The notes beneath the pieces were generated by a model that saw only the letters and a program-made list of their open reading frames with translations, did no database searches and had not been told where the DNA came from. A program made the translations under genes and the position numbers. DNA of 64,000 nucleotides from Alphaproteobacteria bacterium (GTDB taxonomy: Bacteria > Pseudomonadota > Alphaproteobacteria > UBA828): the NCBI GenBank assembly GCA_965220745.1, contig CBDCQT010000012.1:868741-932740 (forward strand), in the 5' to 3' direction. How positions within the stretch are numbered: the first letter of the stretch is position 1; each line of letters begins with the position of its first letter. Below, piece by piece: positions 1 to 64,000 of the stretch.

Positions 1-79
1 GTTCGCTTCCGCCATTACTTGCCTGCGTTCAAAGTGTTGGATTACACGATTTGAGAGGATTGATTCCCGCGACCCGGCG

Positions 80-2845
80 TCAGTGGGCGTCGGCCCAGCT
101 TGTGCCGGTGCCGATGTCGACGGTGAGCGGCACGTCGAGATGGGCGGCGCTCTCCATCACCTGGGTGACGACGGCGCCGGTCTCCTCGACCTCCGCCTCC
201 GGCACCTCGAAGACCAGCTCGTCATGCACTTGCAGCAGCATCCGCGCGCCCAGGCCCTCGGCCTTCAGCGCGCCCTGTATGGGGATCATCGCGCGCTTGA
301 TGACGTCGGCGGCGGCTCCCTGTATCGGCGCGTTGATCGCCGCGCGCTCCGAGAAGGCCCGGCGCGCCGGGTTGCGGTCGTTGATCCCCGGCAGCCGGCA
401 CTTGCGCCCGAAAAGCGTGGTCACGAAGCCTTCCGCATGGGCCACCTTCTTGGTGCGTTCCATGTAGTCCTTGATGCCGGGATACTGCGTGAAATAGGCC
501 TCGATAAGCCGCTTCGCCTCGGCTTGGGGGACGCCGATCTGGCGCGCCAGTCCGAAGGCGCTGATGCCGTAGATGATCCCGAAGTTGATCGCCTTGGCCG
601 AGCGACGAACCATCGGGTCCATGCCCTCCAGCGGCAGGTCGAACACCTGGCTCGCGGTCAGCGCGTGGATGTCGGTCCCATCGCGAAACGCATCCTTGAG
701 CGCCTCGACGCCGGCGACGTGGGCGAGGATGCGAAGCTCGATCTGCGAATAGTCGGCGGAGAGCAGAACATGGCCTGGCGCCGCCACGAAGGCGCGGCGG
801 ATGCGCCGGCCTTCCTCGGTGCGGATCGGGATGTTCTGCAGGTTGGGATCGTTGGAGGAGAGCCGCCCCGTGTTGGCGGCGGTCATCGTGTAGGTGGTGT
901 GGACGCGCCGGGTTCGGGGATCGATGTGCTCGACCAGCGCATCCGTGTAGGTGCTCTTGAGCTTGGTGAGCTGGCGCCAGTCCAGCACCCGCGCCGGCAG
1001 GTCGTGGCCCTGGGCCGCCAGCTCTTCGAGGATGTCGGCGCCGGTGCTGTAGGCGCCTGACTTACCCTTGCGTCCGCCCTGGAGCCCCATCTCCTCGAAC
1101 AGCACCTCGCCTAGCTGCTTGGGCGAGCCGATGGTGAAGGGATGGCCGGCGAGCGCATGAATCTCGCTCTCCAGCGTCTCGATCCGGCCGGCGAAATCCT
1201 CGGACAGCGCGACGAGCTCGCCCTGGTCGACCAGGATGCCCGCTGATTCCATCTGCGCGAGCACCGCGATCAGCGGGCGCTCGATCCGCTCGAAGACCGT
1301 CGTGAGACGGTCGGCGACGAGGCGCGGCCGCAGCACCCTGTGCAGGCGCAACGCGAGGTCGGCGTGCGCCGCCGCGGTGTCCCGCAGCGCCTCGGGCGGA
1401 ACCGCGTCGACGGAGACCTTGTTGCGCCCGCTGCCGAGCACGTCGGCCAGCGCTGGCGCCGGGCGGTCGAGGTGGATGCGCGTGAGATCATCGAGCGCGT
1501 GGTTGTGCAGGCTGCCGTCGAGCACCCAGGACGCGAGCATCGGGTCGTCGATCGGGCCGACTGCGCCGTTTTTCCGTGTCAGCAGACGCAGGGTGCGCTT
1601 TATGTCGAGGCCTACCTTGAGGACGCCCGGATCGGCCAGCACGGGTGCGAGGATGGCGCGTGCCTCGTCAGGACTCAGTTGCGGGACCGCCTGCTCGGCC
1701 CCGATCAGATCCGGGCCCGCGTGACCCAAGGGCACGTAGCACGCCTCGCCGGGTGTGGTGCCAAGCGCGAGACCGACGAGGCCGGCACCCTCCGCCGATC
1801 CGTCCGCCACGAACGGCTCCAGCGCCAGCACGCCACTCGCGCGGGCCTTATCCGCCCAACCAGCGAGCGTGTCGGAATCGGTCACCAGCGGGTAGGAAGC
1901 GGGAAGGGGAGCCGTCTCCTCCGGTTCGGCCTCCTCCTCGGCCAACGTCGACTCTCCGTCATCGGGGTCGAGCCGGGCTGCGATCGATCGGAATCCGTTC
2001 TCCTGGAAGAAGGCGCGTAGCGCGCCTGGCTCGGGTTGCCGACGTGCGAGCGCCTCCAGCGGCATCGGCAGAGGCGCATCCCGACGCAACGTCACGAGAT
2101 CGCGCGAGATGCGTGCCATCTCGGCGTGCTCGATCAGGTTCTGGCGCCGCTTGGGCTGCTTGATCTCTTCTGCGCGCTCCAACAGTTGGTCGAGGTCGCC
2201 GTAATCGTTGATGAGCTGCGCTGCCGTCTTGACCCCGATGCCGGGGACGCCCGGCACGTTGTCGGTGCTGTCGCCGGCAAGCGCCTGCACGTCAATCACA
2301 CGTTCAGGTCCGACGCCGAAGCGTTCGTGCACCTGCTCGGGGCCGATCTCGCGATTCTTGAAGTAGTCGTACATGACCACGGAGTCGCCCTCGACGAGCT
2401 GCATCAGGTCCTTGTCGGCGGAGACGATGGTGACCCGAGCGCCCTCTGCCCGCGCGGCGTCGGCATAGGCCGCAATCAGGTCGTCCGCCTCGAAACCCTC
2501 GAGCTCGATCGACGCCAGGTTGAAGGCGGCGGCGGCCTCGCGCACGAGCGGGAACTGCGGAATCAGCTCTTCCGGTGTCTCGCCCCGGTTCGCCTTGTAG
2601 GGCTCATAGATTTCGTTGCGGAAGGTGAGCCGCGCGGTGTCGAAGATCACCGCAGCGTGGTCCGCATCGGTCTCGCGCAGAATCTTCCAGAGCATGTTGG
2701 AGAAGCCGAGCACCGCATTCACCGGCGTGCCGTCGGAGCGGGTCAGCGGCGGCAACGCGTGGAACGCGCGAAAGATGAAGCCCGAGCCGTCGATCAGGTA
2801 AAGGTGGCGAAGTTCGTTAGCCTCGGCGGGGGCGACATCGTTCAC
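80..2845 (-). CDS. polA: DNA polymerase I
   Basis: 921 aa; N-terminal 5'-3' exonuclease (LIDGSGFIFRAFHA, GDSTDNVPGV); polymerase motifs A (SADYSQIELR), B (RRSAKAINFGIIYG) and C (LQVHDELVFE). Confidence 0.98.
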   Translation of the reverse strand: MNDVAPAEANELRHLYLIDGSGFIFRAFHALPPLTRSDGTPVNAVLGFSNMLWKILRETDADHAAVIFDTARLTFRNEIYEPYKANRGETPEELIPQFPLVREAAAAFNLASIELEGFEADDLIAAYADAARAEGARVTIVSADKDLMQLVEGDSVVMYDYFKNREIGPEQVHERFGVGPERVIDVQALAGDSTDNVPGVPGIGVKTAAQLINDYGDLDQLLERAEEIKQPKRRQNLIEHAEMARISRDLVTLRRDAPLPMPLEALARRQPEPGALRAFFQENGFRSIAARLDPDDGESTLAEEEAEPEETAPLPASYPLVTDSDTLAGWADKARASGVLALEPFVADGSAEGAGLVGLALGTTPGEACYVPLGHAGPDLIGAEQAVPQLSPDEARAILAPVLADPGVLKVGLDIKRTLRLLTRKNGAVGPIDDPMLASWVLDGSLHNHALDDLTRIHLDRPAPALADVLGSGRNKVSVDAVPPEALRDTAAAHADLALRLHRVLRPRLVADRLTTVFERIERPLIAVLAQMESAGILVDQGELVALSEDFAGRIETLESEIHALAGHPFTIGSPKQLGEVLFEEMGLQGGRKGKSGAYSTGADILEELAAQGHDLPARVLDWRQLTKLKSTYTDALVEHIDPRTRRVHTTYTMTAANTGRLSSNDPNLQNIPIRTEEGRRIRRAFVAAPGHVLLSADYSQIELRILAHVAGVEALKDAFRDGTDIHALTASQVFDLPLEGMDPMVRRSAKAINFGIIYGISAFGLARQIGVPQAEAKRLIEAYFTQYPGIKDYMERTKKVAHAEGFVTTLFGRKCRLPGINDRNPARRAFSERAAINAPIQGAAADVIKRAMIPIQGALKAEGLGARMLLQVHDELVFEVPEAEVEETGAVVTQVMESAAHLDVPLTVDIGTGTSWADAH

Positions 2846-2982
2846 GGTCGGTGCTCCGTCTCCTGGATGGTCGCGGGGTGCTCTTGCGGTGGGCGGTGCG
2901 CGCCACTATGCCACGCGGGCCGGCCCCCGCACAGCAAGCCGGCGGCCTCCCGTCACCAACCGCTGGCAATCGAGCCCCGCCC

Positions 2983-4152
2983 GTGACCGCCCCGAGTAAC
3001 CCCGTCCCTTACGCGGCTCCGCGCATCTCCGCCTTCTACGCGGCCTATTTCCTGGTGGCCGGCGTGGCGCTGCCGTTCTGGCCGCTCTTCCTGCAGGCGC
3101 GTGGGCTTTCGGTGACCGAGATCGGGCTGATGCTGGGGCTCACGCTGATGCTGCGTGCCGCCGCCGGCCCCTTTATCGGCCGATTTGCCGACCGCCGCGA
3201 CAGCACGCGTGGGCCGCTCGTCGCCTGCGCGCTGACAGTGTTGCTCGTCGCCGTCGCCTTCTACTGGACCTGGGGCTTCTGGCCGATCTTCATCGTCAGC
3301 ACCGTCTTTACCCTGGTCTATGCCGGCGTGCTGCCGTTGGGGGAGACCATCGCGCTCCGCACCGTCTCCGCCGAGTCGGGCTACGGGCGCGTGCGGCTCT
3401 GGGGTTCGGTCTCTTACCTTGTTGCGGCTGCCGTAGGCGGCGCGGTGCTGGAGGTCGCGGAGGTGCCGTCCGCCGAGATCATCCTCTCCATGATCCTCGC
3501 GACCATCGTGGTGATGATTGCCGGCTCGCTTGCGATGCCCGACCGTCGGGGCGGCAGCGCGCCGCCAGCGGCGCCGATCCTGAGTGTGCTGAGGGAGCGG
3601 CGTTTCCGCCTGATGGTGTACGCCACCACCGCGATCCACGGCGCGCACGCGGTGTTCTACGGCTTCTCGACCCTCCACTGGCTCGCGTCCGGGATCTCGG
3701 AGTGGGTGATCGGACTCTTGTGGGCGGGTGGGGTCGTCGCCGAGGTCATCCTCTTCGCATGGAACGCGCCGCTCGTCCGCCGCATCGGGCCAGTCGGGCT
3801 CCTGGGCGCGGGCGCGGTGGCCGGAGTCGTGCGCTGGGCCGTACTGGCGTTGACGACGGAGGTCTGGGCGCTGGCGCTTGCCCAGTGCCTGCACGCGTTC
3901 ACCTTCGGCGCGATGCACCTGGGCGCGATGGTCTTCATCGCTCGCACCGTGCCCGCCGGCTCGGCAAATACGGCGCAGGCGCTCTTTGCCGCGACGACCA
4001 ACGGACTGGGCTTGGGCGCTGGGCTCCTGCTCGCAGGCCTGCTCTACGCCGCCTGGGGCGCCAATGCTTACTGGGTGTGCGCCGCGGTCTCCGGCCTGGG
4101 CTTCATCGCGGTACTGGCGATGCGCCGCCCCGCTCGGGAGTCGGCAGCCTAG
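2983..4152 (+). CDS. MFS transporter (HcaT/MFS_1-like)
   Basis: About 12 hydrophobic segments; GRFADRR and YGRVRLWGS motifs; start placed at GTG 2983 because the longer ORF prefix looks non-coding. Confidence 0.85.
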   Translation: MTAPSNPVPYAAPRISAFYAAYFLVAGVALPFWPLFLQARGLSVTEIGLMLGLTLMLRAAAGPFIGRFADRRDSTRGPLVACALTVLLVAVAFYWTWGFWPIFIVSTVFTLVYAGVLPLGETIALRTVSAESGYGRVRLWGSVSYLVAAAVGGAVLEVAEVPSAEIILSMILATIVVMIAGSLAMPDRRGGSAPPAAPILSVLRERRFRLMVYATTAIHGAHAVFYGFSTLHWLASGISEWVIGLLWAGGVVAEVILFAWNAPLVRRIGPVGLLGAGAVAGVVRWAVLALTTEVWALALAQCLHAFTFGAMHLGAMVFIARTVPAGSANTAQALFAATTNGLGLGAGLLLAGLLYAAWGANAYWVCAAVSGLGFIAVLAMRRPARESAA

Positions 4153-4334
4153 TGGCCGCCGCTGCCGACTGCGCTCTCTTTCAAGACAAAGCGGCGATCG
4201 CAGTAGGGGCAGTCGATGGCCCCGTTGGATTCGAGATTGAGGAACACGCGCGGATGGCCGAGCGCGCCGCCGCCGCCATTGCATGAGACGACCGTGTCTT
4301 CGACCTCGATGATCTCGGGCGGATCGATGGTCAC
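4149..4334 (-). CDS. zinc-finger domain protein (zf-CHCC, NDUFS6-like)
   Basis: VSCNGGGGALGHPRVFL...CPYCDRRF, the typical C-H-C-C pattern. Confidence 0.9.
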   Translation of the reverse strand: MTIDPPEIIEVEDTVVSCNGGGGALGHPRVFLNLESNGAIDCPYCDRRFVLKESAVGSGGH

Positions 4335-4522
4335 GGGCTATCCCTCGTCAATTCCTGCTGCTCCTGGCCGCCATTTGACCGAAGCGGCGGGGCGATGATA
4401 CCCATTGCCCGCCGCCATTCAACCGGGCGCCGCCGCCCAACCCGGCGCCATCCAAGCCACCACGAGCCGAGCCCGGAGGACACCGTCCTGCATCCGACAC
4501 ACGCCCACGACGAGTCCGCGCC

Positions 4523-5419
4523 ATGAGTGAGGCGATCCCCTACGTCCGGGATCTCGACTTCGCCTACGGCAAGGTGGCGCAGGTCTCGCCGCTGATCCGC
4601 CGGGTCATCGCGCACAACCCGAGCGTCTTCACCTTCCACGGCACCGGCACCTACATCGTGGGGCGCGGCAACGTGGCGATCATCGATGCCGGCCCTGACC
4701 TCGCCGACCATGTCGATGCCGTGCTCGCCGCCGTGCGCGGCGAGACCGTGACGCATCTCGTCGTGACTCACACCCACATCGATCATTCGCCGGCGACACG
4801 CCACATCAAGGCCGCGACCGGGGCGCCGAGCTACGGCTTTGGCCCGCACGGGGGCGGGGAGGGGCCAGCGGTCGAAGAGGGTGCGGACCGTGACTTCGTG
4901 CCGGATCACCGGGTCGAGGACGGTGTGTCGATCGAAGGCGATGGCTGGACCTTGGAGGCCGTTCACACGCCGGGCCACACATCGAACCATTTGTGCTTCA
5001 CGTTGGCTGAGGAGCAGGCGCTCTTCTCGGGCGATCACGTGATGGGGTGGTCGACCACGGTGGTCTCGCCGCCGGATGGCGACATGGGCGCCTACATGGC
5101 CTCGCTGGAGAAGCTCAAGGCGCGTGACGAGGCGACCTACTGGCCCACGCACGGGCCGCCAATCCCGAAGCCGCAGCGTTTCGTCGGCAAGCTGCTCGCC
5201 CACCGGCGCCAGCGGGAGGCGGAGATTCTGTCCGCTGTCGCGGACGGCGCGGCGACCATTCCAGAGATTGTGGCCCTGCGCTACCGGGGGCTCGACCCGC
5301 GCCTGCGTCCCGCTGCTGCCCGTACCGTGCTCGCCCATTTGATCCATCTGGTCGAGAGCGGGCGCGTCGCTTGCCCTGGCGAGCCGGATGAGGACGCGCG
5401 CTACCGTGCAGTCGTTTAG
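4523..5419 (+). CDS. MBL-fold metallo-hydrolase (LACTB2-like)
   Basis: THTHIDH, TPGHTSNH and FSGDH motifs; C-terminal winged helix. Confidence 0.9.
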   Translation: MSEAIPYVRDLDFAYGKVAQVSPLIRRVIAHNPSVFTFHGTGTYIVGRGNVAIIDAGPDLADHVDAVLAAVRGETVTHLVVTHTHIDHSPATRHIKAATGAPSYGFGPHGGGEGPAVEEGADRDFVPDHRVEDGVSIEGDGWTLEAVHTPGHTSNHLCFTLAEEQALFSGDHVMGWSTTVVSPPDGDMGAYMASLEKLKARDEATYWPTHGPPIPKPQRFVGKLLAHRRQREAEILSAVADGAATIPEIVALRYRGLDPRLRPAAARTVLAHLIHLVESGRVACPGEPDEDARYRAVV

Positions 5420-5434
5420 CGGAAAGACTGTTCT

Positions 5435-6226
5435 CTAGCGGGCACGCTTCTTAGGCGGCGAATCGCGGAACTCCTTGACCTGGGCGAGGGCGGCGCCCTG
5501 AAGCAGCTTCACATCCTGGCCACAGACGACCAGGTCGTAGCCCCGCTCGAAGGTCCACTTGACTGACTTGCCGGGGCGCGTGACCGTTGCGAGCAGTTTG
5601 CCCGTCGCCCGCATCTTGCGCTCGGCCTTCTGGATCAGCTGGATCACTTTCGGCTCCTTCATGTCCAGCATGTGGCCGATGCTCGCCGAGATGTCGCTCG
5701 GCCCCAGGAACAGCATGTCGACGCCATCGACGGCCGCGATTTCCTCGATGTTGTCGATCGCCTCCTCGGTCTCGATCTGGCAGGCGACCAGCAGCTCCTG
5801 CGGCATTGCCGCGCGATAATCCGCGATCCGCGAGCCCCAGCCGGAGCAGCGCGCGGCGTGCGGTGCCACCCCGCGCACACCTTCCGTCGGAAAGCGGCAA
5901 GCGGCGACCGCCGCCTCGGCCTCAGCGGCGTTCTGCACGTATGGCACTACGACGCCCATCACGCCGATGTCGAGGGCACGCTTGATGTAAACCATGTCGT
6001 TCCACGGCACGCGCATCATCGGGGTCGCGCCGGATGCGGCCGCCGCCTGCATCAGGCTGATGGCGTTGAGGAGGTCGCCCGGCCCGTGCTCGTGATCCAT
6101 GATGACCGTGTCGTAGCCGGCGTTGGCGACGACTTCGGCGGCAATGGGGCTGCCCATCGCGAGCCAGGCGCCCAATGCGGGCTCGCCCGCGAGCATCTTT
6201 CTCTTACAGCGGTTCTCGACGGTCAT
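5435..6226 (-). CDS. HpcH/HpaI-family class II aldolase
   Basis: DHEHG, ALDIG, QIET and FLGPSD motifs. Confidence 0.9.
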   Translation of the reverse strand: MTVENRCKRKMLAGEPALGAWLAMGSPIAAEVVANAGYDTVIMDHEHGPGDLLNAISLMQAAAASGATPMMRVPWNDMVYIKRALDIGVMGVVVPYVQNAAEAEAAVAACRFPTEGVRGVAPHAARCSGWGSRIADYRAAMPQELLVACQIETEEAIDNIEEIAAVDGVDMLFLGPSDISASIGHMLDMKEPKVIQLIQKAERKMRATGKLLATVTRPGKSVKWTFERGYDLVVCGQDVKLLQGAALAQVKEFRDSPPKKRAR

Positions 6227-6345
6227 GCGCGGCGCCTCCCAGTGGAGTATTGGGGATCAGGAGAAACCCATCGGCCCAGGGCGTGTGGGCAATGGGCGCG
6301 GCCGGTTCTACCACGGCCGGCGCGAGCGGGACAGGCGGCGCAGGA

Positions 6346-8796
6346 CTAAGAAACGGGGGGAGGGACCGGTGTCTCGTGGCCGCCGAGCGGAGGCAGGATA
6401 CTCACGTCTGGGTCGTCATCCGAGGCGGCGAGTTTGCCAAGAGCCTCGTCGTCCTCGTCGGTCCATTCGATGGGCACGAGCGGCCCGGTCAGCGCGTGCT
6501 TCAGGATGTCATCCATCGAATCGACTGAGACGATGGTGAGGTCCTTCTTCACGTTGTCCGGAATGTCGTCGAGATCCTTCTCGTTCTCCTGCGGAATCAG
6601 GACCGTCGTAAGCCCGCCCCGCAGGGCGGCCAGCATCTTCTCCTTGAGGCCGCCGATCGGCAGTACGCGTCCGCGCAGCGTGATCTCGCCCGTCATTGCG
6701 ATCGACTTCTTGACCGGGACGCCCGTCAGCACCGAGACAATGGAAGTCACCATGGCGACGCCGGCAGACGGGCCGTCCTTGGGCGTCGCACCCTCCGGCA
6801 CGTGCACGTGAATATCGCGTTTGCTCAGGATCGTCGGCTTGATGCCGAACTCGACCGCGCGCGACTTCACGTAGCTTTCCGCCGCCTGAACCGATTCACG
6901 CATCACGTCGCCGAGCTTGCCGGTAGAAATCACCCGGCCCTTGCCCGGCAGCGTCACCGACTCGATGGAGAGCAGCTCGCCGCCGACTTCGGTCCAGGCA
7001 AGACCGGTCGTGACGCCCACCATGTCCTCGTGCTCGGCCTCGCCGTAGCGGTACTTGCGGATGCCGGCATACTTCTTGAGATTGCGCCGGGTGACACGGA
7101 CCTTTTCCCGCCCCTCCGCGACAATTTCCCGAGTCGCCTTGCGGGCCAGGTTCGCGAGTTCCCGCTCCAGATTTCGCACGCCCGCCTCGCGGGTGTAGTA
7201 GCGGATCAGGTCGAGCAGAGCCTCAGCCGAGATCGACCACTCGCCCTTCTTGAGCGCATGCGCCTTGGCCTGCTTCGGGATCAGGTGGCGCTTGGCGATC
7301 TGGACCTTTTCGTCCTCGGTGTAGCCGGGAATGCGAATGGTCTCCATCCGGTCGAGCAGGGCCGGCGCCATCCTGAGTGTGTTGGCCGTGGTGATGAACA
7401 TCACGTCGGAGAGGTCGTAGTCGACCTCCAGATAGTGATCGTTGAACGTGTTGTTCTGCTCGGGGTCCAGCACCTCCAGCAGCGCGGAGGCCGGGTCGCC
7501 CCGGAAGTCGGCGCCCATCTTGTCGACCTCGTCGAGGAGGAAGAGCGGGTTGGACGACTTCGCCTTCTTCATCGACTGGATGATCTTGCCCGGCAGCGAG
7601 CCGATGTAGGTGCGGCGATGGCCGCGAATCTCGGCTTCGTCGCGCACGCCACCGAGCGAGAAGCGCACGAAGTTGCGTCCCGTCGCGCGCGCCACCGACT
7701 TGCCGAGAGAAGTCTTGCCGACTCCGGGCGGGCCAACGAGACAGAGGATCGGCCCCTTCATCTTCCGCGCCCGCTGCTGGACCGCGAGATACTCCAGGAT
7801 CCGCTCCTTGACCTTCTCCAACCCGTAGTGGTCGTCGTTGAGAATCTTCTCGGCGTTCTTGATGTCCTTCTTGATCCGGGTGCGCTTCTTCCACGGGATC
7901 GAGAGAATCCAATCGAGGTAGTTGCGGACCACCGTGGCCTCGGCCGACATCGGGCTCATCGAGCGGAGCTTCTTGACTTCCGCCAGCGCCTTTTCCCGTG
8001 CCTCCTTGGAGAGCTTGGTGGCCTTGATCCGTGCCTCGAACTCGGCGGCCTCGTCGCGCCCGTCCTCGCCCTCGCCCAGTTCCTTCTGGATCGCCTTCAT
8101 CTGCTCGTTCAGGTAGTACTCGCGCTGCGTCTTCTCCATCTGACGCTTGACGCGCGAGCGGATGCGCTTCTCCACCTGGAGCACCCCGATCTCGCCTTCC
8201 ATCAGCGAGATCACGCGCTCCAGCCGGCCGCCGACCGAACCGATCTCCAGTAGTTCCTGCTTCTCATCCAGCTTGATCGAGAGGTGCGAGGCGATCGTGT
8301 CCGCGAGCTTGCTCGGCTCCTCGATCTGGTTCACCGAGACCAGAACCTCCGGCGGCACCTTCTTGTTGAGCTTCACATATTGCTCGAACTGGCTCGCCAC
8401 CGAGCGGCTGAGCGCCTCGAGCTCGCCGGCATCGCCCTCGTCTTCCTCCATCTTTTCGGCTCGCGCTTCGAAGAACGCCGGATTCTCGCGGAACTCGACG
8501 ATCCTCGCGCGAGCGCCGCCCTCCACCAGCACCTTGACCGTGCCGTCCGGCAGCTTGAGGAGTTGAAGCACCGAGCCGACTACGCCGACGGAATGGATGT
8601 CCTTCGGCGCGGGGTCGTCCTGGGAAGCGTTTTTCTGCGCAACGAGAAGGATTTGCTTGTCGTCCTTCATCACGGTTTCGAGTGCCGCGACCGACTTTTC
8701 GCGGCCGACGAACAGCGGCACGATCATGTGCGGAAAGACGACGATGTCCCTAAGCGGCAGGACCGGGTAGCTCGGAAGAGACGAAACGTCCAGCAT
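6346..8796 (-). CDS. lon: ATP-dependent protease La
   Basis: [11 protein letters not shown]-domain; GPPGVGKTS Walker A; KDGPSAG catalytic Ser; downstream of clpX. Confidence 0.98.
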
Positions 8797-8898
8797 TGTT
8801 CCTCGTGCGCCTTGCGATTGCGCGTCAGAGCGGCAGCCGATACCGAGGCGCGCCCGCAGGTAAGGTAAGTACGGCGGCGCAGCCGTTCAAGCGGTCAC

Positions 8899-10167
<1,269 letters not shown>

Positions 10168-10396
10168 GTCCGCTCCGTGCCGTCGCTTGCGGAGACGCGC
10201 CCGTCTAAACCGCCGTTAAGCTCGCGACGCTCTTCTCCAGACAACCAGAACTCCGTGAGGTTGGCAAACACCCCGGCCCGTGTCTAGGCCGAACATTCGG
10301 TGATTTCGAGACCCAATATCTAGTGCCTCCCGGCCTACGTTTTCAGGTTAGATGCACCACGCGGCACACTTCTCCAGCCACCTGCGGCCTCTAGCT

Positions 10397-11050
10397 TCAC
10401 TTCTTGGTGCCGCCCTTGGCTCCCGAGTCGTCCGGGGTTTCCGGCCGCCGCGCCACCACATCGTCCACGATACCGAAGTCCTTGGCTTCGTTGGGAGTCA
10501 TGAACTTGTCACGTTCCAGGTTTTCTTCGATGATCGCAAGGTCCTGACCGGTATGGCTCACGTAAATTTCATTGAGACGCTGGCGCAGCAACAAGATTTC
10601 CTTGGCGTGGATCTCGATGTCGGTGGCCTGCCCCTGGAAGCCGCCGGACGGCTGGTGCAGCATGATCCGAGCATTGGGTAAAGCGAAGCGCTGCCCTTCC
10701 GCGCCGGCCGCCAGCAGGAGCGAACCCATCGAGGCCGCCTGGCCGATGCAAAGCGTGGCCACCGCCGGGCGCACATACTGCATCGTGTCGTAAATCGCGA
10801 GACCCGATGTCACCAGGCCACCGGGGCTGTTGATGTAGACCGAGATGTCCTTGGTCGGGTTCTCCGATTCCAGGAACAAGAGCTGCGCGGTGATCAGGCT
10901 CGCGACCTCATCGCCGATGCCGCCGGTGAGGAAAATGATTCGCTCCTTGAGCAGCCGCGAATAGATGTCGTAGGCACGCTCGCCCCGGTTGGTCTGCTCC
11001 ACGACCATTGGCACCAGGGTGTTGGCGTAGGTCTCGACGATATCCGCCAT
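10397..11050 (-). CDS. clpP: Clp protease proteolytic subunit ClpP
   Basis: [24 protein letters not shown] and MLHQP motifs. Confidence 0.98.
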
Positions 11051-11077
11051 GACGCTCTCCTTATTCAGCGGGGCGGA

Positions 11078-12514
11078 TCAGCCCGACTCGCTCGACGCAG
11101 CGCTCTCGTCCTCGTCGGTTGCCGCGCTCTCTTCCTCGTCGGTCTGCTCGGTTCCAGTCGCCGACGACTTCTCGTCCTCGTCGGGATCGCGCATCAGCGT
11201 CTCCACGTCGACGACCTGTTCCGAGACCGCGGCGAGCTCACTGAGGAAGGTAATGACCTTGTCCTCGAATACCGTGGGACGGAAGCGCTCCAGTTGGTCT
11301 GGCTGGCTCCGGTAGAATTCGAGGAGGCGCTGAGGCTCCGGATGACCGCGCGCGCTCATCATGGCCGCGCGGAGCAGATCCTCCTGCTCGACCGTAATGT
11401 CGTTGCTCCCCCCGATCTCCGCGATCAGGAGGCCGAGGCGCACGCGCCGCTCGGCGATCTGCCGAAACTCTTCCCGCGCCTCGTCTTCCGGTTGATCGAG
11501 GATCGTGGCGATCTCAGCATCGGCGCGCTTCGCGTCGTTCTCGATTTGCTGCCAGACGGCATCGAACTCGCTCTCGACCATGCCGGGAGGCACGTCGAAC
11601 TTGTAGCGCTCATCGAGGACATCAAGCAGCGAGCGCTTGAGGCGAGCCTGGGAGACCTGCTCATACTCCGACTGGATCTGCTCCCGTACCACGCCGCGCA
11701 GTGCGTCCAGGTTTTCGGCACCTCGGCGTTCGGCGAAAGCGTCGTCGACCGTCGCGGGCAGCCGCTCCTGCACCTCCTTGACTGTGATCTTGAAGATGGT
11801 GGCCTCCGCCGCTGCTGCGGGCTCATCCTGCTCTCCCGCCTCCTGTTCGGGTGCGGGCGGCGTCATCGTCACTTCCCGTTCCTGGCCTGCCTCAGCGCCC
11901 ACGAGCTGCTCGGTCATTTCGGGCAAGAGCGCTTCGGCATCGAGCTCCAGCGGCACGTCCGTGCCGCTCCGCTCAGGCGCCGGTTCGCCATCGACCTCGA
12001 CAGCGATGTCGACCAGAAGCTGATCGCCTTCCTGTGCCGCTCTCGGCGTCTCGACCGGCTCGAACCGCTTTTCGGCCTCTGCGAGTCGGCCAAGCGCGTC
12101 CTCCACCGATTCGTCGGTCACTTCGGCCTTGAGTCGGGTGACGGTGAGGTCGGAGAAGTCGCCGAGCTCGATATTCGGCAAGACCTCCATTCCCATGGTG
12201 AACTCGAGATCCTTGCCCTCGTCGTAGGCCGTGATCTCGATCTCGGGCTGCATGGCCGGGCGCAGCTCGCGTTCCTCCAAGACCTCGCGCGAGCGCGTCT
12301 CGATGGTCTGTTGCAGCACCTCGCCGAGCACACGCGGCTGGTAATGGCGGCGCACGATTGAGAGCGGCACCTTGCCGCGACGAAAGCCCTTCATGGTTAT
12401 GGTCTTGCGCAGCTCGTCGAGCCGCCCCTCGACATCGGCTTCGAGATCGGCCGCCGGCACCGTCACCTTGAGCTCACGTTTCAGCCCCTCGGAGAGGGTT
12501 TCCGTTACTTGCAT
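11078..12514 (-). CDS. tig: trigger factor
   Basis: Starts MQVTETLSEGLKREL; GFRRGKVP ribosome-binding motif; upstream of clpP. Confidence 0.95.
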   Translation of the reverse strand: MQVTETLSEGLKRELKVTVPAADLEADVEGRLDELRKTITMKGFRRGKVPLSIVRRHYQPRVLGEVLQQTIETRSREVLEERELRPAMQPEIEITAYDEGKDLEFTMGMEVLPNIELGDFSDLTVTRLKAEVTDESVEDALGRLAEAEKRFEPVETPRAAQEGDQLLVDIAVEVDGEPAPERSGTDVPLELDAEALLPEMTEQLVGAEAGQEREVTMTPPAPEQEAGEQDEPAAAAEATIFKITVKEVQERLPATVDDAFAERRGAENLDALRGVVREQIQSEYEQVSQARLKRSLLDVLDERYKFDVPPGMVESEFDAVWQQIENDAKRADAEIATILDQPEDEAREEFRQIAERRVRLGLLIAEIGGSNDITVEQEDLLRAAMMSARGHPEPQRLLEFYRSQPDQLERFRPTVFEDKVITFLSELAAVSEQVVDVETLMRDPDEDEKSSATGTEQTDEEESAATDEDESAASSESG

Positions 12515-12589
12515 AATCCTGCGCTCATGTCGTGCTCCGCGTGGCCGGCGGGCGCCCGATCGGGCCTCGGGCGCGAGCGGCATCGGCGA

Positions 12590-12674
12590 TGGTGCGGGCG
12601 AAGGGATTCGAACCCCCACGGCCTGAGCCACGTGGTCCTAAACCACGCGCGTCTACCAATTCCGCCACGCCCGC
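12590..12674 (-). tRNA. tRNA-Leu(TAG)
   Basis: GCGGGCGTGGCGGAATTGGTAGACGC...anticodon stem-loop CGTGG-TTTAGGA-CCACG...GGTTCGAATCCC...GCACCA; long variable arm. Confidence 0.96.
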
Positions 12675-12848
12675 GCGTCTCCGGTATGTCTCTGGTTCGT
12701 GAGTCCCTCCGGAAGCGGAGAAACTTCGCGCGCCCTATAGCACAGAAGGGCGCCAATGGGCCAAGACGCTATCGAGCAGCTTTTCCAGCTTGAACACAAG
12801 CTGGGATCGTGCTGAGAAATTCGGGTTAGTCTGACGATATCTTGCTGC

Positions 12849-12938
12849 GGATGGGTGGCCGAGCGGTCGAAGGCACCGGTCTTGAAAACCGGCAGGGGCG
12901 CGAGTCCCTCGTGGGTTCGAATCCCACCCCATCCGCCA
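12849..12938 (+). tRNA. tRNA-Ser(TGA)
   Basis: GGATGGGTGGCCGAGCGG...anticodon stem-loop CCGGT-CTTGAAA-ACCGG...GGTTCGAATCCCACCCCATCCGCCA. Confidence 0.96.
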
Positions 12939-12949
12939 CTCATATGCTA

Positions 12950-12962
12950 TAATTCATTGATT
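12950..12962 (-). promoter_or_regulatory. IHF-consensus site just downstream of tRNA-Ser
   Basis: Minus strand reads AATCAATGAATTA, matching WATCAANNNNTTR, within an AT-rich patch. Confidence 0.45.
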
Positions 12963-13219
12963 AACCATGATTTTTCGTGATTTTTCAGTTTCTGTGTCCC
13001 TCAGTTTGTCTCAGAAATTCGTGGTATGGTGGCCACCTGGACCCCAGCCCGCTGCTGCTCTCCAGTGCTTGTTGTTCGGCGCGGGGGAATGGCGCCGATC
13101 GGCGTTCTAACATGTTGAGGTGGCTAGGCTTTAGGGGGTCAATGTTCCACGCTTGACAACGTCCAGGGGTCCGCGCGAAGCCCTGCACCGGTTCTTCGAC
13201 GGCGTGGAGGCGTGATTCG

Positions 13220-14146
13220 ATGCTCCTTTGCTGCGGCGAGGCTCTGATCGACATGATCCCGACACCGACCGAGTCGGGGCAGGACGGTTACGTGCCGCAT
13301 GTCGGCGGGTCGGTCTTCAACACCGCGATCGCGCTCGGACGTCTGGGCGTGCAGACCGGAATGCTGACCGGGCTTTCCTCCGATCTGTTCGGCCAGCAAT
13401 TGACCGCATCGCTTCACGCGAACCATGTCGACACATCGCTCGTCGTCACCTCCGACCGGCCCACCACACTCGCGTTCGTCCAGCTCACGGACGGCCATGC
13501 CTCCTACCTGTTCTACGACGAGAACTCGGCCGGGCGGATACTCGAACGGGCCGATATGCCCCCGCTGCCCGACGAGGTCAGCACGCTCTACTTCGGCGGC
13601 ATCAGCCTGGTCTTCGAGCCGGGTGCCGAGGCCTATGCCGCACTGCTGAAGCGTGAGGCCGCGGCCCGCGTCGTCATGCTCGATCCCAACATCCGCCCGA
13701 GCTTCATCCGGGACATCAGGCGATACCGCGACCGTCTGGACCAGATGATCGCGCTGTCGGACATCGTGAAGGTCTCCGACGAGGATCTGAACTGGATCTA
13801 TCCCGGTCCGCAGTCGCTGTTCGAAAAGCTCGATTTCGTGCGCCAGGCCGGGCCGTCCGTCGTGATCCTGACGCGCAGCGGCAGCGGTGCCACCGCCTTC
13901 CTCAAGGACGGCACCGAGGTCTCGGTTCCGGTCGACCGCGTCGACGTCGTCGACACCATCGGCGCGGGCGACACGTTCAATGCGGGCGTGCTGGCCAAGC
14001 TCGCGGAGCTCGGGCTGCTCATCAAGGCATCCCTGGCCGCCATCGAGCGCGATCCGATGCGCGAAGCGCTGCGCTTCGGCACGCGGGTCGCAGGGGTCAC
14101 CGTCTCCCGCGCCGGGGCGAACCCGCCATGGCGCCATGAGCTTTGA
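13220..14146 (+). CDS. PfkB-family carbohydrate kinase (fructokinase-like)
   Basis: GGSVFNTAIALGRLG, DPNIRP and DTIGAGDTF motifs. Confidence 0.92.
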   Translation: MLLCCGEALIDMIPTPTESGQDGYVPHVGGSVFNTAIALGRLGVQTGMLTGLSSDLFGQQLTASLHANHVDTSLVVTSDRPTTLAFVQLTDGHASYLFYDENSAGRILERADMPPLPDEVSTLYFGGISLVFEPGAEAYAALLKREAAARVVMLDPNIRPSFIRDIRRYRDRLDQMIALSDIVKVSDEDLNWIYPGPQSLFEKLDFVRQAGPSVVILTRSGSGATAFLKDGTEVSVPVDRVDVVDTIGAGDTFNAGVLAKLAELGLLIKASLAAIERDPMREALRFGTRVAGVTVSRAGANPPWRHEL

Positions 14147-14231
14147 AGGCGATATTCTCTTGATCGGTTAGTGAAGCGGGGATGCTCCTCTCAGTGGCGC
14201 CGTCTCTAGGCTGGCTGGAGGTGGACTGATC

Positions 14232-15695
14232 ATGGTTTCTCGAGTCATTCCGGTCGAGCCGTTCGATCTCGTGGTCTTCGGCGGCACTGGCGACCTGGCG
14301 CGGCGCAAGCTGCTGCCCGCGCTCTATCGCCGCATGCTTGCCGGGCAGGCGCAGCCCGGTTCGAGGATCGTCGCCGTCGGCCGCAGAGTGCTCGACGCCG
14401 ACGGTTATCGCCGCATGGCCGAGGCGTCGCTCAAGGAGCATGCGGGTCCGGGCGCGCTCGATCCCGATCGGGCGGCGGCCTTCCTCGACATGCTCGACTA
14501 CGTGCACGTCGATGCGGAGGGCGAGGGTGGCTGGGCCTCGCTCGCCGACCGGCTCGAGGGCTCTGAGCGCATGCGGATCTTCTATCTCTCGGTGGTGCCG
14601 CACCTCTTCGGGCCAATCAGCGAACGGGTGGCGCGGAGCGGCTGCCGCACGCCCGACACGCGGCTGGTGGTCGAGAAGCCGCTCGGCCGCGATCTCCAGA
14701 GCGCGCGAGCGCTGAACCGCCGGCTCGCGACGCTGTTCGAGGAGCGCCAGATCTACCGGATCGACCACTATCTCGGGAAGGAGACGGTGCAGAACCTGAT
14801 GGCGCTGCGCTTCGCCAATGCCCTGTTCGAGCCGATCTGGAACGCGCGCCATGTCGATCACGTGCAGATCACCGTCGCCGAGCGGGTCGGCGTCGGTGGC
14901 CGGGGCGCCTACTACGACGAGAACGGCGCGCTGCGGGACATGATGCAGAACCACCTTCTGCAACTGCTTTGCCTCATCGCCATGGAGCCGCCGGCGCATT
15001 TCGAGCCGGACGCGCTACGCGACGAGAAGCTCAAGGTGCTGCGCAGCCTGAAGCCGCTGGAGGGGCTCGGCGACGTGGTGCGCGGCCAGTATCTCGGCAT
15101 CAACGGCGAGGCGGGCTACCTGGAGGATGCCGAGAACCCCCGATCGCGCACCGAGAGCTTCGCGGCGATCAAGGCGGAGATCGCCAACTGGCGCTGGAAC
15201 GGGGCGCCGTTCTACCTGCGCACCGGAAAGCGGCTGCGGACGCGGATGTCGGAGATCGCCGTCGTCTTCAAGGACGCCCCGCATTCGATCTTCCCCGAGA
15301 GCGCGGGCAGCACGGGCCCCAACGTGCTGGCGATCAGGCTCCAGCCGGACGAGGGGATCACGCTGAGACTGACGATCAAGGAGCCGGGCCCCGGCGGCAT
15401 GAGGCTCTGCGAGGTGCCGCTCGACATGACCTTTGCCGAGACCCTGGGCGCTGACGGGCTGAGCATGCCGGACGCCTACGAGCGGCTGGTAATGGACGTG
15501 ATCCGCGGCGACCAGACGCTGTTCATGCGTGGCGACGAGGTCGAAGCGGCCTGGCGCTGGATCGATCCGATCATCGCGGCGGCGGAGACCGCGCCCGAGC
15601 GGCCGCAACCCTACGACAGCTATTCGTCGGGGCCGGAAGATGCGCTGATGCTGATGCATCGCGACGGCCGGCGCTGGCGCTCGCTCGCGGTGTGA
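14232..15695 (+). CDS. zwf: glucose-6-phosphate 1-dehydrogenase
   Basis: FGGTGDLA, EKPLG and RIDHYLGKE motifs. Confidence 0.98.
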   Translation: MVSRVIPVEPFDLVVFGGTGDLARRKLLPALYRRMLAGQAQPGSRIVAVGRRVLDADGYRRMAEASLKEHAGPGALDPDRAAAFLDMLDYVHVDAEGEGGWASLADRLEGSERMRIFYLSVVPHLFGPISERVARSGCRTPDTRLVVEKPLGRDLQSARALNRRLATLFEERQIYRIDHYLGKETVQNLMALRFANALFEPIWNARHVDHVQITVAERVGVGGRGAYYDENGALRDMMQNHLLQLLCLIAMEPPAHFEPDALRDEKLKVLRSLKPLEGLGDVVRGQYLGINGEAGYLEDAENPRSRTESFAAIKAEIANWRWNGAPFYLRTGKRLRTRMSEIAVVFKDAPHSIFPESAGSTGPNVLAIRLQPDEGITLRLTIKEPGPGGMRLCEVPLDMTFAETLGADGLSMPDAYERLVMDVIRGDQTLFMRGDEVEAAWRWIDPIIAAAETAPERPQPYDSYSSGPEDALMLMHRDGRRWRSLAV

Positions 15696-16345
15696 CGCGG
15701 ATCGTCGAGGCCGCGGATCGGGACGCGCTGGCCCAACTTCTGGCCGGAGACATCGCGGCGGTGCTGGAGAGGGCGATTCGAGGCAGGGGCCGGGCCGCGC
15801 TGGCGGTGCCGGGCGGCACCACGCCGGCCGCGTTCCTGACCGCGCTCGGCGGCCATGCGCTCGACTGGGGGGCCGTAGCGGTGACGCTCACCGACGAGCG
15901 CTGTGTCCGCGCCGATCATCCGCGCTCCAACCGGCGCCTGCTCGACGAAACGCTGTTTGCCGGCCCGGCCCGCGCCGCACGGTTCGTGGCGCTCGACGAC
16001 GAGCAGGCGCTTTTGGCGATCCTGCCGCTTGATGCCTGTGTGGTGGGGATGGGGGAGGATTGGCACATCGCTTCGCTCTTCCCCGGCGCCGACCGCCTGG
16101 ACGAGGCGCTTTCGGCGGACTGCGGCGCCCCGACCCTTCGGCTCCACGCCCCCGGTGCGCCCGAGGCGCGCATCACACTCACCGTGCCGGCGCTGACCGG
16201 GGCGGGCCGGTGCTTCGTATTGATCCACGGCGCAGAGAAGCGCGCGGCTCTCGAACGGGCTCGGGCTGCGGCCGGCCCTGCCGATGCCCCGGTCCGGCTG
16301 GTCCTCGACGCACCGAGGCCGGCCACCGTTTACTGGGCGCCGTGA
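15692..16345 (+). CDS. pgl: 6-phosphogluconolactonase
   Basis: PGGTTP, DERCV, GMGEDWHIASLFP and RITLT motifs; overlaps the zwf stop. Confidence 0.93.
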   Translation: MTRIVEAADRDALAQLLAGDIAAVLERAIRGRGRAALAVPGGTTPAAFLTALGGHALDWGAVAVTLTDERCVRADHPRSNRRLLDETLFAGPARAARFVALDDEQALLAILPLDACVVGMGEDWHIASLFPGADRLDEALSADCGAPTLRLHAPGAPEARITLTVPALTGAGRCFVLIHGAEKRAALERARAAAGPADAPVRLVLDAPRPATVYWAP

Positions 16346-16366
16346 GGCAACGATCGGGAGAGCCCG

Positions 16367-18181
16367 ATGCCACTGAACGATACCGTGCACCAGGTGACCG
16401 AGCGGATCCGCGCTCGGAGCCGGACCGTCCGCACCACTTATCTCGAGCGCATGGCCCGCGCTGCCGACGCGGGTCCCGCGCGCGCGCATCTCTCCTGCGG
16501 CAACCTCGCGCACGCCTTCGCCGCGAGCCCTGATACAGACAAATCGCGTCAGGCCGAGGGCACCGCCGGCAACATCGGTATCGTCACCGCCTACAACGAC
16601 ATGCTCTCGGCCCACCAGCCGTTCGAGGGCTTCCCCGCGCTGATCCGCGAGGCAGCCCGGCAAGCGGGCGGCACCGCCCAGGTCGCGGGCGGCGTGCCCG
16701 CGATGTGCGACGGTGTCACCCAGGGCCAGCCGGGCATGGAGCTCTCGCTCTTCAGCCGCGACGTGATCGCGCTCGCGGCTGGCGTGGCGCTCTCGCACAA
16801 CTGCTTCGACGCCGCGATCTTCCTGGGAGTCTGCGACAAGATCGTCCCCGGCCTCGTGATCGCGGCGGCCACCTTCGGCCATATTCCGGCGATCTTCGCG
16901 CCGGCGGGGCCGATGACCTCGGGCCTGCCCAACGACGAGAAGGCCGCCGTGCGCCAGCGCTTCGCCCGTGGCGAGATCGGCCGGGACGAGCTGATGGCCG
17001 CCGAGATGGCCTCATATCACGGCCCCGGCACCTGCACGTTCTACGGCACAGCGAACTCGAACCAGATGCTGATGGAGGTCATGGGCCTGCACCTGCCGGG
17101 CGCGAGCTTCGTCAATCCCGGCACGCCGCTGCGCGAGGCGCTCACGCAAGCGGCGGCGCGGCGGGCGCTGGAGATCACCGCTACCGGCAACTCCTACACG
17201 CCTGTGAGCGTCGTGCTCGACGAGCGTGCCTTCGTCAATGGCATGGTCGGCCTGCACGCCACGGGCGGCTCCACCAATCTGACCCTGCACCTCATCGCGA
17301 TGGCCCGCTCCGCAGGCGTGCTGATCGACTGGTCCGACATGGCGGCGCTTTCCGCGGTCACGCCGCTGATGGCGCGGGTCTATCCCAACGGGCTGGCCGA
17401 CGTGAACCACTTCCACGCCGCCGGCGGGCTCGGCTTCATGATCGGCGAGTTGCTGGAGGCCGGGCTGTTGCACGGCGACGTGCGCACCGTCGCCGGCGAC
17501 GGACTGGCCCGCTACACCGAGGAGCCGGTGCTGGGCGACGACGGGCTCGTCTGGCGCGAGGGCACGCGCGCGAGCCTGAACGAGAAGATCCTCCGCCCCG
17601 CAGCCGATCCGTTCCAGGGCACCGGCGGGCTCACCGTGCTGACCGGCAACCTCGGCCAGGCGGTGATCAAGACCTCGGCGGTCAAGCCCGAGCGCCATGT
17701 CGTCGAGGCCCCGGCGCGGGTGTTTCACGATCAGGAGGAGATCAAGGCCGCGTTCCGCGACGGCGCGCTCGAGCGCGATTTCGTCTGCGTGCTGCGCTTT
17801 CAGGGCCCGCAGGCCAACGGTATGCCCGAGCTGCACGCGCTGACGCCGGTCTTGGGTTCCGTGCAGGACCGCGGTTTCCGCGTGGCGCTGGTCACCGACG
17901 GGCGCATGTCCGGCGCATCGGGCAAGGTGCCTGCGGCCATCCACGTCACGCCAGAGGCCGCGGCGGGCGGCGCGATCGCGCGGGTGCGCGACGACGATGT
18001 GATCCGGCTCGACGCTATGGCGGGCCGGCTCGATATGCTTGGCGATGCGGCGGAGTTCGCCGCGCGCGCGCCGGCAGAGGCCGATCTCTCGGCCAATGCC
18101 AGCGGCATCGGCCGCGAGCTCTTCACCGCCTTCCGCAATAACGTCGGCCCTGCAGAAGCTGGTGCGGCGGTCGTCGTCTAG
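16367..18181 (+). CDS. edd: phosphogluconate dehydratase
   Basis: [24 protein letters not shown] and [10 protein letters not shown] motifs. Confidence 0.97.
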
Positions 18182-18276
18182 GCGATCGTGAGCCCGCACT
18201 AAGCCGTTTGGGAGAGGTTTCGTCGCGTCACCACTTCGCCTAGCTTCAGGGCACAGCAGCCGCGCAAGACCACGCC

Positions 18277-18861
18277 GTGCCGGACATCGAAGCGTCGTTC
18301 AGCATCGACCAGCCTGCCAGTCGCGTCTGGGATTTCTTCCAGGACGTACCCGAGGTCGTGACCTGCATGCCGGGCACGGAGCTTCAGGGCCAGACCGGCG
18401 AGGCGACCTATACGGGTAAGGTGACGGTCAAGCTCGGGCCCGTGACGGCCGCTTTCGAGGGCGACGCCACCATCGCCGAGACGGACCACGACGGCCGAAG
18501 CGCCAGGATCGAAGCCTCGGGCATCGACCGCCGGGGCGGCAATCGCGCGAAGGCGAGCGTCGCCTACGAAGTCCGGGAGCAAGACGGTGGAACCCAAGTC
18601 AGGCTCCACGGTTCCATCAAACTGTCCGGCGCGCTCGCCCAGATCGGCCGCAGCGGCATCGTTCAGGACGTTGCCAACCATCTCACCGCACAGTTCGCCG
18701 CGCGCCTTCACGAAAAGCTCGCGCGCGACGGCGACGAGGCGGATGCTAGTGCGGGCGCCCAAGACCCGCCCCAGGCCATCGCGGGCTCGCAGCTCACGCG
18801 TATCGTCGTGGTGGCGTGGTTCAGACGCCTGGTCGCAGCTCTGCTTGGACGCACCACCTAA
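18277..18861 (+). CDS. CoxG/SRPBCC-family protein
   Basis: VWDFFQDVPEVVTCMPG, VKLGPV and GALAQIGR; C-terminal amphipathic tail; converges on a Mo-hydroxylase gene. Confidence 0.85.
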   Translation: MPDIEASFSIDQPASRVWDFFQDVPEVVTCMPGTELQGQTGEATYTGKVTVKLGPVTAAFEGDATIAETDHDGRSARIEASGIDRRGGNRAKASVAYEVREQDGGTQVRLHGSIKLSGALAQIGRSGIVQDVANHLTAQFAARLHEKLARDGDEADASAGAQDPPQAIAGSQLTRIVVVAWFRRLVAALLGRTT

Positions 18862-21254
18862 GAAGTACGCGCCTGCTTGAGCATCCGATGGATCGCGTCG
18901 GGCGTGAGCGGCGCCTCGCGGATCGGTGCGATGCCGAAGGGTTGCAACGCATCTTCCACCGCTGACGCATACACCTGGGCCACCGGGATGGTGCCCGCTT
19001 CGCCGACACCCTTGACGCCGAGTGGGTTGAGCGGCGACGGCGTCTCCGAATGCATGATCTCCGCGTTGGGCACTTCGGTCGCGTAGGGCATCAGGAAATC
19101 CATGAAGTTGGCGTTGAGCGGGGTTCCCTCCTCGTCGAACTCGCATCGTTCGTAGAACGCGCCGCCCACGCCTTGGGCGATCCCGCCCATCACCTGGCCG
19201 TCCACGATCGTCGGGTTGATCATCCGCCCGCAGTCGTGACTGCAGATGTAGCGCTTGACCTCGATCGTGCACAGCTCGGGATCGACCTCGATCACGGCTG
19301 CGTGAGCGCCGAAGGCCCAGGTCGCATGGGGCGGGCTGTAGTAGTCGGTCGCCTCGATCCCCGGGGTCCTGCCTTCGGCAAGCGGCGGCCCGTCGTGACG
19401 GCTCGCCGGCGCGAACTGGGTCGCGCTCTTGGAGGGCTCGTTGAAGGCGTAGCGGAGCGGATTGGTCGCGGTCGCGATCTCCGCCAGCGTCGCCCGGCGG
19501 TCGGTTCCCTTCACCCACGCCGCGCCGTCGTGGAGCTCGATGTCTTCTTGGCTGCACTCCATCATGTTCGCCGCCGCCTCGACGATCTGCGCGCGCGCCT
19601 TCACCGCGGCCATGTGGATCGCGCTGCCGCTGCACACCGCGGCGCGGCTCGCGAAGGTCGCCACTCCCCATTCAAACGCTCCGGAGTCCCCCTCGACCAC
19701 GATCACGTCCTCGACCCGTGCGCCGGTTTGTTCGGCGGCAATTTGGGCGAAGACCGTCTCGTGACCCTGGCCCTGATCGGTGAGGCCGGTGTTGACGTAG
19801 ACCTTGCCGGTGATCGGGTGGATCTTGATGTGCCCGCCCTCGTAGGGGCCGAGCCCGGTACCCTCGACGTAGAACCCGAGACCGAGACCGAGATAGCGCC
19901 CCTCGTCGCGGGCGGCCGCTTGCTCCGCACGGAAGCCCTCGACATCGATGGCCTCGCTTAGCTTGTCGAGCGACTCCTCGTAAGCGCCGCTGTCGTAAAT
20001 GACCTGGAGACCGTCGGCGAAGATCAGGCCTTCGCGCGGATAGGGAAACTCGTCCTTTCCGATGAAGTTTCTCCGGCGGACCTCGAAGCGGTCGAGGCCG
20101 AGTTCGTCCGCGAGCTGATCCATGGCGCGTTCGATGGCGTAGCAGGCGTGCGGCCGTCCGCAGCCGCGGTAGGGAGTCACTTGCACCATCGGTAAATAAA
20201 CCGGGCGGAACGTGACCCGGAAATTGGGGATGCGGTAAGGGCCCGCGATCGACGTCGAGCTCACGTGGGCGACGGCGATTCCGTAGGGGATAAACGCCCC
20301 CGTGTCGTGCAGGAACTCGTCCTTGAGGCCGATCACGCGGCCGTCCTTCATGGCCGCGATTTCGAGGGTGTGAATCTGCGTGCGCTCCTGGGAGGCGCCG
20401 ATGAAGTTTTCGACCCTGTCCTCGATGTACTTGACCGGGCGCCCGAGCTCCATCGAGGCCAGCGGCACCAGCACCTCGTCGGGGTGGAACATCATGATCT
20501 TCTGGCCGAAGCCGCCGCCCACGTTGGGCGCGATGACGCGTACCTTGTCCTCGTCGATTTGGAACAGGGAGGCCAAGCCGCCGCGCACCGAGAGCGTCGC
20601 CTGCGTGCCGTCCCACACCGTGAGCTCGCCGGTCACCGCTTCCCAGCGCGCCGCGATGGCGCGGCATTCCATCGGCGCCGCGGTGCTGCGCTCAAGCCGG
20701 ATCTTGACCCGCGTGATGTGCTCGGCCTCTGCAAACGCCGCGTCGGTATCCCCGGTCTCGACGCGGAACCTGCCGGCGGTGTTGTTGGGTACGTCCGGAT
20801 GTATACGCGGCGCATCGTCCGCGACCGCCTTTTCGAGGTCCATCTCGACCGGCAGGGGGTCGTAGTCGATGTCGATCAGGCGGACAGCATCCTCGGCGAC
20901 GTAGCGGTCGACCGCCACCACCATCGCGACGCACTGGCCAACATAGAACACGTCATCGCGGGCGAGCGGGCGCTGGGTCTTCGGATGGGTGAGGTCGGGA
21001 GCCGGTATCAGCAGTGGCAGTTCGGTATCGAGCGCGCCGATATTGTCGCAGGTGTAGACCTTGACCACACCGTCGAGCGCTTCCGCCGCGCTGATGTCGA
21101 TTGCGCGGATCTTCGCTCTGGCGACCATGCTGCGGGCGAACGCCGCGTGGAGCGCGCCGGGAAGATCGATGTCGTCGATGAAGCTTCCCTCGCCACGCAG
21201 GAGGGCGGCATCGGCGTTGCGTGCGATTGGTTCGCCGAACTGGCGCGTCGACAC
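18858..21254 (-). CDS. molybdenum hydroxylase large subunit 1 (xanthine dehydrogenase/CoxL form II-like)
   Basis: VGGGFGQK; active-site loop PYRGCGR; GQGHET; GVKGVGE catalytic Glu. Confidence 0.92.
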   Translation of the reverse strand: MSTRQFGEPIARNADAALLRGEGSFIDDIDLPGALHAAFARSMVARAKIRAIDISAAEALDGVVKVYTCDNIGALDTELPLLIPAPDLTHPKTQRPLARDDVFYVGQCVAMVVAVDRYVAEDAVRLIDIDYDPLPVEMDLEKAVADDAPRIHPDVPNNTAGRFRVETGDTDAAFAEAEHITRVKIRLERSTAAPMECRAIAARWEAVTGELTVWDGTQATLSVRGGLASLFQIDEDKVRVIAPNVGGGFGQKIMMFHPDEVLVPLASMELGRPVKYIEDRVENFIGASQERTQIHTLEIAAMKDGRVIGLKDEFLHDTGAFIPYGIAVAHVSSTSIAGPYRIPNFRVTFRPVYLPMVQVTPYRGCGRPHACYAIERAMDQLADELGLDRFEVRRRNFIGKDEFPYPREGLIFADGLQVIYDSGAYEESLDKLSEAIDVEGFRAEQAAARDEGRYLGLGLGFYVEGTGLGPYEGGHIKIHPITGKVYVNTGLTDQGQGHETVFAQIAAEQTGARVEDVIVVEGDSGAFEWGVATFASRAAVCSGSAIHMAAVKARAQIVEAAANMMECSQEDIELHDGAAWVKGTDRRATLAEIATATNPLRYAFNEPSKSATQFAPASRHDGPPLAEGRTPGIEATDYYSPPHATWAFGAHAAVIEVDPELCTIEVKRYICSHDCGRMINPTIVDGQVMGGIAQGVGGAFYERCEFDEEGTPLNANFMDFLMPYATEVPNAEIMHSETPSPLNPLGVKGVGEAGTIPVAQVYASAVEDALQPFGIAPIREAPLTPDAIHRMLKQARTS

Positions 21255-21273
21255 GTCCGGGGTCTCCGTTTCT

Positions 21274-21807
21274 CTATCGCGAGCCGCGCATCAGTTCCGC
21301 GCTTCGGCGGAAGGCGGCCACGATGTTCTTGTAGCCGGTGCAGCGGCACAGGTTGCCCGAGAGAACCTCGCGAATGGCGTCCTCCGAAAGGTCCGGATCG
21401 GGATTGTTTTCGAGGTAGTCCACGATCGACATGACGAAGCCGGGGGTACAGTAGCCGCACTGCAGCCCGTGGCATTCGCGAAAGGCTTGCTGGACGGGAT
21501 GAAGCGAGCCGTCTGGCGCGGCAACGCTCTCGATCGTGCGAATGTCGGCGCCGTCGGCCTGGACGGCGAAGGCGAGGCAAGAGCGCCCGGCCTTTCCATC
21601 GATGATCACCGTGCAGCAGCCGCAGACTCCATGTTCGCAGCCGACGTGGGTTCCCGTCAGGCGCAGCTCATGGCGGATGAAGTCGCTCAGCAGCATGCGC
21701 GGGCTGACCTCGCGCTCGACCCGCTCGCCGTTGACGGTCATCGAGACGGCGACACGCGGATCGGAGGACTGCCCGATCAGCTCCTTTCGCGCCGTCGGTC
21801 TCGCCAT
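21274..21807 (-). CDS. Mo-hydroxylase 2Fe-2S subunit 1 (CoxS-like)
   Basis: GCEHGVCGCC, QCGYCTPG and NLCRCTGY. Confidence 0.93.
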   Translation of the reverse strand: MARPTARKELIGQSSDPRVAVSMTVNGERVEREVSPRMLLSDFIRHELRLTGTHVGCEHGVCGCCTVIIDGKAGRSCLAFAVQADGADIRTIESVAAPDGSLHPVQQAFRECHGLQCGYCTPGFVMSIVDYLENNPDPDLSEDAIREVLSGNLCRCTGYKNIVAAFRRSAELMRGSR

Positions 21808-22676
21808 CACTCTCGCTCCCGCGCGCGTTCAGCAGCCTTCGCAACGGTGCGCCGGACCAATGTCGAGGCGAGGTCCCTGCGGTAGTCCGCGCTGGCCTGG
21901 CGGTCGTCGGCCGCCGTCGCATAGTCGCGGGCCGCTTCGGCAGCGCGCGCGAGCGCGTCTCCCTCCAGCGGGGTGCCCAGCAGCGCGGCCTCGGCCTCGG
22001 CGAGTCGCGTGGGCTTCGAGGCGACGCCGCAGGCGGCGAGACGCACGGCGGTGCAGACACCGTCCTTGAGGGTCACCAAAGCGCAGACCCCGGCCAACGC
22101 ATAGTCGCCGTGGCGGCGTGCGACCTCCTGAAACGCGTATCCGGTATGCGGAGGCAGGGCCGGTATGCGCACCTCGGTCAGCAGCTCGCCCGCATTCAGC
22201 GCTGTCGTCATGTGAAACAGGAAGAAGTCATCGGCGGCGATGGTCCGTTCGCTCCCGACGCTGCGCGCCACCACCGAGCCGCCCGTCGCCACCAGCATGC
22301 AGGGTAGCTCCGCCGCCGCGTCGGCATGGGTGATGCTGCCGCCGACCGTGCCGCGATTGCGGATGACGATGTGCGCGACGTTGCCCAGGACTTCCGCAAT
22401 GAGAGGGTTCGCCCGTTGAACCGCCGCATCGCGTTCGAGGTCCCGTTGACGAGTCATCGCGCCAACCCTGATGACGTCGCCCTCGACTGCGTGCCCCTTG
22501 AGCGCGCCGATCCTGCGGAGGTCCACCAGCGTCGACGGCGCGGCGATGCGAAAGTTCATCGTCGGGATCAGGCTTTGCCCGCCTGCCAGCGGCCTCGCCA
22601 AATCGTCGCTCGCCAGAACCTCCAGCGCCTCCTCGACGCTTTGCGGCGCCACGTACGCGAACAGCGCAGGTTTCAC
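21807..22676 (-). CDS. Mo-hydroxylase FAD subunit 1 (CoxM-like)
   Basis: Starts (GTG)KPALFAYVAP; LAGGQSL, IRNRGTVGGS and RRHGDYA motifs. Confidence 0.92.
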   Translation of the reverse strand: MKPALFAYVAPQSVEEALEVLASDDLARPLAGGQSLIPTMNFRIAAPSTLVDLRRIGALKGHAVEGDVIRVGAMTRQRDLERDAAVQRANPLIAEVLGNVAHIVIRNRGTVGGSITHADAAAELPCMLVATGGSVVARSVGSERTIAADDFFLFHMTTALNAGELLTEVRIPALPPHTGYAFQEVARRHGDYALAGVCALVTLKDGVCTAVRLAACGVASKPTRLAEAEAALLGTPLEGDALARAAEAARDYATAADDRQASADYRRDLASTLVRRTVAKAAERARERE

Positions 22677-24592
22677 TCCGCGGCCTCCTGGACCGCCTCG
22701 GCGGCGAACCAACCGTCGTCCGGGTCGTCGTGACCCGCCGGGCGCGCGATTCCCTTGCTGCGCTTCATCTGCTCGAAATAAGGCCCGCGACTGAACATGG
22801 GGAGCGGTCCACGTTCGGCCCGTATGCGCGCCCGCAAGCGATCGGTCTCCGCCTGGTCCACCGTGTAGCGCCGGCTCCGGCGTGCGAGCACGACCCCGTA
22901 GTCGTCGCGCGCCGCCTGCTCCGAAACCAGGCCGCACAGCACGTCGTAGCACACCATCTCGGGCTCGCGCGCCAGCGGGTCGCCCCAGCCGCCGCCGCCC
23001 GTCGTGCGGATCCTGATGGTCGAGCCGCCGGCGACGGGGACGCGGTCCTCCATGCCGGCGAGCTCGCGCTGTGTGCCGTCCGGCTTGTCGATCTCCAGAC
23101 TGTAAGTGCCGCCGTACTTGCCGCCGTTGACACCGTAGGTGTTGATCATCGCGCGATCGGCGTTGGAAAGCGCCTCGCAATCTTCGAGCGCGCGCACGCG
23201 CTTGTCGTAGCCGAATCCGCCGCGCCGGCAGCCGGCACCGCCCGAATCCGTGGCGAGGCCCAGGCGTTCGACGATGACAGGGTAGCGGGTCTCAGAGAAC
23301 TCCGCGGGCAGGTTGCGCGAGTTCGGCACCACGTGAACCACGTCGCTGCCGTCGGCCCAGGGGCGCCCCGGTCCACCGCCGCCGAGCACTTCGCGGAACA
23401 AAAAGAAATCGTGGCCGATGCGTCCGCCGTGCAGGCCCCAGATTCGGATCGTCTCGTGGTCGGCCGGCATGCGCCCGCTGGTCGCCTTGGCCAGCAGCGC
23501 CGCAAAGATTCCGAGCGAGCGCAGCAGCGGGAAGAAGCGCAGGCCCGTGGCCTTGCCGAAGCTCGGCGTCACCAATGTCCCCTTGGGCGGGAACTTCAGC
23601 TCGATGACATCCAGCACACCCTCGTTCATGTCGATCTCGGCCGCCCGCTCGGGCGTCGCCGCGAGCGAGCGGAGCACGGGCCCCATCCACTTGCGGGCGA
23701 ACTTTCCGTCCGCGTAGTCGATGGGCCAGTTGATCGGCCCCTTCGCCTCCTTCGAGGTGCCGGTGAAGTCGAGGACGATCCTGTCGGCGGTCTTGGTCAT
23801 CGTCAGGCGCAGCGTGTGCATCTGCGGCCCCTCGACGCCGTCGTCTTCGATGTAGTCCTCCCAGGAATAGACGCCGTCCCGAATCATGGGCAGCAGCTCG
23901 CGGCGTATGGTCTCCGCGCAGTTCTCGATGATGGCGTCGTAGGCGGCCTCCAGCGCCTCCACGCCGTAGCGTTCCGCTAGCGCCACGATGCGCTGGCCAC
24001 CAAGCCGGGCGGCGCCGATCTCGGCATCGAGATCGCCGCGCAGATGCTCCGAGAGGCGCGAGTTGCGCGAGATGATCTTGAAGACCGCCTCGTTGATGTT
24101 CCCGCGCTCGTAAATCTTGATGGGCGGCACCACCAACCCTTCCGTCCACATGTCGGTCGCATCGGCCGGCAGGCTGCCGGGGACCGAGCCGCCTACGTCG
24201 TCGTGGTGCCCAAAAACCTGGCTGAACCCGATCAGCCGGTCGCCGTAGAAGATGGGGATGGTCGTGCAGAGATCGGGAATGTGGCCGATCCCGCCCGCGC
24301 TGTTGTAGGGATCGTTCCAGAAGAAGATGTCTCCCGGGTGGACATCGCCTTCGTCGAAGTACTCGAAGACCGGCTCCACCAGGGCGGCATAGGAGCGCCC
24401 GGTCAGCTTGCGCCCTTTCGCATCGAAGAGCGCGACGCGGTAGTCGTGCTGGTCCCGGATCATCGGCGAGCGCGCCGTTCGCTCGACCGCCGCCTCGATC
24501 TCGAGCTCGGCAGTGCGGATCGTACCGGTAATGACCTCGAGCTCGATCGGGCCGAGCGGCGGTCTTGCGTCCTTGGCCGTGACTGCGCTCAT
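22673..24592 (-). CDS. hydantoinase B/oxoprolinase-family subunit
   Basis: RTARSPMI, NDPY...GHIPD, HHDDVGG, DSGGAG and GGGGWGDP; start MSAVTAK overlaps the upstream stop. Confidence 0.92.
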   Translation of the reverse strand: MSAVTAKDARPPLGPIELEVITGTIRTAELEIEAAVERTARSPMIRDQHDYRVALFDAKGRKLTGRSYAALVEPVFEYFDEGDVHPGDIFFWNDPYNSAGGIGHIPDLCTTIPIFYGDRLIGFSQVFGHHDDVGGSVPGSLPADATDMWTEGLVVPPIKIYERGNINEAVFKIISRNSRLSEHLRGDLDAEIGAARLGGQRIVALAERYGVEALEAAYDAIIENCAETIRRELLPMIRDGVYSWEDYIEDDGVEGPQMHTLRLTMTKTADRIVLDFTGTSKEAKGPINWPIDYADGKFARKWMGPVLRSLAATPERAAEIDMNEGVLDVIELKFPPKGTLVTPSFGKATGLRFFPLLRSLGIFAALLAKATSGRMPADHETIRIWGLHGGRIGHDFFLFREVLGGGGPGRPWADGSDVVHVVPNSRNLPAEFSETRYPVIVERLGLATDSGGAGCRRGGFGYDKRVRALEDCEALSNADRAMINTYGVNGGKYGGTYSLEIDKPDGTQRELAGMEDRVPVAGGSTIRIRTTGGGGWGDPLAREPEMVCYDVLCGLVSEQAARDDYGVVLARRSRRYTVDQAETDRLRARIRAERGPLPMFSRGPYFEQMKRSKGIARPAGHDDPDDGWFAAEAVQEAAE

Positions 24593-26631
24593 GCCTCTTT
24601 CTCCAGAATGAGGTTGCCGTAATCGTCGTTCCTGACGGCCCAGCCCTCGGGCACCACGAGGGTCGAGCCGTACTCCTCGACGATACCCGGCCCTCGCGTG
24701 GTGAAGCCGCGGGACAAGCTCTCCCGGCGCCAGATGGGGCAGGATACCCAGCCCCGGCCGCGCCAATAGACATCGCGCACACCGGCCGGGCTTGCGTCGT
24801 CCGATCCCAGCTCGATCGCGCGCACGGAGGGGCGGTGCATGCGCCCGATCGCCTGCACGCGCAGGCTTACGACCTCGACGTCCTGGCTGCCCTCGTAGTG
24901 GAAGCCGAAGGTGTCGTCATGGACCCGGTGAAAGTGCGACCACATGTGATCGACGGCTGCGGCACCGGCAAGGCCGGACGGGATCGCGACCAGCACCTCG
25001 TGGCCTTCGCCGACGTAGCGGACGTCGGCGCTCCGTTCGAGCACGATTGCCTCGCGCGCCACGCCCTCGGCCGCGATCTCGTCGCAACCCAGCTCTTCGA
25101 GATCGGCCCACAGTCCTTCAAGCTCATCGACGGTGGCGGTCGATTGCTGGCGCACCAGCGTGCGCACGTAGTCGCGCTTGATGTCGCAGACGTGCAGGCC
25201 GAAGGCGGAGAGGTTGCCCGGATTGGGCGGCGAGACCGCGACCTTGATCCCCAGAAAGTCGGCCACATCGGCGGCGAACAGACCGCCGGCGCCGCCGAAG
25301 GCGATCATGGCGTAGTCGCCGGGGTCGAGACCGCGCGTCGTCGTCACCTTGCGAATGCCCTGGACCTGGTTGGAGGCCGCGATTTCCAGCACGCCGGCGG
25401 CTGCTTCCTCTGCCGAGAGGCGGAGATTATCGCCGAGCGCCTCGAACGCCTCGCGCGCGGCATCGACATCCAGCTTGAGCCCGCCGCCAATGAGTGCGCC
25501 AGGCAAGCGCCCCAGCACCACGCCTGCGTCAGTCACCGTGGGTCCGGTTCCGCCGCGCCGATAGCAGATCGGGCCAGGATCGGCGCCCGCGCTCTGCGGC
25601 CCGACCTTGAGCGCACCGTAGGGGTCGATCCAGGCGAGCGATCCTCCGCCGGCGCCGACGGCCACGACATCGAGCATCGGAGTCTTGACCGGATAGTGCT
25701 CGATGGTGGTGTGCGTGGAGAGTTGCGGCGTGAGCCCGCGCACCAACGAGACATCGGTGGACGTGCCACCGACATCGAGCGTCAAGATATCGTTGTATCC
25801 GGCGAGGCTCGCCATGTGGGTGGCCCCGAGGACGCCGCCCGCAGGTCCCGAGAGCAGCATCGTCACCGGCTTCTCGCCGGCAGCCTCGCTGGAGACGATC
25901 CCGCCGTTGGACTGCATGATCAGGAAGGGCTTGTCACCGGACTCTTCGGCGATCTTGTCGCGGGCACGTCCCAGATAGGTCTGGCAGTAGGGCTTCACCA
26001 TCACGTCGATCAGCGTGGTCATCGCACGTTCGTACTCGCGGTATTCCGGTAGGACGACCGACGACAGCGACACGAACGTGTCGGGAAAGTTCTCCGCGAT
26101 GATCGCGCCGACGCGCTGTTCATGCGCCGGGTTTGCATAGGAGTGGAGCAGACAGACGGCGATGCGCGTGACACCGAAATCGACGAGATGGTCCACCGCC
26201 TCGATCACGCTTTTTTCGTCGAGAGGCGTCATGACGGAGCCGTCGTGGCTCATGCGCTCCGTCACCTCCTGGACCAGATGGAGCGGCACGAGGCGGGGCG
26301 GCTTCACCCAGAAGAAGGAGTTGCCGTAGCCGTCGGGCACGGACTGGCGCGCGATCTCGATGATGTGGCGAAACCCGGCGGTAACGAGCAGGCCGAGGCC
26401 TTCGAAACGGTGCTCCAGCACGGCGTTGGTTGCCGTCGTGGTGCCGTGCAGGATTTGACTCAGTTGCGCATCGTTCCTGCCGACGACTTCCTGAATCCCG
26501 TTGATGAGGCCGCGGCTAGGGTCGTCAGGCGTGCTCGGCGTCTTGATGGCAAGCTGCTCGCCCGTGCTCTCATCGATCGCGATGACGTCCGTGAACGTTC
26601 CCCCGGTATCGATGGCGATTCGCAAGCTCAT
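24589..26631 (-). CDS. hydantoinase A/oxoprolinase-family ATP-binding subunit
   Basis: IDTGGTFTD, HGTTTATN, SGPAGG, DVGGTSTD and SAGADPGP. Confidence 0.93.
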   Translation of the reverse strand: MSLRIAIDTGGTFTDVIAIDESTGEQLAIKTPSTPDDPSRGLINGIQEVVGRNDAQLSQILHGTTTATNAVLEHRFEGLGLLVTAGFRHIIEIARQSVPDGYGNSFFWVKPPRLVPLHLVQEVTERMSHDGSVMTPLDEKSVIEAVDHLVDFGVTRIAVCLLHSYANPAHEQRVGAIIAENFPDTFVSLSSVVLPEYREYERAMTTLIDVMVKPYCQTYLGRARDKIAEESGDKPFLIMQSNGGIVSSEAAGEKPVTMLLSGPAGGVLGATHMASLAGYNDILTLDVGGTSTDVSLVRGLTPQLSTHTTIEHYPVKTPMLDVVAVGAGGGSLAWIDPYGALKVGPQSAGADPGPICYRRGGTGPTVTDAGVVLGRLPGALIGGGLKLDVDAAREAFEALGDNLRLSAEEAAAGVLEIAASNQVQGIRKVTTTRGLDPGDYAMIAFGGAGGLFAADVADFLGIKVAVSPPNPGNLSAFGLHVCDIKRDYVRTLVRQQSTATVDELEGLWADLEELGCDEIAAEGVAREAIVLERSADVRYVGEGHEVLVAIPSGLAGAAAVDHMWSHFHRVHDDTFGFHYEGSQDVEVVSLRVQAIGRMHRPSVRAIELGSDDASPAGVRDVYWRGRGWVSCPIWRRESLSRGFTTRGPGIVEEYGSTLVVPEGWAVRNDDYGNLILEKEA

Positions 26632-26671
26632 GAACTCTCCCGACGCCGGCTGCCCCCGGTTGCCGGCGCAG

Positions 26672-29080
26672 CTATCCACCGTTACCGGCGCGGCCAGCCT
26701 CGATCAAGGCGAGAATCATCTCCGGCTTGAGCGGCAGCGTCGTGATCTCGACGCCGAAGGGCGCGAGAGCGTCGCAGATGGCGTTGGCGAGCGCGGCAGG
26801 CACGGGCCCCGGCCGGCCTTCGCCCACGGCGCGCACGCCCAGAGGATGGTCCGGGCAAGGCGTCGGCGAGTGGCCCACGGTCACGTTCGGGACATCCGCC
26901 GCAGACGCGAGCCGGTAGTTCTCAAAGTCCGCCGTCAACTGCTGACCGTTCTCGTCGTAGAGGAACTCCTCGAACATGGCGTTGGACATGCCCTGCACCA
27001 CGCCGCCCTGCACCTGGCCTTCGACGACGATGGGGTTGATCACCGTGCCCACATCCTCGCAGGTGGCGTAGTCGAAGATGGTGAACTGCCCGGTCTCGAT
27101 ATCGACCTCGACCTTGGCGGCCTGCGCGGTGAAGCAGATCATGGGCTTGGGCGCCTCGAAGTAGGCCGTGTGCTCGAGCCCCGGGTCCTCGCCGGGCGGC
27201 AGGTTGATCGAGCCCATGACGATGCGATCCGCCAACGCGGCGAATTCGCGGCGAATGTTGCCGTCCTTCTCGTAGACGACCGCGCCGTCCGTGAAGCTGA
27301 AGTCGCCGGGGGTTGCGCCGTCCAGTCCGTGATCGTGGATCATGTAGCGCGCCATCTTGGCCTTGAGCGCCGCGGCGGCTTCGGCGATGGCGGCGACGGT
27401 GTAGGAGGCGCCGCGCGCGCCGATGGTGCCGGAGCTCAGCGGCGTCGTGCCGGTATCGCCGTGGCGGACGCTGACGTCGTCCGGGTGAATGCCGAAGGCG
27501 TCCGCCGCGACCTGCGCCATCGTGGTCTCGTGGCTCTGGCCCTGCGGCGCGTCGCCCTCGTGGATCGCGACCCTGCCGCGCGGGTCGATTCGCATGGTGA
27601 CAACGCCGTAGCCCGGCTGATTCTCCAGCGGCACGAGCACGTCCGACGGGATGCCGGAAAACTCGGCGCCGCAGGCGAAGCCGATCCCGATGTAGCGCCC
27701 CGATGCACGGGCCTCCTCCTGCTCCGCGCGAAACCCGACGAGATCGACCTTGCCGACCAGCGTGTCCCACGCCTTCACATAGTTGCCGCTGTCGTGATGC
27801 ACCCCGGTCACGCTGGTGAAGGGAAAGTCGGTGACCAGGTTCCTGCGCTTCAGCGCGGCCGTCTCCATGCCGAGCTTGCGCGCCAGCATGTCGAGACCGC
27901 GCTCCAACGCGAAACGCGTCGGCAGCGCTCCGAACGAGCGCGACGGGCTCATACAGGCCTTGTTGGTGACCGTGCAGCGCAGCTTGATGTCGGCGCGGTC
28001 GATCGCGTAGGCGTTGGGCAGCATCACCGAGCCCAGCGAGGGCATGACGAAGCCCCAGTAGACTCCCTGGCGCCCGTCGCCCACGTCGCCGATGCCGCGA
28101 TTGCGGAGCGCGAGGATACGGCCCTCCCTGTCCGCCGCGATTTCGAGATCGTGAATCTGGTCGCGCTCCTGGCTGACCGTCATCAGGTGCTCTTCGCGGG
28201 TCTCGATCCAGCGCACCGGGCGCCCCAGCTTGCGCGCGAAATGACAGACCACGACATGCTCGCGATAGAAGGGCGCCTTGACCCCGAAGCCGCCGCCTTG
28301 GTCGCGCGGCGCGACGACCCGGACCTCGGCGGTGGACAGTTCCAGAAGGTCGGCAAGGGCGAGGCGCTCGATGTGCGGGCGCTGCGTCGTCAGGTGGACG
28401 GTGAGCCCGTCGGTCTCGCTCCAGGTGGCAAGCGCCCCCCTCGTCTCGATCGGGCAGACGCCGCAGCGCTGGGTACGGAAGCGCTGCCTGAGCACCGTGT
28501 CGGCCTGGGCGAACAGCGCCTCGACCTCGGCGTCGTTCTTCGCGATGTCGTCCGGCTCGAAGCCGCCGGTATAGCTGGTCGCGAAGATTTCGTTGTCGTC
28601 CCAGTCGTCGTAGACGCGCGGGGAGTCTTCGCGGAGCGCAGCCTCAGCGTCGGTAATCACCGGTAACGGCTCGTAGTCGACCTCCACGGCGGCGGCGGCG
28701 TCCTCGGCCACGTACTTGTCTTCCGCCACGACGGCGGCGAGGGGCTCGCCGTGCCAGTACGCCTCGTCCACCGCGAGCGGCCAGTACTGCCGATAGTTGG
28801 CGGCGAAGGCGGGGATCAGCACCGGGATCTTTTGACCCTGCATCTCCTGCGAGAGTTCGGCGCCGGTGATCGCGCCCACCACGCCCGGCATGGCGAGCGC
28901 CGCGTCCAGCTGGATGTCGTTGATCCCGGCGTGCGCGTGGCTGGAGCGGACGAAGCAAAGGTGGAGGCAATCGGGCACGCGGACATCGGCGAGGTACTCG
29001 CCACGGCCAGTGAGCAGGCGCCCGTCCTCGCGCCGCTCCAGCGAGCGGCCGATCCAGCCGGTTTCGGCGGCCGTGCTCAC
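26672..29080 (-). CDS. molybdenum hydroxylase large subunit 2
   Basis: RREDGRLLTGRG, QGGGFGVK; loop SPSRSFG; GQSHET; GVRAVGE; GTG start overlaps the 2Fe-2S gene stop. Confidence 0.9.
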   Translation of the reverse strand: MSTAAETGWIGRSLERREDGRLLTGRGEYLADVRVPDCLHLCFVRSSHAHAGINDIQLDAALAMPGVVGAITGAELSQEMQGQKIPVLIPAFAANYRQYWPLAVDEAYWHGEPLAAVVAEDKYVAEDAAAAVEVDYEPLPVITDAEAALREDSPRVYDDWDDNEIFATSYTGGFEPDDIAKNDAEVEALFAQADTVLRQRFRTQRCGVCPIETRGALATWSETDGLTVHLTTQRPHIERLALADLLELSTAEVRVVAPRDQGGGFGVKAPFYREHVVVCHFARKLGRPVRWIETREEHLMTVSQERDQIHDLEIAADREGRILALRNRGIGDVGDGRQGVYWGFVMPSLGSVMLPNAYAIDRADIKLRCTVTNKACMSPSRSFGALPTRFALERGLDMLARKLGMETAALKRRNLVTDFPFTSVTGVHHDSGNYVKAWDTLVGKVDLVGFRAEQEEARASGRYIGIGFACGAEFSGIPSDVLVPLENQPGYGVVTMRIDPRGRVAIHEGDAPQGQSHETTMAQVAADAFGIHPDDVSVRHGDTGTTPLSSGTIGARGASYTVAAIAEAAAALKAKMARYMIHDHGLDGATPGDFSFTDGAVVYEKDGNIRREFAALADRIVMGSINLPPGEDPGLEHTAYFEAPKPMICFTAQAAKVEVDIETGQFTIFDYATCEDVGTVINPIVVEGQVQGGVVQGMSNAMFEEFLYDENGQQLTADFENYRLASAADVPNVTVGHSPTPCPDHPLGVRAVGEGRPGPVPAALANAICDALAPFGVEITTLPLKPEMILALIEAGRAGNGG

Positions 29081-29592
29081 GGCGGAGGCTCGGTCTCGGC
29101 CGGCGGCGGGACGGGCTTCAGGCCGTGGCGCGTGGCGGAGGCGGCGAGGATGGCTTCGACGACGTGGCTGTAGCCCGTGCAGCGGCAGAGGTTGCCGACC
29201 AGGGCGCGGCGCACCTCGGCTTCGCTCGGGTTGATGTTCTCGTTCAGGAAATCGACCGCGTTCATCAGAATCCCGCTCGTGCAAAAGCCGCACTGCAGTG
29301 CGTGATAGCGGCTGAACGCCTGTTGCAAGCGATGCAAGTTGTCCCGGCTGCCGAGGCCCTCGATCGTGGTGACCTCCTTGCCGTCCGCTTGCACCGCAAG
29401 CTTCATGCAGGACTTGTGAGCGCGTCCTTCGATCTGCACCGTGCATGCGCCGCAGCGCCCTTCATAGGTGCAACCGATATGCGTACCGGTAAGGCCGCAC
29501 TCGTCGCGGACGAAATCGACGAGGAGAAGGCGGAGCGGTACGGTTCGCGTATAGGGCGTGCCGTTGACGGTGACGGTGATCGTCTTCTCCAC
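29077..29592 (-). CDS. Mo-hydroxylase 2Fe-2S subunit 2
   Basis: GCTYEGRCGAC, QCGFCTSG and NLCRCTGY. Confidence 0.92.
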   Translation of the reverse strand: MEKTITVTVNGTPYTRTVPLRLLLVDFVRDECGLTGTHIGCTYEGRCGACTVQIEGRAHKSCMKLAVQADGKEVTTIEGLGSRDNLHRLQQAFSRYHALQCGFCTSGILMNAVDFLNENINPSEAEVRRALVGNLCRCTGYSHVVEAILAASATRHGLKPVPPPAETEPPP

Positions 29593-29596
29593 GGCG

Positions 29597-30478
29597 TCAC
29601 CCTCCCGTCGCGCGGACGTGGGCCTCGGCCAGCACATCGCGGCCCAGGGTACGGATCAAGACCTTGCGGTAGTGGGCGCTGGCGAGGTGGTCCGTTTGCG
29701 TCTCGATTGCGTTGGCTGCCGCGCTTGCGGCCTCTGCGAAGGCCTCGGGCGTTGCCGGCCGGCCAAGCAGAGCGTCGCCAACGCCGTCGAAACGTTGGGC
29801 GGTCGGCAGAATTCCGCCGACGCTGAAGCGGGCGTCCGTGCAAAGGCCCGTCTCGTCGACCTCGATCAGTGCAGCGATGCCGACGATCGGCAAGCCGTCA
29901 ACGGTCCCGCCGTACTTCCTGTAGGCGCTGCCGACGCCGTGAACCTTGAAAGCGGGAAAGATAATCTCGACCAAGAGCTCGTCGTCGCGACGTGCAGTCT
30001 CGAGCGGCCCGATCAGAAACTCGTCAATCGGTACGGTTCGTTCGCCATCGTCCAGCGAAGCAAGAACAAGCGTCGCATCGAGGCAGAGGCAGACGTTCGG
30101 CATGCAGGAGGCGACGTAGTTCCAGCACAGGCTGCCGCCAATGGTGCCGGCATTGCGCACCTGCCGGTCTCCCACTGTCGAGGCTGCGTCCCCGATCGCC
30201 TGCAAGGCGCCGTGCAGAGCCGTGGTTACTGCCAGCTCACGGTAGCGGGTGAGGGGGCGCACGGTCACGCCGCGCGGCCCCTTGGCGAGACCGCTGAGTT
30301 CCTCCACCTCGTTCAGGTCGATGAGCGCAGGCGGCGTCAACAACCGCGCCTTCATCGCCTGCATCAGGCTCATGCCGCCGGCGATGTACATGGCGTCATC
30401 CCCGGCTTCGGCACGGCACTGGAGCGCCCCATCGATGGTTCGCGGCGCGAAATAGGCCTCAATCGGCGCTGGATACAT
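29597..30478 (-). CDS. Mo-hydroxylase FAD subunit 2
   Basis: Starts MYPAPIEAYFAP; IAGGMSL and QVRNAGTIGGS. Confidence 0.9.
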   Translation of the reverse strand: MYPAPIEAYFAPRTIDGALQCRAEAGDDAMYIAGGMSLMQAMKARLLTPPALIDLNEVEELSGLAKGPRGVTVRPLTRYRELAVTTALHGALQAIGDAASTVGDRQVRNAGTIGGSLCWNYVASCMPNVCLCLDATLVLASLDDGERTVPIDEFLIGPLETARRDDELLVEIIFPAFKVHGVGSAYRKYGGTVDGLPIVGIAALIEVDETGLCTDARFSVGGILPTAQRFDGVGDALLGRPATPEAFAEAASAAANAIETQTDHLASAHYRKVLIRTLGRDVLAEAHVRATGG

Positions 30479-30596
30479 GATAGCTCCGACACTATGCTGA
30501 ATCCTCGACATATGAAACAGCAAGTGCTGCAACCTACTGGACTGGCTATGTAGCCTCCGCGTCAATGGGCAAGAACGTGAGAAAGGGAGTGTATCA

Positions 30597-31685
30597 ATGA
30601 AAATCAAAGCCATTGGAGCCGCCTTCGTTGCTGCGGCTCTTCTCGTGATAACGCATGGCGCTGCCGAAGCGCAGGTAAACATCGAAGGAGAACCGAAAGT
30701 CGCCTTCATTTACTTCAATGTGAAGGACGATGGCGGCTGGGTGCAGGCGCAAGAAGAGGCGCGCGTCAGCCTTGAAGCCGATACCGGAATCCATACCGCT
30801 TATACCGAAGGCGTTGAAGAAGTCGCATCAAAACTCCGCGCCGTTGTAGAGCGCTATATCAGGCGGGATTACAACATCATTGCGGCCTCGGCGTTCGGCT
30901 ATAACGATGCCTTGCTTGAGATCGCGAAGGAAAATCCCAACGTCGCGTTCTTCAATACGCCAGGCACGGTCAGCGCGGATAACCTCGAAGGCTATTACGC
31001 GCGCACGTACGAGAGCCAGTTCCTCTGCGGCATGGTGGCCGGCGCCTTGACCAAGACCAACAAGATCGGCTTCGTCGCTGCGGTCCCGATCTCCGTCACG
31101 ACCTGGAACGTCAACGCCTACGCTCTCGGCGCCCAGCTCATGAACCCTGACGCCGTCGTCAACGTCATCTACACCAATGCCTGGTACGACCCGGTCAAGG
31201 AACGGGCGACCGCGCAGGCGTTGCTGGAGCAGGGGGCCGACTTCCTGGGCCAGCACCAGGATACGCCATCGACGCAGATCGTGGCGCAGGAGGCCGGTGT
31301 CTTGTCCACCGGCTATCACCGGGACATGAGCGAATATTCGACCGCCACGCAGTGCTCCTCGGTCTGGGTCTGGGCGCGCTACATCACGCCGACGGTTCAG
31401 GCGATCGTCGCCGGCGACTGGAAGAGCAGCGGGATTCGCTTCCTGGGTATCAAGGACGGCGGCACCGATGCTATCTGCTGTGGTTCCGAAGTGACGGAGG
31501 ATGTCGCGGCCAAGGTGATGGCGACGCGCGACGAAATCGTTAGCGGCGCGCGCCATGTGTTCCAGGGTCCAATCTACGACCAGGACGGCAATCTGGTGGT
31601 CGCGGAAGGTGAGCAACTCGACGACGGCCAGATTTGGGGCATGAACTATCTGGTGCAGGGTGTCGTCGGCGAGCTGCCTCAGTAA
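30597..31685 (+). CDS. BMP-family ABC transporter substrate-binding protein (purine/nucleoside type)
   Basis: Sec signal peptide; DDGGW, NKIGFVAA, WYDPVKE and QHQD. Confidence 0.9.
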   Translation: MKIKAIGAAFVAAALLVITHGAAEAQVNIEGEPKVAFIYFNVKDDGGWVQAQEEARVSLEADTGIHTAYTEGVEEVASKLRAVVERYIRRDYNIIAASAFGYNDALLEIAKENPNVAFFNTPGTVSADNLEGYYARTYESQFLCGMVAGALTKTNKIGFVAAVPISVTTWNVNAYALGAQLMNPDAVVNVIYTNAWYDPVKERATAQALLEQGADFLGQHQDTPSTQIVAQEAGVLSTGYHRDMSEYSTATQCSSVWVWARYITPTVQAIVAGDWKSSGIRFLGIKDGGTDAICCGSEVTEDVAAKVMATRDEIVSGARHVFQGPIYDQDGNLVVAEGEQLDDGQIWGMNYLVQGVVGELPQ

Positions 31686-31789
31686 GCGACCGCGGTAACA
31701 GGAGCGCTCCCTCTGAACGGAGGCCTCCCGCGCAGTGTCAGCACTGCCGGGAGGCCGCTGCAGCGCCATGATGTCGACAGGGGCACGGG

Positions 31790-33283
31790 ATGGCTCATGC
31801 CCTGCAGATGACGGACATCGTCAAGTCCTTCGACGGCCGCATGGCGCTCGATCGCGCCGAGTTCGCTGCCGAGTGGGGCGAGGTCCACGGTCTCCTCGGC
31901 GAGAATGGCGCCGGCAAGACCTCGCTGATGAACGTGCTGTGCGGGCTCTACCGGCCCGACGCCGGCCGCATGAGCATCGATGGCGTCGAGCACCGCATCG
32001 AGGGGCCGTCCCATGCGCGCGCGCTCGGCATCGGCATGGTCCACCAGCACTTCAAGCTGGTGCAACCGTTCACCATCGCCGAGAACGTCATGCTGGCGAA
32101 CCCGCAGACATCGTGGCGAAGGGGCATCTCCACGGTGTCGGAGGGCATCGCGCGTCTTTCCGATGAACTTGGCTTCGAGATCGATCCCGCGGCCCGGATC
32201 GATCGCATATCCGTCGCCGAGCAACAGCGGGTCGAAATCATCAAGGTGCTCATGGGAGGGGCGCGCCTTCTGATTCTCGACGAGCCGACCTCGGTATTGA
32301 CCGACGAGGAAGCGGCGCGGCTGCTGCGCACGATCCAGGTGCTCGCCCGCCGCGGCACCTGCGTCATCCTGATTACGCACAAGCTGCGCGAGGTGCTGGC
32401 CCACGCGGATCGGGTCACGGTGATGCGCGGCGGGCGGACCGTTGCCACGGTCGCTGCCGACGGCACGAGCGCTGCCGACCTCGCCCGCATGATGGTCGGC
32501 GATGCGCCGGTCGACGACACCGAACCTGGGCGGAGCGGCCCGGTGCGCCTCCAGATTTCCGACCTCACGGCGCGCAGGGATGATGGCGTGAATACCGTTC
32601 GCGGCCTTTCACTCGCTGTCCGCAGCGGCCAGATCTACGGCCTCGCCGGTGTCGGCGGCAACGGCCAGACGGAGCTGGCGGAGGTGCTGATGGGTGTCCG
32701 CGTGCCCGAGGTGGGGCGTATCGGGCTCGACGGTTCCGACATCACGGCGCTCCACCCCAAGCGGCGCCGCGCGCTTGGCATTCGCAATGTGCCGGCGGAC
32801 CGCTCCGCCTACGGTCTCGCCCAAGAGCTCTCGGTCGGCGACAACTATGCGTCGACCCGGCTCGGAAGCGGTGCGTTCGGGACGATGGCCTGGGTCTCTC
32901 GGCGCACGATCGGGGCGCGGGCGAGCGCCGCGCTGGAGGACTTCGAGATTCAGGGCGCGACCGTCGATACCAGCGTGCGCCTGCTCTCCGGCGGCAATGC
33001 GCAAAAACTCGTGCTCGCGCGGGAGCTCCACGGAGAGCCCGCCGTGATTGTGGCCCATTCGCCGACCCATGGCCTCGACGTGCGTGCCTGCGCCGCGGTC
33101 CACGACCATCTGCGCGCGGCGCGCGGTGCCGGTGCCGCCGTGCTCTTGATCAGCGAAGATCTCGACGAGGTTCTCAACCTCTCGGACGTCGTCGGCGTCA
33201 TCAACCGCGGCGTCATCGTCGGCGAGCTGGCGCGACCGGCGGATCGCCATCGGGTCGGCGAGCTGATGCTCGGACATGCCTAG
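31790..33283 (+). CDS. ABC transporter ATP-binding protein (two fused NBDs, nucleoside type)
   Basis: GENGAGKTS, MVHQHF, LDEPT and LSGGNAQK. Confidence 0.93.
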   Translation: MAHALQMTDIVKSFDGRMALDRAEFAAEWGEVHGLLGENGAGKTSLMNVLCGLYRPDAGRMSIDGVEHRIEGPSHARALGIGMVHQHFKLVQPFTIAENVMLANPQTSWRRGISTVSEGIARLSDELGFEIDPAARIDRISVAEQQRVEIIKVLMGGARLLILDEPTSVLTDEEAARLLRTIQVLARRGTCVILITHKLREVLAHADRVTVMRGGRTVATVAADGTSAADLARMMVGDAPVDDTEPGRSGPVRLQISDLTARRDDGVNTVRGLSLAVRSGQIYGLAGVGGNGQTELAEVLMGVRVPEVGRIGLDGSDITALHPKRRRALGIRNVPADRSAYGLAQELSVGDNYASTRLGSGAFGTMAWVSRRTIGARASAALEDFEIQGATVDTSVRLLSGGNAQKLVLARELHGEPAVIVAHSPTHGLDVRACAAVHDHLRAARGAGAAVLLISEDLDEVLNLSDVVGVINRGVIVGELARPADRHRVGELMLGHA

Positions 33284-34349
33284 TCGAACACTCGCGATTG
33301 GCCGCATCAGTCTGGAGGTACGTCAGGGCATCGAGTTCTGGCTGCACGGGCTGATCGTGCTCGCGTCGATCGCGGTCGGGCTCGGGATTTCCGTCCTCTT
33401 GCTCGTCGTCTCCGGTATCGACGTCTCGAACATTTTCGAGGAGTTCATCGTCTTCACGTTCTTCGATAGCGCGGGCCTCGCCGACGTATTGCTCGAGTGG
33501 GCGCCGCTAATTCTCGTCGGATTGTCGGCCGCAGTCGCCTTTCGCGTTCAGTTCTGGAATATCGGCATTGAGGGACAATTCGTGTGGGGTGCCATCGGCG
33601 CAACTGTGGTGATGATCTACGACCTTGGTCCAAGTTGGATCCAGATCTATCTGATGTTCTTGGGCGGCATTATCGGGGGCATGGCATGGATCGCCGTACC
33701 TGCATTTCTCCGATTGCGCCTGCAAGTCAACGAAATAATCTCGACGTTGCTGCTCAACTACGTTGCCGCTTTATTTGTTCTGAATCAGTTGTTCGGTGCG
33801 TGGCAGGACCCGGCGGCCGTCTATTACAAGACAGCGCAATTTGCTGATTACCAGCGCTTGTCGCTCATCGGTTGGGGGCAGATTCACGTCGGCCTGTTCA
33901 TCGCCCTGGCCGCGGCTCTCATTGTCTGGTTGGTTACCGAGAGAAGCCGTTTCGGCGCCTACATGAAGTTTGTCGGCAGCAATCCCGGCATGGCGCTGGC
34001 GTCCGGGATTCCGGTCACGCTCACCATACTCGCCGCCGTGATGCTCTCGGGCTCGCTGTCGGGGCTTGGAGGGTATCTGGTCGCGTCGGGCCAAGAGTAC
34101 GCGCTGACGATCTACGTCGCCATCGGTTACGGCTTCTCCGGCATCGTCATCGCGTTTCTCTCGCGCAACAACCCGGCGGCGGTCGTCGTCGTGTCGTTCC
34201 TGATGGCGGGGCTCTATGTCGGCGGCGAGAGCATCCAGGTCTTTTACGGTTTGCCGGAGGCCCTGATCGGGCTCATCCAGTCGATCATCGTGATCTGCGT
34301 GGTGGGCTCGGAATTCTTCGTTCGCTACCGCGTACGCTGGATGCGCTAG
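33276..34349 (+). CDS. ABC transporter permease (nucleoside type)
   Basis: WNIGIEGQ, VNEIISTLLLNY and GYGFSGI. Confidence 0.9.
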   Translation: MPSRTLAIGRISLEVRQGIEFWLHGLIVLASIAVGLGISVLLLVVSGIDVSNIFEEFIVFTFFDSAGLADVLLEWAPLILVGLSAAVAFRVQFWNIGIEGQFVWGAIGATVVMIYDLGPSWIQIYLMFLGGIIGGMAWIAVPAFLRLRLQVNEIISTLLLNYVAALFVLNQLFGAWQDPAAVYYKTAQFADYQRLSLIGWGQIHVGLFIALAAALIVWLVTERSRFGAYMKFVGSNPGMALASGIPVTLTILAAVMLSGSLSGLGGYLVASGQEYALTIYVAIGYGFSGIVIAFLSRNNPAAVVVVSFLMAGLYVGGESIQVFYGLPEALIGLIQSIIVICVVGSEFFVRYRVRWMR

Positions 34350-34351
34350 GC

Positions 34352-35281
34352 ATGGTCGAGTTCATCGTCAACTGGGTTGCGTTCACGCCGGTCTTTGCCG
34401 TGCCGCTGATGCTGGCGTCTATCGGGCTCATCATCAACGAACGCGCGGGCGTGATGAATCTCGGTGCCGAGGGGATCATGCTCGTAGGCGCCTTTGCGGG
34501 CGTGGTCGTCTACATCGAGAGCGGCAACATCCTCGCGCTCGGAACCCTCGGGGCCATCGCCGCGGGCTTCGTAGTCTCGGCCCTCTTCGCCTTCATGGTC
34601 GTGACGATGCGCCTGAATCAGGTCGTGGCGGGCATCGCCATCGTCTTCTTCGCCTCCGGTCTTACAGGCCTCATCGGCAATCCCTGGACCGAGCGCGCGG
34701 TCGAAGGCTTCACCAAGGTGGACATGGGGGTCCTCTCGACCATCCCCGTGCTCGGCAAGATCCTGTTCAGCCAGGACCCGATGGTCTATGCGAGCATTCC
34801 CATCATCTATTTCGTCTGGCGCTTTCTCCACCGCAGCATTCCGGGAATGAAGCTCCGCGCCGTCGGCGAGAACCCGCAGGCGGCGGATGCTGCCGGCGTC
34901 AGCATCGACCTCATGCGCTTCGGTGCCGTGGTCACGGGTGGTGCGCTGGTCGGGCTTGCGGGCGGTTATCTGGCGCTCGCGGCGTCGAAAATCTGGGTCG
35001 AGGACATGACCCACGGGCGCGGCTGGATCGCCGTGGCTCTGGTCATATTCGCGCGCTGGCGGCCGGGACGCGCCGTGCTGGGTGCGCTGCTGTTCGGTGG
35101 TATCGAGGCGCTGATCCCGCGCATTCAGGCGGTGGGATTGGCGGTGCCGCAATACTTGCTGCTGATGATGCCCTATCTGGTGACGCTCGCCGTCCTCACT
35201 TACGTCGGCCTCGTTTCGCGCACCGGCTCGGGCGCTCCCGGTGCGCTCGGCCTGCCTTACGTGCGCGAGGATCGGCGATAA
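34352..35281 (+). CDS. ABC transporter permease (nucleoside type)
   Basis: ERAGVMNLGAEG, RAVGENP and GRGWIAVALV; ends PYVREDRR. Confidence 0.9.
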   Translation: MVEFIVNWVAFTPVFAVPLMLASIGLIINERAGVMNLGAEGIMLVGAFAGVVVYIESGNILALGTLGAIAAGFVVSALFAFMVVTMRLNQVVAGIAIVFFASGLTGLIGNPWTERAVEGFTKVDMGVLSTIPVLGKILFSQDPMVYASIPIIYFVWRFLHRSIPGMKLRAVGENPQAADAAGVSIDLMRFGAVVTGGALVGLAGGYLALAASKIWVEDMTHGRGWIAVALVIFARWRPGRAVLGALLFGGIEALIPRIQAVGLAVPQYLLLMMPYLVTLAVLTYVGLVSRTGSGAPGALGLPYVREDRR

Positions 35282-35404
35282 GAAGCCGGCAGCCGCGCGG
35301 TCGTTCCCGCGCTCGCCTGAACTGCCTACCCAAACTGGTCGTGCAACTGAGTGGCGCCCCGCCGGCACGATGTGTAGTGCCGACGGGGCTGGGAGAGCTG
35401 CTCC

Positions 35405-36709
35405 TCAAGCGGCGAGGAAGCGGTTCCACTCCTTGATGAAGAGGGTGATGTGGCGCGGCCAGATCATCCAGTAGGCGATGTTGGACTGGCGCCGGAGCTT
35501 GGGTCCGGTGTCGCGCCCGCGCCCCTCGTACCACTTCAGCCACGCGTCCTCGGTCATGTAGTTCCGCGCGGTGTCCGGAGTGGGCGAATAGTAGCCCTGC
35601 TCGGCATCCGCCGCGCCGCGCCAGCCTTCGAGGCACCAGTCCATGTAGGCCATGGCCACTTCGGGCTGCGGCGCCTCGCTGGAAAGGCACATGCCGTAAT
35701 ACCAGGCGCCGGTGCCCTCCCAGACGTCGACATAATGACAGGGGATGCCGCGCTTCTTCACATCCTCGATCACCGGGTTCCAGCAATCGATGCCCCAGAC
35801 CTCCTCGGAGGCAAGCAGGTTCACCGCCTCGCCGTAGTTGGTCCAGAGTGCCCGGAAGACGCCGTCCTGCTTGGCGCCGATCAGGAAGTCGATGACGTTC
35901 TTGAGCTCGTCCGGCTCGAGATCGCCATAGCCCACCGTGACCGGGTCCATCTTACGGTTCTTCACGAGGTAGCTCGCGCAGCGCGGCGGGCCGATCAGGT
36001 CCTCGTTCTGGATCGAGACCTTGCCCCGCACGTCCACGTCGCGCCACTGGCCCTCGTAGAGCACGCCCAACGTGTCCGGTATGAGCCGGTCCGCCTGGGA
36101 CTCGGCGAACTTGTGCGGGAGGATGCCGAGGGCATCCATGTTGTAGATCTGCGGCAGCATCCCGAACGAGGTGCGGCTATCGTCCCAATAGACCATCGCC
36201 ACCGGCCAACCGCTGGTGTGGTCGGCGCCGACGTGGGCCGGGTCGGTGAAGAGCGTGTCCGCGAACTCCCAGTTGGTGATCTTCTCCGCCGGGATCGGCG
36301 CGATCGTCTCCGCCTCCCGGAGCGCCGGCACGCGGAAGGCGTTGGTCTCGATCATCGAGAAGGTCTCGTAGCCGCCGGTGATCCACTTCTGGACCGAATC
36401 TGCGAGGCTCGCGACCTGGCCGGTCACCTGGAGGCCGCCACTCATTTCCTCGAACTGCTTGAAGAAGCGCTCCTGCGCCGAGACCCCGGTGCCGATGAGC
36501 TGCATCGGCTCGTCCTGGGTGATGCCGGCGACCCGGTCCGAGAAAGCGGCCTCGGCCTCGCTTGCGGCGAGGCCCGCAGCCGCAACCACGGCGGTCGCAC
36601 CCGCCGCCGCCATGAACTCGCGCCGGTCGAGCCCGGCTGCGGTACGCGAGCGTGTCTCTGCGTCGTCGCAGAACTTCTCGTGTCTCTTGTCAAGGTGTCC
36701 GCTGTCCAT
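35405..36709 (-). CDS. Tat-exported PotD/PotF-like substrate-binding protein (copy 1)
   Basis: Twin-arginine signal DRREFMAAAG...AEA; AVNLLASEEV; clear paralog of 45614..46972. Confidence 0.8.
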   Translation of the reverse strand: MDSGHLDKRHEKFCDDAETRSRTAAGLDRREFMAAAGATAVVAAAGLAASEAEAAFSDRVAGITQDEPMQLIGTGVSAQERFFKQFEEMSGGLQVTGQVASLADSVQKWITGGYETFSMIETNAFRVPALREAETIAPIPAEKITNWEFADTLFTDPAHVGADHTSGWPVAMVYWDDSRTSFGMLPQIYNMDALGILPHKFAESQADRLIPDTLGVLYEGQWRDVDVRGKVSIQNEDLIGPPRCASYLVKNRKMDPVTVGYGDLEPDELKNVIDFLIGAKQDGVFRALWTNYGEAVNLLASEEVWGIDCWNPVIEDVKKRGIPCHYVDVWEGTGAWYYGMCLSSEAPQPEVAMAYMDWCLEGWRGAADAEQGYYSPTPDTARNYMTEDAWLKWYEGRGRDTGPKLRRQSNIAYWMIWPRHITLFIKEWNRFLAA

Positions 36710-36772
36710 CTCTGCCTCCCTTTGCCTCCCTGGTGCGGTGGCGCCGCCCGGCCGGTGCCGGGCAGCCGGTGG

Positions 36773-37531
36773 TTACTCGGCTGCGGCCCTGCCGGCCGGA
36801 GCCTCGGTGCTGAATGGATGCAGCATCCCGGTGAAGGATTTCTGCTCTGGGAACCTGTAGGTCTTGTACTTGCTGGTCTTGCGCCCGATCTCGACGATGG
36901 CCTCGGCCATCTTGGTGGCGCACACCACGCCGTCGAGCACCGGAATGCCGAGCTCGGCTTCGAGCCCGTCGGCGAACTCCGCGAAGCCGGCGCAGCCCAA
37001 GCAGATCGCCTCGGCGTCGTCCTCGTCGCGGGCGCGATAGCATTCCTGCCGGAGCTTCTCGAGCGAGCCCTCGTAGTCCCGCTCCACGTCGAGCACATAG
37101 ACCGGCGAGGTGCGCACGCTCACCCTGTGGCTCAAACCGTAGCCCGCGACCATGTCCTCGACCGGCACGCGGAAGCGCGGGATGATGGTCACGATCGCGA
37201 CCCGCGCCGCGAGCTGGCAGGCCAGGTAGAGCGAAGCTTCGGCAATCCCGATCACCGGCTTGTCGGTCATCTCGCGCGCGGCGTGCAGGCCGGGGTCGCC
37301 GTAGCAGGCGATGATGTAGGCGTCGAAGCCCTGCTGGTCGCCCTTGCGGATCTCGTTGAGGATGCCCGGCACGCACAGATATTCGTCGTAGAAGGATTCG
37401 ATCGAGGCCGGCGCGTAGTCCGGAGTCACCGCCACGACCTCGGTGCCCTCCCGCGCGACCGAGCGGCCGGCCACGGCATCGGCGTCGGTCATGTCCTGCG
37501 ACGAGTTGGGATTGATGATCATGATCTTCAT
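36773..37531 (-). CDS. Asp/Glu/hydantoin racemase family (allantoin/hydantoin racemase-like)
   Basis: INPNSS; IACYGDPG and LGCAG catalytic Cys pair; PVLDGV. Confidence 0.9.
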   Translation of the reverse strand: MKIMIINPNSSQDMTDADAVAGRSVAREGTEVVAVTPDYAPASIESFYDEYLCVPGILNEIRKGDQQGFDAYIIACYGDPGLHAAREMTDKPVIGIAEASLYLACQLAARVAIVTIIPRFRVPVEDMVAGYGLSHRVSVRTSPVYVLDVERDYEGSLEKLRQECYRARDEDDAEAICLGCAGFAEFADGLEAELGIPVLDGVVCATKMAEAIVEIGRKTSKYKTYRFPEQKSFTGMLHPFSTEAPAGRAAAE

Positions 37532-37656
37532 GAAGGGTGCCTCCCCATAGAAGCCGGGGCCCTCAGCGGCCCACGCGGCCTAATCCTTGCCGGAAGCGTA
37601 CATCCGCGCCCGCGCCCGAGTCCACAATTGGTCCAACCTCGCCTCCCGGCTCTCGC

Positions 37657-38793
37657 TCAGTAGCCGCACCAGCTGCGGGCGAGGATCTCGTAAACCTCCG
37701 CCGCCTGCTCGACGTGCGCGACAGGGCAGTACTCGTCCGTCTGGTGCGCCATGTGCATCTCGCCCGGCCCGAGGATTACGGTCGGCGGGCGGCCGTAGGC
37801 CGGCGTCAGCGCCGAGGCGTCGGTGAAGTAGGGCGCGCCGCGCGGCTCGATCTTCTCGCCGAGAACCCGCTCCATCACCGCGTAGATCTCCTGCATCCAC
37901 GGATGGGTGTGCGGGGTGTGCACGCCGCCGCAGTCGACGACCCGGGCGATCTTGTTTTCATCGCCCAGGTATCCTTCCAGGCCTGAGAAGATCTCCGCGT
38001 GGTTCTGGTCGGGCAGCGTCCTGATATCGATGGTGAACTCGGCGTGATCGGGCACGGAGTTGAGGTTGAGCCCGCCCTGCATGGTGCCGACGTTAAGGGT
38101 CGATCGGCCCAGCAGCTCGTGGGGCATCACGTTGAAATCGAACTCCTCCAGCTTGGTCACCGAGCGCGCCGCCTTGTAGATCGCGTTGTCGCCGTGCTCC
38201 GGCATCGAGCCGTGGGAGGTGATGCCTTCGGTCTCCACCTTCAGCCAGAGCGCGCCCTTGTGGCCGAGGATCGGATAGTTCGAGGTCGGCTCGGCGATGA
38301 CGATGGCGCCGGCCTCGCCCAGCGCGCCGATCTCGGCCAAGTGGTAGGAGCCCTCGCAGCCGGTCTCCTCGCCAGCGCAGATCGCCATCACCATGTCCGC
38401 CGACCCGCGCGTCTCCTCGGCCGCGAGCTTCAGCGCCACGTGGACGAAGGCGGAGATGCCGGCCTTCATGTCCGTGGTGCCGCGGCCAAAGAGCTTGCCG
38501 TCCACGATGTCGGCGCCGAAGGGGTCGATCGACCATTCCTTGGCACCGAGCGGCACCACGTCGATATGCCCGCCGAAGCAGAGCGGCTTCTTGCCGTTCC
38601 CGCCTTCGCCCCGCAGCACCGCGACCAGGCTCGTCCGCTCCGGCGCAAACTCGTGGTAGGAGACCTCGATCCCCGCCGCGCTCAGCAGGTCGCCCAGGTA
38701 GTGCGCGCACTCGACCTCGCGGCCCGGAGGATTGCGGGTATCCATGCGGACGATGTCCCTGGTTATCTCCAGGGCGGACGGGATGGACGACAT
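37657..38793 (-). CDS. M20-family metallo-amidohydrolase (ArgE/DapE-like)
   Basis: GHIDVVP, GRGTTDMK, GEE, IAEPT and AHQTDE. Confidence 0.9.
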   Translation of the reverse strand: MSSIPSALEITRDIVRMDTRNPPGREVECAHYLGDLLSAAGIEVSYHEFAPERTSLVAVLRGEGGNGKKPLCFGGHIDVVPLGAKEWSIDPFGADIVDGKLFGRGTTDMKAGISAFVHVALKLAAEETRGSADMVMAICAGEETGCEGSYHLAEIGALGEAGAIVIAEPTSNYPILGHKGALWLKVETEGITSHGSMPEHGDNAIYKAARSVTKLEEFDFNVMPHELLGRSTLNVGTMQGGLNLNSVPDHAEFTIDIRTLPDQNHAEIFSGLEGYLGDENKIARVVDCGGVHTPHTHPWMQEIYAVMERVLGEKIEPRGAPYFTDASALTPAYGRPPTVILGPGEMHMAHQTDEYCPVAHVEQAAEVYEILARSWCGY

Positions 38794-38997
38794 GGACTGG
38801 GCTCCTTCTCCCCGGCGGCTATATGTCGCCAGTATGGCCACGCGGAAGCAGAGGGTCCAGATCGGCCGGCGCGCTAACGGCGGTGCCTAAACCGACTGCT
38901 TGGCGACGATGAACTGGCAGGGCCCGTTTGTGCTAGTTTCCGTGCGTTTCGATGGAAGCCCAGCACGAACGCGGGCCGAGTAGGCAGGGGGCGGACC

Positions 38998-39993
38998 ATG
39001 GCGCGAATCGTACGATTCCACGAGACCGGCGGGCCCGACGTGCTGCGCCTCGACGAGGTGCCGGAGGTCGATCCCGGCCACGGCGAGGTCCGCATCAGGG
39101 TCGAGGCGATCGGCCTCAACCGGGCGGAGGTCATGCTGCGCGAGGGTATCTACCACGAGCAGCCGGTCTTCCCCTCCCGCATCGGCTACGAGGCCGCTGG
39201 CGTGGTCGAGGCCGTGGGTGAGGGGGTGACGAGCGTCAAGGAGGGCGACCGCATCGCCACGGTTCCCTCATTTGCGCTCTCCCAGACCCGCCAGGGCGTC
39301 TATGGCGAGAGCGCTACCGTGCCGGCGGAGATCGCCGAGCCTTACCCCGCGGGGCTATCGCCGGCCCAGGGCGCGACCCTCTGGATGGCCTACCTCACGG
39401 CCTATGGCGCGCTCGTGCACTATGGCGCTCTCGGCCCAGGCGACGCCGCGATCATTACCGCGGCGAGCAGCAGCGTCGGCCTCGCCGCGATCCAAATCGC
39501 GAAGGAGCGCGGCGCCACCGTGATCGCGACCACCCGGACCTCCGCCAAGAGGGATGCGCTCTTAGGCCTGGGCGCCGATCACGTCGTGGCGACCGAGGAG
39601 GAGGACCTGCCCGCGCGGGCCATGGAGATCACCGGCGACGCCGGCGCCCGTGTGATCTTCGATCCGATCGCGGGGCCGCTACTGACCACGCTCTGCGGCG
39701 CCTGCGCGCCCTACGGCACCATCTACGAATATGGCGCGCTCTATCCCGGCGAGACCGTCTATCCGCTCATGCCGATGCTGGCGAAGTCGCTCACCATCAC
39801 GGGCTACCAGGTGCTCGACTTCGTGCGCAACGAGGCGCGCTTCGCGGCCGGGCGGGACTACCTCTTCGCCGGCCTCGAAAGCGGCGCGCTGACACCCGTG
39901 ATCGACCGCGAGTTCCCGCTGGAGCAGATTATGGCTGCCCACCGCCACATGGAATCCAACACCCAATGCGGCAAGATCGTGGTGACGGTATGA
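38998..39993 (+). CDS. MDR-family (quinone oxidoreductase-like) NADPH oxidoreductase
   Basis: GGPDVL, AIGLNRAE, GYEAAG, TAASSSVGLAA and GKIVV. Confidence 0.88.
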   Translation: MARIVRFHETGGPDVLRLDEVPEVDPGHGEVRIRVEAIGLNRAEVMLREGIYHEQPVFPSRIGYEAAGVVEAVGEGVTSVKEGDRIATVPSFALSQTRQGVYGESATVPAEIAEPYPAGLSPAQGATLWMAYLTAYGALVHYGALGPGDAAIITAASSSVGLAAIQIAKERGATVIATTRTSAKRDALLGLGADHVVATEEEDLPARAMEITGDAGARVIFDPIAGPLLTTLCGACAPYGTIYEYGALYPGETVYPLMPMLAKSLTITGYQVLDFVRNEARFAAGRDYLFAGLESGALTPVIDREFPLEQIMAAHRHMESNTQCGKIVVTV

Positions 39994-40086
39994 CCGCGGG
40001 CGCATCCCGCGTTGACCGGACTTCCGTGGCGGTGAGAGACTGTGCGCGCCTGGGGGCGTCGCGAAGCCCCCGTGGAGGATGAGACG

Positions 40087-41847
40087 ATGGCAAGCAGCAC
40101 GAACGGACGCAATGGCGGTGGTTTCGAGACCGACGTGGTGACCCGCGAAATCGTGCGCGGCAAGCTGCTGGCGGTGGCGGACGAGATGGGCGTGGTGCTC
40201 GCGCGCAGCAGCATGAGCCCGGTGATCTACGAGGTGCTCGACTTCGCCTGCGGCTTCTGCGACGCGGACGGCGAGCTCGTGTCCCAAACCAACGGGATCA
40301 CCGTCTTCACCGGGACCTTCTCGATCCAGGTCAACATCATCAAGGAGAAGTTCGGCGACCGCATCCGGCCGGGCGACATCTACATGCTCAACGACCCCTA
40401 CCACGGGGGCACCCACTACAACGACGTGGGCGTGGTCAAGCCGGTCTTCGTGGACGGCGAGCTGTTCGCCTTCGCCATCTCGATCTCGCACTGGACCGAC
40501 ATCGGCGGCAAGGCGCCGGGCTCGCTGCCGGCGGATGCGACTGAGGTGTTCCAGGAGGGCATCTGCTTCCCCGGCATCCACATCTACAAGGAGGGCGAGC
40601 GCCAGGACGCCATCGTCGAGATGGTGGCGGCCAACGTGCGGCTGCCGAAGATGGCGCTGGGCGATCTCAACGCCGCGCTGGCCTCGGTCCGCATCGCCGA
40701 GAATCGCTGTCTCGAGCTTTGCGAGAAGTACGGCAAGCAGGCGGTCTCGGAGACCTTCCGCCACATCCTCGAGACCAGCGAGCGGGTGAGCCGCGAGGCC
40801 GTCGCCGCGCTGCCCGACGGCACCTATGAGGCCGAGGACTGGATCGATGGCGACGGCATCACCGAAGAGCGTTTTCGCACCAAGGTGGCGGTCACCATCG
40901 ACGGCGATGACATTACCGTCGACTACACGGGTTCCTGCGAGCAGCTCCAGGGGCCGGTCAACTGCTCGCGGTCGGCGCTGGTCTCCGCGGTGAAGACGGT
41001 CTTCAAGGCGATCGTCGATCCCCAGTCGCCCTCCAACGAGGGCTGGTTCAGGCCGCTCAAGGTGGAGGCGCCGGACGGCACGGTGTTCACCGCGACCAAG
41101 CCTGCGCCGGTCGGCTGGTACTACGAGGGCACCGGCCAGGCCTCGGAACTCGCGTGGAAGGCACTCGCCCCCATCGCGCCCAAGCGGGTCAGCATGGGCA
41201 GCGCCAACAGCCTCTGCGTGACCGTGCTGGGCGGCCACGACCGTGCCAAGGGCGAGCCTTGGGTGATGATCGAGCCGAGCATGGTCGGCTGGGGCGCCAC
41301 CGACGAGCGCGACGGCAACTGCGTGACCAGCGCCATCACCAACGGCGACACCTTCAACTATTCCATCGAGCTTCTGGAGGCGAAGTTCCCGGTGCGGGTC
41401 AACCAGTACGCGCTCAACACGCCGGGCGGCGTCGGCGCCGGCCGCCACCGGGGCGGCTACGGCTCGATCCGCGAATACGAGATTCTGACCGACGACGCGG
41501 TGCTCTCGGCAAGCTACGGTCGCTCGATCGAAAAGCCGTGGGCGCAGGAGGGCGGCGACGAGGGCTCCTGCAACTACTTCGAGCTCCACGTCGGCAACGA
41601 CGCCCGCCGGGCGGCGCGGGCGCCGACCACCATCATGAAGCGGGGCGACATCATCCGCATGTTCACCGGCGGGGGCGGCGGCTACGGCGATCCCTTCGAA
41701 CGGCCCGCCGAGGAAGTGCTTGCGGAAGTCCGCGCGGACTACATCTCCGCCAAGCGCGCCCGTGAGGACTACGGGGTCGTCCTCGCGGCGGGCGGCCGCG
41801 CGGTGGACGAGGAAGCGACCGCCAAGCTGCGCACCGCAGCCGCCTAG
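40087..41847 (+). CDS. hydantoinase B/oxoprolinase-family subunit (second)
   Basis: ARSSMSPVI, NDPYHGGTHYND, HWTDIGG and GGGGGYGDP. Confidence 0.92.
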   Translation: MASSTNGRNGGGFETDVVTREIVRGKLLAVADEMGVVLARSSMSPVIYEVLDFACGFCDADGELVSQTNGITVFTGTFSIQVNIIKEKFGDRIRPGDIYMLNDPYHGGTHYNDVGVVKPVFVDGELFAFAISISHWTDIGGKAPGSLPADATEVFQEGICFPGIHIYKEGERQDAIVEMVAANVRLPKMALGDLNAALASVRIAENRCLELCEKYGKQAVSETFRHILETSERVSREAVAALPDGTYEAEDWIDGDGITEERFRTKVAVTIDGDDITVDYTGSCEQLQGPVNCSRSALVSAVKTVFKAIVDPQSPSNEGWFRPLKVEAPDGTVFTATKPAPVGWYYEGTGQASELAWKALAPIAPKRVSMGSANSLCVTVLGGHDRAKGEPWVMIEPSMVGWGATDERDGNCVTSAITNGDTFNYSIELLEAKFPVRVNQYALNTPGGVGAGRHRGGYGSIREYEILTDDAVLSASYGRSIEKPWAQEGGDEGSCNYFELHVGNDARRAARAPTTIMKRGDIIRMFTGGGGGYGDPFERPAEEVLAEVRADYISAKRAREDYGVVLAAGGRAVDEEATAKLRTAAA

Positions 41848-41861
41848 CGCGCGGGTCGATC

Positions 41862-43907
41862 ATGGGCCGGCTCGCGTCCGACATCGGTGGCACCTTCACC
41901 GATCTGGTCTACTTCGACGATGCCCAGGGCTCGCTGCGCACCGCGAAATCCCTCACCACGCCGGGCGACCTGACCCAGGGCGTCATCGACACCGTCGAGC
42001 TCTCGGGTCTCGCACCCGGCGAGGTGGACTTCTTCGTCCACGGCGGGACCACGGTCATCAACGCGATTACCGAGCGCAAGGGCGCCCGGACCGCACTGGT
42101 CACCACCGCCGGCTTCCGCGACGTGCTGGAGATCCAGCGCGGCAACCGGCCGGACCTCTACAACCTGCGCTTCGAGAAGGAGCGCCCCTTCGTGCCCCGC
42201 CTCCTGCGCTTCGAGGTTCGCGAGCGGGTCGACGCGGCGGGCACCGTGCTCCGGCCGCTGGAGAAATCGGACCTCGACCTCGTCGTCGCGCGCTGCCGGG
42301 AGGAGGGGGTCGAGGCAATCGCGATCCAGTTCCTCCACAGCTACGTGGCGCCCCGGCACGAGGCCGAGGTGGCGGCCTATCTGCGCGAGCGCCTGCCGGA
42401 CGTGAGCATCACCGCCTCCCACGAGATCACCCGCGAGTGGCGCGAATACGAGCGCGCCAACACGGCGGTGCTCAACGCCTACGTCCAGCCCATCGTGCAG
42501 ACCTACTTCGGCCGCCTGGAGGAGGCGCTGGGCGGTGCCGACATCCGCTGCGCCTACGCCGCCATGCAGTCCAACGGCGGCACCACCAGCTTCTCCTGGG
42601 CCAAGGAGCACCCCATCACGCTGATGGAATCGGGGCCGGCGGCGGGCTGCAACGGCGCCGCCATCGTGGGTGACCTCTGCGACGAGCCCAGGGTGATCTA
42701 TCTCGATATCGGCGGCACCACCGCCAAGTGCACCACCATCGAGGACGGCGCACCGAAGGTGACCACCGAGTACCGGCTGGAGTACAGCCGCACCCAGTTC
42801 GGCTATCCGCTGCGCGTGCCCGTCGTGGACATCGTGGAGATCGGGGCCGGCGGCGGTTCCATCGCCTGGTTCGACAAGGCTGGGCTCCTGAAGGTGGGGC
42901 CGGTCTCGGCCGGCGCCGATCCGGGGCCCGCGTGCTACGGCCGGGGCGGCACCGAGCCCACCGTGACCGACGCCAAGCTCATCACCGGCGTCATCAACGC
43001 CACCAACTTCGCCGGCGGGCAGTTCGACCTCGACGAAGGCAAGGCCCGCGCCGCCATGGAGAAGATCGCGAGCGGCCTCGGCACCGACGTGGTGGAGGCG
43101 GCGGTCGCGGTGATCCGCACGGTGGAAGCCAACATGATCAACGCGCTGAAGCTGGTCTCGATCCAGCGGGGCCACGATCCGCGCGACTTCGCGCTGGTGG
43201 TGGGCGGCGGCGGCGGGCCCATGCACGGCGCGCCGCTCGGCCGCGAGCTCGGCGTGAAGGAGGTCATCGTGCCGCTCTACCCCGGCCTCTTCTCCGCCTG
43301 GGGGATGCTCGCCACCGAGCCCCGGCGCGACTTCATGCAGACCGTGCTGCGCCGCGCCGAGGAGGTGGAGGCGGGCGACGTGCGCGCGGTCTTCGCTGGT
43401 CTCAGGGAGGAGGCGGAGCGCTATTACCAGACCGACGCCCACATGGGGGAGGCGGAGATCGCCTACGAAGGCCGCATCGACCTGCGCTATCTCGGGCAGG
43501 AGCACCCGGTGACCGTGCTCGTGGACATCGAGACCGCCGAGGTCGAGGCCATTCTCGCGGCCTTCCACGACGCGCATGAGAAGACCTACACCTTCCGCCT
43601 CGACGACACCCCGGTCGAGTTCGTGACCTACCGGCTCACCGCGTCCGCCAAGGTGCCGCGGCCGGAGATGACGAGGCTGGCTGCGGACGGGCGCTCGATC
43701 GAGGCCGCGGCGCGGCCCGCGCGCACGGCCGACTTCGCGGAGGACGGGCGCCACGAGGCTGCGGTCTACGAGCGCGACCGGCTGCCTGCCGGTGCTGAAC
43801 TGACCGGGCCGCTGATTGTCGAGGAGGCCACCGCCACCACGCTCGTGCACCCCGGCCAGACGCTCCGGGTCGACGACTACGGCTTCCTGCGCATCACCGA
43901 TGCCTGA
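41862..43907 (+). CDS. hydantoinase A/oxoprolinase-family subunit (second)
   Basis: DIGGTFTD, HGGTTVIN, ESGPAAG and SAGADPGP. Confidence 0.93.
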   Translation: MGRLASDIGGTFTDLVYFDDAQGSLRTAKSLTTPGDLTQGVIDTVELSGLAPGEVDFFVHGGTTVINAITERKGARTALVTTAGFRDVLEIQRGNRPDLYNLRFEKERPFVPRLLRFEVRERVDAAGTVLRPLEKSDLDLVVARCREEGVEAIAIQFLHSYVAPRHEAEVAAYLRERLPDVSITASHEITREWREYERANTAVLNAYVQPIVQTYFGRLEEALGGADIRCAYAAMQSNGGTTSFSWAKEHPITLMESGPAAGCNGAAIVGDLCDEPRVIYLDIGGTTAKCTTIEDGAPKVTTEYRLEYSRTQFGYPLRVPVVDIVEIGAGGGSIAWFDKAGLLKVGPVSAGADPGPACYGRGGTEPTVTDAKLITGVINATNFAGGQFDLDEGKARAAMEKIASGLGTDVVEAAVAVIRTVEANMINALKLVSIQRGHDPRDFALVVGGGGGPMHGAPLGRELGVKEVIVPLYPGLFSAWGMLATEPRRDFMQTVLRRAEEVEAGDVRAVFAGLREEAERYYQTDAHMGEAEIAYEGRIDLRYLGQEHPVTVLVDIETAEVEAILAAFHDAHEKTYTFRLDDTPVEFVTYRLTASAKVPRPEMTRLAADGRSIEAAARPARTADFAEDGRHEAAVYERDRLPAGAELTGPLIVEEATATTLVHPGQTLRVDDYGFLRITDA

Positions 43908-43921
43908 GCAACTAAGTCGGC

Positions 43922-45517
43922 CTAAACTGCGTCAGGCCGGCGGGCGAGGGCGACAGCGCAGCCCGTGGACAAGAGCTGGCCGGCGGTGACGGAGGCATTG
44001 ATGAGCGCCGTCGTCGTCACGCGAGTCGCGTCGATCACGCCTGCCTCCCGGTAAGGACAGAAGGCCCCCACGCGCGCGTCGAAGCCGATGTCCGCCGGGG
44101 CCTCCTTCAGCCTTTCCAGGGCCAGCGCCGGCTCGCAGCCGGCGGCGCCCGCGATCCGGCGGAAGGGCTCCTGCAGGGCGCGGGCAAAGGCGCGGCGCTC
44201 GGGCTCGCCGGCGCCGACCGTGCCGTTCTCGATGGCGAAGGCCGCGCGCGCGAGCGCCACGCCGCCGCCCGCGACCACGCCGTCCTTCGCAGCGGCGCGC
44301 GCGGTGTTCAGTGCGTTCTCGCAGGCCTTGTAACGCGCCTTCCACGCGGTCTCGGTGACGCCGCCGACCCGGATATTGGCGACGCCCGAGACCAGCCGGG
44401 CGAGGCGGGCCTCGTACTTGCCCCGGTCGTAGCTCTTCCGTTCGTGCTCGATCGCGTCGCGAATCTGCGCGGCCCGGCGCTCCACCGCCTCCGGCGTGCC
44501 GCCGCCGCCGAAGATCGTGGTCGATACCCCGTCCACGATCGCTCGCTTGGCGGTGCCGAGCGCCGTGCTGTCGACCTTCTCCGCCGTGAGCCCGGTCTCC
44601 TCACCGACTAGGCGCCCGCCGGTGAGCACGGCGACGTCGTCGGTGGCGGCGTGGCGGTAGATACCTGACTCAGGCCCCTTAACCGCCGCGCAGTGCACCG
44701 TGCCCTCGCGGTGGTTGGTGAGCATGACGGCGAGCGCCTGGTCGGAGACGTCCTGCGCCAGCACCAGCAGGCTCCGCTTGGCCTCGCGCGCCGCCTCCAG
44801 CGCCGGCAGGAGCTGGGCCGTCTCGGTCAGCTCGCCCTGGCACATGAGCAGGAAGGGCTGGTCGAGCTTCACCTCCGTCTCGCCCGCCTTGAGCAGGAAG
44901 TTGCGCGAGAGCAGACCGTGCTCGAAGGCCATGCCGCGCATGTAGTCGACCGTCGTATCGACGCCCTGATGGTAGGAGATATTGACAACGCCTTCAGCGC
45001 CCAGCCGCTCCACCGCCTCGGCCACGAGGTCCGCGATCTCGCCGTCTCCGTCGGCGGCGACACCGGCAAGCTGCGCGAGCATCGCGCGGTCCGCGACCGG
45101 GCCGCTTTGCGGCTCGAGTGCCGCGAGCGCCTCCCGCGTGAGCGCTTCGAAGCCGCGCCGCACCGAGGGCGGGTCGATCCCCGCTGCCACCAGGCGCAAG
45201 CCCGCCTCGGCGAAGGCGCCCGCGAGCAGCGCCGTGGTGGTCGAGCCGTCGCCCACCGCATCGCGGGTCTTCTTGATGCAGGCCTTGAGCAGTTCGGTGC
45301 CGAGGGTCGCGAAGCGGTCCTCGTCTTCCAGGTCCCTGATGGCGGTGAAGCCGTCGCGGGTGAGCTCGGGAAAGTCGTCCGCGCGCTCAAGCACGACGCG
45401 GCCGCCGTGAGGCCCGAGCGTCAGCCCCGCGAGCCGCGCGGTGTGCCCAAAACCCGCCATCAACGCCTCGCGGGCGTCGGCTCCGGTCTTGATGTGCTTG
45501 GGCCGCTCGAGCGCCAT
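43922..45517 (-). CDS. divergent GroEL/Cpn60 paralog
   Basis: 531 aa; TLGPHG, TRDG, GDGSTTT, GMAF and GVVAGGG align with GroEL along its full length; no GGM tail; no adjacent groES. Confidence 0.88.
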   Translation of the reverse strand: MALERPKHIKTGADAREALMAGFGHTARLAGLTLGPHGGRVVLERADDFPELTRDGFTAIRDLEDEDRFATLGTELLKACIKKTRDAVGDGSTTTALLAGAFAEAGLRLVAAGIDPPSVRRGFEALTREALAALEPQSGPVADRAMLAQLAGVAADGDGEIADLVAEAVERLGAEGVVNISYHQGVDTTVDYMRGMAFEHGLLSRNFLLKAGETEVKLDQPFLLMCQGELTETAQLLPALEAAREAKRSLLVLAQDVSDQALAVMLTNHREGTVHCAAVKGPESGIYRHAATDDVAVLTGGRLVGEETGLTAEKVDSTALGTAKRAIVDGVSTTIFGGGGTPEAVERRAAQIRDAIEHERKSYDRGKYEARLARLVSGVANIRVGGVTETAWKARYKACENALNTARAAAKDGVVAGGGVALARAAFAIENGTVGAGEPERRAFARALQEPFRRIAGAAGCEPALALERLKEAPADIGFDARVGAFCPYREAGVIDATRVTTTALINASVTAGQLLSTGCAVALARRPDAV

Positions 45518-45613
45518 GCGACGATCTTCCGCGCTACTGAGCAGCGGTCAACGGCAGCGGCGCGGCCGAGACGTTTTCCTCGGCCGCGCCGCGCCTAGTC
45601 GAACGGGAGCGGA

Positions 45614-46972
45614 TCAGGCCGCGCTGAAGCGGTTCCACTCCTTGATGTAGCTGGTCACGTGCGTGGGCCACACCATCCAGAACGCGATGTTGGATTGCCG
45701 CCGGGTCTTAGGCCCGGTATCGCGGTCCTTGCCCATGTACCAGCGGCGGTAGTCCTCCACGGTCAGGAAGTTGAGCACCGGGTCCGGGCAGGGCGAGTAG
45801 TAGCCCTGCGGCGCCACCGCCGAGCCCCACCAGCCGTCGAGGCACCAATCCATGTAGGCCATGGCGACCTCGGGCTCCGGCGCTTCGCTGGAGAGGCACA
45901 TGGTGTGGACCCAGGCGGCCGTGCCCTCGAAGACGTCGACGTACCAGCACGGGATGCCGCGCTTCTTCACGTCCTCCACCACCGGATTCCAGCAGTCCAT
46001 GCCCCACACCTCCTCGGAGGCGAGCAGGTTCACGGCCTCGCCGTAGTTGTTCCAGATGAGGCGGAACACGCCGTCGTTCTTGGCGGCGATGAGGTAGTCC
46101 ACCACGCCTGCCACCTCGTCCGGCTCCATGTCGGAGTTGCCGACCTTGGGCGGGTCCATGATCCCGTTCTTCCAGAGGAAGCTGTAGGCGCGCGGCGGCC
46201 CCATCAGCTCGTCGTTCTGGATCGAGGTCTTGCCGACCGCATCCACGTCCCGCCACTTGCCGGTGTAGAGCAGCCCGAGCGAGTCGGGGATCGCGAAGTC
46301 CGGCTGAGTCGGCGCGAACTTGTGCGGCAGCACGCCGAGCGCGTCCATGTTGTAGAACTGGGGCACGCCGTAGAACGAATCCTTGTTCTCGTCCCAGTAG
46401 ACGATGTTGGACGGCCAGCCGGTCACCTCGTCGGCACCGATATGGCCGGGCTGGGTGTAGAGCGAATCAGCGAACTCCCAGTTGGTGATCTTCTCGGCCG
46501 GGATCGGCACGATCACCTCGGCCTCCCGCAGCGCCGGCTGACGGTAGGCGTTGGTCTCGACCATCGAGTAGGTCTTGTTGCCGCCGGTGATGAACTTGGT
46601 GATCATCTCGCTCAAGCCCGCCACCGTGCCGGTCACATCGAGGCCGGTGTCCTCCTTGAACCTGTTGAAAAAGCGCTCCTGCACCGAGACTCCGAGGCCG
46701 ATGGTCTGCATCGGGTCGTCCTGGGTGATGCCTGCCACGCGCTCCGCGAGGCCCGCCTTCGCAGTGCCCGTGCCGAGCACGGTGCCGGCCGCGGCCGCGG
46801 TCACGCCGGCTGCGGCGAGGAAGGTGCGGCGGTCGATGCCTCCGCCCTCCTGCTCCTCCGCCTCGGCATCGCGGAAGCGCTTGATCGCCTTCTCCTCCAC
46901 TGCCATCGCGGTATGGAGATCCATCCGGTCCGACAGATGCTCGTACTTCTTTTCAAGATGTTTGCTGTCCAT
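45614..46972 (-). CDS. Tat-exported PotD/PotF-like substrate-binding protein (copy 2)
   Basis: Twin-arginine signal DRRTFLAAAG...AKA; last gene of a PotABC-like set. Confidence 0.83.
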   Translation of the reverse strand: MDSKHLEKKYEHLSDRMDLHTAMAVEEKAIKRFRDAEAEEQEGGGIDRRTFLAAAGVTAAAAGTVLGTGTAKAGLAERVAGITQDDPMQTIGLGVSVQERFFNRFKEDTGLDVTGTVAGLSEMITKFITGGNKTYSMVETNAYRQPALREAEVIVPIPAEKITNWEFADSLYTQPGHIGADEVTGWPSNIVYWDENKDSFYGVPQFYNMDALGVLPHKFAPTQPDFAIPDSLGLLYTGKWRDVDAVGKTSIQNDELMGPPRAYSFLWKNGIMDPPKVGNSDMEPDEVAGVVDYLIAAKNDGVFRLIWNNYGEAVNLLASEEVWGMDCWNPVVEDVKKRGIPCWYVDVFEGTAAWVHTMCLSSEAPEPEVAMAYMDWCLDGWWGSAVAPQGYYSPCPDPVLNFLTVEDYRRWYMGKDRDTGPKTRRQSNIAFWMVWPTHVTSYIKEWNRFSAA

Positions 46973-47039
46973 GGTCTCCTCCCTGTGCAGTCTCCGTTTC
47001 CCAATCGCGGCCGGCCCGAAAAGCGACCTGCCGGCCCGA

Positions 47040-47921
47040 CTAAACCTGGTGCTCCTCCTGCCCTCTGAAGCGGGGCCGGTAACGACTCGCGGTCATCAGG
47101 TACCCGAAGATGCCGATCACCGCGAACGAGATCAACGTGATGATGACGCCCACGGCGAAGATGCGCGGCGTGATGCGGATCGTGGTCGCGCCCAGCACGT
47201 CCAAGGGCAGCGTGTTCTGCGATCCGGCCACCAGCACGGTGCGGGCGAACTCGTCGAACGAGAGCGTAAAGCCGAAGAGCGCGGACGCCATGATGCCGGG
47301 CTTCATGATCGGCAGCGTGATGTGCCAGAACGTGCGCCAGCTGTTGGCGCCCAGGCACATTGCTGCCTCCTCCGTCGAGCGGTCGAAGCGGTTGAAGACC
47401 GTCAGCATCACGATGAAGCAGAACGGGAAGGTCCAGAGGATGTGGACCGGCAGCGTGGTGCCCAGCCAGTGCTTGTCGATGCCGATGCCCTGCCAGAACA
47501 GCGCGTGGCCCAGGCCCACGGTGACGCCGGGGATCATGATGCCGACCAGGTAAAGGTAGAAGATCGGCCCCGCGCCCAGGAAGCGCGCGCGCATCGCCTG
47601 CGCCGCCATGGTGGCGAGCACGGTCGAGATGCACATGACGAGGAGCGCCAACACCAGCGAGCGCAGCCCCGCATTGCCGAAGTCGCCGACGTATTCGCCG
47701 ATGTCCCGCGCCGTGCCCGAGGGGTTGAAGAGCCGCTCGTACCAGAAAATGCTCGTCCCCTGCATGGGGAAGGTGGGCCCGCCGTCCTCGCCCTGGAAGG
47801 AGAGGATCGCCATGACGATAAAGGGCCCGTAGAGCATCAGCACGAAGAGCACCACGTAGACCGCGAGGACGATCTTGACCCAGCCGAACTTGGCGACGTG
47901 ATAGCTCGTTGGCTCCGCCAC
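47040..47921 (-). CDS. ABC permease (PotC-like)
   Basis: EEAAMCLGA loop; FTLSFDEF. Confidence 0.9.
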   Translation of the reverse strand: MAEPTSYHVAKFGWVKIVLAVYVVLFVLMLYGPFIVMAILSFQGEDGGPTFPMQGTSIFWYERLFNPSGTARDIGEYVGDFGNAGLRSLVLALLVMCISTVLATMAAQAMRARFLGAGPIFYLYLVGIMIPGVTVGLGHALFWQGIGIDKHWLGTTLPVHILWTFPFCFIVMLTVFNRFDRSTEEAAMCLGANSWRTFWHITLPIMKPGIMASALFGFTLSFDEFARTVLVAGSQNTLPLDVLGATTIRITPRIFAVGVIITLISFAVIGIFGYLMTASRYRPRFRGQEEHQV

Positions 47922-47924
47922 GGC

Positions 47925-48830
47925 TCAGAGCTCCCGTCGCAGATTGACGAACTGGAAGATCAGCACGATCACCGGAATCGAGACCAGCACCATGACCACC
48001 GCCACGGCCGACGCCGCCGGCCACTGCAGCAGGCCCTGCTGCTGGATCAGCACGTTGGCCAGCATGGTGGTCTTGCCGCCGCCGATGAACTTCTGAATCG
48101 CGAACTCGCCCATCATCACGACGAAGACGAAGAGGATGCCGGTCGCCAGCCCCGGCTTGGTCAGCGGCACGATGATCCTCCAGAAGGTGGTCCAGGCCGA
48201 GGCGCCGAGGTCGCGCGCTGCCTCGATTACCTGGCGGTCGATCTTGGCCATGGAGAAGTAGATCGGCCCGATCATGAACACCGACCAGATGATCGCCATG
48301 GAGAAGACCATGCTCGGTTCGCTGTAGAGCAGGATCTCCGCCGGCTCGTCGATGATGCCGATCCCCATCAGGATCTGGTTGATCAGCCCCTTGCGTCCCA
48401 GCAGCGGCAGCCACGCCACCATGCGGATCAGCGCGCTGGTCCAGAATGGCACGATGCAGAGCAGCAGGATGTAGAGCTTGAGCCGCTCGCTCTTCACGAA
48501 GAAGCAGACGTAGTAGGCCACCGGATAGCAGAGCAGCACCATCAGCGGCAGCACGATGATGGCGATCAGGAAGGTGAAGCCCAGGGTCTGCAGGTAGGTC
48601 GCGGTGGTGAAGAATTCGATGTAGTTTTCGAGCACGAAGCCCGGCTTCATGCCGTAGGCCCAGGGCTTGTAGAAGCTGAAGACCACGACAGAGACCAGCG
48701 GGATGCCGCAGAAGAGCGCCATCACGATGGTGGGCGCCGCCACCAACAGGAGGGCTTGGCGCGCGCGCTTCTTGGTGAGCGTCATCCCGGACGAAAGGGC
48801 CGGGACCGGCGTTTGGGCTGCGTCCGTCAC
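47925..48830 (-). CDS. ABC permease (PotB-like)
   Basis: PFWTSALIR; IEAARDLGA; WPAASA. Confidence 0.9.
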   Translation of the reverse strand: MTDAAQTPVPALSSGMTLTKKRARQALLLVAAPTIVMALFCGIPLVSVVVFSFYKPWAYGMKPGFVLENYIEFFTTATYLQTLGFTFLIAIIVLPLMVLLCYPVAYYVCFFVKSERLKLYILLLCIVPFWTSALIRMVAWLPLLGRKGLINQILMGIGIIDEPAEILLYSEPSMVFSMAIIWSVFMIGPIYFSMAKIDRQVIEAARDLGASAWTTFWRIIVPLTKPGLATGILFVFVVMMGEFAIQKFIGGGKTTMLANVLIQQQGLLQWPAASAVAVVMVLVSIPVIVLIFQFVNLRREL

Positions 48831-48890
48831 CTGACCTCCGCCCCGCCGGTCATGGCTGCCTGCGCCCCCGTGGCGGTGTGGTCCGGGCGC

Positions 48891-49973
48891 TCACTCGAAC
48901 ACCACCAGCGCGTCGTCGGTGTTCCAGCCCACTCTCACCTTGTCGCCGTGGCCGAGCGCGGTAATCGCCGGCGGCGGCTCGTGCTCGTCGACACGGATCG
49001 AATCGCCGCTCGGCAGGTCCACGTTGAACTCGATCTGCGAGGTCTCGAAGATGGAGAACGACACCTCGCCCTCCACCGTGTTTTCGGGCGTCTCGCCGTT
49101 CAGCAGCAGGTTGGTCAGGCTCGCCCGCACCACCACGTGGCAGTCCTTGCGCGCCGGCGCGTCGTCTGCGATGCGGGCGCGGAAGGTGCCGGCCGGCCCG
49201 GTGACGGTGGCGACGCCGTTCTCCACGCCCGTGATCTCGCCCGCCAGGATGTTGTTCTTACCCACGAACTGGGCGACGAACAGGTTCTTGGGGCGGTGGG
49301 TCACCTCCTCGGGCGGGCCGATCTGTTCGATCCGGCCCAGGTTCATGATCACCACCCGGTCGGAAACCGCGAAGGCTTCGGTCTGGGTGTGGGTGACGTG
49401 CACGAAAGCGACGCCGAAGTCGGTGTTGAGGCGGCGCAGCTCGCGCTGCATCCGCAGGCGCAGGTTCGCGTCGAGCGAGCCCAGCGGCTCGTCGAGCAGG
49501 AGCACGTCCGGCCGCGTGACCAGCGCCCGCGCCAGACCGACGCGCTGCTGCTGGCCGCCCGAGAGCTGCTGGATCGCCCGGTCGGCCAGGTCCTCAATAT
49601 CCACGGCGCGCAGCATCTCCAGCGCGCGCTGGGCGCGCTCCCTTGACGAGACATTGCGCATGCGCAGGCCGAACTCGACGTTCTGCGCCACCGACATGTG
49701 CGGGAAGAGCGCGAAGTGCTGGAACACCATGGCGGTGTTGCGCTCGTGCGGCTCCAGGTGAGTGCAGTCCCGCCCGGCGATGAGGATCTGGCCGTCCGTC
49801 GGCTCCTCGAAGCCGGAGATCATGCGCAGCGTCGTGGTCTTGCCGCAGCCAGATGGGCCGATGAAGGAAATGTACTCGCCTTGCGCGATGTGGAGTGTCA
49901 TCTCGTCGACGGCAAGGATGTCCCTGCCGAAGCGCTTGGTGACATTGATCAGATCGACGGCAATGTCGCTCAT
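48891..49973 (-). CDS. ABC ATP-binding protein (PotA-like)
   Basis: GPSGCGKTT, LSGGQQQR and LLDEP; TOBE-like C-terminus. Confidence 0.93.
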   Translation of the reverse strand: MSDIAVDLINVTKRFGRDILAVDEMTLHIAQGEYISFIGPSGCGKTTTLRMISGFEEPTDGQILIAGRDCTHLEPHERNTAMVFQHFALFPHMSVAQNVEFGLRMRNVSSRERAQRALEMLRAVDIEDLADRAIQQLSGGQQQRVGLARALVTRPDVLLLDEPLGSLDANLRLRMQRELRRLNTDFGVAFVHVTHTQTEAFAVSDRVVIMNLGRIEQIGPPEEVTHRPKNLFVAQFVGKNNILAGEITGVENGVATVTGPAGTFRARIADDAPARKDCHVVVRASLTNLLLNGETPENTVEGEVSFSIFETSQIEFNVDLPSGDSIRVDEHEPPPAITALGHGDKVRVGWNTDDALVVFE

Positions 49974-50035
49974 GCCGCTCCCTACCGCTCCCGTGCCCCC
50001 GGCCGCCGCGCGACCTCGCCTCGCCAGCCCGACCG

Positions 50036-50048
50036 CAAGTTATTGATA
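50036..50048 (-). promoter_or_regulatory. IHF-consensus site upstream of the potA-like operon
   Basis: Minus strand reads TATCAATAACTTG, matching WATCAANNNNTTR, within an AT-rich patch about 60 bp upstream of the start codon. Confidence 0.45.
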
Positions 50049-50143
50049 TTATTATCCTCTGGCGCGAGCCAAGGTTAAGTCTAACTGTCGTCAGAGCGCG
50101 CCGTCAACTCGACGGCCCTGTGGGCGACGTGCGAGACGATTTG

Positions 50144-50668
50144 TCAGCGGGCGACGGCGTCGCCCTCCAGGTAGCGCGCAGGCCAGCCGATGCCCTGCCA
50201 TGTTTGAATCTGCACGGGATCAAGGCGGATCAGCCAGCGCTTCCAGCTCATCGTGGGCTCCAGGTAGCTCGGGCCGTTCTCACCGTAGTAGCGGATCGAC
50301 ATGGTGCGGGCCACCTCCACCCAGCGGCCGCCCACATTCGGCTGCTCGACGATCGCTGCCTCGCACTGGGCGAGAAAGCGGCGCTGCACGCCGGCATCGG
50401 AGGCGCGGTCGGCAGCCGAGGATTCGTCGATGGTCACCGCACAGCGCGGTCTTGCTTCGAGGTAGCGCGCCCAGGCGGAGCGCGCCCGCGGCACGACCCA
50501 GAGCGCAGCGCCATCCCACTGATACCAGCAGGGCACGACGTAGGGCCAATCGTTGTCGTCGAGACAAGCGACGCGGGCGAGGAACGGCTCATTTAGAAAG
50601 CCATCGATCTCGTCCGCGCTCATCTTGCCGATCTTGCCGCGCCAGCTCTCGCTCTCCTGCGCACTCAT
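50144..50668 (-). CDS. pyridoxamine 5'-phosphate oxidase-like (split beta-barrel flavin/F420-binding) protein
   Basis: EIDGFL...ARVACLD...PYVVPCWY...PRCAVTID. Confidence 0.75.
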   Translation of the reverse strand: MSAQESESWRGKIGKMSADEIDGFLNEPFLARVACLDDNDWPYVVPCWYQWDGAALWVVPRARSAWARYLEARPRCAVTIDESSAADRASDAGVQRRFLAQCEAAIVEQPNVGGRWVEVARTMSIRYYGENGPSYLEPTMSWKRWLIRLDPVQIQTWQGIGWPARYLEGDAVAR

Positions 50669-50702
50669 CGTCTACCCCTCAACCGCCACGATCGGCGTTG
50701 CG

Positions 50703-51734
50703 TCATTGAATCTCGCCCTTCACATCGGCACCGAGATGGAACAGGCAGTCGCCGCGCTCAACGCGCCCCGGTATGCGCTTGCAGACGACCAAGCCCGTTG
50801 CATCGAAGTGAACCTCCGTCGGCGCTCGCCACGGCGTCTCCGGCGTGTGGATCAGGCCTGCGAGCCGGCCTTTCTCCACCTCAGTGCCGAGCTCGACCAC
50901 AGGCTCGAACAGCCCGTCCTCGCTGGCATAGGTGAAGAAGTCCCACGATTCGGCGGTGAGTAGACGCGTTTCCACTGCCGGCTCCTCGTCGTCCTCGACC
51001 GGGCCGCGCCAGACGCCAACGTGGCGGAGCACACGCCTGGTGCCCGCCTCGCAGATGCGGAGGCACTCGGGCGTGACCGTGCCGCCGCCGCCCATCTCCG
51101 TCGCGAGCACGACCACACCGCGGCTGATCGCTGCCCGCATGTTGGTGCCGGTCATGCCTTGGACTGCCGGGAAGAGGAAACCGTAGGGCGCGCCGAAGAC
51201 CCGGCCGAGCTCGTCGATCTTCTCTTGTATGTCTGGCGGGTTGGCGGCATCGCGGAGGATCGTGGTGGGCAGGTACATGAGCGAGCTGCCGCCCGAATGG
51301 AGGTCGAGCAAGTAGTCCGCGCGCGGGGTGAGCTCGGTGTCGACGTAGTGAGCGAGCATTTCGGTGAGACGTCCGTCGTGCTTGCCGGGAAAAACGCGGT
51401 TCATGTTCAGCTCGTCCACTGGCGATGTCCTGAGCCCCGACTTCGCGGCCGGGTAGTTGGCCATGGGCAGGATGATGATGCGGCCAGTGACGTCGGCGGG
51501 CTCCAGGGCGCGGATGAGCCTGGTAAGCGTCACCTGACCTTCGTACTCGTCGCCGTGCACGCCCGACGTGAGCAGCACCGTCGGCCCCTCGCCGTTCTTG
51601 ACGCAGACGAGCGGCACCGGCAGCCAGCCGTAAGCCGAGCGGTGGACCGAATGAGGCAGACGCAGATGGTCGCACTGCTTGCCGTCGCGGTCGAAATCGA
51701 TTCGGGTGCTGAGCCGCGTTCCCGTCTCTTCCAT
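50703..51734 (-). CDS. succinylglutamate desuccinylase/aspartoacylase family (DoeB-like deacylase)
   Basis: GVHGDEYEG, NMNRVFPG, DLHSGG and TEMGGGG; start MEETGTRL. Confidence 0.88.
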   Translation of the reverse strand: MEETGTRLSTRIDFDRDGKQCDHLRLPHSVHRSAYGWLPVPLVCVKNGEGPTVLLTSGVHGDEYEGQVTLTRLIRALEPADVTGRIIILPMANYPAAKSGLRTSPVDELNMNRVFPGKHDGRLTEMLAHYVDTELTPRADYLLDLHSGGSSLMYLPTTILRDAANPPDIQEKIDELGRVFGAPYGFLFPAVQGMTGTNMRAAISRGVVVLATEMGGGGTVTPECLRICEAGTRRVLRHVGVWRGPVEDDEEPAVETRLLTAESWDFFTYASEDGLFEPVVELGTEVEKGRLAGLIHTPETPWRAPTEVHFDATGLVVCKRIPGRVERGDCLFHLGADVKGEIQ

Positions 51735-51877
51735 GGCATCGTTTCCCGAGGGCTGTCTGGTCGCGTCAGTCTGCCCGGCTCCGGGTGGCGGCGGCAATGG
51801 CTCTCGATAGCACGGCGGTTTGACGCAGAGAGCCGCCGGCGCCAGTCTCCGGCATGAAGCCACACGGGAGGGACGGC

Positions 51878-52201
51878 ATGGCACTCTACGAAATGAGGAC
51901 CTACACGGTACAGGTCGGCAAGCTCGCCGAGGTGGTCGCGCTCTATAAGGACGAAGGCTGGCCGGTGCTGGAGAAGGAGGGCTTCGGTGCCAATCTGGTC
52001 GGCTACTTTGTCGCCGACACCGGCACCATCAACCGGCTGGTGCACATCTGGAAGTTCGATGACGACGCCGCTCGCCGCGCTCACTGGGCCCGGCTCTTCC
52101 AGAGCGAGGCGTTCATGCGCTTCGCCGGAAAGGCCCGCCCGTCGGTGCTGACGCAAGAGGTGGTGCTGCTGAACGAAGCCCCCTTTGGCCCGCATCCATA
52201 G
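51878..52201 (+). CDS. NIPSNAP-family protein
   Basis: LYEMRTY, GTINRLVHIW. Confidence 0.88.
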   Translation: MALYEMRTYTVQVGKLAEVVALYKDEGWPVLEKEGFGANLVGYFVADTGTINRLVHIWKFDDDAARRAHWARLFQSEAFMRFAGKARPSVLTQEVVLLNEAPFGPHP

Positions 52202-52234
52202 CGCCCGAGCAGGCCGGTCCTCGGGAAGGGCCGC

Positions 52235-53059
52235 CTACTTCTTCAGCTTCGCGAGGATGGTCTCGACGCGCTCAAGCGCGGCGCGGGCGTTTGCCGCCTC
52301 CTCGCGGACGGTTCTGAGCGTCGCCTCGTCTTCGCTTTCGTCGCCCCTGACCGGCCTCACCTCGAGGCGCGCGTCGTGCAGGTTGTTGATCACGACCGCG
52401 ATCACGAGGTTGATCATGATGACCGCCGCCAGCATCACGAAGCTGACGAAGAAGAGCCACGCCATCGGGTGGAGCTCCATGGCGACGTACATGATGTCGG
52501 TCCAGTCCTCGAGCGTCATCACCCGGAAGAGCGAGAGCAGCGCGATGCCGAGGTTGCGCCAGTGCGTCGGGTCGTGGTCGCGGAAGAGGTGCACGCCCGC
52601 GATCGCGTAGACGTAGAAGACCGCAGACAGCAGCAGCATCACGTGTCCCAGCCCCGGCAGGGAGCGAATCAGGGTCGAGACGATGACGCGGAGCTGCGGC
52701 ACCACCGTCGCCACCCGCAGCACGCGAAGCAGCCGCGCGAGCCTCGCGATGAGGGCGAACTCGCCGGCGTCCGGCAGGAAGGCGAGGACCAGGATGGCGA
52801 AGTCGAAGAGGTTCCAGCCGTCCTTGAAATAGCGCTCGAACCGGGGCGCGACGGCGGTGAGCTTGATCGCCGCCTCGACCACGAAGACGGCGAGCGCCAC
52901 GTGGAAGGCCCACTCGATGGCGTGGCCGAAGCGTGCGTCGAACCACTGGCTCGTCTCCAGGCCGAGACCGATCGCGGTGATGAGGATCATCACGATGATC
53001 AGCACGTTGAACGCCGGCGCCGCAACGATGCGCGCGCACAACCGCTTCAGTTCGCTCAT
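52235..53059 (-). CDS. bacterial voltage-gated cation channel (BacNav/AnclNav family)
   Basis: Six TM segments; DGWNLFDF; S4 segment RLARLLRVLR; filter TLEDWTD; C-terminal coiled coil. Confidence 0.9.
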   Translation of the reverse strand: MSELKRLCARIVAAPAFNVLIIVMILITAIGLGLETSQWFDARFGHAIEWAFHVALAVFVVEAAIKLTAVAPRFERYFKDGWNLFDFAILVLAFLPDAGEFALIARLARLLRVLRVATVVPQLRVIVSTLIRSLPGLGHVMLLLSAVFYVYAIAGVHLFRDHDPTHWRNLGIALLSLFRVMTLEDWTDIMYVAMELHPMAWLFFVSFVMLAAVIMINLVIAVVINNLHDARLEVRPVRGDESEDEATLRTVREEAANARAALERVETILAKLKK

Positions 53060-53074
53060 ATGAGGACGCTCCCA

Positions 53075-53315
53075 TGATCGCTGCCGGCACGCCCCGATGG
53101 AGTTCGGCCGGGAGCGCTTTCAGTTGGTGCGGCGAGCCGGCCCGACGGGTATGCCCGTCCAATGCGGCTCTTCGTCGATCCCCGCATTGGCTCGCGAGAG
53201 GAGGGGAAAGTCCGGCGGAGCGACATCGCCGCGTTGCACCACGCTCTTCGGGCGACGCCCAATCGGGCTGGCCGGACGCTAGCGGCGTTCTCGACGTTGT
53301 TCAACCTCGGTGAGA
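53075..53315 (+). pseudogene. tyrosine integrase remnant (core-binding/SAM-like fragment)
   Basis: RLFVDPRIG...VRRSDIAALHHALRATPNRAGRTLAAFSTLFNLGE resembles YIVPALG...VSRADV...NRVASLASRLFNLFE of the intact integrase at 54833; frame broken; no catalytic domain; boundaries approximate. Confidence 0.65.
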
Positions 53316-53424
53316 AGGGGTGCCTGGGTTCGGTGCTTCTGGCCTGCGGTTATCGACAGACGGAAGCTCCGGTTAGGCACCGAGGCGCCGAAGCCCTCCT
53401 GATAACCACTGGAGCGCTCAAGAA

Positions 53425-53439
53425 ATAACTAATAGTTAT
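53425..53439. promoter_or_regulatory. LysR-type T-N11-A operator (ATAACT-aat-AGTTAT)
   Basis: Perfect 6-bp inverted repeat in the AT-rich region 68 bp upstream of the LysR gene. Confidence 0.6.
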
Positions 53440-53506
53440 GTATATGTCTTGAGGTAAATAATGTGACAAAATAGACTTATGTTCTGCATTTTGATATTCG
53501 ATTTTT

Positions 53507-54361
53507 GTGGTCGATTTGGATACCAAGCAGCTTCGCTCCTTTCTTTGCCTTGCAATGGATCGGAGTTTCTCGAGGGCGGCCCGGCAAATGGGGTGTTCTC
53601 AGGCGACCATGTCAATCCGCATCCAAAAGCTGGAGGACGCGCTCGGCATTCGCCTGTTCGAGCGGGGGCCTCACGAGGTGACGCTGACGGCCGAGGGGCG
53701 CGATCTGCTGCCCGATTTTCGGGCGTTCGTCGATGTGCAAGACCGCATGTACGAGCGCACGCAATCGTCGCGAGAATTCGGCAGCGTCAGGCTCGGCGTC
53801 GCCGAGGGATACGAGGCGGCGCTGCTGCCGGGTCTGCTCAGGCACATGTGGCAAGACCACGCCGCGGCAGAACTGGAAATTCGGTGTCAACCGAGTTGGC
53901 GCCTGCAGCAGATGATCGAGGCACGAACGCTGGATCTGGCGGTCGTGACATTGCCGGAGGAAGCGCCGTCGGCGGTGACGCTTCGCCGGACGCCGCTCCA
54001 TTGGGTGGCGGCCCCAGGATTCGAGCTTGCTCCTGCGATGCCGGTACCGGTCGCTTGGCACCCGGACACGTGCTTCTTCCGATGCGCTGCGGCGGCGGCG
54101 CTCAAGGATCAGGGCGTTCCCCATCGCGAGGTCCTGTGCAGTGCCGATTCCCGGATCGTCCGGGCCGCCGTCGAATCCGGCACCGCCGTCACTATCATGG
54201 CCGAAGGGACCGTTCCGGAGACGTTGAGAGTGATATCCGATCCCTCGATCCTCCCGCCGCTCGGCACTGCCCCGATCCAACTGCTGGAGCGGCCGGGCCT
54301 GCAGTCCGAGGCGTCGGAAGTGGTGAAGCGGAAGCTCATGGACGCATACCGGGGGTCGTGA
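53507..54361 (+). CDS. LysR-family transcriptional regulator
   Basis: LRSF...SFSRAA...SQATMSIRIQKLEDALG..LFER HTH; substrate-binding domain. Confidence 0.92.
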   Translation: MVDLDTKQLRSFLCLAMDRSFSRAARQMGCSQATMSIRIQKLEDALGIRLFERGPHEVTLTAEGRDLLPDFRAFVDVQDRMYERTQSSREFGSVRLGVAEGYEAALLPGLLRHMWQDHAAAELEIRCQPSWRLQQMIEARTLDLAVVTLPEEAPSAVTLRRTPLHWVAAPGFELAPAMPVPVAWHPDTCFFRCAAAAALKDQGVPHREVLCSADSRIVRAAVESGTAVTIMAEGTVPETLRVISDPSILPPLGTAPIQLLERPGLQSEASEVVKRKLMDAYRGS

Positions 54362-54591
54362 ACGCCCCTTCCTGACTGGCACACGTCGAGAGACCCCACA
54401 GCTTCTCCCGCCACGCGACGAAGCCGTCGCGGGCAATCGCCTTGCCGGCTCTCCAGGAGCGGCGACAGAAATTTCGGGGGCGTGTTCGTAAGTGCTGTGG
54501 AGACCGATTGCCGTAAATTTCCAATCGATTCCCAACTCGAAATCAACAAATGAACGTCGCGCGTGAACGGCTCTTACCTTGTTGATTTTGT

Positions 54592-54638
54592 TGGTACGCC
54601 CGCCTGGACTCGAACCAGGGACCCTCTGATTAAAAGTC
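54592..54638 (-). repeat. 3' half of tRNA-Lys(TTT): attachment-site core at the left end of an integrated element
   Basis: Minus strand GACTTTTAATCAGAGGGTCCCTGGTTCGAGTCCAGGCGGGCGTACCA gives anticodon loop, T arm and CCA; no D arm or 5' acceptor strand; integrase starts 195 bp away. Confidence 0.85.
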
Positions 54639-54797
54639 CGGGACTGAAGGCTTGCGCCCGATTGCGCTCCGTTGTGAAAATTTTCGTAACCCATTGCCAT
54701 AGCGTCAATATTCTGTGCGCCTCTTTGCGCTTGCTTGCGGTCGATAGTGAACGTATTCTGTCGATCTGTTGACCAAGCGTTGACTGGAGAGGGCTCT

Positions 54798-54834
54798 GAG
54801 GGTCCTCTGATTTTGAGGGGGAGGGTCCTCTGAT
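54798..54834 (+). repeat. 14-bp direct repeat GAGGGTCCTCTGAT x2 overlapping the integrase RBS/start
   Basis: Copies at 54798-54811 and 54821-54834; degenerate third copy at 54789-54799. Confidence 0.8.
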
Positions 54835-56038
54835 GTTGACTGAGCGGGCGATCCGGGACGCGAAGCCGGGGCCGAAAGCGTGCATTCTGTGGGATGCGCG
54901 GGTCAAGGGCCTGGGCCTGAAAATCCAGCCGGGCGGCACCAAGTCATACGTTCTCGACTACCGGGTGAACGGGCGACAGCGGCGAGTCTCTCTTGGTCGC
55001 GTTGGCGAGGTTAGCCTGAAGGCGGCGCGTGAGCGGGCCGGCCGCGAGTTAACCGCAATCCGCAACGGCGAATCGGACCCGCTACGGCGCCGCGAGGATG
55101 CCGCCGCAGCGCCAACCGTCGCCGACGGGGTAGCGCGGTTCTTTCGGGAGTATGTGCCGGGCCGGATCGAGCGGGGCCGGATGGCGGAGCGCACGGCGGC
55201 TGACTATAGCCAACAGTGCGACCGCTACATCGTGCCGGCCTTGGGCGCGCTCAAGGTCGCCGAGGTCTCTCGCGCCGATGTCGAGCGCATGTTGAAGCCG
55301 TTGAAGCCCGTTCAACGTAACCGCGTCGCGTCGCTCGCAAGCCGGTTGTTCAACCTGTTCGAGACATGGGAAATCCGGCCGCAGCACACTAACCCGGTCC
55401 GAGGCATCGAACGCGCGCGCGAGCAACCGCGCGACCGGGTGCTTGCCGCGTCCGAGCTTTCCGCCCTGGGCGCTGTGCTCGCCAGAATGGACGATGCCAG
55501 CCCCTACGCGGTGGGCGCGATCCGCATGGCTGCGCTGACCGGGTGGCGCATCGGGGAGGTCGTGGCGCTCAAGTGGGGAGACGTGAATTTTGAGACCGGC
55601 TTGGCGACATTGCCGAGTACAAAGACCGGCCGGCAGACGCGGGCGCTCGGAAGTGCTGCGCTGGAACTGGTGGCGTCCATGCCCCGTGTGAACGACAACC
55701 CCCACGTCTTCGCGGGCGGGCAGCCCGGTAGCGCCATCGGCTACAAGGCAGTCCGCTCCACCTTCGCGCGTGCGGTCGAGAGTGCCGGCCTGTCCGATAT
55801 CAGGCTGCACGACTTGCGGAGAACCATCGCGACAAATGCCGCAGCCGCAGGCGTTGGGGTCCACACGCTTCGCGACCTGTTGGGGCATTCGACGTTGGCG
55901 ATGTCTAACCGCTACGTCCGCCGGACCGGTGGCGCCTTGGTCGAGGCGGTCGAACAATCCAGCGCCGCGATGGCGGCGATGATGGGCGACGGCAAGGACG
56001 CGGACATCGTGCCGCTGCGGAAGCACGATGCCGGGTGA
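54833..56038 (+). CDS. tyrosine integrase with arm-DNA-binding domain
   Basis: N-terminal LWD..VKGLGLKI...GTKS; catalytic R (TGWRIGE), K (TKTG), HxxR (HDLRR), LGH and Y (NRY) all present. Confidence 0.95.
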   Translation: MLTERAIRDAKPGPKACILWDARVKGLGLKIQPGGTKSYVLDYRVNGRQRRVSLGRVGEVSLKAARERAGRELTAIRNGESDPLRRREDAAAAPTVADGVARFFREYVPGRIERGRMAERTAADYSQQCDRYIVPALGALKVAEVSRADVERMLKPLKPVQRNRVASLASRLFNLFETWEIRPQHTNPVRGIERAREQPRDRVLAASELSALGAVLARMDDASPYAVGAIRMAALTGWRIGEVVALKWGDVNFETGLATLPSTKTGRQTRALGSAALELVASMPRVNDNPHVFAGGQPGSAIGYKAVRSTFARAVESAGLSDIRLHDLRRTIATNAAAAGVGVHTLRDLLGHSTLAMSNRYVRRTGGALVEAVEQSSAAMAAMMGDGKDADIVPLRKHDAG

Positions 56039-56480
56039 AAGCCTCGCCTGCGAGGAAGCGCTGATGGACCCCAATAGCGTGACTCACGTGCTCGCCAAGT
56101 TTCCCTGGATTGGCCTTTGGCCGGATCGCTCGCCTTGGCCGGATGAATTCGCTGTCGGTACGATCTTCTATGCCGAGAAATCGAAGGCACTGCGCAAGAT
56201 GCTGGCCTGGCAGGCGGCAATCCGCATAAGGCAAAGGCGCGCGGTCCCGCCGCTGCTGCAGGATTGGTTCAACGCCTTCGTGCTGGACGGCGGCAGCGTC
56301 CCGAAACGGCCGCCGTACCGTACCGAGCGCGACTCCCTGCGGCTGTCGTTCCTGCAATCCATCGGGGCCAGTCAAGCGATGGCGCTGCGGCTGATCGGCG
56401 AGCATGACGGCGGCCGCCGGGAAGAAACTGTGGCGGCGCACCTATACCGGAAGCCTCCCTACATACCGGCCAAAATGTAG
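56028..56480 (+). CDS. hypothetical protein
   Basis: ORF overlapping the int stop, in the same direction as the element; start uncertain. Confidence 0.55.
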   Translation: MPGESLACEEALMDPNSVTHVLAKFPWIGLWPDRSPWPDEFAVGTIFYAEKSKALRKMLAWQAAIRIRQRRAVPPLLQDWFNAFVLDGGSVPKRPPYRTERDSLRLSFLQSIGASQAMALRLIGEHDGGRREETVAAHLYRKPPYIPAKM

Positions 56481-56539
56481 GGAGACAGGGCCGCGAAAAG
56501 GCCCGCAATTTGCCGCCATCCGATGAACGGAGGCGGCAA

Positions 56540-56746
56540 ATGTTCGAAGACGACAAGCTCTATCTCACCGACGACCCGGCGCTGAAGGTGCTCGGGCCGT
56601 ACAGCACGCTGGCGCATTGGCGTTCCGAAGGCCGCGGCCCGGCCTACGTGAAAATCGGCGCGCGGGTCGCCTACTCGGGGAAGGCGTTGAACGAGTGGCT
56701 GGCGGCTCGCACGGTGCAACCGACGGACCAGCCGGCTGCTGCCTAA
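56540..56746 (+). CDS. AlpA/MerR-like winged-helix protein (excisionase/regulator)
   Basis: STLAHWRSEGRGPAYVKIGARVAY...LNEWL; GGAGG RBS. Confidence 0.85.
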   Translation: MFEDDKLYLTDDPALKVLGPYSTLAHWRSEGRGPAYVKIGARVAYSGKALNEWLAARTVQPTDQPAAA

Positions 56747-56813
56747 ACTGAACCGCCGCGCCCGGATTTGGGGCCGATGGCGCGGCGGTTCGCAGAGAAC
56801 AAGAGGGGCGATC

Positions 56814-57350
56814 ATGCCCGCTTCGCGCTCACTATCCAAGCTACATGTCCCCGGCCTGGAAGCAGGCGCCATCTTGGCTTACGCAGTCGATCCGGGCGCC
56901 AAGTTCGCAAAAGGGGCACCCGGTGTCCCTCCCGGAAATACCGCAGCGGGTGCCCCTGTAGCGGAGCTTGCCCGTCGCGCCGACGTGTCGGAACGGACCA
57001 TCAAACAGATCGGCCGAGTCGGTCGGCTGTTCCCGGACCTGGCCGAACGGATCACCGCTGGCGAGCTTTCCGCCAAGGCTGCCGACGCGCTCGCCAGGGA
57101 CCGCCTCACCGTCGCGCGGCGGTGGAAGGTCTGCGTTGCCATCGCCTACGAGGCGCAAGGCGACCGGGCGCGCTCCGCCGCGTTGCTCGCTCCCGGCCGT
57201 GCTGAGGCTGCCGATGTGGCGCGATGGCTTCGCGCCTACGTTGCGGCGCTCACCGATGAGAGTGCGGACTTGTTGCACGCACGGGGCGTGACCGGCGCGG
57301 CCGTGCTGGGCTTCGATCCCGCAGAAACCCCGCAGTCGATTCCCCGATGA
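56814..57350 (+). CDS. hypothetical HTH-containing protein
   Basis: VAELARRADVSERTIKQ HTH-like segment; stop overlaps the next start. Confidence 0.6.
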   Translation: MPASRSLSKLHVPGLEAGAILAYAVDPGAKFAKGAPGVPPGNTAAGAPVAELARRADVSERTIKQIGRVGRLFPDLAERITAGELSAKAADALARDRLTVARRWKVCVAIAYEAQGDRARSAALLAPGRAEAADVARWLRAYVAALTDESADLLHARGVTGAAVLGFDPAETPQSIPR

Positions 57351-57811
57351 CCCAGCTGCCGTTCGCGCCGGCCGCCGGCTTCGTCGCCCCGGTCGATGGC
57401 GAGCCGTACCCCTTCTTTCCGCTCGACCCGCTCGGCCGCATCAGATGGGCTGAGGATGCGCCCGTGCGCAGCACACCGGCCAAGCTGCTATTGATCGTCC
57501 TCGCCCATCGGGCGGATCGCCGCGGCCGCGCGTGGCCGGCCGTAGATAGCCTGGCAGGATGGGGAAGCATGGGGCGGCGAACGGTCTTCGACGGTCTTGA
57601 CTTCCTCGAAGATCACGGCTGGCTGTGGCGGCAGCGGCGCAAACGCCTCACCACGAACTATTGGCCAAAGTCTCCGAGCGAGCGGCGGTGTGAGGGATGC
57701 GAGCTGCAACAGTCGGCGGACCTGCCCCTGTGCCCCTCCTGCGGGCGGGAGGCAGGGGTGCGGGAGCTGCACCTTGGGGTGCGGCAGCTGCACCCAAAGA
57801 ACCAATTGTAA
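57347..57811 (+). CDS. HTH_36-like replication-initiator-type protein with a CxxC..CxxC zinc ribbon
   Basis: AKLLLIVLAHRADRRGRAWPAVDSLA...RRTV...LE..GWL...TNY wHTH pattern; CEGC...CPSC. Confidence 0.7.
   Translation: MTQLPFAPAAGFVAPVDGEPYPFFPLDPLGRIRWAEDAPVRSTPAKLLLIVLAHRADRRGRAWPAVDSLAGWGSMGRRTVFDGLDFLEDHGWLWRQRRKRLTTNYWPKSPSERRCEGCELQQSADLPLCPSCGREAGVRELHLGVRQLHPKNQL
57755..57794 (+). repeat. putative iterons GGGGTGCGG(G/C)AGCTGCACC x2 (21-bp period)
   Basis: Copies at 57755-57773 and 57776-57794, each an imperfect palindrome, inside the 3' end of the HTH gene. Confidence 0.7.
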
Positions 57812-57849
57812 GGACCAGAAGGATTCTCTGACAGGGGAGGAATCAAGGG

Positions 57850-58050
57850 ATGGTTGACGATTGGATGGATAAGTTCCGCGCCATGGTGGACGCTCATGCC
57901 CACCCCGATGCGTGGTTGCTCGATCAGATCGAACAACTCAACCAAGCGCTGCGAGATGGCGACATGGAGGCCGTGAAGCGCCACGCGGGCCTCGTCGCCT
58001 TCAGTCATCCCTACCTCGTCGAGCGCCTAAAGGCGCGGGGAGCTGACTGA
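57850..58050 (+). CDS. small hypothetical protein
   Basis: 66 aa; purine-rich RBS-like sequence; same direction as the element. Confidence 0.6.
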   Translation: MVDDWMDKFRAMVDAHAHPDAWLLDQIEQLNQALRDGDMEAVKRHAGLVAFSHPYLVERLKARGAD

Positions 58051-58266
58051 CCCGTGGGGACCCCTGCCGCGAGGGGCGTGCAGGGGCCGCTGTGCGCGTC
58101 CGGTCCTGGACTCTCGAGATTGCAGGCCTTCCGATGTCGATGCCCGCGCGTGGCGTACGACGAATTGGGCCGGGCGATGGCACCGAGCCGTTTCTGCTGA
58201 GGGTGGCTGTGCGTACGGTGGCCAAGACTCCTCGCACTTGCCGTCACGGTCTAGTCACGGCGTGAC

Positions 58267-59859
58267 GTGGGAGATTACCGAGACGCCACGGCGAAGCGCC
58301 TGGCAGCCCGCGAACGGCAACGCCGGCGCCGGGCACGCCTGAAAGCCGAGGCCGAGCGGGCTGACGTCCTGGCGCTGCGGCCGGCGCCCGACGATCCGGT
58401 GGGCGCCCTGGCCACGTGGGCGGCGACGTCGCTCAAGGTTCCGCCCGGGCATCCGGCCGCCGGCGAGCCGATGGCGCTCCCGGACTTCGCGGTGGACTTC
58501 CTGGAGGCGGTATGGACCGCTCACGAGTCTGCGCTCACGATGGGCCGCAAGAACGCCAAGAGCGCGATCTGCGCGGTGCTGGCGCTGGGCTACCTGGTGG
58601 GGCCGCTGCGGATGCCGGGCTGGCGGGGCGCGATCGCGAGCGTGTCGAAGGAAAAGGCCGCGGAGCTCCGCAACCAGGTAGAGGCCATCGTCGAAGCCTC
58701 CCGCCTCGATCGCGAGGTGCGCATCCGCCGCGCGCCGTATCCCGGCAAGATCGAGTCGACCACTGGCACGCTCGAGGTCCTGAGCTCCGATCGCACGGCC
58801 GGGCATTCCTCGAGCTTCGACCTGGTGATCGTCGACGAAACCGGACTCATGCCCGAACGCGCCCGCGAGCTCTTGGCAGGCCTGCGCTCGAGCGTGTCGG
58901 CGAAGGGAGGCCGGATCGTCCATATCTCCGTGAGGGGAGACTCGCCCCTGTTCGCCGAAGTGCTGGCCAACCCGGAGACCGTGTCGCGCATCTACGCGGC
59001 GCCGGACGGGTGCGCGATCGACGACCCGAAGGCCTGGGCCGCGGCTAACCCTGGGCTCGGCACGATCAAGCAAAGGGGGTACATGGCGCATGAGGTCATG
59101 CGGGTGCGCGGCTCGCCCAGCGATGAGCCGAGCTTTCGCGCCTTCGACCTGAATCAGCCGCTTTCCCCAAGCCGCGAAATGATCCTCACGCCGGACGATC
59201 TTCGCGGCTGTTTCACCGACGATCCGCCGGCGCGGTCCGGGCCGTGCTTCCTGGGCTTCGACTTCGGCGAGGCGGTATCCAGCACGGCGGCGGTGGCACT
59301 CTGGCCGGCGACGGGCCGGCTCGAGACCTGGATGGCGTTCGGCGACGTGCCGGCGCTGGCGGAGCGCGGCAAGCGGGACTCGGCGCCCTACGTCGCCATG
59401 GAGGGGCGCGGGGAGCTGCGCACCTATCCCGGCCGGATCGTCCGCCCAGATGCCTTCCTGGCGGACCTGCAGAACGACCTGGCCGGGTGCCGTGTCGCGG
59501 CTGCGGCGGCCGACTCGTACAAGGATTCGGAGGTCATGGATTTTCTGGACCGTGCGGCGGTGCGCTGGCCTATCGACTTTCGCCGTGTCGGCGCCGGCAA
59601 GGACGGCGGACGCGACGTGCGCGCCTTCCAGCGGCTCGTGATGCAGCGCAAGCTGGCGATGGCGGAAAACCTGTCGCTCGCCACGGCCATCGCGAAAAGC
59701 ACGCTGCGCAGGGACGCGAACGGTAATCCTGGGCTGGACCGGTCCACCGGGCGCGGCCGTATCGACGTGCTGAGCGCGGCCGTGATCGCGGCCGGCCTGG
59801 CGGAGCCGGCATTCGACCGTCCGCAGCGCCGGCGCCTGCGCTCCATGCTGGCGGGATGA
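58267..59859 (+). CDS. terminase large subunit (HK97/cos-type-like)
   Basis: Walker A MGRKNAKS; Walker B LVIVDE; ANPGLG; nuclease GFDFG and RIDVLSA. Confidence 0.88.
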   Translation: MGDYRDATAKRLAARERQRRRRARLKAEAERADVLALRPAPDDPVGALATWAATSLKVPPGHPAAGEPMALPDFAVDFLEAVWTAHESALTMGRKNAKSAICAVLALGYLVGPLRMPGWRGAIASVSKEKAAELRNQVEAIVEASRLDREVRIRRAPYPGKIESTTGTLEVLSSDRTAGHSSSFDLVIVDETGLMPERARELLAGLRSSVSAKGGRIVHISVRGDSPLFAEVLANPETVSRIYAAPDGCAIDDPKAWAAANPGLGTIKQRGYMAHEVMRVRGSPSDEPSFRAFDLNQPLSPSREMILTPDDLRGCFTDDPPARSGPCFLGFDFGEAVSSTAAVALWPATGRLETWMAFGDVPALAERGKRDSAPYVAMEGRGELRTYPGRIVRPDAFLADLQNDLAGCRVAAAAADSYKDSEVMDFLDRAAVRWPIDFRRVGAGKDGGRDVRAFQRLVMQRKLAMAENLSLATAIAKSTLRRDANGNPGLDRSTGRGRIDVLSAAVIAAGLAEPAFDRPQRRRLRSMLAG

Positions 59860-60128
59860 GCCGGAACCACGTCAAGCTGGATGCGCGGCGGTGGGCGCAC
59901 GTCCGCCGGCAAGCCTTCGAGCGCGACGGCTGGCGCTGTACCAAGTGCGACAAGCCTGGCCGGCTCGAGGCGCACCATGAACCGCCACTGCGCAAGGGAG
60001 CCGACCCCTACGACCTGGCCGGCATCGTGACATTGTGCCGCGGCTGTCATATCGAGCGACACCGTCCGGACGACATGACGCCGGGGCGGCATGATTGGAT
60101 CGTCTACGTGATGGAGCTAGCGGAATAG
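59856..60128 (+). CDS. HNH endonuclease (HK97 gp74-like terminase partner)
   Basis: RDGWRCTKC...LEAHH...TLCRGCHIERH; overlaps the terL stop. Confidence 0.9.
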   Translation: MSRNHVKLDARRWAHVRRQAFERDGWRCTKCDKPGRLEAHHEPPLRKGADPYDLAGIVTLCRGCHIERHRPDDMTPGRHDWIVYVMELAE

Positions 60129-60144
60129 CACGCACCGTGGCGTT

Positions 60145-60411
60145 TCATTCTTGGTTCTCGCGGCAGCGCTTCAACTCCTCAAGGCAAGCGTCGACTTGAG
60201 CTGCCAGGTCTGGATCGGTTTCGCGGACCATTTCGAGGTAGTGCGCCGCACCTCCAGGTTCCACGAGTCTATCCAAGTGCCCCTCCGCGCTCACCCTGAT
60301 CATCCAGCGCCCGTCATGCGGATGACGATCCGGGCGAAGTTCAAAGGTCTCCCAATCAGGCAAACTCGCGACTTGCAAGTAATTCTCGCGGCTGAGTCGA
60401 GGTGGCGGCAT
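60145..60411 (-). CDS. small hypothetical protein, reversed relative to the head module
   Basis: 88 aa starting MPPPRLSRENY; strong GGGAGGGAG RBS before the ATG. Confidence 0.6.
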   Translation of the reverse strand: MPPPRLSRENYLQVASLPDWETFELRPDRHPHDGRWMIRVSAEGHLDRLVEPGGAAHYLEMVRETDPDLAAQVDACLEELKRCRENQE

Positions 60412-60553
60412 GAGCTCCCTCCCTACCTTTGCCGAGCCTATGGCAGCCGAGCGGTGGTGGCCAGGCCTAGTGGCTACGCCCATACGAGCCACTTGATGAC
60501 TCGTTGCAAGTAAGCCACAGTGTTGCAGAGCGGCAACGACGGGAGACTGCATC

Positions 60554-61852
60554 ATGACCGCAGCGCAAAGGCGCCTCCGCGAGCTCCGTGAGCGTCAGTC
60601 CAAAGAGCGCGGCCGCATGGCCGAGCTGTCGCTTGTCGACGAACTGAACGACGAACAGCGCGCCGAGCTCGACACGATCGAGCGCGGGACCCCGGACCTG
60701 GAGCGCCAGCTACGCGCGGCGCAAGTTGCCGTCGACGATGAGGAGTCCGAACAGCGCACGGCCGGCGCGGCGGCTCGCCAGCCGGAAGCCGACGCGGACG
60801 ACCGCGAGCGCGCCGAGCTTCGCGGCAAGGTGAAGCTGTCGAGCTATGTAGCGGCTGCGATGGAGACCCGTGCGGTGGACGGCGCCGAAGCGGAGTACAA
60901 CGCGGCGATCGGCTTGAAGGCCGGCGGGGCGTTTCCGCTCGAGTTGCTTGCTCCGGTCGAGACCCGCCAGGCGGACGGCGACACCGAGGTCCGGGCGACC
61001 ACGGACATCGACACCGCGAAGCGGCCGAGCCGGTGGCTGGACAGACTGTTCGCCGACACCATGGCGATGCGCCTGGGAATCACGTTCGAGTCGGTCGAGC
61101 CGGGCATCCCGACCTATCCGCTCACGACCGCCGGCGCGACGGCTGCCCAACGTGGCCGGACTGAGGCGGCGGCCGACGCTGCATGGACGGTGGGCGTCAC
61201 CGAGCTTAAGCCGACGCGGAATGCGGTGCGCGCCGTCTTCTCCGAGGAAGACGCCATGCGGCTCCCTGGCCTTGAGGAAGCGCTGCGGCGCGACCTGAAC
61301 ATGGCGCTTATGGAAGGGGTGGACCGCGCGATCTTCTTGGGCGACACCGGTGCCAACGAGAACAGCGCCGACATCACCGGCCTGACCACGCTTGCCGACC
61401 TGACCGAGAAGACCATCACGCAAGCGAACAAGGTCAAGGGGCCGGGAACGCTCACCGCGTTCCTCGAACTGGTGGACGGTATCCACGCGGCCGGCTTGGG
61501 CGACCTGAACACCGTCGCGACGGTGGGCGCCTATCGGCTTTGGGAGTCGACCGTTGCCAATGAGGCTGCGGAGAATCAGACCGTCGCGGGCTACATGCGG
61601 GCGGCCGGCCTGTCCTGGGGCGTGCGCGGTGGCATCGAAGACGCCACGGGCAACGGCAAATTCGGGGCCTTCGTCGGACGCGGACGCGGCATCGAGGGCG
61701 CCGGGGTAGCGGCGATCTGGAACAGCGGAATGCTGATCCGCGACCCGTACACCGGGGCCGCGAAGGGCGAAACCGCGCTCACGCTCAGCTACTTCTGGAA
61801 TGTGGGCTATCCCCGCAAGGCTTCGTTCGCCCGCGTCAAGTTCGTGACGTGA
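60554..61852 (+). CDS. major capsid protein (HK97 fold with N-terminal coiled-coil delta domain)
   Basis: About 100-aa charged helical N-terminus; E-loop-like region; spine helix LEEALRRDL...VDRAIFLGD; IRDPYTGA..G; ends SFARVKFVT; next to protease and portal. Confidence 0.82.
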   Translation: MTAAQRRLRELRERQSKERGRMAELSLVDELNDEQRAELDTIERGTPDLERQLRAAQVAVDDEESEQRTAGAAARQPEADADDRERAELRGKVKLSSYVAAAMETRAVDGAEAEYNAAIGLKAGGAFPLELLAPVETRQADGDTEVRATTDIDTAKRPSRWLDRLFADTMAMRLGITFESVEPGIPTYPLTTAGATAAQRGRTEAAADAAWTVGVTELKPTRNAVRAVFSEEDAMRLPGLEEALRRDLNMALMEGVDRAIFLGDTGANENSADITGLTTLADLTEKTITQANKVKGPGTLTAFLELVDGIHAAGLGDLNTVATVGAYRLWESTVANEAAENQTVAGYMRAAGLSWGVRGGIEDATGNGKFGAFVGRGRGIEGAGVAAIWNSGMLIRDPYTGAAKGETALTLSYFWNVGYPRKASFARVKFVT

Positions 61853-61868
61853 TGGGCCGGGCGCGCCC

Positions 61869-62303
61869 GTGCCGAGCGTCCTACTGTCCGGGCCTGCCGG
61901 GGCCGCAAAGAGCGCTCTAGCACGGCGGCTCCTCGAGGAGCATCCGCAGCTCGCGATCATCGCCGATTTCCAGCTTGTGTACCGGGCGCTCACGGACGTG
62001 GAACGCGGGCGCAACGGGCGCTATCCGCTTCGCGACGATCGGCTTCTGCCCATCACTGAATATGTCCGCCGCGCGATCATCACCGGCGCGACGGCTCGCG
62101 AGATAGACGTGATCGCGACCAATTCGGACGGCGACCCCGAACGGCGCGCCGCGCTTCTGGCGGCGCTGGGGCCGGCCGCCGCGGAGCGCGTGGTGGATCC
62201 GGGCCGGGAGATCGTGGCGGCGCGGCTGGCGGATCCGGAGACAGGCGAGCTTTCCGACGAATGCGACGCGGCGATCGGCCGCTGGTACGGGAGGCTGCGA
62301 TGA
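61869..62303 (+). CDS. small P-loop NTPase/kinase-like protein (AAA_33-like)
   Basis: LLSGPAGAAKS Walker A; 144 aa; stop overlaps the protease start. Confidence 0.7.
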   Translation: MPSVLLSGPAGAAKSALARRLLEEHPQLAIIADFQLVYRALTDVERGRNGRYPLRDDRLLPITEYVRRAIITGATAREIDVIATNSDGDPERRAALLAALGPAAAERVVDPGREIVAARLADPETGELSDECDAAIGRWYGRLR

Positions 62304-62773
62304 CTGAGCTGCGGTGCGCGATCGAGTTGCGGGCGGACGATGCCCGCGAGTCGCCCGGCCGGATCGTGGGAACGCTTGTCACCTATGGCGAGCGCGCCGG
62401 CGATCGTGCCGAGCTGTTCACGCCGGGCGCCCTGACCTGGCCGGACGGCGGCGTGATCTTGAACGAGCAGCACAACCGCCAGGCGCCGATCATGCGCTTC
62501 GTGCCGACCGTCGAAGGTCGGCAGGTCCGCATCGACGCGGCGCTCCCCGACACGCAACGCGGCCGCGACGCGGCGACCATGGTCCGCAACGGCACCTTCA
62601 CCGGCCTGTCTGTCGAGTTCCGTGCGCGGCGGGAAACCCGTTCGGCTGGCGGCGTGCGGGAAATCCACGCTGCGGAGCTTGGCGGCGCCGGCTTGGTCGA
62701 CTCCCCGTCCTATCGCGGCTCAAGCGTGGAAGTGCGCCACAAGGGCCGCAGGCGCCGCCGGCTATGGCTGTAG
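62300..62773 (+). CDS. HK97-family prohead protease
   Basis: ELFTPGAL, LNEQHN (His), GLSVEF (Ser) and LVDSPSY. Confidence 0.85.
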   Translation: MTELRCAIELRADDARESPGRIVGTLVTYGERAGDRAELFTPGALTWPDGGVILNEQHNRQAPIMRFVPTVEGRQVRIDAALPDTQRGRDAATMVRNGTFTGLSVEFRARRETRSAGGVREIHAAELGGAGLVDSPSYRGSSVEVRHKGRRRRRLWL

Positions 62774-63135
62774 CGGCGCTTTCCCCCTGGCCGTCTGCGA
62801 CGGCGACGGTGGCGCTCACCGCTGCCCGCGCCGCGCTCAAAGCCGAGACCGGCGCCAGCGCGGCAACCGACGATGAGCTGGACCGAGTCGGCGCTGCGGC
62901 TTCTGCCGTGATCGAACGCTACTCACCGGATGCGCCGGCCGTGGTACGCGGCGAAGCGCTGGTGCGCTTGGCCGGCTACATCCTGCAATCGGCGCACCGG
63001 CAAGCGAGCACGGGCATGACGGTAGGGCCGCTCACGACCGAGTACCCCGCCAATCATGCAGCGATGTTCCGGCACTCCGGGGCGATGGCGCTTCTGTCGC
63101 CGTGGAAGCGGCGCCGCGCGGGGGCGATCGGCTGA
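62764..63135 (+). CDS. head-tail connector-like protein (gp6-like)
   Basis: 123 aa helical protein; AASAVIERY..AP.VV..ALVRL...ALLSPWKRR pattern; between protease and portal. Confidence 0.65.
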   Translation: MAVAALSPWPSATATVALTAARAALKAETGASAATDDELDRVGAAASAVIERYSPDAPAVVRGEALVRLAGYILQSAHRQASTGMTVGPLTTEYPANHAAMFRHSGAMALLSPWKRRRAGAIG

Positions 63136-64000
63136 TGCCCTGGCGCTGGCCGTGGTCGCCTGCGGAACGCCGCGAGGCCGCCTCGTACTCTGAGCTGGTC
63201 ACGCGGCTGATCGCATCGCAAGCGCAAGGGCAGACCGTCGAGGCGAACGCCACGGCCGCCGTCGAGGCCGCCAGCGGCGCGCTGAGTCGGGCCTTCGCCT
63301 GCGCGATGGTCGAGGGGCCTGAATGGGCTCGCGACGTGGTAACGCCGCGTTTCCTGGCGCAAGTGGGGCGCGACCTGGTGCGCGTCGGCGAAACGCTGCA
63401 CGTGATCCGGATCGATCGCACGGGCCGCGCCTACCTGGTGCCGTGCTCAAGCTGGTATTGGGAAGGCGCCGACGATCCGGGAGAGTGGATGGTGACGGCG
63501 ACAAGCGTAGCGCCTTCCGGCTCCACAACGTGGCGCTTGCCGATGGCGGCCGTGATCTTCTGCACCTGGGGAGTGCCGACCGCGCGGCCGCATCACGGGC
63601 TCGCACCGTCCGTCTGGGCCTCAAGCACGGCGCGGATGGCGGCGGAAGCCGACAAGTCCCTGGGCGACGAAGCGGCGGGGCCGCTCGCGCAAATGCTCGC
63701 CATCCCGCAAGACGGCGGCGACGGCGGCGACGATGATCCGCTCGCCTTGATGAAGGCCGACATAAGGGACGCGCGGGGCAAGGCGCTTCTGGTCGAAACC
63801 ACGGCCGCCGGCTGGGGCGATGGCCGGGGTGCCGCACCGATGGCCGATTGGAAGGCATCGCGACTCGGGCCTTCCCCGCCCGCTGGTCTGGTCGAGTTGC
63901 GAAGGGATGCCTTCAACGCGGTACTGGCGGCGTGCGGCACCCCGCCAAGCCTCTTTGCCGATGCGGACGGCACCGCCCAACGTGAAGCGCTGCGGCGGTG
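63135..64000 (+). CDS. portal protein (truncated by window end; absent from the ORF track because it has no stop)
   Basis: Open frame MPWRWPWSPAERREAASY...AVEAASGALSRAFA...DLVRVGE...HGLAP...VLAACGTPPSLF, with portal-like motifs. Confidence 0.75.
   Translation, partial: MPWRWPWSPAERREAASYSELVTRLIASQAQGQTVEANATAAVEAASGALSRAFACAMVEGPEWARDVVTPRFLAQVGRDLVRVGETLHVIRIDRTGRAYLVPCSSWYWEGADDPGEWMVTATSVAPSGSTTWRLPMAAVIFCTWGVPTARPHHGLAPSVWASSTARMAAEADKSLGDEAAGPLAQMLAIPQDGGDGGDDDPLALMKADIRDARGKALLVETTAAGWGDGRGAAPMADWKASRLGPSPPAGLVELRRDAFNAVLAACGTPPSLFADADGTAQREALRR

Follow-up and report, generated by a model that had tools for sequence, protein, structure and literature searches.

The last gene of an ABC importer operon in the window, as we call the whole stretch of 64,000 nucleotides analysed here, encodes GroELx, an intact 531-residue paralog of the group I chaperonins. 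We suggest, with a probability of about 0.5, that GroELx is a client-dedicated chaperonin which binds ATP and hydrolyses it poorly, and which folds or holds the substrate-binding protein (SBP) of the importer before its export by the Tat pathway. GroELx looks like a private chaperone for the SBP, since the two are co-inherited and since modelling predicts that they bind each other. The paralogous SBP2, encoded elsewhere in the window, is probably a client as well. The operon comprises the following features:

43922..45517, minus strand: GroELx, divergent GroES-less Cpn60 paralog of 531 aa (open reading frame; Pfam and NCBIfam matches; AF2 model)
44315..44317, minus strand: codon of N401, standing where E. 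coli has D398 (GroL alignment)
44654..44680, minus strand: family motif KGPESGIYR at residues 280-288, where E. coli GroEL has KAPGFGDRR (alignment)
45553..45595, minus strand: GC-rich hairpin lacking a U tract, located in the SBP-GroELx spacer of 96 nt (folding)
45614..46972, minus strand: PotD/PotF-like SBP with long conserved leader and twin-arginine motif, the proposed client (Pfam SBP_bac_8)
46781..46837, minus strand: twin-arginine signal core, SBP residues 46-64 (GIDRRTFLAAAG...) (Pfam TAT_signal)
47040..47921, minus strand: PotC-like ABC permease (Pfam, NCBIfam)
47925..48830, minus strand: PotB-like ABC permease (Pfam, NCBIfam)
48891..49973, minus strand: PotA-like ABC ATPase with TOBE domain, first gene of the operon (Pfam, NCBIfam)
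50051..50107, minus strand: pair of sigma-70-like promoter matches that overlap, upstream of the ATPase gene (consensus only)

The GroELx frame starts with ATG and contains no internal stop codon. Its product scores 161.8 bits with the Pfam model Cpn60_TCP1 (PF00118, cut-off 34.3) and passes the subfamily model PRK12849 (NF009487) with 453.8 bits (cut-off 352); with the NCBIfam GroEL equivalog model TIGR02348 it reaches 433 bits, under the cut-off of 582.1. When the whole genome was searched with TIGR02348, GroELx scored 432.6 bits and the two groES-linked copies 843 and 745 bits. The AF2 model (pLDDT 86.4) is predicted to have the equatorial, intermediate and apical domains of a chaperonin, and its best Foldseek matches are all GroEL/Hsp60 proteins (TM up to 0.84). 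No groES was found near GroELx, and Cpn10 matches occur just twice in the whole genome, once on contig C10 and once on C13, in both cases adjoining a canonical groEL. The genome encodes four GroELs in total; another GroES-less copy, on contig C5, likewise ends an operon, which is unrelated to the one described here.

D398 is the catalytic aspartate of E. coli GroEL. When aligned with E. coli GroL (the translation from NC_000913.3, which served as reference for residue numbering; 36.7% identity), GroELx has an asparagine, N401, at this position, in the context CENALNTARAA. Moreover, R197 is replaced by H, Y199 by L, Y203 by N and R501 by T, the GDGTTT loop reads GDGSTT, KAPGFGDRR has become KGPESGIYR, and the C-terminus ends in ...ALARRPDAV without GGM repeats, where the E. 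coli protein ends in ...GGMGGMGGMGGMM. The preliminary description had listed all of these substitutions, together with the retention of D52 and D87, an intact full-length frame and the absence of a nearby groES, and each of these statements was borne out. Further changes that it had not mentioned are F281S, V264T, K327G, E257Q, R268E, F44D and S151A. D283, R284, D359 and E363 are replaced too. The nucleotide-binding residues D52 and D87 are present as D55 and D90 alongside the GDGSTT loop, and conservation extends to T30, the GDG loop and D495. Among the inter-ring residues, R452 and E461 are retained and S463 and V464 are altered.

These features define a small and rare family, whose members group as one clan at the end of a long branch. 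The asparagine at position 398 and the K, G, P, S, G, Y and R of KGPxSGxYR are invariant in 25/25 aligned members (44-94% identity). Position 398 was scored in 271 Cpn60 domains, of which 208 have D, 48 N, five S, three A, two G and two a gap, with E, C and H occurring once each. Among the matches listed, the best 110 of 271 rows, those with a family-profile score >510 bits and an aligned 398 stretch all carry N or S, and those under 510 bits mostly carry D. Indeed, every GroELx family member scored has N or S in place of D398, and KGPxSGxYR is retained throughout. A deeper subclade (L024, L035, P0123, P0057 and P0078) combines D398S with D52S/H and a degraded GDGTTT loop, which reads GDGTAM or GDGSGT; the L035 sequence stops before position 398. 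D52 has changed to N, S or H in L022, P0035, P0040 and this S-type clade. In a FastTree phylogeny of 68 rows, 18 family members are monophyletic with a support of 100 (stem 0.61), a value that is SH-like only and to which long-branch attraction might contribute; the three other GroELs of the genome fall outside the clan. Five long proteins among the top profile matches (P0121, P0122, P0124, P0126 and P0127; 831-1081 aa) were considered as possible fusions and rejected, as they are tandem Cpn60-Cpn60 proteins with single domains at canonical score and represent neither family members nor SBP fusions. The metagenome loci L025-L034 and L036, which the search pattern also picked up, encode canonical GroELs (D398, KAPGFGDRR) and were excluded from all context counts.

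GroELx is under purifying selection, with pairwise dN/dS values of 0.07-0.38 in 12 pairs; in the same comparison the SBP gave 0.01-0.17, the ATPase 0.00-0.17, the PotC-like permease 0.03-0.30 and HyuA 0.04-0.16. It evolves faster than its neighbours, being 69-71% identical where the SBP stays 88-90% identical, and this speed, together with the loss of D398, might be read as the decay of a duplicate. Such a reading is hardly credible and already contradicted, since the dN/dS values are not near 1, the frame is open and full length in 19/19 genome matches not cut by a contig end, and the motifs of the protein are invariant. The dN/dS check proposed in the preliminary description therefore agrees with its view of a specialised paralog rather than a relic, and N or S at position 398 is fixed in the family.

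The gap between the SBP gene and GroELx is exactly 96 bp on the same strand, as had been reported. The AF2 model of the SBP is of moderate quality (pLDDT 69.1) and finds PotD/PotF by Foldseek (TMt up to 0.81); a PDB sequence search gave a single weak match, YdcS (E 2.3e-4). Pfam TAT_signal matches the leader with 22.1 bits, slightly below its cut-off of 22.7 (E 1.3e-4), and TatC is encoded in the genome. A leader alignment revealed that SBPs at least 53% identical to that of the window carry a conserved extension of ~25-45 aa ahead of the twin-arginine motif; five relatives with no more than 43% identity have Tat leaders of the short, ordinary kind. Two sigma-70-like matches, by consensus only, were found upstream of the ATPase gene (0.3 expected), and inside the operon no sigma-70 promoter or intrinsic terminator consensus was detected. 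The 96-nt spacer folds with -55.8 kcal/mol (z -3.78), and a hairpin of different sequence occupies the same position in L007, L012, L014, L018, L019, L024 and L035; Rfam yielded no match for the hairpin or the operon. Assembled contigs 90-99% alike span the SBP gene in four metatranscriptome runs that belong to three studies, and pieces of GroELx (e.g. 44667-45270) occur in one run (X16), with no contig bridging the spacer in the four runs. As contigs cannot rank genes and carry-over of DNA is possible, these RNA contigs are neutral on co-transcription of the two genes.

Conserved linkage to the SBP family, which the preliminary description had proposed to examine, was evident from the neighbourhoods. 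An SBP gene lies directly upstream of GroELx, at 60-100 bp and on the same strand, in 12/15 loci with enough flanking DNA, namely the window and 11/14 others with at least 1.5 kb upstream. The linkage persists in L024 (43% identity) and L035 (47%), and L019 consists of the SBP-GroELx pair with no permease genes alongside. For P0057 and P0078 the link comes solely from matching source data, and P0123 is without context. Three loci have no intact SBP directly upstream: in L022 a PotC-like permease gene precedes GroELx by 68 bp, in L023 the order is HyuB-HyuA-GroELx, and L020 contains a broken SBP remnant beside an intact GroELx (dN/dS 0.28). Among 44 genomes of the GTDB family, 18 contain both SBP and GroELx, 25 contain neither and a single one, 62% complete and in 640 contigs, contains GroELx only, a co-occurrence that comes from close kin and perhaps reflects two or three independent events. 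Both proteins are absent from the 16 genomes outside the GTDB family that were searched with both queries. The SBP family is as rare as the GroELx family, a search of 5.8 billion sequences having given 35 clusters at E<=1e-10, and three distant SBP/GroELx cluster pairs have matching source data.

Complex prediction of GroELx with the SBP precursor supports, without showing it, binding of the SBP to the family motif. Three runs gave ipSAE values of 0.61, 0.59 and 0.61 (best of three controls 0.00), with a partner pLDDT of 80-81 and concordant contacts; the ipSAE mark was reached by 116/157 solved complexes and 2/215 mismatched pairs, counts that are only a rough guide here because our own alignments were supplied. 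The model comprises a single GroELx subunit and a folded SBP, not a ring. Its predicted interface involves residues 284-287, 361-363 and 366 of GroELx, the first of these stretches falling in the family-specific motif, and residues 267, 270-273, 289, 292-293, 296-297 and 299-300 of the SBP. Positions 296 and 297 are G/A and A in 16 linked-type SBPs, and E/Q/K and K/R in the five relatives at 43% identity or less with short, ordinary Tat leaders. The predicted contact lies in the mature SBP, and the conserved leader extension falls outside the confident interface. Of the three kinds of client considered in the preliminary description, the evidence favours the Tat binding protein, on the grounds of synteny, of co-occurrence and of a complex prediction that stood up to its controls; it gives no support to the Mo enzymes, encoded ~15 kb away and absent from the conserved neighbourhood, and the interpretation in that description is, as a whole, partly supported.

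We envisage that the importer operon would supply GroELx, whose dose relative to the SBP is possibly lowered by the hairpin that precedes it. The SBP precursor might be bound in the cytoplasm through the remodelled inner face of the apical domain, where F281, D283 and R284 have become S, I/T/L and Y and D359 and E363 are neutralised. Nucleotide binding would be kept through T30, D87, the GDG loop and D495, and hydrolysis impaired by replacement of the catalytic D398 with N or S everywhere and by the additional loss of D52 in some lineages. Given the loss of D398, ATP binding rather than fast turnover would drive a long-lived state in which the client is held or folded, and the folded SBP could then be handed over, as the Tat pathway requires. 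We infer slow hydrolysis or holdase behaviour by analogy with the D398A phenotype of E. coli GroEL; assembly into rings, a connection with Tat export and the use, if any, of a GroES are likewise inferences. A more far-reaching version, which we put forward tentatively and consider clearly less probable, is that GroELx rings capture one particular SBP in the cytoplasm with a rebuilt cavity wall (KGPxSGxYR plus KSY..G), use non-hydrolysed nucleotide as the release switch and deliver the SBP to the Tat translocon or proofread it. If this is true, GroELx would be without precedent in two respects, as a Tat-specific chaperone whose substrate has no cofactor and as a hydrolysis-deficient GroEL that occurs naturally and has a defined client.

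On the other side of GroELx the window contains a hyu-like cluster, in which HyuB and HyuA are convergent on GroELx and have caprolactamase-like NCBIfam matches under their cut-offs:

35405-36709, minus strand: SBP2, paralogous SBP with the same leader type as the SBP
36773-37531, minus strand: Asp/Glu/hydantoin racemase
37657-38841, minus strand: M20 amidohydrolase
38998-39993, plus strand: Zn-ADH
40042..43907, plus strand: ATP-dependent hydantoinase/lactamase pair, HyuB (40042-41847) and HyuA (41862-43907) (Pfam)

GroELx could instead be dedicated to HyuA/HyuB (subunits of 74 and 65 kDa) or to the whole hyu-like pathway, its link to the SBP reflecting a shared catabolic island. L024 has GroELx, HyuB, HyuA and M20 in one orientation, with an overlap between the GroELx frame and the HyuB start, and this overlap together with the frequent proximity of HyuA makes the enzyme pair a serious, though on balance unlikely, alternative client. 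HyuA is convergent with GroELx and 14-35 bp from its stop codon in the window, L014, L017, L020 and L022, and lies within 6 kb in eight loci besides the window (L007, L008, L012, L014, L017, L020, L022 and L024). L023 places GroELx directly behind HyuB-HyuA, L020 and L022 retain HyuAB without an intact adjoining SBP, and there is the precedent of the MmoG-type chaperonins, which presumably serve large multi-subunit enzymes. However, no HyuA was found within 10 kb in L015, L016, L018 and L019, and three complete genomes have their HyuA ortholog (84-86% identity) ~0.4 to 2.5 Mb away from the ABC-SBP-GroELx genes. Each of five family genomes searched contains 18-36 HyuA paralogs, so that proximity of a HyuA is less informative, and G019 and G020, which have neither GroELx nor SBP, still possess many of them. 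HyuA and HyuB may nevertheless be co-clients.

Somewhat less probable still is that GroELx no longer folds proteins and is a stable, ATP-independent partner of the SBP precursor, acting in Tat escort, retention or proofreading, or a regulator of the amount of exported SBP. The repeated loss of catalytic residues (D398 in all members; D52 in L022, P0035, P0040 and the S-type clade) would fit such a role, as would the predicted contact with a folded SBP helix and not an unfolded chain, and the ~25-45 aa extension ahead of the twin-arginine motif recalls leaders bound by dedicated Tat chaperones, as described in PMC3316669. Yet D87, T30, the GDG loop and D495 are still conserved, which suggests that nucleotide binding still matters in GroELx; the SBP leader lies outside the interface predicted with confidence, and the intergenic hairpin would suit a sub-stoichiometric partner better than a 1:1 partner. 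Finally, many bacteria have several GroELs, as does this genome with its four, and the copy on contig C5 also ends an unrelated operon, so GroELx might be a general or stress chaperonin without special client whose operon position is accidental. This we regard as improbable, as adjacency to the SBP is kept down to 43% identity despite rearrangement of all else, the two proteins are strictly co-present or co-absent in 43/44 genomes, and the substrate-binding and cavity residues have been remodelled.

Most client-specific GroEL paralogs described so far come from monooxygenase operons, and how they work is still unresolved; the GroELx family represents a cleaner case, with a single small candidate client (~45 kDa), a natural change that is equivalent to D398A and fixed, a graded series of relatives that shed further ATPase residues and a specific predicted contact at the cavity wall. 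It would allow testing of chaperonin action by ATP binding alone, of cavity tuning to one client and of why an SBP that has no cofactor, but a long conserved leader, would take the Tat pathway; it may also matter for heterologous expression of this transporter. The preliminary description knew of no association of this kind, and in the literature open without subscription we likewise found no GroEL paralog linked to an ABC binding protein or hydantoinase; a term search in the review PMC5904260 returned nothing that ties them together.

Like Chlamydia GroEL2/GroEL3 and mycobacterial Cpn60.1, GroELx is a divergent extra GroEL without its own GroES. It falls outside the models for these proteins, the NCBIfam variant-chaperonin models matching only weakly (123-134 bits against cut-offs of 600), and we know of no conserved client-gene linkage for them. 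With MmoG, MimG and PrmG it shares the nature of a GroES-less GroEL homolog inside the operon of its presumed clients; the function of MmoG is still unproven and sMMO operons are without a standard GroES, according to PMC9324122. GroELx is set apart from them by gene context, as its partner is an exported binding protein and no monooxygenase is nearby. The earlier statement that no di-iron monooxygenase is present holds for the window and fails for the contig, which has four PF02332 matches, the nearest (C12:854051) ~58 kb from GroELx. PF02332 is absent from the conserved GroELx neighbourhood and occurs in 17/301 genomes of the class, with no adjoining GroEL in the five checked.

With the REMPs (TorD, DmsD, NapD) GroELx would share the role, outlined in PMC3316669, of a protein that binds, in the cytoplasm and ahead of export, the one Tat substrate next to which it is encoded. 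No homology to REMP families was found with Pfam and NCBIfam, in which only Cpn60-type models match, and the substrates of REMPs are redox enzymes that contain cofactors, with binding at the signal peptide, whereas the contact predicted for GroELx lies in the mature SBP. E. coli GroEL has the same three-domain Cpn60 fold and D52, D87 and the GDG loop in common with GroELx, which differs from it by a score under the GroEL equivalog cut-off, the absence of a groES partner gene and of the GGM tail, its setting in an importer operon and the replacement of Y199, Y203, V264, F281, D283, R284, D359, E363, R501, K327 and F44. The E. coli D398A variant binds ATP normally, has a steady-state ATPase activity 3% of that of the wild type and still encapsulates and folds substrates, as reported in PMC3326522, and the asparagine that GroELx naturally carries at position 398 mimics this laboratory mutant.

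The divergent chaperonin gene GroELx closes an importer gene string, directly behind the gene of a PotD/PotF-like binding protein (SBP):

43922-45517 (-), GroELx, an unbroken ORF of 531 aa
45614-46972 (-), SBP, ending 96 bp before GroELx
46838-46972 (-), SBP residues 1-45 (MDSKHLE...), the leader extension, predicted helical with low confidence

GroELx is recognized as a Cpn60 protein by PF00118 (161.8 bits) and passes the GroEL subfamily model, while its 433 bits on the NCBIfam GroEL equivalog fall short of the 582.1 cut-off. Alignment to E. coli GroL translated from NC_000913.3 recovered every substitution listed in the preliminary description: N401 stands at the D398 position, R197 is replaced by H, Y199 by L, Y203 by N and R501 by T, GDGTTT reads GDGSTT, KAPGFGDRR reads KGPESGIYR, and the C-terminus lacks the GGM tail, with D52 and D87 retained. 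Further changes are F281S, V264T, K327G, E257Q, R268E, F44D and S151A; T30, D87, G88, D495 and, mostly, G415 are kept. The 96-bp distance to the SBP gene on the same strand proved exact. The absence of groES also held, as the genome encodes four GroEL-like proteins and only two Cpn10 proteins, both beside the two canonical GroEL copies on other contigs.

The family of GroELx is small and well delimited. Among 5.8 billion clustered proteins, about 39 clusters are 53-94% identical to GroELx; beyond an identity gap come one cluster at 44% and then ordinary GroELs at 41% or less. When 1.84 billion representatives were searched with a profile, only P0030, P0028 (partial) and P0123 scored above the canonical level as members; longer high scorers were rejected as tandem Cpn60 fusions. 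The tandem Cpn60-Cpn60 proteins P0121 (1078 aa) and P0124 (1081 aa) and the partial duplications P0122, P0126 and P0127 could be either genuine fusions or the result of read-through in gene calling. All 25 aligned members have N401 and the K-G-P-x-S-G-x-Y-R core unchanged. S occupies position 398 in a deeper subclade (L024, L035, P0123, P0057, P0078; L035 stops short of this position), which has S or H in place of D52 and shows a degraded GDGTTT loop; N replaces D52 in P0040, L022 and P0035. In a FastTree phylogeny of 68 Cpn60 rows, all 18 rows of the family group as a single clan (SH-like support 100, stem 0.61), outside which the three other GroEL paralogs of the genome fall.

The neighbours of GroELx were mapped by tblastn of the window proteins at 18 loci of the family, drawn from genome and metagenome collections. 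The preliminary description had proposed a neighbourhood analysis for linkage to SBP, and such linkage was found: in 11 of the 14 loci whose upstream DNA spans 1.5 kb or more, or 12/15 including the window, an SBP gene precedes GroELx on the same strand at a distance of 60-100 bp. A PotA-like ATPase gene and two permease genes precede the pair in nine of these 11 loci, eight of them close (L007, L008, L009, L012, L014, L015, L016, L018) and one distant (L024). L035 does not extend far enough to show these genes, and the exception is L019, a pair with no permeases nearby, which represents the second GroELx copy (57% identity) of genome G012. No intact adjacent SBP was found at three loci. In L022 a PotC-like permease gene lies 68 bp upstream of GroELx; in L023 the order is HyuB-HyuA-GroELx; and in L020 (G012:C6:836444-837010) only two pieces of the upstream SBP are left (residues 44-151 and 312-394) beside an intact first GroELx copy, the second, divergent SBP-GroELx pair lying 1.5 Mb away. 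It is well supported that SBP and GroELx form a conserved two-gene module. A few kb past the importer operon the window contains two other genes:

52235-53059 (-), Ion_trans channel of the voltage-gated cation channel type
54833-56038 (+), phage-type integrase with an Arm DNA-binding domain

The two genes also occur together across genomes. GroELx is present in 19 of 44 genomes of the GTDB family (the window's genome, 17/20 others of its genus and the one representing a second genus), and the SBP family (at least 63% identity) in 18 of these 19 and in no other of the 44. The sole mismatch is G010, an assembly of 640 contigs with 62% completeness; G019 (96% complete) and G020 (92%) have neither gene, and both are absent from 16 genomes outside the GTDB family. 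Since the genomes are kin, this co-occurrence reflects only a few independent events and should not be counted as 44. With 35 clusters at E<=1e-10, the SBP family matches GroELx in rarity, and three distant SBP/GroELx cluster pairs agree in source and longest-contig size (P0272/P0039, P0281/P0078, P0283/P0057), so that the paired genes probably sit on one contig.

The SBP itself resembles PotD/PotF in its structural model (TMt up to 0.81, model pLDDT 69.1) and is a Trp-, Tyr- and Cys-rich protein of 45 kDa. All full-length SBPs from the cluster search that are at least 53% identical to it share an MD[SDN]x-H start and, ahead of the twin-arginine motif, a conserved extension some 25-45 residues long, whereas relatives of at most 43% identity have short, ordinary Tat leaders; SBP2, the window paralog at 35405-36709 (-), carries the extension as well. 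Pfam TAT_signal scores 22.1 bits on SBP, just under its cut-off of 22.7, and TatC is encoded in the genome. Behind the SBP stop codon stands a strong GC hairpin that lacks a U tract; the 96-nt spacer around it has a folding energy of -55.8 kcal/mol (z -3.78), and a hairpin of differing sequence occupies the same spot in seven other loci. It might act as a stabiliser or attenuator, giving more SBP than GroELx. Contigs of four metatranscriptome libraries (three studies) cover SBP genes of relatives, and those of one library parts of GroELx, which does not settle co-transcription.

Full-length GroELx and the SBP precursor, each with its own alignment, were submitted to complex prediction as a single subunit with a folded SBP. 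Three runs gave ipSAE values of 0.61, 0.59 and 0.61, against 0.00 for the best of three controls, with partner pLDDT 80-81 and agreeing contacts. In the calibration of the method this mark was reached by 116/157 solved complexes and 2/215 mismatched pairs, counts that are only rough because own alignments were supplied. This supports, short of demonstrating, binding of SBP by GroELx. No solved structure of a chaperonin bound to a PotD-like protein is known to us, and a pass by memory of a like structure therefore seems unlikely. Confident contacts involve GroELx 284-287 (S-G-I-Y of the family motif), 361-363 and 366, and SBP 267, 270-273 and helix 289-300. The GroELx residues correspond to E. 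coli F281, G282, D283, R284, S358, D359, Y360 and E363, which we take to line the wall of the GroES-capped cavity, D359 and E363 as part of its negative patch. The family has S, G, I/T/L/M/F and Y at the first four positions, K/R at S358 (A or G in two S-type members), and S/T/H, Y and G (D or W in a few) at D359, Y360 and E363. SBP residues 296/297 are G/A and A in 16/16 proteins of the linked type, and E/Q/K and K/R in five short-leader relatives.

As Tat exports only folded proteins, a private cytoplasmic factor that folds or holds SBP would be a coherent role for GroELx, its function being supported by prediction only. E. coli GroEL D398A is described as binding ATP normally, hydrolysing it at 3% of the normal rate, and still encapsulating and folding its substrate (PMC3326522). 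This phenotype, together with the retained T30, D87, G88, D495 and mostly G415, points to a nucleotide-binding chaperonin of slow turnover. GroELx would bind nucleotide and turn it over very slowly, S-type relatives perhaps not at all, and the client would be held or folded for a long time.

The alternative ranked first is a chaperonin for the ATP-dependent hydantoinase/lactamase pair HyuA/HyuB, which converges on GroELx:

40042-43907 (+), HyuA/HyuB, with HyuA at 41862-43907
43908-43921, the 14-bp gap between the GroELx and HyuA stops
24589-26679, second HyuA copy
26672-30709 (-), xanthine-dehydrogenase/CO-dehydrogenase-type Mo enzyme beside the second HyuA (large subunit 26672-29446, FAD subunit 29597-30709)

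HyuA lies within 6 kb of GroELx in eight loci (L007, L008, L012, L014, L017, L020, L022, L024) and directly upstream of it in L023. L024 (43% identity) even reads ATPase-permease-permease-SBP-GroELx-HyuB-HyuA-M20 on one strand, with overlapping GroELx and HyuB frames. No HyuA was found within 10 kb in L015, L016, L018 and L019; in the three complete genomes behind the first three of these, an ortholog (84-86% identity) is about 0.4-2.5 Mb away, adjoining the SBP2 block in the two compared for position (G016, G017). The argument from proximity is weakened by HyuA expansion, five relatives (G016, G017, G019, G020, G041) having 18-36 matches per genome at E<=1e-50. Compared with the window, the GroELx-HyuA gap is wider in L007 and L012 (about 1.1-1.2 kb) and in L008 (5.7 kb), which suggests an insertion site. 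The Mo enzyme is outside the conserved neighbourhood.

The alternative ranked second is a non-folding escort or regulator of SBP; the leader extension is absent from the confident predicted GroELx interface. A general-purpose paralog is ranked third and a relic last. Pairwise Nei-Gojobori dN/dS of GroELx (0.07-0.38) is above that of its neighbours (0.00-0.30) yet far from 1, so the decaying duplicate considered in the preliminary description is not what we find.

A third GroES-less paralog of the same genome (C5:177211-178785; L021:9143-10813, -) falls slightly below the equivalog cut-off with 568 bits, keeps D398, reads KAPGFGRWR and closes a co-directional TauD dioxygenase/class IV aminotransferase gene string. 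It may be a second operon-embedded chaperonin; G078 holds a copy with a similar score (560 bits). Searches of the freely accessible literature brought up no account that connects a GroEL paralog with either an ABC binding protein or a hydantoinase cluster, in agreement with the preliminary description. GroELx belongs to the same group I chaperonin superfamily as canonical GroEL, yet fails several canonical tests, and it is not homologous to dedicated Tat chaperones. Four PF02332 (di-iron hydroxylase) matches occur on the window's contig (383104, 385345, 622107, 854051), the nearest some 14.7 kb short of the window start, and no GroEL lies beside any of them. Compared by gene setting alone, GroELx differs from MmoG/MimG in having no monooxygenase cluster around it, and follows the same idea in that its gene sits within the operon of its putative client.
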